Source of the DNA: Eutreptiella sp. 'Long Island Sound 2002'
Lineage: Eukaryota; Protista; Euglenida
Length of the DNA stretch: 64,000 nucleotides
Direction: 5' to 3'
NCBI GenBank assembly: GCA_964036045.1
Contig: OZ038378.1
Location: 178,064,001-178,128,000 of the forward strand
Of the stretch, positions 1 through 64,000 are shown one piece after another (position 1 is the first letter of the stretch; every line of letters starts with the position of its first letter). Position numbers and translations under genes: made by a program. The notes below the pieces were generated by a model. The model searched no databases, had not been told where the DNA came from, and saw nothing but the letters and a program-made list of their open reading frames with translations.

Positions 1-69
1 GATGCGCTCCCAGACGTCGCACGGCAGGTCCATGGGGGAACGGGGCTGCATGCCGCTCTGCAACCACAC
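1..69 (-). CDS. Exon encoding the start of an F-box-like motif; continues beyond the left edge
   Basis: Acceptor aatgtgcag|GTG at 70/69. The 23 codons read VWLQSGMQPRSPMDLPCDVWERI, and DLPxDVWxxI matches the F-box start consensus LPxE/D(I/V)xxxI. Confidence 0.6.
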   Translation of the reverse strand, partial: MWLQSGMQPRSPMDLPCDVWERI

Positions 70-1375
70 CTGCACATTGTGCCGGGGATTGAAAGACACA
101 CACACCGCGCGCACATACAGACATAAGGGAGGCACAAAAATGCGAGCAAGCGCACCAAGAGTATCAAACGTCTGGTCACTGTTACAGTTCCAGGCTCTGC
201 ATACCAAACTCTGTGGCCCCTAAGCCCATCACAAGCAGCTGTCCAATGTCTTTAGTGTCACTATGCCCGAGTGTACATAATTGCTGTGTGTTGCACCTAT
301 GGTCATTGTGCCCAGTGCTGTTTTACTGTTGAGGCTGTTTCTTCCACCTTTTGATCCATCTTATGATAGATTGTGTTTATTCACAGGGCATGTGCCGTAA
401 CAGTATACAGGGCAAAGGTTGCAAAGGTTGTAAGAAAATGGGAACTACGTGTTTCAATAACATGTCAATTAGCAGATTACCCCCTGTACAAGATGCTTTG
501 GCTATGCAATATTTTCAATAAAATGGAGTGTTTGGTGGGTTTTGAGAAACGTGGTTAAAATGAGTGGGGAGGAGGAGGAGGGATCGGGGGTGACCCCTCC
601 CCTGAGCTGCGGTTCTTAGTAGGTTCTAGTCCCGCATGTTGGACCCAGACCAAATCGTTTGCATGTTGGCAACGTCTCAGAGTTGGACTCTCCAGGACCC
701 AGCCCCACCCTCTGGACAAGCGAGTAAGAACAACTGCGTTGTCTGGGCTACTCACCAGCGCTGACCCGCCCCCCCACTGAGCCAAGCCTGGGCAGGGCAA
801 AGAGAATGTGGTGCAGCCATGAACGACAACCAGAACCTTATGCACAATGATACCCCGCAACGGCCCAACCCCAGGGCGCCGTAAGATGAGAGAAAAAACA
901 CAGGTTGGCACACACCACGCCTATTTGAGGAGCTCAATGGTCGGTACTGATTAACTGAATGTCTCCGCCATAGACCCTTTCAGCCGTTATTTCATTGGGT
1001 TGCATTTTGACATGCGCTCATCAAGTATTGCAGTACACACTGCTGTACAACAACTGGTCATTGGTGAGTACCATACAGTGCGCCGGGTGGCGCCAAGCAG
1101 TCCAGATCAAAGAGCATTAGACGCCAGCCGATGACCGCCCATATACTACTACTTGCACACTCCCCGTGGGCTGCAAAGCATGGCACTCCTTCAGCCTAAC
1201 CCTGGGCAGAGGCTATTTAATTTCAATCAGTGTGTGCAACATGCAAGGTTGGGAGTGTCATGAGGACAAAGTAGCACGATAAAGCGTGCTTCCCAGCAGT
1301 CGCTGAGGACTGATGCGGTGTTGACCCTGGTGCTAGGCCCATGTAAAAAGAACGGGTCCCGATGGGCACCATGTC

Positions 1376-1452
1376 TTGCCCTCCAACAGGGTTTGAACCA
1401 GACCATCTGGCGTGACAGCCTGGCATGATACTAGTGTGCTATGTTGCAGACA
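1376..1452 (-). pseudogene. Degenerate tRNA-Asp(GTC)-derived sequence (tRNA pseudogene or SINE head)
   Basis: Minus strand has TAGTATC...CTGTCACGC (Asp anticodon-loop context) and GGTTCAAACCC (B-box/T-loop) at tRNA-like spacing. The anticodon and acceptor stems no longer pair. Confidence 0.4.
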
Positions 1453-4400
1453 TCAGAAACCGGTCATCAAAACCACAACTTTCTAATAAAGGAAATTGCG
1501 TGCATGTAACACGGCTCTTTCTCAGTAAGCACAGAGTTGATCTGGATGGGGACGGGCTCCCCGTTGCTGCAGGTCGTGAGCTACATCTTGATTCGAACCT
1601 GGTCTCCTGTGACAGCAAGGTATGTTCCTCCTGTGCCTTGTTGGTGTAATTTCATGCACACGGGGGACAAAAAATTGTGTCGCATCTAGTGCTATCAAAG
1701 GCCGGCTGTCGCGCTTAGAATCAAAAACTCCACGAGTCATCGTCTCCGCACCTGGGGGAGACAAGGAGACGATGTAGTCAATGTTTGTATCGCACATGTG
1801 TGGGAGTGGTGTGGGAGTGGCAATACAGTATGCACAATGTAGCATGCTTTCCCATATGACCTGCGACCCAGGTTGGGGCACAATATCACCGAATGGCGCG
1901 ACATCTACATTGACCATGTGAGTGAGCGGACGAGCTAGCCTGCTTGACGGCGGGACACCCTTTCTGGGCAAATGGGCCAAAAAGTGGAAAGAATGATATG
2001 AACAACTACCATCATCCACTCAAGTTTTCGACCATAAAAAGCTGTTTGAGGTGATGAAAACCTTGCTTCAAGCCTATTACCCTGCACTACAGCAGATTTA
2101 CAGCCTGTTTATAATGCAACAAAACGTGGGCGGCAGAAAAATGAAAACTTCATGTCAGTCCCCACCTTCAATCATGCTTTGTGCATTTGCCACATTTCAT
2201 TAACTTGCCCACCTTGGGTACCTCTGGTTGCCACCTGTGCACAGCCTCGAGCTGCTGTGTCTCAAATTGCCACTACTACTTTACCATATGTCCATTTGTA
2301 CTGCTGCCTGTGTACAAGCATTTTGTACATCTGTTGTCTCCCTTACTACAGTTGCAGCCACTTGTTGCAAGTACTCTTGAAGCTGCAAGAACTAGAGTTG
2401 AAGAACATCAAGATGACATGTCAGAGCAAAGAAAAGGGGGAGTTGGTCAAGAAAGGGATGGGAACACTCAGCTAAGGTATGCAAATTTACTCAAAACTAG
2501 GGTCGCAATACCCGCCATGGAGGCCACCCAGCGTGCACACTGCGTAAACGGCCTTCTCTCACAACATCATTTATTCCATTACAAAGGGTTCATAGTCAAT
2601 TACCAGGGAAAACATTTTTGATGCATCTTTGACGTGTTTTGGTCCCAAAGTAGCCTGTTACCCAGGTGTTGACAAATGTGAATCAGTTAAAAACACTTTA
2701 CTGAGTGGTGTGAACTGCTCTGGAAAAAAATCCTTTTTTGACCCAGGCCGAGCTGTGGATGGTCTGTACAATCAATGAGCTTGTGGCTCAAATTGGGGAT
2801 GATGGAAAGGCACATGTCAGTTTACGCCTGCGGAAATTTTGCGCCAAATGGTTTGGAGATAAGCTTGCTGAATGCTTGGTTGTGGGCTATGTTTAGGGTG
2901 AGAGTATAGCAACATATACATGAATATAAGTTTACAAGCAGGATGCTTTTTAGCGAGCTTGCCACTGTGGTGAGAGGCTACAACGTCCACTGACAGTGCA
3001 TGGAGCAATTCAGGGTAATGAATCAAGAGGAAGGGGGCAGGCTGAGTGAACTCCATCACCAAGGACGTGCTATGAACACAAAATAGCTGTGGCGCAACAA
3101 GGCTCCAAGCTAGCCGTCAGACCCACCACATCCCGCCCTGTCTTACAACTCTTTGTTGCAATGTCTCTTGTCTTAAATTGTGATCGAGAAATATATGCCA
3201 GGTAAATACATTTTCGTTGCTCAGGAGAACTGGTGGCTGCGGCGACCCACTGTCACCGATGATGCACTGACGACATTCACTGCAATCCTAAATGGCAGGC
3301 CCATCTTCAGGAGAAAAAACCCTGGCATCCTCCTCCAAATCTATCCCTGACATACACTGGTGAGCTCAGCCAGCACTTTACAGCACAACACATAGCCCCT
3401 ATCCACTGCTTATCAGAACCTCCATGTGCACCGTAGAAATGCACTACCAGTAATAATCTCAGAATGGCCAGGCAAGGCAGAAAGGAAGGGTGAACCCGAT
3501 GGTCAGAGGCAAAATGCTTAGTATGATCAACAGCCAGGTCCCATTATTCCAAACTTGCGAGCCACGGCGCACTCAAATGGTTGCATCTGCGATTCAACGA
3601 ATCAGAGCTCGACAAGCCAAAGGCTGCCCTGTGGGCATATGCTGAAACCAAGTAGGAACCATCCCACACAGCTACAAGCCGTTCGAACCTAAGAATCCCA
3701 ACCCTAAACGTGTGGTTTGCTATCAACGCAGCGTTGGGTAGTGGTTATCGTGTGTTCCACAGCGTCATTGGAACGCCGTGTGACTAGCACAATAGAAATG
3801 AGAGGCTGGCCCAGAAAATGCCACGTCACGTGCTCTCAGGCAACCCTTTTCTATGCCCTGCATCACACGGTCCCGTGGCAGTACGCCTGAGCGGAGTGTA
3901 ATGCAGTGGTACTATGCCGAATGGGGGGCAAGAGCTATGCAGTGCAAGGCCTGACAGGCGGGTTCACAACTCACCATCGTCAGACACAGCCCACAGCAGT
4001 TCTGCTGCGGGGCTGTTTGCTGCCCTGGACTTGCAGCTGCCATTGTGCCTGGGGCTTGCAATGGGGATTTAGGCTTTGCTCGCCGACCTGCACCCATTCT
4101 CAGATTCTGGGGTCTCCCAAGGGGAGTGCTTGCCTGCCAACGTCTACAATCTGCTGCCCCCTCCGAGGCCAATCTGCAGAAGCCAAGACCGTGCTCTCGT
4201 CGCGGCGCCACATCGCTGTGCCTGACCGGTTCTCTTTGCGTGGATCCCCCCCCTCGCCCCCCACGGGCATGCGCAAAGCACAAAATCCAGTGTATCCCAC
4301 CGGTATATACAATTTCTGGCCCCAAGGCAATGGTACAGCAGCCACTAGGCATCAGCCTATGCTTGAATAACGGGGAGGCGGAAGGCGGAGTTCAACAGCA

Positions 4401-5899
4401 AGTCCAAGACCTGGTACTGTGGTTTGGAAGCGGTTGGGGGTCAAAGCGGCTGGTTACAGAAGAGTTGGCACGATCGGAGGGCAAAGGAAGGGACAGCCAT
4501 ACCCCAGCATTCCTCCCTCCAAGGGTAGTCCTCAAACATGGCGGAGTGCACTGCCACATCAGGGCACGTGGGACAGAACACCCAACTCAACCCGGCCCTA
4601 TGTCCGCGTCAAGAAGCCACCTGCCTAATCTCAGGGTCGGTAAGCGTCTGTTGGGAAGTGGCAAGCGCACGGTGCACGACAGATCCCAGGCTGGGCGCTT
4701 CACTCGCAGGAGGACCCCCACATGGCTGCAGGTGGAGTTCAGACAAAGGTTCTGGAGGTGAAACTGCCCCGCCCACCTCCGGGGCCCCTCAAAGAGGAGT
4801 CAGGACGTGAACCTCCCATCCCCACCTCCCCTGCACTGCAGCGAGGGGGGAATTTTGGCACCGGCTCTGATTCGCAGGTGTAAACTTCGCCGTGGGAAAT
4901 TCCGCGGTGGGTCCCAGCAAGAACATTGTAACAGGCATGGTACATGTTGAAATCAGCGGCTGTATTGTCCCTCAAACGAATCTCTCACAAACATTGTCGA
5001 CGACAACTAACATCTCACTCATTCACAAGCAAAGAAACAGACGTATCGACAGACCAACTGCCGACAACTGCATGGGTACCCGCCGACCACCGCCAGTGAG
5101 TAACCCCCCCCCCCCCGGTCTCCAGAGGCTGCTGATTTCACGCGGTTAATTTCGCGGCCTATTTGAGAACCAAAATCGCCCACGCGAAATCAACCCCGCA
5201 AGAAATTCTCCCCCTCCCTGTAACACTTGGCATGGCCTTGTCTGAGCACGGCTGCGATCTGACCGTTGCTTCCCGCCCACAGTCTTTGTGGTCAAGAATG
5301 TCGGTTGACACATTCGTGGGCCGGTGGTAGTGGGAGCAATGGGCTCGGTCATGCCTGTGCACGCGCGTAACGGCATTTCGCCCTGAGACTGTGCCCCACT
5401 TCGATTTGGTTCGATGTGATTTCGGGCCAAAACCGCTGCAACGGGGCCCGAACCCCCCCAGAGTCACTTGGCGTGTGGTCCTGATCAGCCGCGGCGCGGT
5501 CTGAGGGGGCGTTCCTGCACAGCGCGGGCACAGCGCCCAATAGTAAGTTCGCTGTCCCGTGATCACCCTGAACACCATCCATGGGGCAAAAAAAGCTGAT
5601 TTAGACGGCAATCTGGCATTTTTCGTGGGAAACATAGTTTGTTTTAGCTCATTACCTGCGTTTTTCGACTGAGTAAGAACCTGAGCAGTCCTGTGTCTGG
5701 GAACTCAGTACTTACCGCAGTCGCCTTGGCCGCCGGGGAAAACGGGTCCAAAATAGCCCCCTTTTCGCACAGCGAGCGCACAGCGCACGGTGCGGCCCCT
5801 TCAGCACGTGTCCCCCGCTCTGATCAGTGCCTTCCCTGACGCCGGCGCTGCTTGCGCAAGGGGGAGCACCGCCGACGGACGGCGCTCGCCGGCCGCACA

Positions 5900-7312
5900 T
5901 CAAACCGTCGGACGTCCTTCGCACTCCTGAACGACGGCCCCGGCGCCGTGGGTCCCCAGGGCCCGGCGGATCACTCTCTCCGGAATGCGGACCCACGTCG
6001 ATCGAGGGGCCCCAGTCCTGGGCCCCCAAAAGCCCTGGCACGGGGGCCTCGGGGGGCGGAGGTTAGGGCTCGGGACGGGGTCAGGGTCAGGACTGGGGTC
6101 AACATCCGCCGCGGGGGCGTGGCCGAGGGCCGGGTCCGGCGCGAGGCTGTAGGCGGCCGCGGGCCTCGGGAGCGGGACGGGGGCGGCCGCGGGCCCCCGC
6201 GCCGGCCCCCCCAAAAGGAACAGCTCCCGCCGGATGCGAATGCGGGAGCTCCGGACCGGCGGGGGCTCGACGGCCCCGGGCCCGACGCCCCCCGCGACCG
6301 GCACCCCGGCCCATTGTACGGCGGCCACGGGGTCAAAGGTCCCGTCGCAGGAAACGTCCGCGGCGTGCGCCGCGTGCGCATCGCAGCCTCGGTCGGTGCG
6401 GCCCGAAGCGGTGGGTTGCGACGCCAGGCCCCAGGGGGCCTCGGCATCGTCGGGGCCGGCGGCTGCTCCCTCGTCCTGCAACAGCTGTGCCCGTGCGTCC
6501 GGCTGCGCGGCAGCCGTCGCGGCGTTGGCAACGCGGTGCTGGCGGTGGCAGGGCGGGCTGTGTCGCTCTGCGCGCTTCACTCCGCGGTCACTGCCGCCCT
6601 CTGGAGGGGGAGGGTCGGGCTCCTGCGGGGGAGCGCCGGGACGGTCGGACGGCCGGAGGGCGGGCGCCGTCGCGCAGGCGGCGTGGGACCCCCGTCGGCC
6701 CGCGTCCGCGCCCTGCGCCCGCTTCGCGGTGGCGCGCGCGCTGGACGATCGCGGCGCCCCCCCCGCGGGCCCTCTGCGGCTCCCGGTCTCGGACGGCCTG
6801 TGCCCCGGCCCTCCCCCCGGCCCCGGCGCCGAGCCATTTCCCACTGAGCCCCGGCGTCCCCCCCCTTCGGCCTCGAGGTCGGGTCCGGAGCGGTCCGCCG
6901 CCGCCAGCGCCGCCTGTGCCATAGTCTGAGCGGCCGGTGTGCGGGGGCTTCGCGGGAGGGACCTGCGCTTCGGCGGCGTCCCCGCGGCAGCGCTGTCCGG
7001 CTGGTCCCCGTAGACAATACTGCGGCGCCGTTTCAGGCCCTCGGGGCGGCCGCTGTCGCGACGGCGCTTGCGGCCCTGGGACGGGCTGTGGCCGGGGTGA
7101 AGGCTGTCGGGGGGCGCATCGGAGTCGGATCCTGCGCCTGCGCCCCCCGGCTCCAAGGGGACGTACTCCGGGAGCTGGGGCTGCGGGGGGGCGGGGTCCT
7201 GCGGGAGCGCCTCCGTCGGCACAAGACGCACGCTTTGCAGCAGAGTTCTGCCGAGGCTGGCCCCGGTGAGTGTGGAGAGTGCGCGACCCTGCGACCCACT
7301 AATCAAGCGCAC
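5900..7312 (-). CDS. F-box/SNF2 helicase, exon 6: low-complexity Pro/Arg/Gly-rich C-terminal region
   Basis: Acceptor ttttctgcgcag|GTG at 7313/7312 joins exon 5 in frame (TLEDAQ|VRLISG). The frame is open to the stop at 5900, but the true 3' end is uncertain (see findings). Confidence 0.65.
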   Translation of the reverse strand: MRLISGSQGRALSTLTGASLGRTLLQSVRLVPTEALPQDPAPPQPQLPEYVPLEPGGAGAGSDSDAPPDSLHPGHSPSQGRKRRRDSGRPEGLKRRRSIVYGDQPDSAAAGTPPKRRSLPRSPRTPAAQTMAQAALAAADRSGPDLEAEGGGRRGSVGNGSAPGPGGGPGHRPSETGSRRGPAGGAPRSSSARATAKRAQGADAGRRGSHAACATAPALRPSDRPGAPPQEPDPPPPEGGSDRGVKRAERHSPPCHRQHRVANAATAAAQPDARAQLLQDEGAAAGPDDAEAPWGLASQPTASGRTDRGCDAHAAHAADVSCDGTFDPVAAVQWAGVPVAGGVGPGAVEPPPVRSSRIRIRRELFLLGGPARGPAAAPVPLPRPAAAYSLAPDPALGHAPAADVDPSPDPDPVPSPNLRPPRPPCQGFWGPRTGAPRSTWVRIPERVIRRALGTHGAGAVVQECEGRPTV

Positions 7313-7612
7313 CTGCGCAGAAAAGTCCGGAAAATGGGTCCAGAGGGCATCACAGGCAGGTCAAGAGGGTATGCAGGGCTGCATAAGGGGCACTGTCACC
7401 CCAGAGGGACACAGTGGAGACATGGGACGAAGCCACACAAATAAGCGCTTGAGTAGGAGTAGGAGTTGGACGATGAGGATGAGGAGGAGGAGACTCACAG
7501 AAACACACAGAAACTGCACCCAGTCGGCACACCATCGCCACACAATGCGCAGAGAGGGCGCCCACAGGGGGGCACACAGGACGCATGTGGGGGGGGGGGG
7601 GGGGGGCAGCAC

Positions 7613-8314
7613 CTGCGCGTCCTCCAGCGTGTCCCGCATCAGCAGTTTCTCGACGACAACCGTGCCGTGTTGGCCGATGCGGTGCGCGCGCGCAATGGCC
7701 TGGGCCTCGACGTGGGGATCCAGCACGGGCTCCAGGATGAAGATGTACCGAGCGGCGGTGAGAGAGATCCCTTCAGCCGCGAGGTAAGTGTTCATTAGGA
7801 CGATGCGGATGCCTGGGTCGTGGTTGAACCCGATGATGACGGCTGCGCGCGTGTCAAGCGGCAGCCGCGAGTGAAAGTCAAGGGAGATCCTGCCCATACC
7901 CCAATGAACGAGCGCGGCTGAGACACGCATGAGCGCGTCGTTGTCGCGAGTGAACACGATGCACTTGTGGCTCGGCACGAGATCGCGGAGGCGGTGCATC
8001 AGGTAATTGATTTTGGTGCTGACGCGCAGTGGGGACACGGTTGGGACGAAACCCTCCGCCTTGTCGGCCCCGGCGGGTTGGCACCGCCACTGCTCCAGAG
8101 CATCCCCAGCGCCGGGGGCGCAGAGGGTTGGCTGTGACAGCTCCACCAAAAGCTGGTGCAGCTCCACTTTGTCGTTGGTGGAAAGCAGGTGTGCGTCGGA
8201 CGTGCACCCCGAGGCCAGCAGCGAGCAGATCTCATTGATGGCGCCCTCGCGGTGACGCTCATAGTCTGCGAACTGAAGTGCTGTCGTGCTGGCGTAACCC
8301 AAATTATTGATGGC
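7613..8314 (-). CDS. F-box/SNF2 helicase, exon 5: helicase C-terminal lobe (motifs IV-VI)
   Basis: KCIVFT, AAEGISLTAARYIFILEP, QAIARAHRIGQ. Acceptor cctcag|GCC; donor CAG|gtgctg. Confidence 0.92.
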
Positions 8315-9597
8315 CTGAGGAGGGGAGCAAGCAGAGCAGGAAGAGACGTTGGGGTGTGGCTAACAGGAGCTGAGAGGGGGAGAGGGTGACGCAGAAAAAG
8401 GGAGGGAGGGAGGGAGAAGGAGGAGGAGGTGGAGGAACCAGCTGGGGGCATTGGTGATTCCTAGCTGCAGTGGCAGAGAGTCATGGGGCTGGTCATTGAT
8501 TCCCTTGTCTCCTCCAGCCAAGCCCCAACAGGCCATCTTGGGGCTGCAATGCCAGGCTCACTAGGAAAAAAAAACTTTATAAAGAGGGTATCCACACACA
8601 GGGGGCACCTGCAGTGCAAGCCAGGCATTAGGTTGGGCAGAGCAGAGCAAAAAGACTAGGGGGAACTTGCACCAGTATCCAGGACCAGAAGAACGAGCAG
8701 AATTTGGCACCGTTGTAGAAAAGCTCATGGATCCAGCCATGAGCATGAACCAATAGCTGCTGGTGCAGAGAGAGAAGCCCAGGCAGCAATGGATGCACGA
8801 AAAAGGCGCAAGAGGGAAGGCCACAGCCGGTGTAAGGACTGCCCTACCAAGGAGCCGTGGCTCTAGTGGCAGCCATGCCAGAAAACATGACACGAGCAGC
8901 AGCACTGACGGCGAGGGTGTGTAAATGGGATTCAATGAAAAGCATTGCACAAGTGCCTCTGTGTGAGGCCCAAATGTCCCCGGGAAAAGGCATCAGATTG
9001 AGGTGTGAGCGGCCGTCTTATGAGGAGCAACGGGTGCAAGATGGTTGTGCTGGTGAAAGGAGTTGTCGTTGTTGGGCGGTCGCACGATCGTACGGGAACA
9101 CACTCCCCAACCCCAGGAGCAGGGAATAGACGGGCCAACCATCGCACGGGGCACCCTTTGTGCTGGTCGCGGGGGGAGACACTAGTCGCTGCCTCGGAGA
9201 GCCAACACTCAAACCTTGGCTACCCCTGTGCCCGGACCATGGGTGTGAAGCCCGCGGGCAGAGCCTTGGGGCTGTGTCACGTCACAAGGGGGTCTCGGGC
9301 TTCCTAGTCCTTCGTCATGGGGCGTGGACCTGTCCCCCCCCCCCCCCCCGAAGAAACCCTCGGCCCGCGGGTTTCCCCCTTTTACCCCTCCCAAACCTTC
9401 GGCTACTTGCCAGCGCCCTTACACACCGCACAAGGGATGATCTTGGCAGTGTCAACCGCCACGCGTGTGGCTAGGCTCCAGCTTGGGACTAGGCTTTTCC
9501 CTGCCTCAGGCTGGACTTTTCCCTTGGCTGAAGTGCCCTCTCCCCGGCCCTCGGCCAAGATGGCTGATGTTGGTTTCGGGGTGCCCATCTCGTTCCT

Positions 9598-9729
9598 CTC
9601 CCTCCCTCCCTCCCTCCCTCCCTCCCTCCCTCCCTCCCGCCCGCCCGCCCGCCCGCCCGCCCTCCCTCCCTCCCTCCCTCCCTCCCTCCCTCCCTCCCTC
9701 CCTCCCTCCCTCCCTCCCTCCCTCCCTCC
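9598..9729. repeat. (CCCT)n microsatellite with a (CCCG)n core, in intron 4
   Basis: Directly visible tetranucleotide tandem repeat. Confidence 0.95.
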
Positions 9730-10180
9730 ACAGGTGAAACGGCGGCACGTGTTGTTTTGCACATTTTTAAAGGAGAAAGCTAGGAATGAAGGAGGAGTTC
9801 AAACCCGTGTGTGCCCCCAGTGCACCCTGCCCTCCCCCCCTATGTTCCTCTGCACACACAGGATGTGATTACTGCGGAGAGGAGGAAGACGTCAACATCA
9901 TGCATCGGACCCACCAGGACCCGATTGGTATCCTGGCAAGTGGTCCTCCCCTCCAAACCCCAGCAGACTGGGGCCCAGCCACGATTGGCGGTTGCACTAT
10001 AAACGAATTGCCAGTAAATTGATCAATGAAAACGGGGCGCTGAGGAACATTGCGAGGCATCTCGATCGCACGCAATGTCATGGGGGGACTGTGTCAGAGC
10101 CGGAGATGGACAACAAGCTCACTTGATGGAGAGGGAGGCTGGTGGAGAAAGGCTCTTTACAACGAAGCGCAGGCCCGTAC

Positions 10181-10705
10181 CTGCAACAAAGACTTCGTGT
10201 TTGACACCGACAGAAGCGAGTCAGGGCCCACGCCGCGGGACGCGATCAAATTCGTGCGGACCAGCGTGACCACTTTGTTGTAGTTGGACGCCTCCAACGC
10301 ATCGCGGAACGTGAGCAGCACGTTGCGCGCCTGCAGCGGCGGCACCCGCACGTCCCGCTCTACGTCGCGCGCGCGCGTGCGCAGCATGACGCGGCGCAGC
10401 AGTGCGTACAGGGCGTCGAGCCCCTCGATGGCCCGCTGCAGCATCGGGCGCCGGACGGCACGGACCCACAGCCGCGGGCACGTGTCGTACGGGGCGACGC
10501 GCAGGAACGTCAGGATGGAGTGGAGGTGGTCCAGCTGGCGGACGAGGGTCGTGCCCGGGAAGGGCGTGCCCGAGCACACCCACCGCATCTCCGCCACGAG
10601 CCCGTGCACGAACCGCGTCTGCGCGGTCATGACGCGCCCCATCGTGTGCCCCTCGTCAACGATGATGCGGCGGAAGCGGATGGAGTTGAGGACGGAGGGC
10701 CGGAC
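10181..10705 (-). CDS. F-box/SNF2 helicase, exon 4: motifs II-III
   Basis: FRRIIVDEGH (Walker B) and RWVCSGTP. Acceptor ccgcag|GTC; donor CAG|gtacgg. Joins exon 5 as SLLQ|AINNL. Confidence 0.92.
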
Positions 10706-10789
10706 CTGCGGGGGGCACAGAGGCGGGGGCAGTGCAGCCGTCAGGCCGTTGCATGAGGACCCCCCCCCTCTGGGGGCGGGGGGGAGGGA

Positions 10790-10915
10790 CCTGATTCGGG
10801 TGAACTAAGCGAAGGTGCAGGTAGATCCTTCGGTACACGTGCCCTGTGTAACACAGGCAGCTCCCAAGAGCAACGGGATTGCCACCGCTCAAAGGGGCCA
10901 CAACACTTCGACGAG
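10790..10915 (+). repeat. ~130-bp dispersed repeat, copy 1 (copy 2 at ~15925-16045)
   Basis: Shared blocks such as gagc/taagcgaaggtgcag, ccttcggta, ccctgt.taacacag and ctcccaagagc occur in the same order and orientation in introns 3 and 2. Confidence 0.75.
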
Positions 10916-11861
10916 GGCAGGAATCAGCCCCGGGGGGTTCATTGGGGTCTGGCCGGCCTCCCACCAGGGCTCCTTTTGAAAGGCGCCCCCCCCCCCCCCC
11001 CGCTATGGGATGAAGATGCGTGTGTACGACCGGTACTGTTCAGCACAAAGCAGAAGTGCAAAGCAATAGTCGAAGGAAAAGGCTCTTCAGTAACATGTCA
11101 TAGGCGCCTTTCGCTGCAGTAGAAGCGGACCCCCCCCCCCCCAGTGGTGCTGAGTTGTCAAAAGAGCCCTGCAGCCGACCTCCTACCCACCCACCCACAT
11201 CACAAAAGCTTCCCTCAAGGAAAATGAAAATGAAATCTATTATTATTAGAGGGGCCCGAAATTGGAGGCCGATTTTAGGTACACAGGCGTGTTTGTGGCC
11301 TGTGACCCTCCCCTCTGACCCCCAGGCCGCAGCTGCGACCGTCGCTACTCTTCCCCGAGCACAGCGCGCAGAGCGCCCCATTTGGTAGATACCCCCTCCA
11401 CAGGCATCCGCGCTCACCGCCACCAAACTCACCAACTCACCAAACCAGGATTTTGGAGTCTGGGAATGGGGGAATGGGGGGGAATGGGGGGAAATGGGGG
11501 AAATGGGGGCAAATGGGGGGAAATGGGGGAAAATGGGGGAACAGCGGGCATAGCACAAGGGATGTGGGTTGTGGAGGGTTGTGGCGGGATGTGGTTGAGG
11601 AAAATGGGACAAAAATGGGAGAAATGGGAGAAAAATGGGACGAAATACCCATTTTTCACAGTCCCCTTTTCCCCATTTTTCCGGGGGTCGAAGATGTTCC
11701 CCCACAGTTCCCTTTGTAAAAATCAGTTCATCGCATTCACCACCACGGCGGCTAGTGCAGATGCTTGCCTCCAAAACAAAAGCCGCGTCCCTGAGACGCT
11801 GGCCCCTTCCCCCCCCCCCCCCCCCGAGCAGATGGGACGGAGGCAGGTCCATCCCCGAGAC

Positions 11862-12017
11862 CTGGTCCAATGCCTTCTGCTCGCCGCCTGCCGTCCAGCG
11901 GCACCCGTTGCGGAACTCCTGCCGCATGGAGCTGTGGGCCACCAGCAGCACGTCCAGCCGCACCACGTCCGGCACCGCCAGGCCCTGCAGCTCGGCATTC
12001 GTGTGGCACACGCGCAC
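11862..12017 (-). CDS. F-box/SNF2 helicase, exon 3
   Basis: VRVCHTNAELQGLAVPDVVRLDVLLVAHSSMRQE...KALDQ fits the 'DVVlttY' region between motifs Ia and II. Acceptor cctgcag|GTG; donor CAG|gtctcg. Confidence 0.85.
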
Positions 12018-12043
12018 CTGCAGGGGCACAAAGCAGGGGCCAT

Positions 12044-12261
12044 CAAGGGATGGTTTGGAAGGGGGGGGGGGGGGGGGTAGCCCCCCCTCCAGGGTACCCA
12101 GCCTCTGCCCAGCCACTGTCTCCCTGACGGCAAATGCCCGCTTCAATGGCATTGGTAACCGACAGTAACCAACCCCACACCGCTTTGGCAACCTCCTCCA
12201 ACCCCCTGCTAACCGCTGCTGGGGCCGCCTCTGAGGTTCCTTCCCTTCTAATGCATCCCTG
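12044..12261. mobile_element. hAT-type MITE family A, copy 1
   Basis: Homologous to 17994-18206 and ends in aatgcatccctg. Flanked by a near-identical 8-bp direct repeat (ggggccat/ggggtcat). Confidence 0.75.
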
Positions 12262-12429
12262 GGGGTCATCGGGGGGCACAAGACTAAGGGAAAGAGCACG
12301 CGGGGGCTTGCGAGAAGGCGCACAGGCGATGCACCGTCGACCACATACTGGGCACATGCGGCACATGCGGCACGTGCGGCACATGCGGCACGACGAGGGC
12401 ACCCCCCCCGCCAGGGTGGTCCATAGGCA

Positions 12430-13662
12430 TGTATACGCGCGCGTATATTATACGTCACAGTATACGCGCTTATACGCGTGTATACGCGCGCGTATACTAT
12501 ACGTCACAGATATACACGCGCGTATATTATACCTGTATACATATATACACGTATACACATATACACACCTACATAGACACATGCGTATATATATATACAT
12601 ATGTATATACACACACACATACATGCAAATGGGTTACAATATACGCGCGCGTATAATATGTGTGTGTATATATTATACGCGCACGTATAATACACACGCG
12701 TATATATTGTGCGCGCGCGTATAATATATACGCGTGCGTGTAATATATACGCGCACGTATAATATATAACTCTTCACATATATACACACACATGCATACA
12801 CAAGTAGACGCGGCCTGCTAATTGTAGACACAGTCAGCATGTGGTAGACGCGAAGTGCCAATATTTGGGAAGGGGGCCAAAGGCCCCCTTCCCCACAAAC
12901 GGTCCGATTCCAGCGTTTACCCATGTCCCCGGGCAAGGTGGTTTGTAGTCTGTAGACACAGTGCACCACAAGTAGACGCAGCCTGCTAATTGTAGACACT
13001 GTCGGCATGTTGTAGACGCGAAGTGCCAACATTTGGGAAGGGGGCCGAAGGCCTCCGTCCCCACAAACGGTCCGATTCTAGCGTTTACCCGTGCACCCGG
13101 GCAAGGTGGTCTGTAGTCTGCAGACGTGGTCTGCCCGAAGTAGACGCGGCCTGCTAATTGTAGACACTGTCGGCATGTTGTAGACGCAAAGTGCCAATAT
13201 TTGTCAAGGGTGCGCGCCTCTATTACACACACGCGTTTATCATACCTCTATACAAATAGACACACGTACACATACATACACACCTGCACACGTACCTACT
13301 TACATAAAGATACACACACACACACACAGACACACACATATATATATCCATGCATCGGATCATACAGGCGCGTATATTATACGCGCACGTATAATATATA
13401 CGCGCGTATAATATATATGCGTGTATAATATGCGCGCGCGTTTATACACACATATACACGCGCGTTTATACGCACATATACACGCGCGTGTACACCCATG
13501 TATACGTGCGCGTATATACACACGTATACGCGCGCGTATATACCCATCTATACGCGCGCGTATATTCGTATGTATACGCGCGCGGATAAAATATATGTCA
13601 CAGTATACGCACTTATACGCGTGTATACGCGCGCGTATACTATACGTCACAGATATACGCGC
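12430..13662. repeat. Composite satellite: alternating purine-pyrimidine blocks (12430-12800, 13210-13662) around 2.4 copies of a 168-bp unit (12801-13205)
   Basis: The TATACGCGCGCGTATA-type blocks share a ~70-bp direct repeat. The motif aagtagacg recurs with the unit starting at 12801, 12969 and 13137 (period 168). Confidence 0.9.
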
Positions 13663-13665
13663 ATA

Positions 13666-14330
13666 GGGGGAATGTTTGCCCAGCGCGCGCCCGGCACGCT
13701 ACTTTCCTATTAACTATCCCAACTTCAGCTCTAGATTTACCCTCTCATGGAGAAGCCCCCCAAGTAGACCACGTTGCACTGCACACCTTCCCTACAAAGC
13801 ACGTTGCATAATAAAGCAATATCTATGAATTCAGCAACTCCAACTGTCCAACTGTCATCTGTGTTGTACTTAACAAACAACATTGCTCCCACAAGTGTGG
13901 GTGTCTATACAGTCAGTACAATAGTGCTCCTTACACTCATCACAAACTGCGACGGTGGAGCGCTTCTGACAACACAACACACACACTTCTGCGACATCCT
14001 CTACCTCATCTTGCGTGCCACAACCGAGCAAACAGCTGCTCAATGTGTGCCCTATACCACCCATGCACGTCATTGTAAGATTGTTGGCGGGCTGTCAAAG
14101 TGCCATTCTTTCTTCCAATGAGAGGCACAATGACATGAATCCAGCCTTGAGAAGCACCATCATGGCCCCCAACTTCGAAGTCAAAGAAATCATCTCGGGT
14201 ACGAGAAGGCCCATACCCATCCCAAATCAAAACATCTGCTGATGTCCCGGGGGCCAAGGGGCAAATCCATAAAATGTTGCCCAACGTATCAACGGCAACA
14301 GTCCACCGGTAGGGCACGGGTCACAAAAGA
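13666..14330 (-). mobile_element. PIF/Harbinger-like DDE transposon remnant, in intron 2
   Basis: VAVDTLGNILWICPLAPGTSADVLIW...HDGASQG...YNDVHGWYRAHIEQLF (DDE_Tnp_4-like). The G-rich end gggggaatgtttgccc is shared with 17596 and 21477. Confidence 0.8.
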
Positions 14331-14724
14331 TTCCCGGCACGCGCCCGGTGCGCTAATGTTCCCGCATTCGCGCGCTTATAAGTGCGCATTGATCGTCTTC
14401 CCCCCGCGCGCCCCTTCTTCGTGATCCTCCTCCTGTGGGAGGGGAGGAGGTCTCGTCTGGTCTAGTGTGCCTTGCGGTATCGCGGCGTGCCCCGTGGCTC
14501 GTCCCTGACGGTCCCCTGGCTAAGGGCTCGGGTTGGGCGGCCCGCTGGCGGCGACACTGGGCCAGCTGGTCTCCCTGGGAGGGGGGGGGGGGGGCAGCGT
14601 TTCCCCAGGGGCTGTGCTGAGTGCTGTGCTGTGCGTGTCTGCTGGAAAGCGTCCCTTGCACAAGGCGGGCACTGGTCAGCGGCAGCCTTGATGTTCGGCG
14701 ATGTGGGAGGGGAGGGGGGTTGAC

Positions 14725-14953
14725 CAGGTCACGGCTTAAGGTTAACGGGGCGGGGGGGGGGGGGGCTGAATGGCAGCCAGGGCTCCTCCACCTGACCCAG
14801 CCACCCACCCACCCACCCACCCACATCAGAAAACTTTTCCTCCGGAAAAAAGTGAAATTATCAAAGGGGCCCAAAATTGGAGTTCGATTTTAGGTACACA
14901 AACTGACCCCCCCCCCCACCCGCAGTATAGGTCACGGTCGCCACTAAGGCCTG
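14725..14953. mobile_element. hAT-type MITE family B copy (partial third copy ~11190-11300)
   Basis: Ends cagg...cctg. Internal block ggggccc.aaattggag..gattttaggtaca is shared with 16864-17085. Flanked by a ggttgac direct repeat. Confidence 0.75.
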
Positions 14954-16248
14954 GGTTGACCCAGTGGGTTTGAAACCTTGAAACCAGGGCACACAAACGA
15001 GCGCAACACAATGGGATCAAATGGTCAAGACCAGCGCTCCGGAGACAGATCGGTATGTTCTGTAGTGACCAGTCCCATGCAATGCCATCGTCATTGGAGT
15101 CCTGGTGCCGCTTGCGGTTGCGAGGGCCTTTTATTTCACCCTTGCCCTTGTCCAGCCATTCTCACGTGCAATCTGGGATGCACTGCAATAATGAAAAATC
15201 GCCCCCCAACAGTGAGACACATCAACAACCTCCAACCACTTGGCATGTGGGTGAGCTCACTAAAGGCTGATCCAAGTACACCATCAGTAGGGCTGAGGGT
15301 GAGCCTTCCCACTTATGACACCAAAACATCCTGCCCAACGGACCCCACCACACGACACATCCCAGCACTTCATATTGCGCCTTTCAGGTTGCCCTCAGGT
15401 AAGCGAGCGCCAGCAACTGGCTCCACGCTTTCCCGACGGTGAGTGCCGCTTCGCGTATTGGCCGGAGCACAATGTTCCGTTTGGGTGGGTTCACCTGAGC
15501 AGCACTGGAAGGTCAAATAAACTTTGCATCCATACTTCCATGAACCCAGCAATGCCCAGGGACTAAAATCTGCCCCTTGGACAGGGCCTGACCTCCACAC
15601 AAAAAAAAGCTCCTCCCCACTGCGCTGCGCGCACGGGGGGGGGGGGGGGTATTCAGCACACTTGCACTGGCCCTGACATCCCCCACACACACCCTGGTCA
15701 AGCAAACGACCATCCCTAAGCCGGAGCCTGCCCAACCAAAAACAAAAAAAACACACACACCAAGAGGGGACGCCCCCTGTGTGACATTCCGTCGGGTTGC
15801 AGTTTCTTTACGGGGCCCTGGACAGCCACGCGTTCTTCCCTTCGCGTGCTGCGTCGGGTCAATGCTTTCTGACGGCCGCTGCGGCCTGTGTTCCTTGTGG
15901 CGTACACCCCCCTTCGTGGAGTACGGGGGCTGAGACCTCATTCAGGTGAGCTGAGCGAAGGTGCAGTCGGGACCTTCGGTAGACGAACCCTGTTTAACAC
16001 AGCCACCTCCCAAGAGCTACTGGATTGCAACCACTCAAAGGCACGGAGTACAGAGGGGTTGGGGGGGGCTAACACCGGGAGGGGACACAGGCCAAAGCAC
16101 ATCGGGACACAGGCAGCACACACTGGTGCACATACTGGCGTACACACAGGCAGACAGGGGGGCGTGGCAGGACTCAGTGGCCTGGCCATGACTGAGGCCG
16201 GGGCCGTTGCGGAGCTCTGCAGGGCTCACGGCAGCGGTGTGCAAGTGG

Positions 16249-16440
16249 CAGGGAAATATTAGAAAGGGGGGGGGGCTCTGGGACCCAACAAATTGGGTAT
16301 CAAACATGGCCCGGCAAAATTTTCTGTATTGTAAATTTCGTTTTTTCCCACTATGGTCACTTTGGTCCGGAGGGGGGGGGGTCCAGGGGGGGGGGGTACC
16401 CCCCATGCTACGGTGTACGGCCATTCTAATACTCCCCCGG
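16249..16440. mobile_element. MITE-like element family C
   Basis: Imperfect terminal inverted repeat cagggaaatattagaa ... ttctaatactccccc. Confidence 0.5.
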
Positions 16441-16493
16441 GGTGCGGGTATCCGTGGGGTGTGCCGCACAAACAGCGGCACAACGCAGCGCAC

Positions 16494-16760
16494 CTGCAAT
16501 GTGTCTCTGTGCGTGTGCTTGTTGATCTCCTCAATCCACTGATTGATCAACAGCTTTGGTACAATGATCAGCGTCGTCTTGGACGTCCAGAGCCGATGAT
16601 CGGTGGGGGGGCCACCCGCACGCGGCGCGACATCGCGGCGAAGCTCGTCGCGCGCGTCCGCGACGTAGTACGCAACCGCCGGCAGCATCGAGTCATCCCA
16701 AAGCTCCTGCGCGATGTTGGGCACCGCGCTCCAAGTGCCACGCGTCTGCAGCATCAGCGC
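16494..16760 (-). CDS. F-box/SNF2 helicase, exon 2: motif Ia
   Basis: TTLIIVPKLLINQWIEEINKH. Acceptor ccgcag|GCG; donor CAG|gtgcgc. Confidence 0.92.
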
Positions 16761-16863
16761 CTGCGGAGAGCACGGACACAGCGGGGCACGCATGGGGCTG
16801 ATGCGTGCGCGTGTGCTGGCGTCTCACCAATCGCAGAGGGCGGATCTCTGCCAGCCCCGTCGA

Positions 16864-17085
16864 CAGGCCACGGCTTACCGTCACGGGGGGGGAGGGGGGC
16901 AGCCTGGACTCCTCCACCTGGCTCACCCACCTGCCCACATCAGAAAACTTTTCCTCGGGAAAAAAATGAAATTTATCAAAGGGGCCCGAAATTGGAGGCC
17001 GATTTTAGGTACAGAAACTTTTTTTTGCCTCTGACGCCCCCCCCCCCCTTGGTCTGGGTAAAATTCGCCACTAAGCCGTGGCCTG
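16864..17085. mobile_element. hAT-type MITE family B, complete copy
   Basis: Perfect 14-bp TIR caggccacggctta/taagccgtggcctg. The 8-bp flanks are cccgtcga/cccgtaga (7 of 8 identical). Confidence 0.85.
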
Positions 17086-17595
17086 CCCGTAGAATGCCAC
17101 CCACACCAGACGACCATTCCCTCTCGGCGCCACAGAAGTTCTGGCAGGTGGGAACGCACTGGGGCCCCAACTTCAGGAACTTTTGGGGGCCAACGCCTCC
17201 CCGGCACCGGCGAACGTCCGCCGGCGTCCCGGCAATGCTCCCGTCCCGGCACGTTTTGTTGGAGGAAAACACCCCTCGGCTATGGCAAAGGTCCACACGG
17301 GATGTGACCGGTAAGACAGTCCCCCGTGGCCGTGCAAGTGCCCACAGACGCCTGCGCATGCCAAGGCATGGGCAACACCGAGAACGGTGCGGCACCCAGG
17401 GCAAACAGGGGCGGCGCACAGGGGGGGCACACAGGGGGGCACACAGCCGCACCAGGCGCTCGCTTGGTCTTCAGCCCTGTAACACCACTGCACTACTGCA
17501 CACCTGGTGGACTGGCTACGCGGTCCCCGGAGTTCGAAGTCGTGGAGGTCAGCCCCACTGCACCCGCATGGGGCGCCAAGCCCAACTGGCGGAAT

Positions 17596-17760
17596 AGGGG
17601 GGAATGTTTGCCCGGCGCGCGCCCGGCGCATGCCCGGCGCGCTACCTTTGTATTAAGTGTCTTATCTCTAGCCCCAAGTTTATCCTCACCTTGGGAAGTC
17701 CGCCAAGTAGACCACACTACACCGCAAACCTTCCCTGCAAGGCATCTTGTATAAGCCCAA
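17596..17760. mobile_element. Terminal fragment of the Harbinger-like family
   Basis: ggggggaatgtttgcccggcgcgcgcccgg...caagtagaccac aligns with 13666-13790 and 21477-21600. Confidence 0.7.
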
Positions 17761-17993
17761 ATATGAGAATTCAACAACACAAAATGTCACTCCCACCACT
17801 TCCAACCACCACCCTTGCCATCATCATAAACTGGGTGCAAAGGATGGGCCAAATTCTTAGACACGGCAAGAAGGTACTCCAAATTGTTTGTTGAGGTGGG
17901 GGCAAAAACAGGCACGAGTGGGGAATGGTCAAAAAAAGATGCCCAGAGCGCTAACGCTCCCCCTAGGGGGATTTGGGGGCAACCCCCCCCCCC

Positions 17994-18206
17994 CAGGGAT
18001 GCATTGGAGGGGGGGGGGGGGCACCGCCCCCCTTCCAGGGTGCCCAGCCTCTGCCCTGCCACTGTCTCCCTGACGGCAAGTGCCCACTTCAATGGCATTC
18101 GTAACCGACAGCAACCGCCCCGAACCGCTTTGGCGACCTCCTCCAACCCACTGCCAACCGCCTCTGGGGCCGCCTCTGAGGTCCCTTCCCTTCTAATGCA
18201 TCCCTG
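17994..18206. mobile_element. hAT-type MITE family A, complete copy
   Basis: 12-bp TIR cagggatgcatt/aatgcatccctg inserted in a C-run; same internal sequence as 12044-12261. Confidence 0.85.
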
Positions 18207-19049
18207 ACCCCCCCCCTTGCGCTAACACGGGCCAGGTGCAGCAAAAGTGCGGGAACACGGGGTCGCGGTGTTTGGACAAGGGCGTGTTTGCGCACAACAC
18301 ATACCATGGAACACGCTTTGCGCTACCCCTCAAAACAGGACAACACAAAGCACGTGTCCTCATCTGCATGATCTTGGGGGGGCATCATGCCCTTGTTCAT
18401 GACCAGTGCACTCGTACACAATGCGAACATACCCCTCACCTCGTGTAGAGGCACCTTTAATTTGAAGCGTGTGTCTGGATCTAGACACCCGAGATTAAAA
18501 ACCTTGTGCTACGCCCATGAAACCCTTAGGCGTCACAAGTTGCCCGCCCCCACCTGGCGCTTTGGCCCATGGAAGTCCATGTTGTAGTGAGGAGAACAGT
18601 ATGTGAAAAGGGGTGTTGTTTTTTGGGTATCCATACCCCCCTGGTGGCAACATGCAAAAACAAGGTGTGTATTTGAAATATATGCCATTATTTGCATTTC
18701 TGGCAACACACAAATTTTCAAAATAAAGATATTCAATCACCAAAATATAGTGTTGTTTTACATTTAGACCACTGCATTCCAGTGCCCGGGGGGGGGGGGG
18801 GGAGGTACTGCCTATTGTTCCTCTGACCCCTTTGTTCCTATTTTGCAAAACAACATACAGGGAGTGTAGGGTAGGTAGTCACATACAGGGGGCGACACAA
18901 GGGGGGGGGAAAGTAGGGCAGATAGAGAGCACACGAGACCCCCCGGGTGTGACATACATGCACATGCAGTGCAGCACGCCCACGGCAGACCGAATACGCG
19001 GGACGTTGACAAGCCCCACAAAAGGCACAGGGCACAGTACGGCGCATAC

Positions 19050-19475
19050 CAGGCACACCAGCGTCTTGCCGGTGCCCATGTCCTCCCCAAGAATCCCCCC
19101 AGCGTCCCCGAGCCCCTCCTGCTTCGCTTGATCAAGCGCGACCAGCTCCGGACCCCCGCCGCCCTCCTGCACCGTCCCACCAGCCCCGGTGCTTGGGCCA
19201 GCGGGCTGAATGCGGAAGCAGGAGCTGCTCTTGCGCACGGCAGCGCTGTCAGCGGTGCTTGCGTGGGCCTCCTTGTTAAGCATCGCCTGCAGCGTCTGGA
19301 GCTGGTAGCCGTACAGGGGCGTGCGCAGCCCCACAATGTGGGCACCCACTGGGACCACCCGCGGTGGAGACGGCAGGCGATTGATGGCGTACAGGAGCGT
19401 GAACTTGTGTGTGTACTGCAGAATCACGTGCGACCAGGCCCGGCACACGAGGCTCATGCGTGACCACTCCGCCAC
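19050..19475 (-). CDS. F-box/SNF2 helicase, first identifiable exon: F-box C-terminal half plus Walker A region
   Basis: VAEWSRMSLVCRAWSHVIL (F-box SxVCRxW), TPLYGYQLQTLQAML (Q motif), GGILGEDMGTGKTLVCL (motif I). It has an acceptor (tgcag|GTG), so upstream exon(s) exist, but I could not locate them. Confidence 0.9.
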
Positions 19476-20574
19476 CTGCATTGCAAGTGAGCAAAGGCAC
19501 ATGCAGGGGCATAGAGGAACACACAGAGGAGGCACATGGGGGGCATGCGGGGACTGAGCGGGAGGCATGACTGGGAACGGGCAGAGACACAGGGACATGC
19601 AAGATGGATAGAAAACGCTACACAGGGGGCACGCACAGGGAGCACACAAGGGGCATGAAAGGCACATGCGGAGGGCTGGCTCCAACTTGCTAATGGGTGG
19701 GGGGGGGGGGGGCATCACACCTCAGTGCACTTGACCCCCCCCCCTGTAAGAGGCTTCTGTTCCCCCCATCTGAGACAGGTGGCCCCCCTCTCTAGACAAC
19801 AATTTTTAGACCCTGGATTTGGGTGTGATTTCTGTAAATTATGCTGAAAATCCCGTGCGCAATGTTTTTGTTTGCAAGACGGGGGGAGGGGATGTCCTGA
19901 AATCCCCGCTGTTTAGACCAAATGCCTTAACCTGGGCTGCAAGGGGGTGTGTGCGGCACTGTTCAATTGGAAATAGCAACTGCTAAACCTGATCCACTTT
20001 GATGGTTTACGACCACACCCCCGTGTGCAAGCAACACCTTGTCCAAACAACACTTCTATTGTTGCACTTTTGGAACCACAAAATTGGGGAATTCCGCTTT
20101 TCAGTTCAAAATGGATGCATTTGCTGTTGGTATGATTCTGTGGCTCGGAATGGACGGTAGCATTACGTTCCATTTTGCCCCAAATTGGAGGTGTTCCTGA
20201 AGGCATTGGACCCATTTTACGTGTTACCACATTTTGCATGTGTCTTGTGGTGCCATATTGCCTACAGGAAATTGCGTACCTTGACTGCTGCTGGAACATT
20301 GCTGTATCACACATCTGCATTTTTGCTAAATGTGTGCAGCAGAAATGGCCATGCAGGGCGTGTGGGGATTTTCAGAGGCATGCTAGTGATCTCTCGCCCC
20401 GGTGCATTCGGTTTTTCTTACTTTGTGGAGGCACGGTGTTGATTCTTGGGCACACCACATTGAGTGTTAGGGGCACTGGACTGATTGCTAGAACTGCTGT
20501 GTTGATTCTTGGAAGCACCACTGGCATTCCTACAGGAAGCATTGAGTGCTCATTGGTCGTTTACATGCATGGCA

Positions 20575-20960
20575 TTGAGGGTACATTTGCCCGGCACGCG
20601 CCCGGTGCGCCCAGCATCCAAATGAATGTTCCAGCCATCTATCACAATGCTTTACCCCCAAACATCACTCCCTCCTCTAGCCCAGGAACCCTAAACACAA
20701 GCACATTGTATGACTGTTGGCAATCAAATAACTTCCCATTTTTTCGCCCAACAAGTGGGACGATCACATGCACCCTACCCTTGTAGGCCCCATCATGGCC
20801 ACCCACCTCAAAATCAAAGAATCCCCCTCTTGTGTGTGGCGGACCACTCAAGTGGCCACACCGAAGAGTGAGAGTCCTTAACCCCAACTCGAGGGGCCAC
20901 ACCAAAGCGTGGGAAAACTTTGCCCGGCGCGCCCGGAGCGTGCCTGGCGCGCTAACGTAC
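20575..20960 (-). mobile_element. Small Harbinger-like transposase fragment between CCCGGCGCGC motif clusters
   Basis: GGFFDFEVGGHDGAYKGRVHVIVPLVGRKNG is nearly identical to the other copies. Confidence 0.7.
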
Positions 20961-21476
20961 TCTGATTGATACTTGGAAGCACTGCGTTGTTTCCTCAAAG
21001 CATTAGGAATGTCGTTGGAGACACTGTATTGATTTGGAGGCACTACGTTGACTCCTTGAGAGGGATTGCAGGTTTTTTGATAAAATGATTATTAGTTATT
21101 TTCCAAACGCATGATTGCATTCATCTTGGGCACAGCAGTACTGTGATTTTTAGAGACAAAGCATGGGCCTTGAAGCAACAACTCTGGGTGATTGATGGCT
21201 GAAGTCCTGCAATGACCTTCCATTCCTCATCCCAATTGCATGCATGGTGCACTTGAACCATTTCAACTTTTTCTCTCCAAACGGTGTATCGTTTTTCAAA
21301 GCACGTAAGAAACAAAATTTGGGCTCCAAACTTTTTGTCTCCCCATCCCATTTCACTGCATTTGACCCCCCCACACCATGTATAAGCCCCCCCCCCCGGC
21401 CCATGTAAGCAATCTGATATGGGATGCTCCCCCACCCACCCAAAAGCAACTTGGAGCTGCCCACTCCCAGTCCAAG

Positions 21477-22495
21477 GGGGGATGTTGACCCGGCGCGCTA
21501 CTTTTCTATTAACTATCCCGACTTTAGCCCCAGATTTACCCTCTCATGGATAAGCCCCCCAAGTAGACCACGTTGCACTGCACACCTTCCCTACAAAGCA
21601 CGTTGCATAATAAAGCAATAGGTGCGAATTCAACCACTCCAACTGTCATTTGTGTTGCACTTAACAAACAACATTGCTCCCACAAGTGTGGATGTCTATA
21701 CAATCAGTACAATAGTGCTCCTTACACTCATCACACACTGCGACGGTGGAGCGCTTCTGACAACACAACACACACACTTCTGCGACATCCTCTACCTCAT
21801 CTTGCCTGGCGGCCAAATTGCTTTGGTCAGTCCAAACAAGAGGCGGGACATGCGCGCATGGTCCATAGGGGGGGTGTGAGACTTGTTTGCGAATGCAAAA
21901 TTGCGTAAAATGCAACAAAATACGAACTGATTGGTGCAACTCATTGGGGCCGCCACGCTAGACGTTCCTAACCAAACCCCAATGCCACAACCGAGCAAAC
22001 AGCTACTGAATGCGTGCCCTAAACCACCCGTGCACGTCATTATAACATTGTTGGCAGGCTGTCAAAGTGCCATTCTTTCTTCCAATGAATGGCACAATGA
22101 CATGAATCCAGCCTTTATAAGCACCATCATGGCCCCCAACTTCGAAATCAAAGAAATCATCTCGGGTACGAGAAGGCCCATACCCATCCCAAATCAAAAC
22201 TTCTGCTGATGTCCCGAGGGCCAAGGAGCAAATCCATATAATGTTGCCCAACATATCAACGGCAACAGTCACCTTGTAAACATGCGAGGCATATTTAGGA
22301 TTCCACAGGTTTGCACTCCATATCCCGCCAATGGAACTGATGGGCATGCAGTCTGTGAAATGTGTCATAAAGAATGGAAAATGGGGACAATGGTTGAAAG
22401 GATTCAACCTGTCGGCCCATCGAATCTCTTGAACAACATGGTTTAGGTATTCGCGAACACAGGCAACACTACGCCGCCAAGCAACCTCCGAACAC
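21477..22495 (-). mobile_element. Harbinger-like transposon, longest copy: DDE domain plus C-terminal Cys/His cluster, disrupted by stops
   Basis: FTDCMPI / HDGAYKG / RARIQ (E->Q). ORFs 22003-22566 and 21661-21939 are in the same frame. Truncated on the right by the 105-bp tandem repeat. Confidence 0.85.
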
Positions 22496-22496
22496 T

Positions 22497-22850
22497 CGGG
22501 GATCCCCAAACAATGGGGGACGAAATCAGAATTGGCTACCCCACCCCTACCTTCTCGGGGGCCCAAAAGAGGGCGGAAATGCTACGTCACCCCTGCATTC
22601 TCGGGGATCCCCAAACAATGGGGGGCGAAATCAGAATTGGCTGCCTCACCCTTGCCTTCTCGGGGGCCCAACAGAGGGCGGAAATGCTACGTCACCCTTG
22701 CATTCTCGGGGATCACCAAACAAAGGGGGACAAAATCAGAATTGGTTGCCTCACCCCTGCCTTCTCGGGGGCCCGAAAGAGGGCGGAAATGCTACGTCAC
22801 CCCTGCATTCTCGGCGTTCCCCAACAAAGGGGACAAATCAGATCTCAAAA
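22497..22850. repeat. Tandem repeat, 105-bp unit, ~3.3 copies
   Basis: gatc(c/a)ccaaac starts at 22501, 22606 and 22711. Confidence 0.92.
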
Positions 22851-24912
22851 CCTACACTAGGGGTAACAATATTGCCCTAAGTATCTCAAAGTATGGGTCT
22901 CTAGTACGGGCAGATGCCAAAATAGTTGCACTGCGCTAAGTGCGCCCCCTTAGTGCACCCCCTAAAAGGTCACCGGTGGGACAGGGGTCAAAAAAGATGC
23001 CCAGCGCGCTAACACTCCCCCCAATGGAGAAATCTGTGTAGGGCTGTGCATGGCCGCACCACTTATATCATGGGGCACACAGTGGACCCACAACACCAAA
23101 GCTCCATGGTACCCAGAGCCCCTAAAGCGATGTGCTGCAGCAAGGGATGGAGGACATCATCGGTATTCAGAACTTGCACCACTGATCCTTCGTGCTCATA
23201 GCACTACAACCACTGTGTGCAAACCTGTTTTGCGGCAGATGAAGGTATTGTTGTATGAGGCACTGGAGAGGGGCTAAGGCAGCAAAGAGGCAGGCACAAG
23301 GGGGCGTCCTGGGGAGACACACAAGCACACAAAGGGTACTTGCCACACACCTTTGCCACACTGCACTTTGGGGCGGCTCATCCAGAGTAGGCCCCTGTTT
23401 ACACATCCACACAAGTGTCCCCAGGTATCGCACCATAATTAAGAAGCTCAGCGCTAACACCAATGTGCACTTCCATCCCACAGCCCAAGACAACATGCAC
23501 ATTAATCAAATGGCTTCAAAACCCCCACCGTTTCGGGGTCCCCAGAGGGCAGTGGCAAATCTTCGGCTGTCAGTAGGTGGTTCGTGTGCACCAGACCGCC
23601 AAATGGTTGCACTGTGCGCACAGTGCGCCGAGGGTGCTGCCCATGAAGGGCACAACGGGGCCCCACAAATGGCACACCTTCACAAAATGCATCACGGACA
23701 GGACCATGTCCGGCGACAAAAGCCTTGGGGGCGTGCAGCTCAGGTCACTGTTGCTCTGCAGCCGGACTGTGCCATCCACGCCACCGCAGGCGGGCGTGAC
23801 ATGCGTCTGTACCATCCCCTCTTCAACTGCATCCATGTGCATTGCACACCGCCCAGGGCCAACGGTATCACGTGGAGGAGCCCACCCAAACTTAAATACT
23901 CTTGGATCCGCCCTTCACCAAAAAGGCCACTGCCAATCGGCAGCCATCGGAAACATGGGCCTGACACCTGAATGTCGCCTCTGAAGATAAGAGGTCATGG
24001 CGGAAAAATGCGGGTGCATGGCTTTATTCAACAAAAAGTGTTGGGTTACAGCAGGGCCACGCGTTGTATTGCAAAAAGCCTTTGACCAGTAGCTATGACC
24101 AGCCACCGACCATCCGTTGCACACTAACGTCGATTGGGTATACACGACCCATGTTACTCACGCTGGTCAGCCAACCAAGCGGAGGGTTGTGAAGCATGTC
24201 CGCTGGGGCATTGATTACAGTGCTGGGTCGTTCACTGCTCTCAGCGCTGCATTAGCCCAAAGGGTTGTAGGGGGCTGGGCTACCTACACGGACAGTCCAC
24301 TTACCTCGTCGAAAGTAGAACGTTGCAGATTGATCCTAGAAACCTATATTTTTAATTTTTGGCCAAAAATTAATATGTCAACCGAAAATTGACCCTTTTT
24401 TGGGGGGGTTGACGGGTTTAGACGGGAAAAACTCTACCCCCATGGGGTGCCTTACGGGATCAGGGCCATTTTCACCCGGGGGTTGGGGGGGCGGTCGCAC
24501 TGGTTTCCTTGCAAAAAAATATTAAAACGGTCCTCGGGTTTAATTTTTGATTTTATTTTTTCGATCAATTTTTGAACTATTAAAAATTAATGTGTCGCCG
24601 ACGTTAATATTTACCTCGCAAAAATTAACAGTTTTCTGCAAAAATTAACCCTCCCTGAAAATCCCTACAAATACACAACAAGACAAGAAATACCTTTTTC
24701 ACCCATTCATGTAATCATTTCTGGCCATCATGGCCAGTTTTTGTATTGTGCCACAGGTGGTGTCACCTGTTGGCGAGTTGTCAAGAAGTGTTCTCACACT
24801 TCTTGGGACCCATCTTTGGGGTCCCACAATTGTTGGGTTGGGTCAGGGGTTGGGTTAGGGTTGGGGCTGTTTTCTGCTTTGGGGTCAGTCGGGGGGTTAG
24901 TCTTGGGTTCAG

Positions 24913-26684
24913 TCAGGGGTTAGTCTTCAGGTCAGGCTGGAAGGGGGGGGGGGCTTTTTTGCCCTTGCAAACACGCTCAAGGTGTTCATGGGCGGCCTCG
25001 GGCGTGGGGAAGAGGAGGTTGCGGGCCACCTCATAGAGCGTGGCGTTGCCTGGGTATTCCACCCAGACAACGCCCGCCTTCCTCCGGTGGACACCGCGCC
25101 TGGTGCCCACCTCCACGCCCCGTGGAAGGTCAAATTTTAAAAACCACCACTCCCAAGCCTGCAAGACCACCTCCCCCTCCCGTTGCAATGCTGTTGCGCC
25201 TGGCATCCCCCCCCCCCCGCGGGCCGTGTGGTCATTGTAGGCCCGCTTGAGAATGGCGTTGAGGCTCTCAACGACATCGGCGCACACCGCGCCCAAACCA
25301 ACCCCAAGCCGTGCCGCATTAGCCACCGCCAATCTCACGTCCTCCTCCAAGTAGAAGAGGTAGTTCGATTGGCAGGCGGCCTTGCAACAATGCAAGCGGT
25401 AGGTCCGCGTGACCTCCGCGGCCTGTAGGTCAGCGCGAGGTGGGATATCCGAGTACAAGTCCTGGAGGAGGTCCCGCATGGCAACCACGGATTGCCACTC
25501 ACCATCCTCCGGGGCATAGGCCAATAGTGGCCCGAGTTCCTCCCGTGCGAGGAACAACGCCCGTGCCTCCTCACTATCAGGTGCAGCCGAGGCACCCAAC
25601 CTGACATTGGTGCGTGCCCAGTATAGCACACGTTGCACAGCCACGGCGTTGTCCTTGGGAAGGTGCCCTAGGCGGGCCTCAAAAGGCCACTTGGAGGCGG
25701 CCCATGGCCATGCAACAATGGAGGATGCATAGGAAGACCAAGCACCGCTCCACCACAATGTGCGGGTCCCCTACGCACCCCCAATTCTCCAAGCTAAGGC
25801 CCGTCTCCTCATAGCGGCGACGGGCCACCGCCTCCCCCTCCAATGTGCGGCGAACCCCCGCCTTCACCCATGCCGCGGCAACCTTGTCCCACACACCCAT
25901 ATTGTAAATAGAGCCCACCATGGGCAATATTGAGACGTCAATAACGCGTCTCACAAGGGGTTGGTCACCCCTGATGACCAACTCACCGGGCACCCACTTT
26001 GTCCCCCAATAGAACTTCTTGCAGTCATGTACAGACTGCAACACCAAAAAAAAGGGGAATTAATTTTTGCTTTAATTTCAACGTTAACATTAGATTAATT
26101 TTTCAGTCGGCGTTGATATTTGCGAAATATTGAATGTTAACCTCAAGAAATTGATACAAAAACGAAATCGAAACGAAACGGCCGTATACCTCCAGGTTTT
26201 TGGACCATATTGTCGCTAGTGCGGCCATGTCCTTATCCCTGCATACGGCCATCCCAATCACACACAAGTAGGCGGGTGTGCGGGCCCGTGCACAGTGGTT
26301 GAGGAGCCCAATGGATAGTTGGGTCGAACTTCCACCGGCGCACGGGTAAGCATCCCCCCGGAGGAGGAAAGCGAGTGGCCTCTTCCAATGGATAGTGTCC
26401 ACAAGGGGTGGACGCGATTGGATGTAGCGGGCCCAGGATTGCAGCGGCCAAGAGCGGCCGCTTGTAGGGGGCTCCGGCACGGACACGGGTGGATCTAGCG
26501 CAAGGGGCTTTACCAACTCCTTCCATATGTCCGTGAAGTGGTCACGTGAAGGGATGGGTCGGGGGAATGGGAGGCCCATCACCGCGGTGTAAGCGCCCCC
26601 CCCGCGGGTCATGAACTCGGACACATGCCGGAAGCCGGAATTGGGGACATTCAAGTCCATAAGTAGCCCAATCAACTCGGCCAA
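24913..26684 (-). mobile_element. RAG1/Transib-like DDE transposase pseudogene with one intron
   Basis: FLLRGDAYPC...IRGDQPLVRR...CILHCCMAMG...VVESLNAILKR. Aligns by eye with 62234-63286. An AT-rich GT-initiated insert lies at 26045-26189. Confidence 0.6.
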
Positions 26685-27519
26685 AGGGGATCAGGCCACC
26701 CACTCACCAAGGAGTTGTGAGACCAAAGGGTCACGCAAACTCTTGGCCCCAGTCAAACATGTGAGTGTCATACTTAGCTCAAGAATGGTGTCACGAGAGA
26801 AAGGCATAATAAGAGCTACACAATAGAATAGGGTAGTTGGGAGTGGTGTGCGTAGGGGGACCGGGGAGAAGGATGTGGGCCTATGTAACCACCTCAAAGA
26901 GTATGGAACCCCTCTACCACCCCGTTGTGCACCCTTTGACCAACCAAAAACCCTTAATGGGCATAGTACACGCACAAGCAAAGCGTGAAAATGAACCAAA
27001 ATTGGGTTCACGTGTTAATATTTGGCAGGCCAATTTTTACCGCCCTTCATATATCAAAAATTAAATTGGTTTTAACGTAGGTCTCTGGGGACGTATTGGG
27101 GTAATGTGCACACCACTTGACCTCATACAGCAACATGGCCGCATAACAACACAAAACGAACACAAGATGCCACATGCACTATCTCTGGAAGTTTCTACAG
27201 GTACGTCAACACATGGTGAAAAATTCATTGCCCAAACCTATTGAATGCTGGGCAAAGATGTGGTCCCATGGAAGCTAACACGGTGGACCAGCACTCTATA
27301 CTGCGCATGCACACACTCATCCATCTGAATCGCAAAGCCCATGGCACCATCAAAAAAGCATAGTCAGAGGATCTACATCATTGAATAAGCAAGCAGTTGT
27401 ACTATCCTATCTGTCAAGCACGACCCCTTTTCTGACCTCCCCCCGCCCCCCCCCCCCCCTACATAAGCACATAAATGATTTCAACACCCTAGCTCCACCC
27501 CTTGGGGGCACGGCGCTGT

Positions 27520-30500
27520 GCCTTGGGGTGAGGGGTCCTCTAGCGCTGGATTCCCCGTGCGGGATCCCTGGTATGGGGATTGGGTACAATGGGTAGGTTG
27601 GGCCAGCACAGAGGGCAGAAGGGTGGTGAATGCGGCAAATAAATACCCAAACCCCGATGCTTTGGGTGTCTTGATGCCTGTGTGTAACCACCAGTTGGGC
27701 CCAACCTTGTTTACTCACCATCACTCTTTGCCAATTTTCCCGTCCTTCCACCCATGGGGGTGTTGGCCCTTGCTAAGCCACATGATCACATTCATCTTTG
27801 TGTGGACAACGCCACTGCATTTTATCATTTGTCCCGTCAGGGAGGCCGACGATCGGGGCTCAAGGCCCACATCAAGCGGTTCTTCCTGCATTGCTGGGAC
27901 CGAAACATTCATCTTCATTTGGAGTGGGTGCCATCCCAGGCAAACCCTGCCGATATAGTCTCGCGGCGCAGGTTAGACCGGCGCGAAATTTGTTTGCACC
28001 ACCCATTGTTTCATCTCATGCTCCAGATCCACAAGCGAGTTCGTCCCGAGTGGACTTATTTGCAATGCCCCACAACAAATTGTGCCCCAAAATTGTGAGC
28101 CGTTTTCCAACCAGCTCAAACGTCCCAAATATTGGTGGACGCCTTGACGGCGGACCTCCACTGCCTTCGTTGGGCTTAGCTAGCCTTGAGTTCTTTAACA
28201 TTAATGTGATAACGCATGGGGTTTTGCCCATTATAATAGGAATGCACTTGTTGAGAAAATTGCAAATCAACTGCTCCCAACTCTCAATCCGAGGCATCGG
28301 CCGCAATGCAGCGGTTGGGCACGTCACCAAGCATGTGCTGGCCCGACCAACTACTCAAATAAATCATGCACTTGGCACTCTCGGACTTGAGACGCGACGA
28401 CAAGGGTAGGAAGGTGTCAAACCCGATCCGTGCAGATTGCTTGAGCAACTCAAAAGAAGGAGACAAACAAACAGAGACCGCACTTTGCCCAAAACAGACG
28501 AGGCGCTACGAAGAGACAAAGAATCATGAGAAAGCAATTTGCCGGGGTCCTTCTTACAGGAACGACGTTTGTGGTTGGGAACGGTCACCACTCCTTTAAC
28601 AAAGTCCATTAAAATTCCCGGAAATCCAAGCAGCTGACAGGGAGATACACATTTTTTGTGGTGAATGAGAAAGCTAGACAGCTGCAACAACTCTTGCACA
28701 GCTTGAAAGTGGAGCTCACACTGCTGCTGCGTTGGCGCCACGATGAACAAGTCATCAAGGTAAACAAACACCGCGATACCCCGCGCGGGCCAAATATGCA
28801 TCAAAGGCCTCATAAATGACATAAACACTTGAGAGGCTTGATTGAGGCCAAAGGGCATGGCCGAAAACCGCGAAAATTCATCGTTGAGAAAGATGCCAAC
28901 ATATTGTTGAAAATTTTTGGACTATGCAACGTGAAAATAAGCATGCTTCAAATCAACCTTTGCCCCCCCAAAAACCGCGCCTCAAAGCTGGAAAAACAAC
29001 TTGCCAATGGTCCAACTTAAAACGTTGCGTGGGAAGCGATTGCTTGGGGCGCTTAAGGTTCACCACAAAACGCCCCTTGGTTACCACGTCGCCCGAAGGC
29101 AAATGATCGGTTTTTAAGACAATGAACCACGGCACAAAATACAAAATATCGGAGCGGTTGCACCGGACAAGAGCCCCAATGGACTTATACTTGCGTACCA
29201 ACTCAGAAGCAAACTTATGCTCTACGGTATCATGAGGGTGGGGGCATAAAAATAGAACACTGGACACGCATCGAGGCAATGACACCTCCGGAAGCAAGCC
29301 TTTGCTAAGGATATCTTTCGCGCGGCGAGATCCGTGACGGCGCCACCACTCCCAATGTTGAAGTAACTGAAGAGGGAGGGGTGACGGGACCCCGTCATGG
29401 AGGTGCTCGTGGCGTGCTTGGTCCATGCCGACCTGCTCCTTGGGATCTACCTCTCCTAGTGGACGACCGGTTGCGGCCTCCTTTGCCACCTCTGGCACGG
29501 GGACGTGACCCGCGCGGCCGAAACCCGTGATTGGGGTTGGAATTGGAACCCGAATTGGATTGTCCCTTGCCGGATGAAGAATACCGGTCACAATTGCGAT
29601 TCATGTTCCTTAAAAGAAGGAGACATCATATTGATACCTTGCGCTTGAGCAAGGCCCTCTTTAGAAAACAAACCAGTGCGCACCGGCACCGCGTCCGGAA
29701 TGGACTTGGATTTGTCCCGAATGGACTTGGATTTGCGGTACTCATTTATACGGTTTGACAAATCAATGGCACAAGTGAAAATGCGCTCTAAAAGTTCACT
29801 TCTAGAGAGATCACACGGAGGAGACTCGCGAGAAAACATAGACAAATCAAGCACGCCGGTCAAACATGCAATGTGCAACGCTGACGTTTCCCCTGCTCCA
29901 TGCACCTTCTCAATTTGTGCATTGGCATCCTTACAATAATCATTGACGGACACCTCGAGTGGAATGTCCTTGACAAAAGGCAAATCTTTAGTAAGTTTGG
30001 ACCTATCATACGGATCCAACGCCACGGACAAATGTTTTCACATGTGGGCTAAAAGAGGAGAAAGTTCAAAAGGTTGTTCCACCCAAGGCAAAGGAAAATC
30101 CTCGGGATCCTCGTTCTCACCCAAAGAATGCTTTGTTAATGCATCACACAAGGCCCACACTGCATCCATCGCATCACCTGCTGGAGCTTTGGGGATAGAA
30201 TTAATGCGCCAAAACAAAGCAAGGCCAACAAGCACACCATCCCAATAAACATCGAATGAAATGGCCAATAGTCCTACTTTAGTGAAATCATGGATAAGCC
30301 GGGACAAGTTCCCTTGACCGTAACCAGCTCCTGACCAATGAGCACCCTTGTTAATAATCTCCGCATGGAACTCTTCAGGTGCCAAGGTGGCATATTGCAC
30401 CAAATTCTCCATAAACCATCGCCAGGGTCCGTAGCGCACAGGGACTGCCAGGTAGTAACCAAAACACAACGAACGGCCAAATCCATGGTATTTACAGATA

Positions 30501-30568
30501 AACCAAGAAGCCACCCACCCACCTTGCGGGGGTGGGATCCAATTGTCTTCAAAGCCGCAACTTCCCAC
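27520..30568 (-). mobile_element. DIRS-type retrotransposon remnant: gag-like ORF, RT, RNase H, MT-like domain; no tyrosine recombinase seen
   Basis: RT: WFIVLK, RFVVNLK, RFKLDHW, MPFGLNQA, VYLDD. RNase H: ADASD, HINVKELKA, VDNATA, ANPADIVSR. MT-like: VDLFA, VDAL. Multiple stops and frameshifts. Confidence 0.85.
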
Positions 30569-33500
30569 ACCTGCGCCCTGCTTGTTGTGACAGAAACTAC
30601 CAGTGTGTCCTTTGAGCTTGCGTGGTTAGATCCCACTCTGCAGAGTGGGGGCACAGCAAAACTTTGCTAATCTACCGGTGGCCCGCCAGTGCTGTGGACC
30701 ACATTGTGGCTGTCCCAATTTTGCTGCATTGAGTTTCTTGATGCCTTTGCAACCCCAGGGCTGTTGTGTGAGCCTTTGGGAGCGTGTCTGCACGGTACGC
30801 ACATGACAGGGAACGATTGGGGGTTTTTGCTATAACTAGCCACATTCTTGCCTATGCAGACCACACTACACCCCCACAACGTTGGACAGCCTCATGTTTC
30901 ACCCCACCCCCTGCCCCCAAGACACCCAAGGCCCCTAATTGCAACCCCCGCACCTCAACGCCTCTTGGTTCAACCAACACAAGGTATCCGTCAACCAATC
31001 TCCCACCCCGGGTGGGTCTGTTTTGCGAGGGATAATACTCCGAGTGCGCCCTTTAGAAGCGGTAGGTGCGACACTTGGCAATGCCTTCTCTCCCTGCACC
31101 TTCTTCCGTGGCACAAGGAGCATCGGAGGAGGCACAAAGAGGTCCAATCCATATCCCCAACTGGAAAGGGGCCGGTCCACATCCCCACCTGGAAAGGGGA
31201 CCTGAATGTATCACCGCGGCACCTGAAGGGGTACCCCTTTTGAGTGACATGTACAAATGCACTAGAAATCAGGGCAAGGCATGCAAGCAACTAATGTAAA
31301 TGCATAACAAGGCTCATTGTTATTGGTACTGGCACTGCTATGCAGCTTGGGTATGGTCCTCTGCAAACGTTGTGCACAACACGCGATCCGTCCCTGGCGG
31401 TTTTGGACCCTGCACGATTGATTTTCTCGGTTTGGGACAGTTTGCCCCAGCTTCACCCCTTCTTGGTGCGTGTGTTGGCCGAATCATGAGGTTTTTCCGG
31501 CTACCAGCCCCTCAGGCCGGGATCTACGCCAGGCCGGGATCTAGGTGTGGGGTTGCCACATTAATATCCCCCGCCCCTTTGGTAACAAGGTCTTCAATGC
31601 TCGGTGAGGCCCCCATAGATGCTACACACCTAGCGGCCCAATGCGCCTTGCATGCACACCACAGCACAATGCTTGGTGCTGTGCACAGGGTTGGAGCAAT
31701 GGGGAGCTATACCCATGGTCAGGTCTTACCTTGGATGTGCCAGTCCCCGAAACACGAGTGCATTGCTCGCTGCACATGTGTGTGTGTGTGTGTGTGTGTG
31801 TGTTGGCAGGGGGAGTAGAGGGACAGCCAGGTAGGGACGACAATGTCCGCCTCACTGCCACTTCTCATTAGCTGGTTTTGGTTTACTAGTCTTCCACCTA
31901 TGCGACTCCTTGACTTTGTGAGCCTATGATCTGTCTTTCTACTCATTTTTTGCACCGCTGAGAAGTAGGTAGGAATGCCGTTTGGCCAAACGGAAACCAA
32001 AAGCAACGCCATCCAGTGGAATTTAGGGGGTGCACGTGAGTTTGGGAACCATCATACCTCCAACTACTCATCGTCTAGATTACATAGTGACTGGTGGGGG
32101 GTTGATTGCTGAACCAAGGTGTGGGCCAAAGAAATGTGGGGCAAGGTGATTGCTTCTGCACAAGTGGCCCACGTCTATGGGATCTTGTGCCTCCTATCCC
32201 CCTCATGTTTTACCCGCATTCTGATGTGTTGCATACAATGCTACGGAAACATATATAATGCTGATGTTTTGTGGTGCCGCTCACATGTGGCGCTATCGTT
32301 GACCTTCGGCATCATACTCAATGCTCACGGCCTGCCCCACTCAGACGGGGCGGTGATGGTGGCAGGCACCTTATCACCATTTGGTCGGGTGTAGGTGACA
32401 GTAACGCAAGCAAGAAGCCATGAAAGGGACATGATTGATACCTCAAGGAGACAAAATGCAACATGTGCAATGGTCATACCTTCTACAGCTTGGAAACAAT
32501 TGCACTTGCCTGTCGAATAGGTGGGTAGGTACGGAACAACCCCAACACACACAGGGTGCGCACTGCGTGCGCACCGCGTACAGTACTCCCTCCTTGGGAC
32601 CTAGCTAGTGGGTCCCAAGAGTTGTAAGACACCCATGGGGGTGCCCTTGAAACGGTTAGCCATTAGAAAATTTATTGGAAACATTGATTTAAATGAGATT
32701 GCTCGTTTATAGACCAAGAAAGGAAAAAATGTAACTTGTGTACAAAAAAATTGTCAAGTCATGTAATGTTTTTGTTGCGGTAAACACGTGTTTTTTTATG
32801 CGGTAAATCATGTAATTATAAAAAAAAAACAGACTAAAGAAAAATTGTTAGTGCGTGTCTTTTTTTGTGCGGTAAGTTATGTAATTGTTTTTAAAAAAAA
32901 ATCGGCAAATCCCAGGAGAAATGCGCCTTTGCAATTCGTCCGCAATATGTACAATAGCTGGTTCCATACGGCACCCCATAGTGACCTTAACGATTGGACG
33001 TTGAGTCCACACAGCGGCAAGTACTCTATGTGGCCACCAATTAGGGGGGACTCGGCCAGTGTAACATAGTGTCACATGGTGTAATTGGCACTAGAAACAA
33101 CAAGCGAAGAGCCCTAACAAGGCCATGGCCAACATCAATGTGCCGGCAATGGGATTAAAATCAGGCTTAAGAAAATTCTCCTGACGGGGCCATCGCCAAC
33201 GTTAGTGCCACCATTCAATTGGGATAGTGGCAAAAAGTGGCCAACATAAGAGCATGTTATGTGCACCAAATAGGTGGAGGAAAAGATAGTAACGTGAAAA
33301 GCCCGCAAAACATGCACTCGCTACAAGTAGTTGCAAGATGCACGTTTCTAGACCCAAAACGGTGTGCACCGTGCGCACACCTTGCACCCACGCCCACCGT
33401 GTCCCTGGAGAGGCACCATGTGCTGTGCCAAAAATAGGCGACTATTCACGACCTTCTCGTGTGCACGGGTAAACCTCCCACGGTTGCCCCCACCCCGACC

Positions 33501-34476
33501 CTCCCCCTTGTAGCCCCCCTGGTACCCCCACCCCTACCTCCCAGGGTCCGGGGGGGCGGGGGACTTCGTGCTGTATATGACATGTATATGACATGTACAA
33601 TGCAGTCCTCAGCTCAGCAACACAGCACCACACGGGGCGACAGCAAAACAATGGCATCACGTAAATTATCTAAAAAAAAAAAAGATGCACGGCGCACGCA
33701 TGGTTTGTGCCGCTCCCTCATGGGAGACAGCAAGTGGCCGCCAATGGTAAAATGATTTTCTAACCCAACCCCACCCATGCACACACACACATTGAAACTA
33801 CATTGTAAGTAGAAACATAGAAAACCCTCACAGATAGCACCTTTCCCTTGGATTGGCAATCAAGAGTTACCAGTGTCTGCCCCCGATACATTTTGCTTTG
33901 TTCTGCAGATGGCGTTGTGGCAAATTGTGCAACTTTGTCCAATATGACAATCCTAGCAACCTGAACCTCAAAACGACTAGTGCAACATGCTGTACCCCCA
34001 AAGTGATCAGCGTGTGGCACCATACCTCAAAATGATCACAGCAATGCACTGTACCTCAAATTATCATAGCCATGCACTGTAGCATGATATGACGAGAGCA
34101 CTATACAGCAAGCACTCAGAATGCTGTAGACTCCATATGTTGTAAATGTTGTCTCAACATCGACAGTCCACAAAACGTTTACAGGACGTTTCCACAACCC
34201 CATACCAGTGCGTTATGCTAGACGTGATGGCAGGCCAATTGTCGCAACCATTTTGATTGGACCCAGCCCACAAGCAATTCAATTATGATGGGTGACTGTC
34301 ATAATATCTGCATTTGCATCAAGTCCTGTCCATCCCTCCATGGGTGCTTTTAGGTGTCAGGGTGCGGGTTTGTGATCGGGTAGGTCCAGGCCATGCGCTG
34401 ACCTGTCGTTGGACCGGTGGACAGGAACCCTGCAATAATCCCCTCGGAGTACCTCTTGCCGAGAGCCCAAAGACAT

Positions 34477-34782
34477 TTATCTTGCAATACTAAATGGCCT
34501 GTATCGCCTGAGCTGGGTTGGGGGTCCAGTCTGGGTGGCATCCTGGCCGTGCAGTTGAAGGGTTTGCCAAACAGGAAGCTCAAGCTCTGTCCCCCTGTCA
34601 GATGAGTGTTGGGAATCCATGAAAGGAGAATGAAGAAAGCCATGGCTATGGGCCACCGCCGCCATCCAACAGTGGAGAAGGTCGGTTTCTTTTGTGGTGT
34701 GGCCCTTTGTGTCCATTTTCTTTGTCGTTGTTTCCACCCCTTCGGGCATCCGGGGTAGCATGGTCGTGCCCCATCGCTCCAC
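34477..34782 (-). pseudogene. Possible LTR-retrotransposon integrase fragment
   Basis: HSSDRGTELELPVWQTLQ resembles the integrase IxSDRGxQFxSxxW motif; little other support. Confidence 0.3.
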
Positions 34783-37700
34783 AAGAAGAGATCATGGGTG
34801 TCATCACTGGTTCAGCTGCATTGCGTTGCATTATGAACGTAAAATAGCAGACGGTCACACTCGGTCATGAGCACGCATTGGTGCAAAGCTTCACTGTGCC
34901 TACACCCTCTACCAAGAAAAACACAAACCCCCAGCTCACAGAAAACGTCTACAAACCTCCTGATCCCCCTTTCCAAATCACTGGGGGGGGGGGGGTCGGG
35001 TGGGAGGAGGTGACCGTAACAGAACACAGAGTACCGGTCCTGTGGGGGAAAACCTTACAAGGGTGCTGCAGAATTAGCGTTCTGAACGGTCTCCAGCCTG
35101 TCACAACGACCATTGTTCACTGTGCAGTTGTGCAGACAGGCCAAGCCCAGGGCTGACAGATGAATGGATACCAAGAAGGTGTACACAGCCTGGAAGCAGG
35201 TGGGGGGGTTGGAGGGGGTTCGGGGAGCAATGGGAGAGGGCTCGGTTGATTGTTTAGAAACACATTAGCGTGCGGTGAGGGTGGCACCAGGCAAGGGTGC
35301 GGCGTGAGCGGGGCGGGGGGGGGGGCTGGTGGTCGGGGGCTTGAGCAGGTTAGGGTGCAGCGCACCAGCTGGTTCGGGCAAAGAGGGGAGCCTGGGTCAG
35401 GTTATGGTGCAGCCAGGGGTTAGAAAACGGCTGATAAGGGCGTGACTGGCGGTCTGGCAGGCAGCCACGTGCAAAATTTGTGTACTGATCGCCCCGGGCA
35501 CAAAGCACCTGGGGGATAGACCACCATTGCGTACCCTCCAACAGGGTTGATTAGAAAAGGGGGAGGCTCTGGTGAAAACCCACCTTCAAGCTATTGTGCG
35601 ATGCCCGTGTGTTGACGCCATGACGATACACAGTGTCTTTGTGTTGAAACTGCGCTACAGACCCCTGTAGATGCCGTGTAGCCCCCGAGTTGTCAGTCCA
35701 TACACGACATGGGGCGTGCCCTATGGAGTGAGCTGCACGTGGCGGGCATGGAGCCGTGCGGTGCCCTCTTGGTCGCAACGCTGCCTATGGCGTACAAATC
35801 AAGGCGCAACAGACAATAGGCGTCGATTGCTGAGATCCAAGCAGAGCTTCGGGGAGTGATGAACTTGCAGTGGGACGTGATTGCACCCTCCGGATGCACC
35901 CCTGTGTGCGTCCTGTGAAGCCCCTGCGTGCCCCTGTGTGTGCCCTGCTGTGTGTCACACTGTGTGCCCCCCCATGCATGCCCCTGCCGCCCCCCTTGTG
36001 CCACCACCCCCCATCCCCTGGGTGCCCCCCTGTGCCGCTATGCCCCTGCTCCAACCCCCCCTCCAGGAGAAACACAGGCACCAACAATCCCAATCTATGA
36101 CCCCCTCGGCAGATGCTGTCCCTTGTTGCAATTCAACAGCCCCGTCCTCGTTGAAACCAAGAATGTGGAGGCCTCCACTGCCTCAGATCGATGGCCCATC
36201 GGTCTTGTCTAGTGGCACCAGGCCCACTTGACAACCATGTCTCTGACTGGGCCCACAGAAGGCTGTGGCCTGCAACCAATGCTGGGGAGCCTGAGACACC
36301 CGGTAGGTCCGTGACAGCGGGCGCTGCAGATTGTATGAGGACTTGTGCTTGACACACACCCAGTACATCCCACCACATCCCCTTTGGAACCACCCCAGCA
36401 CAGGTCAACGCACAGCTCCACTGATCGGGGACAGGGTTCGGATCACGACAGGTCAGCGTCCGCATGCGGGTGCACATGGGCTATTGGTGCACACAGCACC
36501 AGTGACGCTGCGGTGGCTGACGCCCTGCTCACGGCGCACCAATATCCGTGGGCATGCAGTCATCCAGATGGTTTTGCAACACAAGGTCTTGTCCTGCATA
36601 TTTCTCCTCGCTCTCCACGACCTTGAGATTCTTGTTGCATTCCTGGAGACACAGGGCGCCGCCAGCAACATCGTGCAACAGACAAAGGCTGGGGTGAGCC
36701 ATCAGGGCATGATGCGACCAGCCCAGTACAAATGTTGCAAAATCCGGCCTTCGATGTATCACGGCAGCTTGCAAACCAACAGGTCATGCCCTCGTTTTGA
36801 ACAATGATTTGGACGCCCGTCTGTGTTGCTTAGATGATGGTGCCACCGCCCCAAACGCGTTGAATGTTGCCTCCCTCAGGTCAGAGCATCAAAAACCCGA
36901 GGCAGAAGCATTCGTAGGGATTACGGCGTCACCCGATTCGCATCACACGGCGCAGCGTGAATGTCCCAAAGCCGCACAGGCCTCGAGGGGTGGGGGGGAA
37001 GGGAGGTCCTCCGCATCCTAGGACTGGCAGAGCCAGCACCCCGTGCCCTGGTCCTGCCCCTGGCTCTAGCCCTGGCTATGGCTTTCGCTTTGGCTGTGGC
37101 CCTGTCCATGGTGCTAGCCCTCACAACGATCTTTTTTTTGGCATCGTAAACGACTTGTACTGCCTTGAGATCATTTGTGGAGATGAATAATGATGAATTA
37201 ACAATACCGGCAAGCCTCCTACTTCACACCAGGCCATTGCTTAGTGATACTGGGGCGGCCTTAAATGGTCATGTTGCAGTGTCCGCATCAGGCTCTGGCC
37301 GCACCTGCCTCATGGTATTCATCGCCTCTGCCCAACATCCCAATGTTCGGCGCTTCCACAGTACGATGTGTGAGCACAAAGTCATCCCTCGATCCCGTGT
37401 ACGCTCTCCTTACTGGTGGCTTGGACTCTGTAGGGTTATGCGTACATTCTGGTCAGAGGTCACTCCCTCGCTGTGCTGCTCATGCTGGCCCCAATTGGCC
37501 ACACAGTTTTGGGCGCTTACAGGACCGTAGGTAGAAAGGGGGCCCAAAAAACCAGTGGGTTCAAGAACTGGTGAAAGTTAGTTACACACAACATACAACG
37601 TTCAGGGAGTGAAGCAGTGTGACCCCTCAGTGCTGCATGACAACGTTGAAGCCATGGAGGGGGAGTCCGGTGTGGATGAGGCCGAGTGGGCCGACTGTGA

Positions 37701-37801
37701 CGAAGCCTCGAAGTCCATGCTGTACCGGGGGGAAGGCGCGGCTTCCCCCTCCCATTGCCACCAGCTCCAACGATGCCAGCAGTTGCAGGGACGCCTAGCC
37801 T

Positions 37802-37832
37802 TAACCCTACCACTGACCCTCAGGTAGGGTTA
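37802..37832. terminator. Putative 3'-terminal hairpin of the Helitron (rolling-circle termination signal, not a transcription terminator)
   Basis: taaccctacc (37802-37811) and ggtagggtta (37823-37832) are perfect reverse complements with an 11-nt loop. CTAG follows 3 nt later on the minus strand. Confidence 0.6.
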
Positions 37833-40006
37833 GGGTTGAAAGTTAGGGCTTGGTCACCGAGCTGGTGGAACCGGTCTTGGTTTTATAACCCTTTTTAGTG
37901 TCTAGGGTGGACCTACCAGGTTTAGTAGCAGCAGCAAGCAAGCAAGTAGCACGCGCGAAATGGGGGGAAATCAGAACTCCGTCGTGGTGCTTTGGATTTG
38001 GTTGAAATTTTGGTGCATGATACCTATGGGTGTGAAGTACAATCACACAAAGTTTGAGCGAGAAACTCGACGGTGGCGACCGGCAACGGGCTTCGCGGAT
38101 AGGGCACCCAGGTTTCAAAATCTGTCAAAAATGACTAGAAAATGCCATTTTTGGGTAGTTACATGTCCTTGTAGGGGGGAATTGGCATGGAAACCAATGT
38201 AGATGTTGAACGAACACCTTTGGTCATTGTCTAGTGGGGTTCACACCCAAGTAGTGGGCCTGATGACCTCTTTTTGGGCCCATTTTTGACACATTTTAGC
38301 CCCTATAAGTTCCCAACCACCCTGCAATTATTTCTTCGCCGCCTGAACTCCGACAACCCTCGCTTAACCCCCCACCCTCGCCGTACCCGAATGTGCATGG
38401 CTTGAGTCCTGTAGCATCTGCCCGCAAAGCCCCTCTTACCTGCTACCGGCCATTGTGGTGGCGGGGGCCATCGCACTCAAGCAAGGCATTAATGAATCAT
38501 CACGTGCCTAACGCATATGAAACGGGATAGCGGTGAAGCGAAAGCCGATTGTACTTTGTTACCTTTGTGTCCTTGGAATGGTTGTGTATTGGTATAACTA
38601 TGTTGCTCATCCTTTTGCACTTGTGGATATCACCTTGTACTAGGTATTTTTTCTTGTTTGAAGTGTAGTGTTTTAGTACAAAAGTGGCTTGTACTACTTG
38701 CTGATACCACGAAACATTTGTGTGAGAATGCAATGGGGGGGGGGGGATGCAAATACGATGACCTCTTTTTTTGCCCATTTTAGCCCTTATAAGTTCCCAA
38801 CGATCCCGTAATGCGTGAAACAAGGAACATGCAACACTTGGCAGGCACACAATAGCCAGATAGAGACATCAATTTTTTGGTACAGGTATGTTGCAAGAAG
38901 TACAATGCATTGTGCATATGCACCGGATTGGATGGATGTTTTTTTGGGTTTATTGTGGATGACAAAAAGTTTTGCTCATAACAAGAGAAAGAGGAACGGG
39001 ATCGCGGTGAAGCGAAAGCCGAGCGCAGGCGTCAACACGAAGCTTGAGGAGTACATTCATTCCGAGTGGAGTACGGGGTTAGGTTGCTCGCTTGAAGGTT
39101 AGGATAAACGTGGTTGTCCAACAACCAATGCAACACAACGAATGCCGTAAGCTAAGGGCGACGTGAAACATTCCACTCAAGATGCACGAACTGAATGGGT
39201 CGACTTTGCGTCCTTTTGCTGCAGCACCAACCTTTTGTAATGATATGGCGAAATGGCACAAAGCGAAATTCAAAATACGGTCAAAAAGGTATTGGCCACG
39301 CAGGACATTGCTTGATTGCGGTGAAATGGACAGGCACATTGGAGGTAATTGATGGGATCGCGATGAAGCGAAAGCCATTTGCCAACACAAAAAGAGGGGA
39401 GGGGAATTGGAACTCATGTGGCGGAAACTAATGGGATCGCGGTGAAGCAAAAGCCATTTGCCAAACAAAAAGAGGGGAGGGGACAATGCAATGCACAAGG
39501 CGACACAAGACAAAAAGTGATGTAAATACGGCCCACGGTGATGAGTGTGTATTGAGTGCAATGATAGAATCAATGAGGATAACGAGTATGATGGTGATGA
39601 AGAAAGATGACTACCAACATGTGATACGAAAGAAAGGAATACAGGTTGCCTTAATGCAACCGGTGGCAGACAAGGAAGTAAAGTTCAATGATAGTAACAA
39701 CAAATGCATAGCAAAGGAGGTAGGTTAGTAGCATTGATAGTGTCACAAACATCATTGGGAATCGATGGGATCGCGGTGAAGCGAAAACCAACACTACCTT
39801 GTGACATACAAAGAAATGAACGATGGGCTAGCAACCAAGGAGCGAAAGAAGCAGAAACCACTTATGTGGTTATAATGTACAACAAAAAAGAGTGCATGAC
39901 GAGGCAATAAAAAAAAAGGTTGGTAATAAACAGGATCACAATGAAGCGAAAGCCATATACTCAGCTGCACGGTACGATAAGGCTAGGAAGAGGCATTCTT
40001 CTTCAT

Positions 40007-43000
40007 TCATGGCAAGTTGAATTCCGCCTTTACAATCTTCCAAGCATTCAGTAGTAACTGAAATTGCGAGTTTGCCTCTTCATAAGAATCTCCCAATTTA
40101 TTCGTATCTGGGTGAACGCGCATACTACAAGCCATGTACCGAGAACGAGCATTTGCTTTACCAGTGGCACCCAACAAGTCCAAAGCCAATTGTACGTTGT
40201 GGTTGGACAACTTGTCTTCGGTGGAAGCAACAAGGGAGGATGGAAGGTCCGTGATGCATTGTGCTTTTGTTGGAGTCTGGGCGATACTAGGCTCCCGGGG
40301 CGAGGACTTCTTCGTAGATGATTGTGCACGTTTGTTGATTCTACGCTCCTTGGCTTGTGAAGAACTCGATGAACCAGAAGACTCGTGTGATGTATGAGTG
40401 GATGATGACGATGGAGGTGTAGGGTCTCGACCACGATTGCGAGCCCGACTTGAACGACGGTTGTATTCTTGTTTTTCCACAGCTTTTGCACGAACCGGGG
40501 TTTTGGTGATTGCATCTTCTACTGCACGACTCTTTTCTCCTTTGCTACCACCTCTCACGGGCTCTACTTCTTTGCGTCGTTTGGAAGGCGACTTGTCGAA
40601 CGCAATGTCGGAGCCCTCATCATTGAGTGTTAGCCTTGGGTTGCTCTTATGTGAAGGTGGCGCAGGTGCCTTGGACTTTGGACTCAGGGGTTTGTGCACA
40701 TGTTGTTTCCCCTTCTTTTCCAAACGAGCACGCCCCTCATCATCTAGCATCTCTCTTGCAATGTCTGTAGCTGCATCGACGCCGCCTTCACGTTGTTGCT
40801 CAGCACACATCACGTTTTCGATAACCAAGGTTTCAAGCAACAACGTGTGAAGTTGTGTCGTGGTTGAGCCATCAGGGGTGCGTGAATCATCGGGGACACT
40901 ACGATGCTTGCACTTCAGCAGATGCATTCGCAAGTAACCTTGGGCGGTAAAGGAGCGGCCACAACCTTGTGGGCAAGGAAATGACTTCGAGGCCTCGTCA
41001 TCCTTTTTCTTGGGGGGTGGCTTGATAGGGTGGTTGTAATCAATGCCATGCTGCGCATAGAGGTGAACCAAGTGAGCATGTGCCCTATCATAGCCATTCA
41101 AATACGGCATATATTTGACCACCATGACTTTTGGAACCAAACACAACAACCGATGCCTCCAACCATCACCCGATGACCCTTCTTGAAGCCGCAACACGCG
41201 GATATTCTTCCCCTCATGTACTCGGGAAATGCCGACGTATAGGGCATTGTACGTAAGAGCCGGTCGACACTTATGGTCCACACAGAGGATAATTTTCTCC
41301 ATTGATCGGCATTGAATTCCGTGGTACGTACATCCAAAAGTGAGTCGGAAAGGATGAGCAGAAGTCATGATGGCTGCCTTCCCCTTCTTGTTGCGAACAC
41401 TAATGTAGCGATGAACGTCGATCTTGCGTGCCATTGGCATCAAAGGAATAAGAACGGTATGCGCATTGCTCCCCTCCATACGATCAGCGGTCGTGGTGCT
41501 GCGTGGCACTGCAGCAGTCACACAGAATGGTGGTTGCTCGAGGTACATGACTTGGCCCGGTGTTGCATCACGAATCTCATCAGCACGATAGGAGGGCTCG
41601 TTCGGACTTAGAAGGAGGGAATGCAACTTAGCTTGAGTACCATTTGACAGCCCCTTCTCGGGACGCAAATTTGCCGTCAACGAGCAAGGTGCCCCCTGGG
41701 CAAAGAACACGGTCATGTCCTTGACAGCACCATACAAAAACTCGGACGGTTCACCAAAGCGTCGTTCATACTTTTGGTATTGGTAAGCGCCAAGCCACCA
41801 CCGGAACAACCGTGCGCTTTGCATATTGTTGCACCATAACCTAGTTGACAGCATGCACCGTTTTCTGATCTGTACTCACAATTTTTGCTTCCTCCCAACC
41901 CTCGTCCTTGTCCGCGAAGTCCCTCCGGGTGACCTCGTTCAACCGCGAAAAAAACTTCTTTCGAACATCCATACTCTTGGGTGTCCACCGGCGAAAGGCC
42001 GTGACAGCCCGAGCATGTTCCTGGTCGGTTGCGCGGTGCTGCTTGGTAAGGCACACTTCGCGAAACAACCCAAAAAGCTCACGCCCCTCCTGATCCACAA
42101 GGTCTTGTCCTCCTTGTTGACACTTGACACCCCCATACAAAGGAAGCTGTGCCACGGGTTCAAGTTGAACAAAATCACCCATGAGCAAGATGCACAATCC
42201 TCCAAATGGTGCTTCATAACACTGGGTGACCTCGCGCAAACGTGAATCAATCTCCCTCAACATTCCACAGCCGACCATTGAAACCTCGTCCACCACTAGC
42301 ACCTGACATCCAAGAAAAAAACGACACAAGCGATCCAACGTTGCTCGTTTATTCTCCACATTGGCACGCACTTCGTCGGCATCTTATACTTTGAGACCCA
42401 TGCCATGGTGACAAGGGGAACCATTGTTCAGATTGCTCGCAGCAATACCGGACGGAGCCACGTACTTCACAACATTGTTTCCGTATTGTCCGCACATTCG
42501 CTTTAAAATTTCACGAGCCATCCAACTTTTCCCGGTTCCTCCACTAGCTTGCACAAACAGCAGGGGTGCCACCGGTCTGCAAGACGGGTCTAAGCGTGCA
42601 TCCAAATGGACGTAATCAATGATGGTTTGCATGTAGGATTGCTTCTTGTGATGGGTCACCTTTGTCAATTGTGGGACTTGATGCGGCAGGCACAAAGGAA
42701 GAGGAATCCCCAAGAGCTTCATCCTCACGCTTGATAGCATCGGCAATGCGTTGCGCATGTGCATAAATGTCATCACCGCTCTCGTATTGTCCATGGTCAT
42801 TAAGGTCATGCACGAAGCTGATATCATAGGATGGCGCACTGCTGGTTTCGGGATGGTGCGGAAGAAACCCTCGAAGAGATGCACAAATGCCATCGAACTC
42901 TTTTGCATTGTCTTCCTGTTTTTCCTCTGCCTGTGCACGATTTATGGCATCCTGAATATCCTCAACCGCTTTGACAAAGCGCGTATTTTGGACGTCCTTT

Positions 43001-46000
43001 TTGAGGTCGTTCACCTCTTGCATCTCCTTCTCAAAATCAAAATGCACATCCAAAGCATGGCGGACTCCCCAAAGCTTGCCATTTCGCTTCCGCACTTGAT
43101 CGAAAATAGTTTTTTGGAGACGTTCACATTGACCATGACGAATAATCCTCGGCTGCGCTCCAAATAGCTAGCATGCTCGCTTTGACAATGGGTAGCTCAT
43201 TCAACATATGCACTCCACATCAATGGGCAGCTCATTCAACATATGCACTCCACGTCAGCTTTGGAGGGCATTCTATATCCCAGGGAACAAAAGCGCACAT
43301 CACAAATGTAGCCCAATTCTTCTTGAGCTTCACATTTCCATCGTCACCATGATAGACGGGTAGTTTCTTTCCAGCAAAGATTGGGCACCGTGATTGAGAT
43401 ACCAAGTATTGCACATAATCATCCTCGCACAAAATGTGACGCGGATGAAAATCGAAGCTTGCATTTTCCGGACGACCATCGTCACCTCCTTGTGATGGTG
43501 TGGCTCGTGCACGTTGGTGTTCCACCTTAATTAAACAAGTGTATTCCAACGCACACAACAACGTAGGCGTGTTCCACGACAAGCATAATGCAACGCCGGC
43601 GATACAGCAATCTGTTGTATGGTGTCACCACTGCCAATCGTGTAGAGTTGGGAGTGACAAGGTGCTTCAAGATCCCGTTGCATGGCGCTCATGGTCAACT
43701 CATTAAGCTCACCAGAAACAAACGATGCTTCTTGGGCTTCAAACTCGGCAACGTCGGACGCAATTGACCCTGCCTCAGATTCACCATCTTCTTCATCATT
43801 GTCTAATAGCTCTTCCGCCAAGCTATCGTCATGAAGCTCATTGGTATTGGCTTCATTGTTGGCAACGACATTTGATTCGTTACTATCGGTGCCATCCTCC
43901 TCGTACTCGTCATCACTGCACATAGTGGGATCATCTGGGACAAGGCCTTCGACGTGGGAGAACATAGTTGGCAATGCAGCAATGAGCCCCCAAGGATGGA
44001 ATACGGTAAACTTGTGAGAACAATGCCAAGATGGGTAACCCAAGAGAGATATGGCCGCCATCTGTACACTGAACTCCACTTTCTTGTCCAAGGAATTGAT
44101 AATGCGCTTGAGGAGGAAGGTTGTTTCGTGCTTCGTGTTGCTTGCACCTCTTTCCATTTCCTTGACTTCCCGAGATACCTGCCGAATAATACTCATTACG
44201 TTTGCCACTTGCACCGGATTCTTGCCTGAATACCTCAATGGTGTAACGATTTCCGGTTCCTTTGCGCGCAACGAATAAGTATGGCCGTGTCTCACTGTAG
44301 TACTCCCCCACCGCACGTGGCAGTGCAAATCGACACCCACATTTTCCTCCGGGAGGCTTGCCGCAACTGGAGATCAAACATCGATGAATGTACAAATTGC
44401 CAAATACTTCATCGCTAAATAGCTCTATAATTTTGGCTGCCGCCCGCGGGTCATCGGGTAACTCTCCAAGTAGCTGTTGCTTCTCCAGCATGTGTGGTGC
44501 TTTCACTCCTTCTCTGGTGCGGTGTTCCCATGCATCATGCAATTCAGCATCCAATGAAGCACAAATCTGCTGGTCCAATACCACGGCCACGGCACGAATT
44601 AGATCACCGTTCCCCCGCACCATATCCAAGAGCCAAGGTGGTTTTCCACCCCAAAACAGCCCGTGAAAATGCAAACTTCCACGACCTTGACACTCGTAGC
44701 AAGTGCAACACGCAACACAAGTACCAATAGGCCTTTCCTGCGCGCACAAACAGGGCGATCCTTCCGCGTTACACTTGCCGAAGGTAATCCAAGAAGTACT
44801 TCCAAAAATGCGCGCACTTGGCGTTCAAATATGCGTGCCGCAGCCACCAGATTCTTTGCCAAAGATGCGAAACGCTGCGACACACCGGGTAGTGGCACCT
44901 GTGCACTAGAGCCTCCAATGGACAAATAAAGGACCAACTGATTATCAATGTCATTGTGAGCCACGGTGTAAAACAACGTTGCCATTCCAAAGAACAACAA
45001 TAGGCTGTTCATCTTGCCCATCACTGCATATCGCTCGGAGGTACTAAAGGGCACGGCAGCATGACAACTTCTCAATAACGGCAAGAATTGCCCAACAAGC
45101 CGTTTTGCCGTAGCTCCGCGTGGATTAGCATGCACCTCTGCCAAATCCTTATGTCCGACTATTCATTGCCTTCTCAAAGGCTTTGAGTTTTTCCGGATTG
45201 GAATACACGGAGTCCGACACGGTGCGTAGCGCAGTGTGCCGAAACTTTTGATTGAATAGTACAAGGCAAAAATCACGATTTTCTGCAATGCGGTTGTCAT
45301 GCTGTAGCAGCAAATGACAAGTATCATCCACACCAAGGCCATAGCAGCGCGTTATGCCAACCCCAAACATGAAGAGTGTTGGGAATGACAAATGAAGCAA
45401 GCGATCATTCGCTGTGAACTCATTCACCGCGCGTGCCTCTCGGCCTACAACGGTGTTTCGCTTATCAGCCAACAGCTCCTTGATGGACTGCAAAACTTGG
45501 GTGTAGTCATCTCCATCGCGGCCCACCAAGCTTCCATCTGAGGACATCACGGCATCCAAAACTGCAGCTTCCTGAGTACGCTCGGGATTGGCGATGTCAG
45601 CACCCGACATCCGTTCGCTAGCCACCACGTCCGGGTGCTCGCCAACGGATATGGAATCGAACAAATTGTTCATGTACTCGGAAACCTCTACGGGCTCGGT
45701 CTCATCAATAACAATGTTTGCATACAACGGGTTTACCGCCTTCAACAGGCGTAACCACTGCACCAAGGCGTCCCAACGCGGTTGAAAGACCCGTTCAACT
45801 TGCTGCCTTGTCTTGGGGTTGCGACGAACAGCATCCAACTCCGTTTGCTTTCCCACAAATATGACCTTCGTACCCGTCAACGCCTTGACATCAGGTAATC
45901 GAGATGCAAGAACCTCGGGTCCCTCATGTGGAATGGATATGGTGTGTCCTCGAATACCCCATAGTGAAGCCGCACCACTAGTGGTGGACACAAGCTTCAC

Positions 46001-48472
46001 GGTATTCACGGTGGTTCGAACTCGAGCGACCATGCGTTCCTCCATGTCCGTCAATGCAAGTAGATCACCCAAGCGCCCAAAATGCTTGCCTGCCGCAATG
46101 GAATGAGGAGGCATGCATGGCCGCTTCTTCATGCTAAAAAGCTGTCTATGACAACTTACGCAAATGAGCACAACTTCTTCGTCCACCAACTCTGGAATGA
46201 GCCAGAACAGTTGGCCACCATGTTCATGTACACAAAAGTACTTGCGAAATTGCGCCGTTGTGTTCCGATACCGAGTGGCATCATGCGCGCTCAGCTCCAA
46301 CAGCTTCAAATCCTCCAAAGAAACTTCTTTGACTTGATGAAAGTCATGTATACCACAACAACCACAACTTTTTAAATCTTCACAACGCCCAACCTTTGCA
46401 AACCATTCTCGTGCTAGCGACACCATTTCCTCGGGTGTCACCTTTTCATTCTCAATCTCTTTCACAAGTTTTGCCACTAACTCTGCATCACCAAGCTCGT
46501 CCTCCTCAAATGGTGGAAAACGATCATGGCCACCTTGCTCCCAGAAGCTTCGAACCGTGGATGATAAGGACGTTCCAACCAAGTTGCCCTTGAACTCGTC
46601 AGCGCAGGGTTTTTGTTTGCTGCACAACAACGCATCCTCCTCATCATCCAAATGATACGCTCCACCCTCACGCTCCTTGTGGTTCATCCACGGATACGTA
46701 ACGGCCGTGGAAGCGGTACCTACAATCTTCTGTCTTGCATAATTCAGCGCACGTGACGAACGGCCTGTTTCTCCTGCACGCTGCTTGCCCTCCTTGCTTC
46801 CTGCCTCTCCGGCACGCCGCTTGTCCTCCTTGCTTCCTGTCTCTCCTGCACGCCGCTTGTCTTCCTTGCTTCCGGTCTCTCCTGCACGCCGCTTGTCTTC
46901 CTTGCTTCCTGTCTCTCCTGCACACCGCTTGTCTTCCTTGCTTCCGGTCTCTCCTGCACGCCGCTTGTCTTCCTTGCTACCTCCTTTGCCCCCAGTCTCT
47001 CCTGCACGCCGCGTGTCTTCCTTGCTAGCTCCTTTGCCCCCAATCTCTCCAGCACGCTGCTTGTCTTCCTTGCTACCTCCGTTGCCTCCAGTCTCTACTG
47101 CACGCCGCTTGTCCTCTTTGCTACCTCCTTTGCCCCCAATCTCTCCTGCACGCTGCTTGTCTTCCTTGCTTCCTCCTTTGCCTCCAGTCTCTCCTGCACG
47201 CCGCTAGTACTCTTTGCTACCTCCTTTGCCACCAATCTCTCCTGCACGCTGCTTGTCTTCCTTGCTTCCTGCATCTCCTGCACGCTGCTTGTCTTCCTTG
47301 CTACCTCCTTTGCCCCCAGTCTCTCCTGCACGCCGCTTGTCCTCTTTGCTACCTCCTTTGCCCTCAATCTCTCCAGCACGCCGCTTGTCTTCCTTCCTTC
47401 CAGTCACTCCTGCACGACGCTTGTTTTCCGTGCACCTTGCTACGGTAAGGTCAATGGATGCGGGTTCACCGCATTGACTTTCATGTTGATGCCGCGCAAG
47501 ACTACGTTCATCCTTGTACGAACGCCCACAAGAGCTACACGTGAAGTCTTTGTTCTGTGACCCACACGAACGTGCCTCAGGACCACGCTCACAAAAATGA
47601 CGATACTCCCGGTCAAACGCATGCCCACAACCCGCACACTGCCAACACATTGCCACACCCGTAGAACGAATTTTGTCAGCATTGTTCACCACATCCCCGT
47701 CACTTACAAAGCCAAGCCATTCACATTTATACTTTTGCGCAGCCACCAAACACTCAGCCTTTCCAATCTTGCTTGGCCTTCCTTTGCCGGAGCCATTCCC
47801 ATTCAAAGCATGCATAGTATGGTTCAAAGAAGAAGCCACAACAGCCGCCCACCCCACCATGGTAGCCGCCAAAGCAACCGCAAGAATGATCAGTAAAAGC
47901 CCAGACATCAAGACAGCCCTCCACCGATGGCGCCGCGTTAATGCTCTGCTCCTTGTTCTCCGTCTACACCGCCAATGCGCAAGCCGTACATGATGGGGAA
48001 GGCGCTTTTGCGAATGGCAATGCCCACATCCACAGAAGAAGAAAATGCCATCGCTTTGCAACCATTCCCTTGTTGTTCCTAGCACAAGGCAACGGAAGGA
48101 GCTTCTACGAGAAGGCTTTCTCCGCCATCGATGCGCACCACAACCACACGCCGGAGTGCAAACAGGGCGACGCCCCCCATAAATATGAACTTTGGCATAA
48201 CCCTGGGCACTTAAAACATCCACTGGCCGAAGAAGGACGACATCTACAACCAGCAGAAGCCAAAGAAGACCTCGTAAGTGACGAAACACCACATCGGCAC
48301 TGTAAATCATATGGTAAATGATAACGAGACCGCGGTGAAGCAGAAGCCGTTGACAAAGCAATAACAAAATCCTCTGAACAAGAACATGCATGCAATGCAA
48401 ATGTGACACACAACAGACACAAGCCACACAAAACACACAGCAACTACCTTGCAATATTTTGTCACGCGACAA
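40007..48472 (-). pseudogene. RepHel polyprotein pseudogene: zinc fingers - charged repeats - DUF6570-like - HUH Rep - PIF1 helicase - zinc finger - J-domain
   Basis: CGCC..CVSC..IAAG..LTDMEERMVAR..GHTI; WLRLLKAVNPLY; SFPTLF; ECQGRGSLHFHG (HUH); HRC..SC..CRF; GGTGKS, APSGIAA, DEVSM, PFGG, GDFVQLEPV, YVGISRV; HPD. In-frame stops at 47204 and 42384; frameshifts near 45155, 44724, 44235, 43565, 43230, 42640 and 41845. Confidence 0.92.
46755..47415 (-). repeat. In-frame coding minisatellite of 36- and 48-bp units, KEDKRRAGETG(GKGG)S
   Basis: Units are multiples of 3 and keep ORFs 47204-48472 and 45149-46687 in one frame. Confidence 0.9.
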
Positions 48473-48729
48473 CCTCCCTTATACTCATGTTGGCGCCGCA
48501 GTACCGCGACCAAACGTAATGCGGCCGCTGTCAATCAATGACATACATGCAACCATCATTAACCTACTCTCAATCAATGACATACATGCAACCATCGTTA
48601 ACCTACCCGACGCACGGAAGCAAATATCTGGTGGAGAGGGGAACACACAATGACACAAGGCAGACTTTTTAACTTTTTTATCTACCTATCACGCACAAGA
48701 GCAAATGTTGGAACTCATGCAGTCGAAAA

Positions 48730-49140
48730 TGAATGGGATCGCGGTGAAGCGAAAGCCATTTGCAAACACAAAAGGGGGAAGGGGAATACAAAACAGACAT
48801 TGACATTCATGCGATAATGGGATCGCGGTGAAGCGAAAGCCATTTGCAAACACGTAAAGGGGGAGGGGAATACAAAACAAACAGTGACAATCATGCAATA
48901 ATGGGATCGCGGTGAAGCGAAAGCCATTTGCAAACGCATAAAGGGGGAGGGGAATACAAAACAAACAGTGACATTCGTGCAATAATGGGATCGCGGCGAA
49001 GCGAAAGCCATTTGCAAACTCAAAAGGAGAGAGGAGAAGACAAAACAGACGTTGACATTCATGCAATAATGGGATCGCGGTGAAGCGAAAGCCATTTGCC
49101 AATGCAAAAAGAGGGGAGGGGAATACAGAACACACAACTA
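48730..49140. repeat. 84-bp tandem repeat x5 in the Helitron 5' region
   Basis: gggatcgcgg starts at 48735, 48819, 48903, 48987 and 49071. Confidence 0.95.
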
Positions 49141-52100
49141 CATGCAATTGCAACCCCCAATTGACTTTCCTCCACCCTAGTGCGTACAAAAGCATAGGCA
49201 CTACCCCACCAGCTCGGTCCCCATATTCAGTCTTGATTTTGGGTTAGGATGCACAGGTCATGGTTAGAGGGAGGAGGTTAGGGAGCCTGTGATGAAGCAA
49301 CGCGTGGCCCTAGGGGCATGTAATCTGCCATGCCCCCCCCCCCTATTGCCCCTTCCAAACCCCCCCCAAATCACCATCGTTACCCCCCCCCCCCCGCAGG
49401 TGACTTTGCAAGTGGACATCCTAGGGCCCAAAAGCCCCCGTGGGGGAGAGTTCCCCCACCGGCGGTCCGGGGTGTTTGCTTGGATGCACTTGGCCAGCAG
49501 GTGGGCTCTGTTGGCACAACCGACCAAGGGAAAGGAAAGGGAAGGAGTGGTGAGAGGCCGATGGACACCACGAAGGAGTGGTGAGAGGCCGATGGACACC
49601 ACGGCCTATGGAGGGAAAGGCCAAGGGAAAGGAAAGGGAAGTAGAGAGGGAAGGTTAGGGCAAGGAGGAAGAGGAAGGTCACAGGGTGCCCCCATGTGTC
49701 ACGATGTGCCTCAGCCCATGAACAGCGTTGCCAGTCTACCAAGCCCAGCAACCCACCCACCCACCCAAAAGAGCTGACACCTCCCCCTGGGGGTACCTGC
49801 ACTTTTCCCAAAATCGGGAGAAAATCAGACAGACCCACCTACCCATCCTCAGACCCACCCACCCACCCCACGGTATAGTATCAATCAGTCACTAAGCAAT
49901 GGCTTGCTTCACACCCAAGAAATGGCCCACAGCCACACCTGGCGGCCTTCACTACTGACAGGCATCCCTCAGCACCACTCGCACTGTGCCCAGCGAATGC
50001 TTTCGGGGAGCGGGTAGCAGACAGCATCATCACACCGCATACCAAGTGGTAATACATCTTGTCACATGCATCTGCAAATTTACGGTGGCACTTTCGTAGC
50101 TCTTCCCTGCACACATGCACACAGCATACAAACACATCCCGCCCTCTGACGGCAGTCAGGGGAAGCATTGGGCACAAAACTGCGGTCACAAAAAAGACAG
50201 TAAGAATAGGTCGCCGTGCTTCGACATAGCCGTGCTAGAGAACGGGGAGGGTGGGGGGGCAGGTCGCGAGGTATGATGCTGGATCATGGTGGGCACAAGA
50301 GACTGTAACACAGCTGCCCAACATGCGGCCATGCGTGCACATTTCTACACAGCCCTCGCACCCCTCACGTTTGTCATCTGCTCATTTGCAGCGTTGTGCT
50401 TTTTGCGTGGATGTGCAGCCCCACAGAGGATGTGCATAGAGCGGGCCTAGAACCAGATGCTGCATCTGACACCACAAAACCAGACATGCTGTACAACATG
50501 ATCCCCTCCTGGTGTTTGCTAGGGGAAATCGTTGCACTGTCTGAGCACTGCGTGCTGCTTTTAGGCTGTACTCCCCCGCAAAAGCCCGAAGACCAACCCC
50601 TTCCAAAAGCTCTCAAACCCAGGCCACCCCCACAAGCCCAGCTCTGCACAGTCGTTTCCTAACCCAAATCAATGTTATACCCAAATCGTAACTGTAGCTC
50701 CAGGCCTGGCTGCTCCCCCACTGCCAACCCTGTGTACCCATGCATCCCTCTGGCGACCAAGAAACTCACAGTTGGCAATGCTTTCCCTGCTGCTCCTCCT
50801 TGTCGCCAAACACGCCTCAGCAGAAAGAGCAGAAAAATTCAACGGTGTGAGCCTTGTGTGTTGATCTGACAATGCTGGCGACTGCTGTAGACTTCACGGT
50901 GACTGCCAATGTCAATACCTGAACCCCAACCACACTCTGAGCGCGCATGTGGGCGCGTCGCCCAATGACAAGGGGTGCATACCCCCAATTTGGGTCAGGG
51001 GCACTGGGGGAAGTGGTCGTCATCACTGCTGTTCGGACACTTGTGTACAACTCCTGTGAGTGACGTGAGTAACCCTCACCAGAATGCCGACCCCCCAAAC
51101 ACGGGCCGCAAAAATACTGCCCTTTTTGGATCTCCCTGCGAAGCCCACTGTAAGATGGCGCATCCCTGGGAGACTGAAAAGGTGGTGGTCCAGCCCTCCC
51201 TCCCTCGTGTCACTATGGCAGTCCGTATACCACCAGGTCCCGCACAACTCTATATCCATTTTTTCAGAGGAGCTGCACTCTGCTGCGCAGGCCTTGCTCC
51301 ACTCCTCCAGCTGGTAATCGAATCGTCCAACCCTCAACAACCCTCAGAATTGGCAGCCTTTCCCCCAACACTCAGGACCCTTGCAAAGCTCTACCGCTTC
51401 ATGCTTCAGTGCAGCAAGACTACCAGTAAGCATGAAGGAAACCACCCCTCAACTGAACGCAGATGTAGCCATTCGCCGGTGAGTGCTTATGTGTGGTATA
51501 AAAAATGCAAAAAACAAAACAAACAAACAACAACAAGTAATTTTCGGCAGCAGGTGTGGTGTGCACCCAGGGACTTGCCCCAAAAAGCAACGACAACATG
51601 CGCTAGAACAATGCAGCAGGCGGAAACACCAAGCATTAGCACCACCCTGCAGGGTGTCAACCTCGACCTCCATTCTATTTGTGCATGTCAGTTCCAAGAG
51701 TTTGCGGTTGAGGAGAAAACAAAAGCCATAAGGCCACCAGCCCCTTCTCTAGCTCAAGCTCTCATTCTCCCTCTCCCTCAGGTGCTCATATCCGTCGTTT
51801 TCGGGTGACAAGTAGTTTGTCCGGTTGAGCAAGAAAATGTTCCAATCAAGCTCATTCAAATGTTTAAAAAAACTATGCGCATCGATACTTAACACCCACG
51901 TGACATTGTAGGAGACCCTGTTTGTGCAGGAAACAAGATGTTACCCACTTTCGCGAACAAGAGACAGTAATGTTTCGGTGCAAATAAGTGAAAAAGTGGG
52001 GAGTAGCTTTTGTGACAAGGAGACCGTAATGTTCAGTTGCAAAATGAGTGAAAAAGTGGGGAGTAGCAAAAAAGGGCGGAGGATGGAGAGAGCTCTAATA

Positions 52101-55100
52101 GTTTCTGTGATAGTTTGATTTCGACATGTGTGTCGAACATATTGGAGGAGGTTTTTGTGGTAAATGTTGCACCACACCTCAATCCCCGTTAGAATCCGGG
52201 CGCGCATACAGGCCACGCAGCAACTCTTGCCCCAACTCCTCATGGGAAACCAAATTTTGGTGCCCAATGCACAACACCATTTTTGTCGACCCACGGAATT
52301 CTGGTGCTAGAAGGGATGAGGTTTAAGCGACAACAGTGGTTTTTCCACCATCCACGTGTGTCCGCTCAGGCTTCCGAATTCAAGTGGGGTTTGAAATGGT
52401 GACATAATCCCCTCAAAGCAACAATTTGAAGGAAACCGTTGGGAAGGAGCTTGGTAGAGAGGCCACAGGCGAACGCCCAGGGCCCCACACACTGGTCCTA
52501 ACCCTAAGCTGGTAGGGATGGAGGGAGGGAGTCTTTATGTTGCATGCCCTTGTAAAAGATGTACAATCAAGGTTCGCAGGCAATCCTTGGCAATCCTTGC
52601 AGGCCTCCTCAGAAGGATGCCTCCGGACCCATGCAAGTCAACGTCTGGAAAGATCCCATCAATGATTGCAAGTGTGTCACCTTGCTGTTGTAGTGGTCAG
52701 CTCCACCACATTAGCCTAGCCATCACCACTCTGTCTTGTGTTGTAGAGGAGAACCCTGGTCCTCTTCACGCAGCCCATGCAAATCGGTGCGGCCGCTAAA
52801 AATGAAAACAAAGATGTCTGTTTTCGAACAGGGAGCATGATACAACAGCAAAATTAGTGTTCACATCTCAATGCCCCCCCCCCCCCCAACACCCTTCCAA
52901 TTTGTTGCATGTGTTGTTGTGTGGCTAGGAGCTGCGCCTAGCCGCGGCTGGGTGGCTGGGAGGCTTTGGAAACCCCCCCCCCCTGGCTGGAAACAACCAA
53001 AATACGTAGTGCACCATTGTACCGCCTCTTCTCACGCATGGTATTGGTATGGGGATGGGTTTGCAAGGCTGGGGGGGGGTCGGCCACCTTTCAAGAACAC
53101 CCTTACCTCATACTCCAAGTTGCCTTGCCTTCGGAACCTCCCATAAAGACCAAAAACACAAAACATAGAATCACCGCATCAGACGTATGTTCAACTGCAA
53201 ATGTTGTTGTTACCGATGTAAACCTCAGAGTACACAATTGTCCTCAATCCGAAATATACACCATCCATATGTGATTTTGGTTGGGCATGCCAACAAAATC
53301 ACACATTTTTTCCTATTTAAAAAATGCATGCACTGGGGCATCTCCATGCATGCTTGCCGACGTTAGTTGGACACGGGGATGCTACGACACAATGCAACGG
53401 CAATTGTGTTGGTGATCGTGCAACTGGACCACTAGGTCCGGATTCCCACACAAGCAAACAACCCAAAACCCCATCCCGATGCATGATGTGCATTGTTTAA
53501 AGGGAAGGAAATTTTACCACACACTCCATGGATCGGTGACATCATCTTAAGATCTTGAGAGCAAGGGCGGTGAGGCAATTATGCATGTACAAAGCAATGG
53601 TGGTTGGCTGGGTGGCTGGCTAGGTGGCCGGCTGGCGCTCGCCGGCCGGCCGGCCGAAACCCCCCCCCTCCTCCCCCCCCCCTGGCTGGCGCAGCTCCCT
53701 AGTGCCTCGCCCATCACAAATGGCCCAAGTGCGGAAGGGTATGGAGACCTCAAGGTGTGACCTAATAATAATCCTCACACGCACAACAAAGCGTAACCAC
53801 TGCTACTGCAAAGTGTTTTCATGTGCTGGAGATTGGGATGTTCAATACCGCGATTACATTTGGGGCGCCCTATGTCCATAGCCCAAAATGTTGACCAATA
53901 TCCAAAATTTTTGCAAACCTTCTTTTTTCATCAAGATTGTCATTGAGACATTGGAGCTAGAAATAATTCTTTTTAATATTACTGTTTTCACAGCTCCATT
54001 GTTCCTTGTGTTACCAACTTTTCAGTCAACTTCGTTGAAAGGTGCATTCACAATACGCTGTTTGCCTTGATGCTAACTTGCAATGACTACCCTAATGAGC
54101 CCACCTCGAGGTATTCTGTGAGAAAGACAAACCGATCATCCAAACAATTCGCCATGAAGGGTTGGGGGATGGGACAACCAAAGCAGACACCATACATCCG
54201 CCTTTGCCCTTTGGGGTTGTTATAGCTCACTGCAAGTGACCGTTGTCCACAAGTAGGATTTAAAATTTTCGTGAAAATTGAGGATTTGAAATTTCAGATG
54301 AAAAATAACGTGAAATTTTCGTGAAATTTTCAATTTTTTTTGAAAATTATTGAAATTATGAAATTTATGGTCCCTATGGGAAGGAGGGGGCTCTATAGTA
54401 GCATAGCACTGAATCCTTGCACCATAACCAAGCCCTTGATGAAAGACATTAATGGACACATGACAATTGGAATGACACCGGACCCTGACCCCCAACCCCC
54501 CCCTCTCCGTGTTACTCAAAAATGGGTGGCAACCAAGCAAAAATACCTTGCACCGGGTAAAACTGTGTTACTCAAGGGTTGCTCAAACCCCCCAACCCCC
54601 CTTATTTTAACCTGGTAACATAAGGTACCATGAAACATTCCCTAGCTAGTACTCCGAATTCAGTTGCACGATGCAATGCGCACGGCAGGCAACAAAAGAA
54701 TCCTCCGCCCTTGATACCGTCTTGGGAGTAACACCATCACCCTTGTACTCCACTACAATGAAGTGTCCCTAGGTGCTCAAGTTCTTGTTTTTCATGTTGT
54801 TTATGAAAAAAAGAAGGAATGGCACATTTTTAGTGAATGAACCACAAGATCCGCCCAATGCAAAAAGCGATGGCACCAAGACATCCTGGTATAAAAAGAT
54901 CCATCCGCTCATGGACCGCACTCACCAGCATGCACTAAACTCAACAGCCGAGAAAAGCATTCACATGAAGCACAGACCACTCCGTCTTACATGCAGTGTT
55001 GAACCCCGTATCCTCTTCACGTGTGCCCTATAGTAGCCCAAATCCCCACCAATGCAAATACGAATTCAAAAGTTGCAAGCACATGGAAATGGCACCCAAC

Positions 55101-56994
55101 CCTTCAACCCCAACCCACCCTCTCCTCTTCTATTCATCCCCCCTAGGTTGGTGATGAACAGCAGGTGTAGATTAGCAGTATGGCACAGACACGACACCCC
55201 AATGCACGTCTCCAATGCACTGCTTCAAGGACAATCTTTGCAAGAACAACCAAGGTGCACGCACTACTACTGACATGGGTAGAGAGCACTGACATGGGTA
55301 GAGCCCTCACATTCTCTCAAAATCACTCAAACTCAAAATCTCAAGCGGAGATCCGAACACCCAAAACACGAGAGGCCGGGACGAAGGGCCTCTACCTCTA
55401 CCCACTATCAATCACATACAAAACACGCGATGTTCAGGTCCTTCAACTCCTTTAGGTCCTTCAACAACAACACATTTTGAGGGGCGGTGGTCATGATTCA
55501 CCTGCGATAGAGGAAAGTGTGTTGTGGCCATTCAAACCAAAGCACATCAAACAACCCCATCCGACTCAACTTCCAAAAGATATGGCGTTGGCGCATTACC
55601 CCAAACGGCATATATGACTTACGAGAGCCCGCTGAGCACCAACAACACTTCGAAGACAATCCAAGAGCACTAGCAAATGATCACATCCAGCGCACAAGTC
55701 CATGTAGTAGTTGAGCGATTCAAGCCCGCACAGCAGGCACCAAGAGCAACTTGATCGGTTGAATCAACAGATTGTGACACAAGGGGCGTGTGCTGATCCA
55801 CTAGGGGGTGAACCTAGCCATGGCGGCTAGTGGCTGGTGGGTCGAGAATAGGGAGAGATCCCCCCCCCTCCACCCCCCCTCTAGACGTTGCTAGCCGCGG
55901 CTGGGGGTGAATTGTGCCGAGGCCCCGTGTGGACAAAAATACTAAAAAAACGCGAACCGTAGGGTGCTCCTAGGGATGTCAAGCAACTCAATCGAATGGA
56001 ACACAATGCAATTGGACATGCATGCATAGGAGGTGCAATAACAAAGGCAAATGGACCACGACTTCTCACCATATCCCATCGTGATAGCCCAAGACAGCGG
56101 GCCACATGGTGGAATGTGGGAACATAGAGAAAGTGACATAATGTTTTAGCACTTACCAACATGTTGCTGGTGGAAGGTAAGGCTGTATCGGGTAGGTGGG
56201 GTGAGCTAGCAAGCACGCAGCAGCACCAGGACAAAGCTGAACACCGTTATAACATAGACTGCGAGAGCAAGTTGTAATCGTCATGGAGGTACCGTGTTGT
56301 CCACATTAGTTAAAAAAAAATTTGAATGGCGGTGCAAAGGCCGAGGGGGGGTGGAGTTTGGAGTTTGCATCCCAAAATTTTATTAGTGTTCCGTAACCAT
56401 GGCTAGACATCACTATAAGGTAGAAGTGGGCAATGCATTGGAAGAAATCATCAATTGATCAACTAGTTGATGAAGTGAATTGAATTAAACACACAGGACC
56501 CGGGTTCTAGCCAGAGTTTCCCATTGGGGACTTTGGGAACTCTAGTTGTACTAATGTAATCTTTGTAACCTAATGTACTTTGTTTGGGGGGCTCCAAGGG
56601 TCATTCACAACATGGCGAAGGCCACACGGCTCACCCAAAAGCCATGCAACATCATCCAAAGCTCATGGTTGATTTGAGATACGTCCACATGTTGGAATGG
56701 GGTTATGACAATTCAAGCAACAAGCGCCAAATTTGAAAAGTCCAAAAGTGAAGCACATGGACAACGGCTGGTATACAACTTGTTTCCTTCCTATCACATT
56801 TGAGTGGCGTGAAATTCTTGGCTCATGAAACATTGTCTCGTAACGCCCAATGATGGGGGCTGTGTGCGAGTGGAGCTCACCGGTGATTGAATGACGCGAG
56901 GTTGGAGTGGGCGCTTTAATGAATTCGTTGTCTTGCACGAAACCACACCACTTGCTCCCTCTTCAGGCATGACAAAAGGGCACTAGAAAGACCA

Positions 56995-57240
56995 ATGGAG
57001 CTTACCCATGTCACGGCACGTGCCGCGGCACACTTTTCGATGCCCCCCCCCCCCCCCTCCATGTCATGGTGGCACGGCCGGCAGAGGTGACACAGGTGAC
57101 ACAAGTGCCAATCCCCTCGTACACGAACCATTGCATTGCGTACCGTGCCATCGCCCCCCCCCCCCCCATGTCATGCTGGCACAAGGGGCAAAGGTGACAC
57201 AAGAGAGGTGCACAAGCACGATAAAGCACCGGCACGCCTC
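56995..57240. repeat. Degenerate tandem duplication, ~115-bp unit
   Basis: C-run followed by catgtcatg.tggcac...aggtgacaca occurs twice. Confidence 0.65.
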
Positions 57241-58479
57241 CACAAAACAAAACAAATTCATGCAAATTGCAACACACGAGCCAGCATCATTGTTTTGCAG
57301 CCCAAGACAGCAGGCCTCAACCGAATCGTCCCAGATGTGGTGCATCAATATATATGCCTACATGTAGACTCCCTGCACAACTAGAAGCAGAATGGCAGTC
57401 TGCTTGTTCACCAAAAGAACAAATTCCCATGGGCTGTTTTCAGAGCAAAGGGCACATGTGCGAATCATTCACTCATGTAGGGAATCTTGCAAAATCAGTT
57501 TGCACCTAACTACACACAGGCAAGGTCGCCCAGAGTGTAACTAATTGTTTTGCAGAAGGTGTTGTTCCTGCTCTTTTGGGGGCCCTTGGTCTCATGTTTG
57601 TTGATCATGCATGCACAAAAAAAGAGATGGCCTAGTTTGCTTGCTTCGCTGCCTTAACTTAACCTATTGAGTTTTTGCTTGATCGCTCTGCATTGCGTTG
57701 CAAACAATGTCCTCTTCAAGTGGGGGAAATTGAAAAAGTGCAAGGCAAATGAAAAATTGCACATGTCGAATGCTACTACTTGGAACAAGTTCACCTCAAT
57801 TTCAGCGTCGTCTCCCACTTTAAAAGTGTTCGCTCGGAGTACTTGTACGTGCCTCATTTGTACGACTTCAAACTGTGGAGACCCCAAAAGGTCTTATGTT
57901 CTACCCCATCCATTCTCGCGTCCAGAGGACGACAACGAGCATGACAACGAGCATGACAATCACACCACAAATCCAAAGAAAGCCTCCATGCAGCCGAGTT
58001 TTCGCATGATTTATTGCAAGGTATTTAAACTTCTAGGTTATTTCCCCCAGTTGGCCATCTTAGTCTCAGCCATGCAACAGTTTGTGAAGCAAGGCAATGT
58101 GCTTGGGTCCCATGTGTCCCTTGAACCATTTGAGCCCGCGATGTGGGAACGTTGATATCGATGTCAAACATTCATAGTGCAAGAGCAAAGTGCAGTGTGT
58201 CATTGCGCCGAAACGAAACGTGGGAACATTTCCGGAGAAATGGTATTTAGATCACCCACACAATACCCCCGAAAACAATGCTCACGTGCATAATGGTGTG
58301 TTGTGTCATCAGAAATTTGGCTTCGAATGTATTGTGAGTGCCGAAGGGCCAGTGAGATCAAACACGGAAACACGCACGGCGACTGACAAGAGCATCAGAC
58401 AAAACATGTTCTCAACCGCAAAATGGACATCTAGAAAGCTCAAGTTGTACTCCACCCCAACTCTTGCATCTTAATCTTA

Positions 58480-58605
58480 AAACCGTGTAGGGAGGGAAAT
58501 TTTGATAGAAAAAAACCGTGTACGTGCACCGGTTTTCTGGACCCAAAAAACCGTGTACGTGCACGGGTTTTTTTCTGAGAAAACCGTGTACGTACATGGT
58601 TTTCG
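58480..58605. repeat. Array of ~24-bp near-palindromes AAAACCGTGTACGT(G/A)CA(C/T)(C/G)GGTTTT
   Basis: Three full copies at ~34-bp spacing plus a half copy. Confidence 0.8.
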
Positions 58606-58669
58606 ACATAAGGGAATTTTTTTGGGGCAGAACTTGGGAGGTATATTCCTTAAGTATTGTGCACATCCG

Positions 58670-58671
<2 letters not shown>

Positions 58672-58737
<66 letters not shown>

Positions 58738-58807
58738 AAGAGAGAGAGAGGGAGGGAGGGAGGGAGGGAGAGAGAAAGGGAGAGAGAGCGTGATAGAGAG
58801 GCATACG

Positions 58808-58889
<82 letters not shown>

Positions 58890-58910
58890 CAAACAAAGAG
58901 AGAGCGAGAG
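58672..58910. repeat. Compound (GA)n microsatellite
   Basis: Directly visible. Confidence 0.97.
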
Positions 58911-60291
58911 ATACAAACAAAGAGAGAAATAGCCAAAAAACGGCCATGGTTTTCGCAGAGAAAACCCGTGCATGAACACATTTTTTGTAATAATATGCCC
59001 AGTAGCATGGTACTAAAATGATGTCAAGGTCAAAACAACCAACGCGACACAAGTCAAACCCTAGAGTGCACAATACTCTCCAACTATTAATGAATTCTCA
59101 AGAGATCACTTGGAAGGACTCGTCAGTGGGGCATGCAAACAAGCATAAAACAACAGTGGTGGCTTGTGCCCATAGACTGCAAAGAGAGCGATCATGTGTC
59201 TTTCGTCCTTAGCAAGTGTACGAATTTCTCAAGAGGTCACATAAATGCAAGGCACGCGTAGTCTCATTGATTCACGTGTATGCACATTGTGGTGATACAA
59301 AATTCATGGCCAGATGCAAGATGGCTGCTAGCGGCATCTTACAGTGCGAATCCCCGGATAAAGGATAGGGGACGAGAGGAAGGCGAGGACGAAGCACAGG
59401 ACGCCAAGTAATCCTCGGCTCCGCAGCCTGCCCAAGGCCTCTGCCCTATGCTAGCAGATCAAAACCTTCCCTATGGATTTTTTCTTGAATTTCTAGAGCA
59501 CAGTGCACCTTTATATATATCTCGACTGGGTCTGGTCTGGGCCGAATTTTCAATAGGTCAGGTGCTTCGATGGTCGCGCGTGTCGGGGGAATGGACATCT
59601 TTTTTGGAATATTTTTCAAGACCTTTCTGATCGTTTGAGAATGCGTTTTTTACACCATTATAAAATTAAAACGATTCCACGTTGCTTCATATATTTTTTT
59701 TGCGTCGTAATGCCGTTTTCGAAATCTCGGAATTTCGACTGTCCTGACCTGTTTCGTTCTATGCAGCATGTCTTCATGCCTCAAAATACTCCTTCTGTGG
59801 GGTCTGTGCCTATGCTTCATCGAACCACCTTCTCTTCAAGGCCAAGTATGTCTTTTTGTGGTGCAAAGTAGTGCTTTTTTGGTTACTTTGGTTGTTGAAG
59901 TTTGATCATTCGTCACAAACTAAGATTGCGATTCGACAGGAGTGTTGCTCGTAGTTAACTTATGCTGTGGAGAGGCACGTAGTAAACTTATGCTGTGGAG
60001 AGGCACGTTTCGAGGTTAAAAGTGCCTTGTCACTTTGCGATTCCAAAATCAGAGTTACATTCTTGGCCAATTCCCAGTTCCAATTCCCAGCATCCACCGG
60101 TTTGGTCCAAACTTCGTTGGTATGTGATTGCCCGTGCAATGGGCATCCACGTACAGATGGGCATTTGGACCTCCCAAGTGCCACGGTGCAAATCTTGATA
60201 CCGGATCTGATTTATGGCGTATGGGCAATGCTTAATTTAGGTGCCGGCAACTCCAAATTAGGAAGCGCTCCACATTTTTTCCTGGTTTCTA

Positions 60292-63286
60292 TTGAAGGTC
60301 ATCATGCAAGCTGCAACGACTTGGCCTGTATTCCCCGGGAATACAAAGAAACGGAAGAGACAACAGTATTGTTGTGTGCATGTGAATTGCACCGGCAACC
60401 CAAATTCGTACTTTGCCACCGTGCCTCCTCGTTTGCAATCGACATTTCGTGACGCATCCGGTGAATACTTGTGTTGTAGAGAGTGTTGGGGTGGTGTGCC
60501 TACAGCACATACACCCAAACGTGCGACACGGCACACGGAGGACACAAACACCACACCCATCAAAACACGGAGTTCCACTCCAAAGAACATTGTTTTTGAA
60601 ACCCCGCCTCACAAGAAGGCCAAACTTTCCCAATCACCTTCACCAAGGTCCTCACCTTCAAAGGGCCCCATGTGTGACTTGTGTGAAAAGTGTGTTGCGG
60701 AGGTGGACCGTCTTCCCGTCTTGCCGGAGGACCCTCAGCACAACATTGTCCAAATGATTAGGCCACGGTTGCTCAAGTTGCCAACCAAACCATGGGATGC
60801 AAACATTTCTCTTTGTCGGAAATGTAGGGACAATGTTGAGGACTTGCGTCACATTTTCACAAGTTTATGTGAACGTGCAGAGGTTGTGGCGCCTACCCCA
60901 TTAACTTTGTGGCCCGGTGCCAAGGCGACCATTGCAACAAGCACGGGTCGGAGCAAACAAGGAACCACCGATGTGAGTGCTCCTTCACAAGGGCCCGACG
61001 TGTTTGCTCCACCTTCTCCCGTTGCTTCACCTTCTTCTCCGGTGTCCCCTTCCTCTTCCCCTTCTTCCCCCGGCATCACCTGTAGTGAGAAGCGTGTGCA
61101 GCTGCTGCCCTGCGTGCGCGCAATGGTGCATTTTTTCTATACCCTGCGTGCGCGCTACAGGGTATTGTGCGGACCGCGCGATGGCTCAGTGCGCACTACA
61201 AAACTATAGCGCGCGTCATCGCGCGCGCTATGGCTCGGGGTCTTGGGTTTGTAACCCCATGTCCTAATAAGCAGGGCAAAAACGCCTATTTTTCTAAAGT
61301 TTCAGATGCTTCCGGCACCGCAAGTGACGTTGCCAATGTCAGGAAAGATTGCCAGCATTTTGGGCCCCCACTATGGGTGGTCCTTGTGGAAGAACGAGGA
61401 CCTTTTGGCGGACCTAGTTGAGTTTTTTTGCTCAGGGTCTGCCGTCCAACGGTCTTTGTGGGCCAGGTTGGAAAAAAGGGTCCCCGTGTCTGAAGCAGAG
61501 AAGAAGCGTCGCAGGACCGAGGCTGCCAACGCCGTCACACCCCTGTCGGTGGTGGACTTGGTCCTGCTCCTGAAGATTCCAAGAAGAAGGTATTATTGCG
61601 CGCACTTTGCATGTGACATTGCGCGCACTTCCGCTCATAGCACGCGCTTCGTTGACTTCTGCGCGCGCTACCCCTGCGTGCGCGCTACAGGGTATTGCCG
61701 CGCGATGGCTCGGTGCGCACTACAAAACTATAGCGCGCAGCATAGCGCGCGCTATGGCTCGGGGTCTTGGGTTTGTAACCCCATGTCCTAATAAGCAGGG
61801 CAAAAACGCCTATTTTTCTAAAGTTTCAGATGCTTCCGGCACCGCATGTGACGCTGTCAATGTCAGGGAAGATTGCAAACATTTTGGGCCACTATGGGTG
61901 GTCCTTGTGGAAGAACGAGGACCTTTTGGCGGACCTAGTTGAGTTTTTTTGCTCAGGGTCTGCCGTCCAACGGTCGTTGTGGGCCAGGTTGGAAAAAAGG
62001 GTCCCCGTGTGTGAAGCAGAGAAGAAGCGTCGCAGGACCGAGGCTGCCAACGCCGTCACACCCCTGTCGGTGGTGCACTTGGTCCTGCTCCTGAAGATTC
62101 CAAGAAGAAGGTATTATTGCGCGCGCTTTGCATGTGACATTGCGCGCACTTCCGCTCATAGCACGCGCTTCGTTGACTTCTGCGCGCGCTACGTTCTCAT
62201 GTTGCGCGCGCTATTTTCCTCGGGTACAAAGATTTGATTACTTGGACGAGAAGTAAGGTCCCCACACACCTTTTTTCTCTCCCGTCCTATGCTAGTTTCG
62301 CCACAGAATGGAACCAGCTTGCAAATAGGCAGCATTTACAGGTTGCCGTGCACACAGATGGGGTCACAGTCTTTTCGCAGTGGCCCCTGCAGCACTTTTT
62401 TGACTATATATTTTCCTTTGATTCCATTGTTTCTAACCTCCAATACCCCAGGGAGTGCGAAGGAGAGCTGTGGATCATTGTGAGGGGGGATGGGTTGCCT
62501 TGTGGGGGGGAATCGTGGTGCCAGATGTCCATTTCCTTTGCCAACCATGGTCACTTGGCAAGGACGTTGTCCTACCACTGGACTGTTAACGTCGCCCTTT
62601 GTGGTGAGAAGTCCACCTCTGTGTTGTCCCAGGTCTGGGCTAACAATCTTGCTTTTCTGCAGAGTGCCCTTGACAGTGGTGTGGTTCCCATCCGGGGTGC
62701 ATCCAGACGCTGCAGGATTTTCTGCGGTGGGGATAGCCCTTGGCTGCGTCGGTTGTCGGGTGTCACTACACATTGGATGGCAGGTAGTCTGTTCAGTTAC
62801 ATGACGTGGTGCAAGTCCAGTGCAACGTGGTTGCAACAGGATGTGGATAGAACCACCGAGCGAGATGAGCAATTGCTAGGGCTTATTGCACCTGGGGCCA
62901 AGTGCAGGCCCATGGATATATTTGGTGTTGTCCAGAGCAGGTTGTTGAAGGTGCCTCTGAGGCGGCGTCACCTTATACCATGTGTTCTGCACCTTCTGAT
63001 TTTTGTAGGGAGGCAGGTACGCAGATTGGCCAAGTCTGTGCGTCCCAGTACTAGGGTCTCTGTTCAGGCTATTCTGCACAGGTCTGGTTGTCACATAGCA
63101 CTACAGGGGACGGCAGAGCCAGATGGGGAAGATACTTGGTGCCTTCTAAAGGTTTGGGAGGACCTGGCCCCCCTCCTTGGGGGTGACATGAGGATGCACA
63201 CAGCAGTGGTTGCCATGTACATACTATGTACCCTTCGTGAACGGCCGTTAAGTGGCCGTTTGAATAATTGCGTGAATTTCACGTGA
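60292..63286 (+). mobile_element. Second RAG1/Transib-like transposase gene: N-terminal zinc clusters, introns, duplicated exon, 3' truncated
   Basis: IIVRGDGLPC...CGGDSPWLRR...IPCVLHLLIFVG is homologous to 24913-26684. Cys clusters lie in 60367-60880. Confidence 0.6.
61140..62191 (+). repeat. Tandem duplication, ~525 bp x2, containing one transposase exon
   Basis: ORFs 61306-61791 and 61830-62237 are near-identical; the junction is at ~61670 inside GCGCGC-rich intron sequence. Confidence 0.95.
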
Positions 63287-63556
63287 ATTTACCCAAATTT
63301 TGAGGTTTTTGGGGGAAAATGCCATATTCTTGGTTCATTTCAAGGGCTTTGAGGGGCCAAAATTCCTCCCCTAGCTTTGTTACGCATCATCCAATGAAAG
63401 TCCCGCCCCAAAAGCATGCATCATGACCGCACCGTGCCCAAAACGAGAGGTGCCGGAACCCGGCAAGCCTGTAGCCGATTCACAGCCGTGAATTCACGTG
63501 AATTCGTACGAAATTCGTACGAATTTCGTACGAATTTCACGTGAATTCACGTGATT
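63271..63556. mobile_element. MITE-like insert ending in a 65-bp palindrome
   Basis: The left end cgtgaatttcacgtgaattt is an imperfect inverse of aatttcacgtgaattcacg (63533-63551). It starts where the transposase frame ends. Confidence 0.5.
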
Positions 63557-63667
63557 TTACACAAATGTTACCCGTGTGCACCCCCTGATTTGTCCTCACA
63601 CCCCTAGTAAGCCCCCCAGCATGCACCCCGGTCACAGGCAACAATGGTTTGGGTTCGTAAGGTGATC

Positions 63668-64000
63668 TCATGTCCGTCTCTTGCGGCACCGGAACCGCCG
63701 CTGTAGAGTCTGAAGGTGCTGCATGTCGGTTAGAAGCCGTCTTCTTGTGCGGCTTGCATACGTTTGTACACTTATGGGCCCTTGCCCATGTTGAGCCCTT
63801 TTGGTCGCATCCCACCCATGCAACCAAAGGCTATCGTCAATGGTGTGGTTGTCCACAACCACTTGCACCCCTAGTCTCCCCCGGAGGAGGCTTAGGCCCC
63901 CGCTGTTGCACAACATGCGCTTCAGCCTCCGGTGACTTCCCTCCATGGCAAAGCAGGAGAACTTTGACAAGATTCTCCACTTCTTTGCAAAATAATACAT
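63668..64000 (-). pseudogene. C-terminal fragment of another DDE transposase
   Basis: LSKFSCFAMEGSHRRLKR fits the catalytic-Glu helix pattern (SxExxExxN/HxxxKR) seen at 25260 in the first element. Confidence 0.45.

Follow-up and report, generated by a model that had tools for sequence, protein, structure and literature searches.

Does a rolling-circle transposon of a euglenid end its own RepHel transposase in a J-domain, and could such a domain recruit the Hsp70 of the host? The question is raised by a locus in a 64,000-nucleotide stretch of the genome of Eutreptiella sp. 'Long Island Sound 2002' (contig OZ038378.1, positions 178,064,001 to 178,128,000 of the forward strand; hereafter the window), for which a preliminary description, made from the sequence alone, placed a J-type tail with an intact HPD motif at the C-terminus of a Helitron helicase. 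HPD-bearing J-domains stimulate Hsp70. The loading, activation and release of RepHel proteins from DNA are, to our knowledge, poorly understood, and we know of no host cofactor that has been tied to RepHel by sequence.

The tail forms the C-terminal end of one uninterrupted ORF of 615 codons (window 40007-41854, minus strand), and the description given of it matches the window translation in coordinates, codons and stop: the tail peptide is the exact translation of 40010-40210 (minus strand), the HPD codons CAC CCA GAT stand at 40114-40106, and the stop codon occupies 40009-40007. The ORF opens with the C-terminal part of a Pif1-like helicase, continues through a zinc finger and a linker rich in Ser and Lys, and closes with the tail of ~65 residues; the finger and linker that had been described ahead of the tail do belong to the same reading frame. 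The helicase part, with SF1 motifs V/VI (TYHGIQC.. and LTYNALYVGISR; 41030-41773, minus strand), is in frame with the tail. Plain phmmer of the first 288 ORF residues against the PDB gave no match; their helicase nature is deduced from BLASTP, in which residues 28-275 show 41-45% identity to P0007 and P0011 over the C-terminal helicase region with SF1 motifs V/VI; both are RepHel proteins from outside the assembly and have Pfam PIF1. The C2HC/C2H2-like zinc finger (ORF residues 292-316; 40907-40981, minus strand; weak Pfam matches, E 0.006-0.009) is common to the window ORF and these two outside relatives. It is followed on the same strand by the linker (40241-40906), which is rich in Ser, Lys and Pro and contains basic, NLS-like clusters such as SKRRKE, by a short conserved helix (..ITDLPSSLVAS..; 40211-40240), and by the J-domain proper (40010-40198), whose predicted fold runs from helices I and II through the HPD loop to a long helix III. 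A motif similar to the short helix also precedes a related J-tail at locus L006, which stands behind a different, Cys-rich repeat protein without a RepHel.

The tail had further been described as in frame with PIF1 motifs. This stands for the helicase C-terminal motifs V/VI, whereas the Walker A/B part, which is the Pfam-detectable PIF1, is out of frame in the window copy. The N-terminal half of the Pif1-like helicase (41841-42938, minus strand; Walker A GGTGKS, Walker B VVDEVS) gives Pfam PIF1 matches in two window ORFs (42384-42938 and 41841-42371) and is disrupted by a nonsense codon (42384-42386) and by frameshifts near 42640 and 41775-41845; the nonsense codon and the last of these frameshifts separate the PIF1 ORFs from the tail. 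Continuity from PIF1 to the J-domain is seen in another copy, P0053 (locus L007), where Pfam PIF1 and the tail share a single 887-aa ORF.

Is the tail a real J-domain? The comparison draws on related tails from assembly ENA ERZ25074135, which includes the window and in which we found at least 23 tails in four subfamilies that are 36-64% identical: at least 11 complete tails in family A, the family of the window copy, at least three in family B, at least eight in family C and at least one in family D. Against the curated Pfam DnaJ cut-off (PF00226, 27.8 bits), the window tail alone stays below (E=5.8e-5), as do family A tails in general (22.7-23.5 bits, E 5.8e-5 to 1e-4) and the family B tail (26.8 bits), while sister tails of family C (41.7 and 37.1 bits) and family D (30.9 bits) pass it; with one of the passing family C tails, that of the window shares 40% identity (E=3e-15). 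A profile built from nine tails retrieved 35 PDB sequences at E<=1, every one of them a J-domain protein, with DNAJB8 as the best match (E=3.2e-6). The AlphaFold model of an 86-aa piece (pLDDT 90.7) places HPD, at residues 52-54, in the loop between helices II and III, predicted at residues 37-51 and 62-83. The 14 best Foldseek matches in the PDB are all J-domains, among them that of polyomavirus T antigen and that of DnaJ in its complex with DnaK, and the top matches in BFVD are mostly viral DnaJ proteins and small t/T antigens; these structural matches have TM 0.5-0.6 and rmsd 1.7-3 A over 53-70 residues, with E-values of 0.3-2 that are not significant alone, as is usual for small helical domains. 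Taken together, profile and predicted fold identify the tail as a real J-domain, which bears out the domain assignment of the preliminary description. The sub-threshold Pfam match of the window copy, taken by itself, could have pointed to chance or artefact, that is, to an HPD that happens to lie in a helical tail or to a transposon inserted into a host J-protein gene. This reading is refuted by the PDB profile, whose matches are all J-domains, by the sister tails that pass Pfam, and by the recurrence of this tail, in the same place, in copies from many different contigs, and we attach only a negligible probability to it. By sequence (PDB profile), the domain lies closest to cellular DNAJA/DNAJB types; an origin from T antigen was rejected because no T antigen appears among the PDB profile matches, the best of which are cellular DNAJB and DnaJ proteins.

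As judged from its sequence, the family A J-domain is nevertheless a divergent one. Helix II has substitutions at several basic positions, leaving fewer basic residues than in canonical DnaJ, and the AlphaFold model ends in one long final helix, helix IV being absent because the protein ends 7 residues past the conserved helix III core. Some degenerate J-like domains act as interaction or dimerisation domains, and the less basic helix II, the absent helix IV and the family A Pfam scores under the cut-off would suit a J-like module that is no longer Hsp70-dependent and serves as a plain protein-protein or dimerisation domain. We consider this unlikely: HPD, the hallmark that J-like domains lose, is kept in most copies of each of the four subfamilies (9 of the 11 complete family A tails, five of the eight family C tails, plus P0034 and P0039), and Pfam scores the tails of families C and D as canonical.

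The same copies bear on whether the domain belongs to the transposase or was merely carried along, a one-off gene capture being the alternative that the preliminary description had raised. The tail is present in other copies of the window type as well as in three more subfamilies that have diverged from it, and the J core shows a dN/dS of 0.31 between families A and B (P=0.0014); between families A and C, pN is 0.36 and pS 0.78 (P=3.5e-6). This constraint is similar to that on Rep and Hel, whereas the adjoining linker drifts, with a dN/dS of about 1 within the family. The identity ranks of J-domain and RepHel agree (A-B > A-C). These comparisons indicate that the J core is under purifying selection, that the J-domain belongs to the transposase as an integral, selected part and was vertically inherited through at least three RepHel subfamilies, and that the tail is not a one-off capture. 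According to the main text of the HELIANO survey, Helitrons frequently capture host gene fragments, and locus L006 could represent a donor lineage, both of which would accord with a functionless passenger, a host J-protein exon captured once. However, even subfamilies that have diverged to saturation at synonymous sites keep the tail in frame with RepHel, non-synonymous change is clearly below synonymous change, and constraint is on the J core while the neighbouring linker drifts; we rate such a passenger as highly improbable.

The gene to which the tail belongs can be followed upstream, all on the minus strand, through an N-terminal region with a C2H2-type finger (47204-48472), coding tandem repeats with periods of 36, 48 and 132 nt in that region (46764-47437), whose copy number varies among element copies, an ORF piece with DUF6570 (45149-46687; Pfam E=4.5e-18), and a Rep domain (HUH nuclease, Helitron_like_N by Pfam; 43931-45144) that lies in two frames and has its HUH motif HFH at 44671-44663. 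Near 44227-44234, the window Rep has a deletion of ~64 codons that includes the first catalytic Tyr, with copy L001 as reference, in which HFH is found at residue 406 and YVVGY, with the two catalytic tyrosines, at 617-621. The 1527-aa L001 gene product combines Pfam PIF1 with Helitron_like_N, and in copy P0003 the N-terminal region, DUF6570 and Rep stand within one ORF. L001 holds the whole gene in one frame, with nonsense codons as its only lesions; the window is open at the L001 stops, and L001 is unshifted at the window frameshifts. Introns as the source of the frame changes in the window were rejected, because L001 reads all those positions in one frame. From these complementary copies we infer that the ancestral gene encoded a single very large protein of roughly 2,900 aa, whose order, as read from the sequences, is a zinc-finger/repeat N-terminus, DUF6570, HUH Rep, Pif1-like helicase, zinc finger, disordered basic linker and C-terminal J-domain. 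The window element itself is a decayed copy of an autonomous element, and its RepHel is a dead pseudogene. No intact copy was seen, with stops or frameshifts in every copy examined; the length window of the RepHel search would exclude an ORF of ~2,900 aa, and the tail search, which had no length limit, returned no long RepHel protein among its matches.

Comparison by blastn with L001 and L002, which share conserved ends and diverging flanks, delimits the whole Helitron-like element to ~11.4 kb (37852-49236, minus strand), with the 5' end (LTS) at 49236 and the 3' end (RTS) at 37852. It is present as a single copy within the window. The left terminal sequence (49192-49236, minus strand; TCAAGACTGAATA..GGGACCGAGCTGGTGGGG) holds a 13-nt reverse complement of part of the right terminal sequence (37852-37880, minus strand; ..AAGACCGGTTCCACCAGCTCGGTGACC), and this inverted match (ACCGAGCTGGTGG / CCACCAGCTCGGT) joins LTS and RTS. 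The same ends recur, with diverging flanks, in the window, L001, L002, L007 and L005. An 84-nt satellite lies between the 5' end and the ORF (4.8 copies; 48732-49136, minus strand), and a further 1.7 units are located in the 3' untranslated part (39340-39486). Degenerate CCCTAA repeats, which are telomere-like, follow the right end of the window element on its outside. CCCTAA-like runs stand both before the LTS and after the RTS in L001, L007 and L002 (three junctions) and, in degenerate form, in the window. Insertion between T and T characterises Helitron2-like elements; here, all junctions fall inside CCCTAA-like repeats, which may be either insertion target or cargo. The family is multicopy and forms tandem arrays with short non-autonomous derivatives. 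Elsewhere in the window, an Rfam search found nothing, and the sole gene of the host that could be recognised encodes a divergent SNF2/RAD5-like helicase and has kb-long introns; among its best non-self relatives is an MMETSP transcript (36%).

Among Helitron-like elements, DUF6570 and a close relative that bears an OTU domain point indirectly to the HLE2 (Helitron2-like) group as the place of the element, DUF6570 being almost confined to HLE2 elements according to the main text of the HELIANO survey. Pfam found no AP endonuclease (Exo_endo_phos) in the ORF pieces of the window element or in P0001, P0003 and P0053, and the element is therefore Helitron2-like and not a strict-sense Helentron. 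It shares with HLE2 elements, whose accessory domains include OTU, AP endonuclease, RPA and HSP20, a Rep(HUH)-Pif1 RepHel, DUF6570 upstream of Rep, short inverted repeats between the ends, multicopy occurrence in tandem arrays, and a post-helicase zinc finger followed by a slot for accessory domains. What sets the window family apart is the unusual length of its protein, ~2,900 aa, and the nature of its accessory, a J-domain fused in frame at the extreme C-terminus. The nearest outside relatives end in the zinc finger alone or in the zinc finger plus OTU, and neither P0007 nor P0011 has a J-domain; the 45%-identical P0011 (PIF1, zinc finger and OTU) fills the slot with OTU where the window family has a J-domain, in keeping with the OTU that had been expected in related elements.

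The suggestion that this architecture had not been catalogued before also held in the literature, in the HELIANO main text and in protein searches. Full-text searches for Helitrons with a J-domain or DnaJ returned coincidental co-mentions and no report of a RepHel-J protein. DnaJ is absent from the 19 of 20 accessory domains that the main text of the HELIANO survey names for 404 genomes; HSP20, another chaperone domain, is among those named and is described there as stably captured by HLE2 elements. When the tail was compared by phmmer with 1.84 billion representative proteins, eight matches were obtained, of which five are real and all come from ERZ25074135; the other three, P0037, P0038 and P0040, were rejected as repeat or coiled-coil artefacts, P0037 having only a weak Phasin_2 match. 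Scans of JGI metagenome contigs with the J-domain alignment and the helicase C-terminal alignment found nothing, nor did a scan of IMG/VR. The RepHel-J architecture is so far confined to one genome, and a J-domain is therefore dispensable for Helitrons in general. Standard transposon domain surveys would miss it, because it falls below the Pfam cut-off in the most abundant subfamily.

What might the domain do for the transposase? We favour, with a probability of about 60%, the reading that it recruits host Hsp70 to RepHel or its complex for remodelling, possibly with help in folding. Like the HPD J-domains that have been studied, it would dock on host Hsp70 in its ATP state and trigger ATP hydrolysis, whereupon Hsp70 would clamp a nearby substrate, namely RepHel itself or the nucleoprotein complex that contains it. 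Most likely, the job would be remodelling, in which Hsp70 activates, or dismantles and recycles, the RepHel-DNA complex that is expected to form at the element ends during rolling-circle transposition; a simpler and non-exclusive job would be the folding and survival of a giant multidomain protein. Precedents come from chaperone-dependent initiators. DnaJ and DnaK release DnaB from lambda P and convert P1 RepA to monomers, and in lambda O/P-DnaB and P1 RepA alike a J-protein and Hsp70 activate or disassemble an initiator/helicase-DNA complex, which is the mechanism that we would propose here by analogy; there, however, the J-protein is a separate host protein that acts in trans, while here it is built into the initiator-helicase.

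A second precedent is polyomavirus large T antigen, whose J-domain supports viral DNA replication and which likewise combines an HPD J-domain, an origin-binding domain of HUH-Rep fold and a replicative helicase in one polypeptide; its J-domain (1faf) superposes on the tail model with an rmsd of 2.7 A over 70 columns at 26% identity. The J-domain is N-terminal and the helicase of type SF3 in large T antigen, whereas the RepHel of the window family has a C-terminal J-domain, an SF1B (Pif1-like) helicase and, as Rep, an HUH nuclease of active type, and its J-domain is nearer to cellular DNAJA/B by sequence. The resemblance is functional only, the N-terminal J-domain and SF3 helicase that mark the large T family being absent, and the parallel is most likely a convergent analogy and not a homology of architecture. 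The T-antigen J-domain also acts on Rb-family/E2F complexes, and by analogy the RepHel J-domain might bring Hsp70 to a host target, such as chromatin, cell-cycle or silencing factors, and so condition the cell for transposition. The polyomavirus parallel is the sole basis for this idea, to which the long disordered linker, which could let the J-domain reach partners, may lend some room; but no recognisable host-target binding motif was found and the linker is neutral within the family, and we regard action on a host target as distinctly improbable.

The junctions in CCCTAA-like repeats recall the telomere-repeat-inserting Helitrons of Paramecium (BMC Biol 2026, PMC13085455), whose full-length copies likewise have C-strand telomere-type repeats, in element sense orientation, on either side and which also have satellites between ORF and ends; the repeat is CCC(C/A)AA there and CCCTAA here, and the hosts differ. 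A J-domain is unmentioned in that paper.

A selected J-domain at the end of a transposase points to Hsp70 as a candidate host cofactor, and its HPD motif offers a clean handle on the role of Hsp70. The slot for accessory domains behind the helicase zinc finger holds OTU in one relative and the J-domain in the window family, which appears to add a chaperone-recruiting module to the accessory domains of Helitrons, beside the reported capture of HSP20; we found no earlier report of a J-domain in Helitrons. The resemblance to polyomavirus T antigen, and to the phage and plasmid initiators that depend on chaperones, is striking. Somewhat short of an even chance, and thus put forward tentatively, is the wider proposal that rolling-circle transposition in this lineage depends on Hsp70 self-recruited by the J-domain of the transposase and that the lineage specifically colonises telomere-type repeats. 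If true, a eukaryotic transposon would have converged on the T-antigen solution, in which a single protein unites an HUH-fold origin-binding domain with a helicase and a J-domain, and the recently described telomere-inserting Helitrons would extend beyond ciliates.

The 615-codon ORF on the minus strand of the window (40007-41854) encodes the C-terminal part of a helicase, a zinc finger, a linker and the tail that the preliminary description had read as a DnaJ domain at the end of a Helitron RepHel. Our re-translation of its last 68 codons was identical to the peptide reported there and places the HPD motif (CAC CCA GAT) at 40114-40106 and the stop codon at 40009-40007. ORF residues 28-275 share 45% identity with residues 561-830 of P0011 and 41% with residues 1096-1350 of P0007, two RepHel relatives from outside the assembly; the matched regions lie downstream of the Pfam PIF1 domain, and the stretch includes SF1 motif V/VI signatures. 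Weak Pfam matches to zf-C2HC_2 and zf-C2H2 follow at residues 292-316, then a Ser/Lys/Pro-rich linker and the tail.

Searched alone, the window tail gives a significant match to Pfam DnaJ (E=5.8e-5), but its 23.5 bits remain under the 27.8-bit cut-off. Its identity as a J-domain is settled at the sequence level by homologous tails from other copies, which fall into families A (including the window) to D. Family C tails at locus L003 score 41.7 and 37.1 bits, the family D tail (P0039) 30.9 bits and a family B tail (P0034) 26.8 bits, and the window tail is 40% identical to a family C tail (E=3e-15). A profile from an alignment of nine tails matched 35 PDB sequences at E≤1, all 35 of them J-domain proteins, the best being DNAJB8 (E=3.2e-6), Plasmodium type II Hsp40 and E. 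coli DnaJ. From the same alignment, AlphaFold2 predicted (mean pLDDT 90.7) a short extra helix (10-19), helix I (25-32), helix II (37-51), a loop carrying the HPD (52-54) and a long helix III (62-83). The 14 best Foldseek matches of this model in the PDB are all J-domains, among them auxilin, DnaJ bound to DnaK (5nro_B, rmsd 2.4 Å) and the murine polyomavirus T antigen J-domain (1faf, rmsd 2.7 Å), with E-values no better than 0.7-2, which is usual for helical domains of this size; in BFVD, most of the top matches are DnaJ proteins of viruses or small t/T antigens of polyomaviruses. Unlike canonical J-domains, the tail has no helix IV, because the protein stops 7 residues past the helix III core, and helix II of family A lacks some basic positions. 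A chance match, for which the subthreshold score of the window tail might speak, is disfavored by the uniform PDB profile matches, the 13-ORF cluster of family A and the sister tails above the Pfam cut-off. Profile and structure matches support the DnaJ assignment.

Alignment by blastn with other copies delimits the element, which lies on the minus strand, to 11.4 kb between 49236 and 37852; this single copy within the 64-kb window is dead. Compared with locus L001, another family A copy, it has frame changes near 45150, 44740, 43560, 43225, 42640 and 41775-41845, a nonsense codon at 42384-42386, and a deletion of ~64 codons that removed the first catalytic tyrosine. The frameshifts and nonsense codon leave the Walker A/B part of PIF1 out of frame with the tail, so that the earlier statement that the tail is in frame with the PIF1 motifs holds for the C-terminal part of the helicase but not for the Walker A/B part. 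Continuity comes from other copies: P0053 (887 aa, locus L007) combines Pfam PIF1 (40.2 bits) and the J-tail within one ORF, and in P0003 (1557 aa) a single ORF runs from a C2H2 finger at the N-terminus through DUF6570 to Helitron_like_N. The gene pieces of L001 at 4421-5284, 5300-9907 and 9926-11368 lie in a common frame interrupted by nonsense codons only; the window copy is open where L001 has these codons, and L001 is unshifted where the window copy is frameshifted. Together, these proteins and the complementarity of the two loci show that the predicted ancestral gene was one ORF of roughly 2,900 codons, in the order N-terminal finger and repeats, DUF6570, Rep (HFH; YVVGY), Pif1 helicase, zinc finger, linker and J-domain. 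Tandem coding repeats of 36, 48 and 132 nt (46764-47437) in its N-terminal part encode a Ser/Lys/Arg-rich unit of 12-16 aa; in a second copy, in locus L002 (16449-21092), this array has grown to >4.5 kb.

The window sequence corresponds to contig ctg10843 of ENA assembly ERZ25074135, the source of all remaining J-tail copies as well. Family A (88-96% identical) takes in P0002, P0033 and 13 ORFs that cluster together at 90%, with the HPD in 9 of 11 complete tails, HPE or HPY in the rest, and one tail frameshifted. Three family B tails are 57-64% identical to the window's (HPD in P0034, HLD in P0035, QPD in P0036); the eight of family C are 37-43% identical, with RepHels ~63% identical, and carry HPD in five cases and HVD, HRD or HPN in the others. 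Family D is a single HPD tail (36% identical) with a Cys-rich repeat ORF upstream and no RepHel nearby. This recurrence across four families speaks against a one-off capture. At the family D locus (L006, 8579-10330), P0039 shares its frame with a preceding Cys-rich CxxC-repeat ORF, from which a single stop separates it; the HPD is intact, and a "KAQC..DLP" motif lies ahead of the J-domain as in the window family. Neither a RepHel nor Helitron ends were found near this tail, and the locus may represent the donor gene lineage or another mobile element.

Selection on the tail was assessed by Nei-Gojobori counts on tblastn-guided codon pairs. Between L001 and family B (L005), the J core (63 codons) gives a dN/dS of 0.31 (pN 0.19, pS 0.45, P=0.0014), next to 0.17 for the helicase and 0.21 for Rep; between L001 and family C (L003), pN is 0.36 and pS 0.78 (P=3.5e-6), with synonymous sites saturated. 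Within family A, the linker shows 0.97-0.99, and the J core 0.09 and 0.40 on small counts. A neutral passenger is disfavored by the constraint on the J core. The identity ranking is the same for J-domain and RepHel (A-B above A-C), which, along with the dN/dS values, is consistent with a single acquisition before the A/B/C split and vertical descent since; as judged from these codon comparisons, selection has kept the J-domain for as long as the three families have diverged. The J-domain with its HPD is a selected, in-frame, C-terminal part of RepHel.

Outside ERZ25074135, phmmer against 1.84 billion representative proteins found no relatives of the tail, and none turned up when contigs of JGI metagenomes and IMG/VR were scanned; the nearest outside RepHel relatives, P0007 and P0011, have no J-domain. 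P0007 (38% identical) reaches its C-terminus after the zinc finger. In P0011, a JGI metagenome protein and the closest outside relative (43-45% identical), a C2H2 finger is followed by an OTU-like protease domain (residues 874-1080; 23.2 bits, marginally below the 23.3 cut-off) in the position of the linker and J-domain. The slot behind the helicase zinc finger appears to be a place where accessory domains are exchanged.

Mechanistically, HPD-containing J-domains bind Hsp70-ATP and trigger hydrolysis, whereupon Hsp70 captures a nearby substrate. DnaJ/DnaK free DnaB from lambda P and monomerize P1 RepA, and efficient polyomavirus DNA replication needs the J-domain of large T antigen. By analogy, we infer that the RepHel J-domain would act in cis, recruiting Hsp70 of the host to the transposase or to the complex that it forms with DNA, where Hsp70 might activate the RepHel complex, disassemble and recycle it, or aid folding of the ~2,900-aa protein. 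Rival readings are that the tail is a J-like module acting without Hsp70, or that it acts on a host target.

The ends of the element have a 13-nt inverted repeat in common, with satellites between ORF and ends: 4.8 copies of an 84-nt unit near the 5' end (48732-49136) and ~1.7 units in the 3' untranslated part (39340-39486). Full-length copies form head-to-tail arrays with ~1.1-kb short non-autonomous derivatives that have the same left and right ends (L002 13192-14338; L007 1241-2376 and 2381-3531), separated by only 28-46 nt of CCCTAA-like sequence. Such repeats (CCCTAA, not CCCTAAA), in the element's sense-strand polarity, surround every junction examined: in the window (49237-49330, 37760-37851), L001 (1400-1489, 13744-13780), three in L002 (including 13164-13191 and 14339-14384) and L007 (3514-3556). 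Paramecium Helitrons, for which insertion into the C-strand of telomere repeats has been proposed (PMC13085455), are reported to have this layout; the repeats here may be either target or cargo. The last 114 nt (7779-7892) of the P0007 scaffold (L004, from another metagenome, ERZ12293692) are a (TTAGGG)n run, 1.3 kb downstream of the ORF, which suggests a telomere-adjacent position for this clade.

The window as a whole is rich in repeats, at 53% GC with moderate CpG depletion (observed/expected 0.5-0.7) and an excess of TpG and CpA; contigs of the assembly measure 0.3-3 Mb, with 34-47x coverage. It contains a host gene for a SNF2/RAD5-like helicase (7364-16823, minus strand), which has GC3-rich exons (up to 0.91) several kb apart, with kb-long introns, SNF2 pieces at 16038-16823 and 10160-10804, and Helicase_C at 7364-8359. 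Directly downstream of the last exon of this gene, 5840-7360 is 77-80% GC, with several phases open over long stretches, whose Ala/Pro/Arg/Gly translations are of low complexity. A reverse-transcriptase ORF on the minus strand (28367-30037; RVT_1, E=2.9e-11) points to a retroelement.

According to the HELIANO main text, DUF6570, which here lies upstream of Rep, is nearly exclusive to HLE2. With this domain, the inverted-repeat ends, the arrays, and no AP endonuclease among Pfam matches in the element's ORFs or in the scanned proteins of other copies, we filed the element as Helitron2-like HLE2, by domains, ends and arrays. HELIANO surveyed 404 eukaryote genomes and counts 20 accessory domains as stable components of Helitron-like elements. 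DnaJ is not among the 19 named in its main text (RPA, OTU, EN, STPRs, B3, Ssb-like_OB, 2OG-FeII_Oxy_2, FBA_3, UCH, Peptidase_C48, DUF6570, Herpes_Helicase, Herpes_teg_N, UvrD_C_2, B56, fn3_PAP, DUF3106, HIN and HSP20), and a literature full-text search for Helitrons with J-domain or DnaJ returned coincidental co-mentions only, so that the architecture was not found already catalogued in either source. Within that scope, the J-domain is an accessory domain newly found on an otherwise known Helitron type, for which HSP20 in the HELIANO main text sets a precedent of chaperone-related capture by HLE2.
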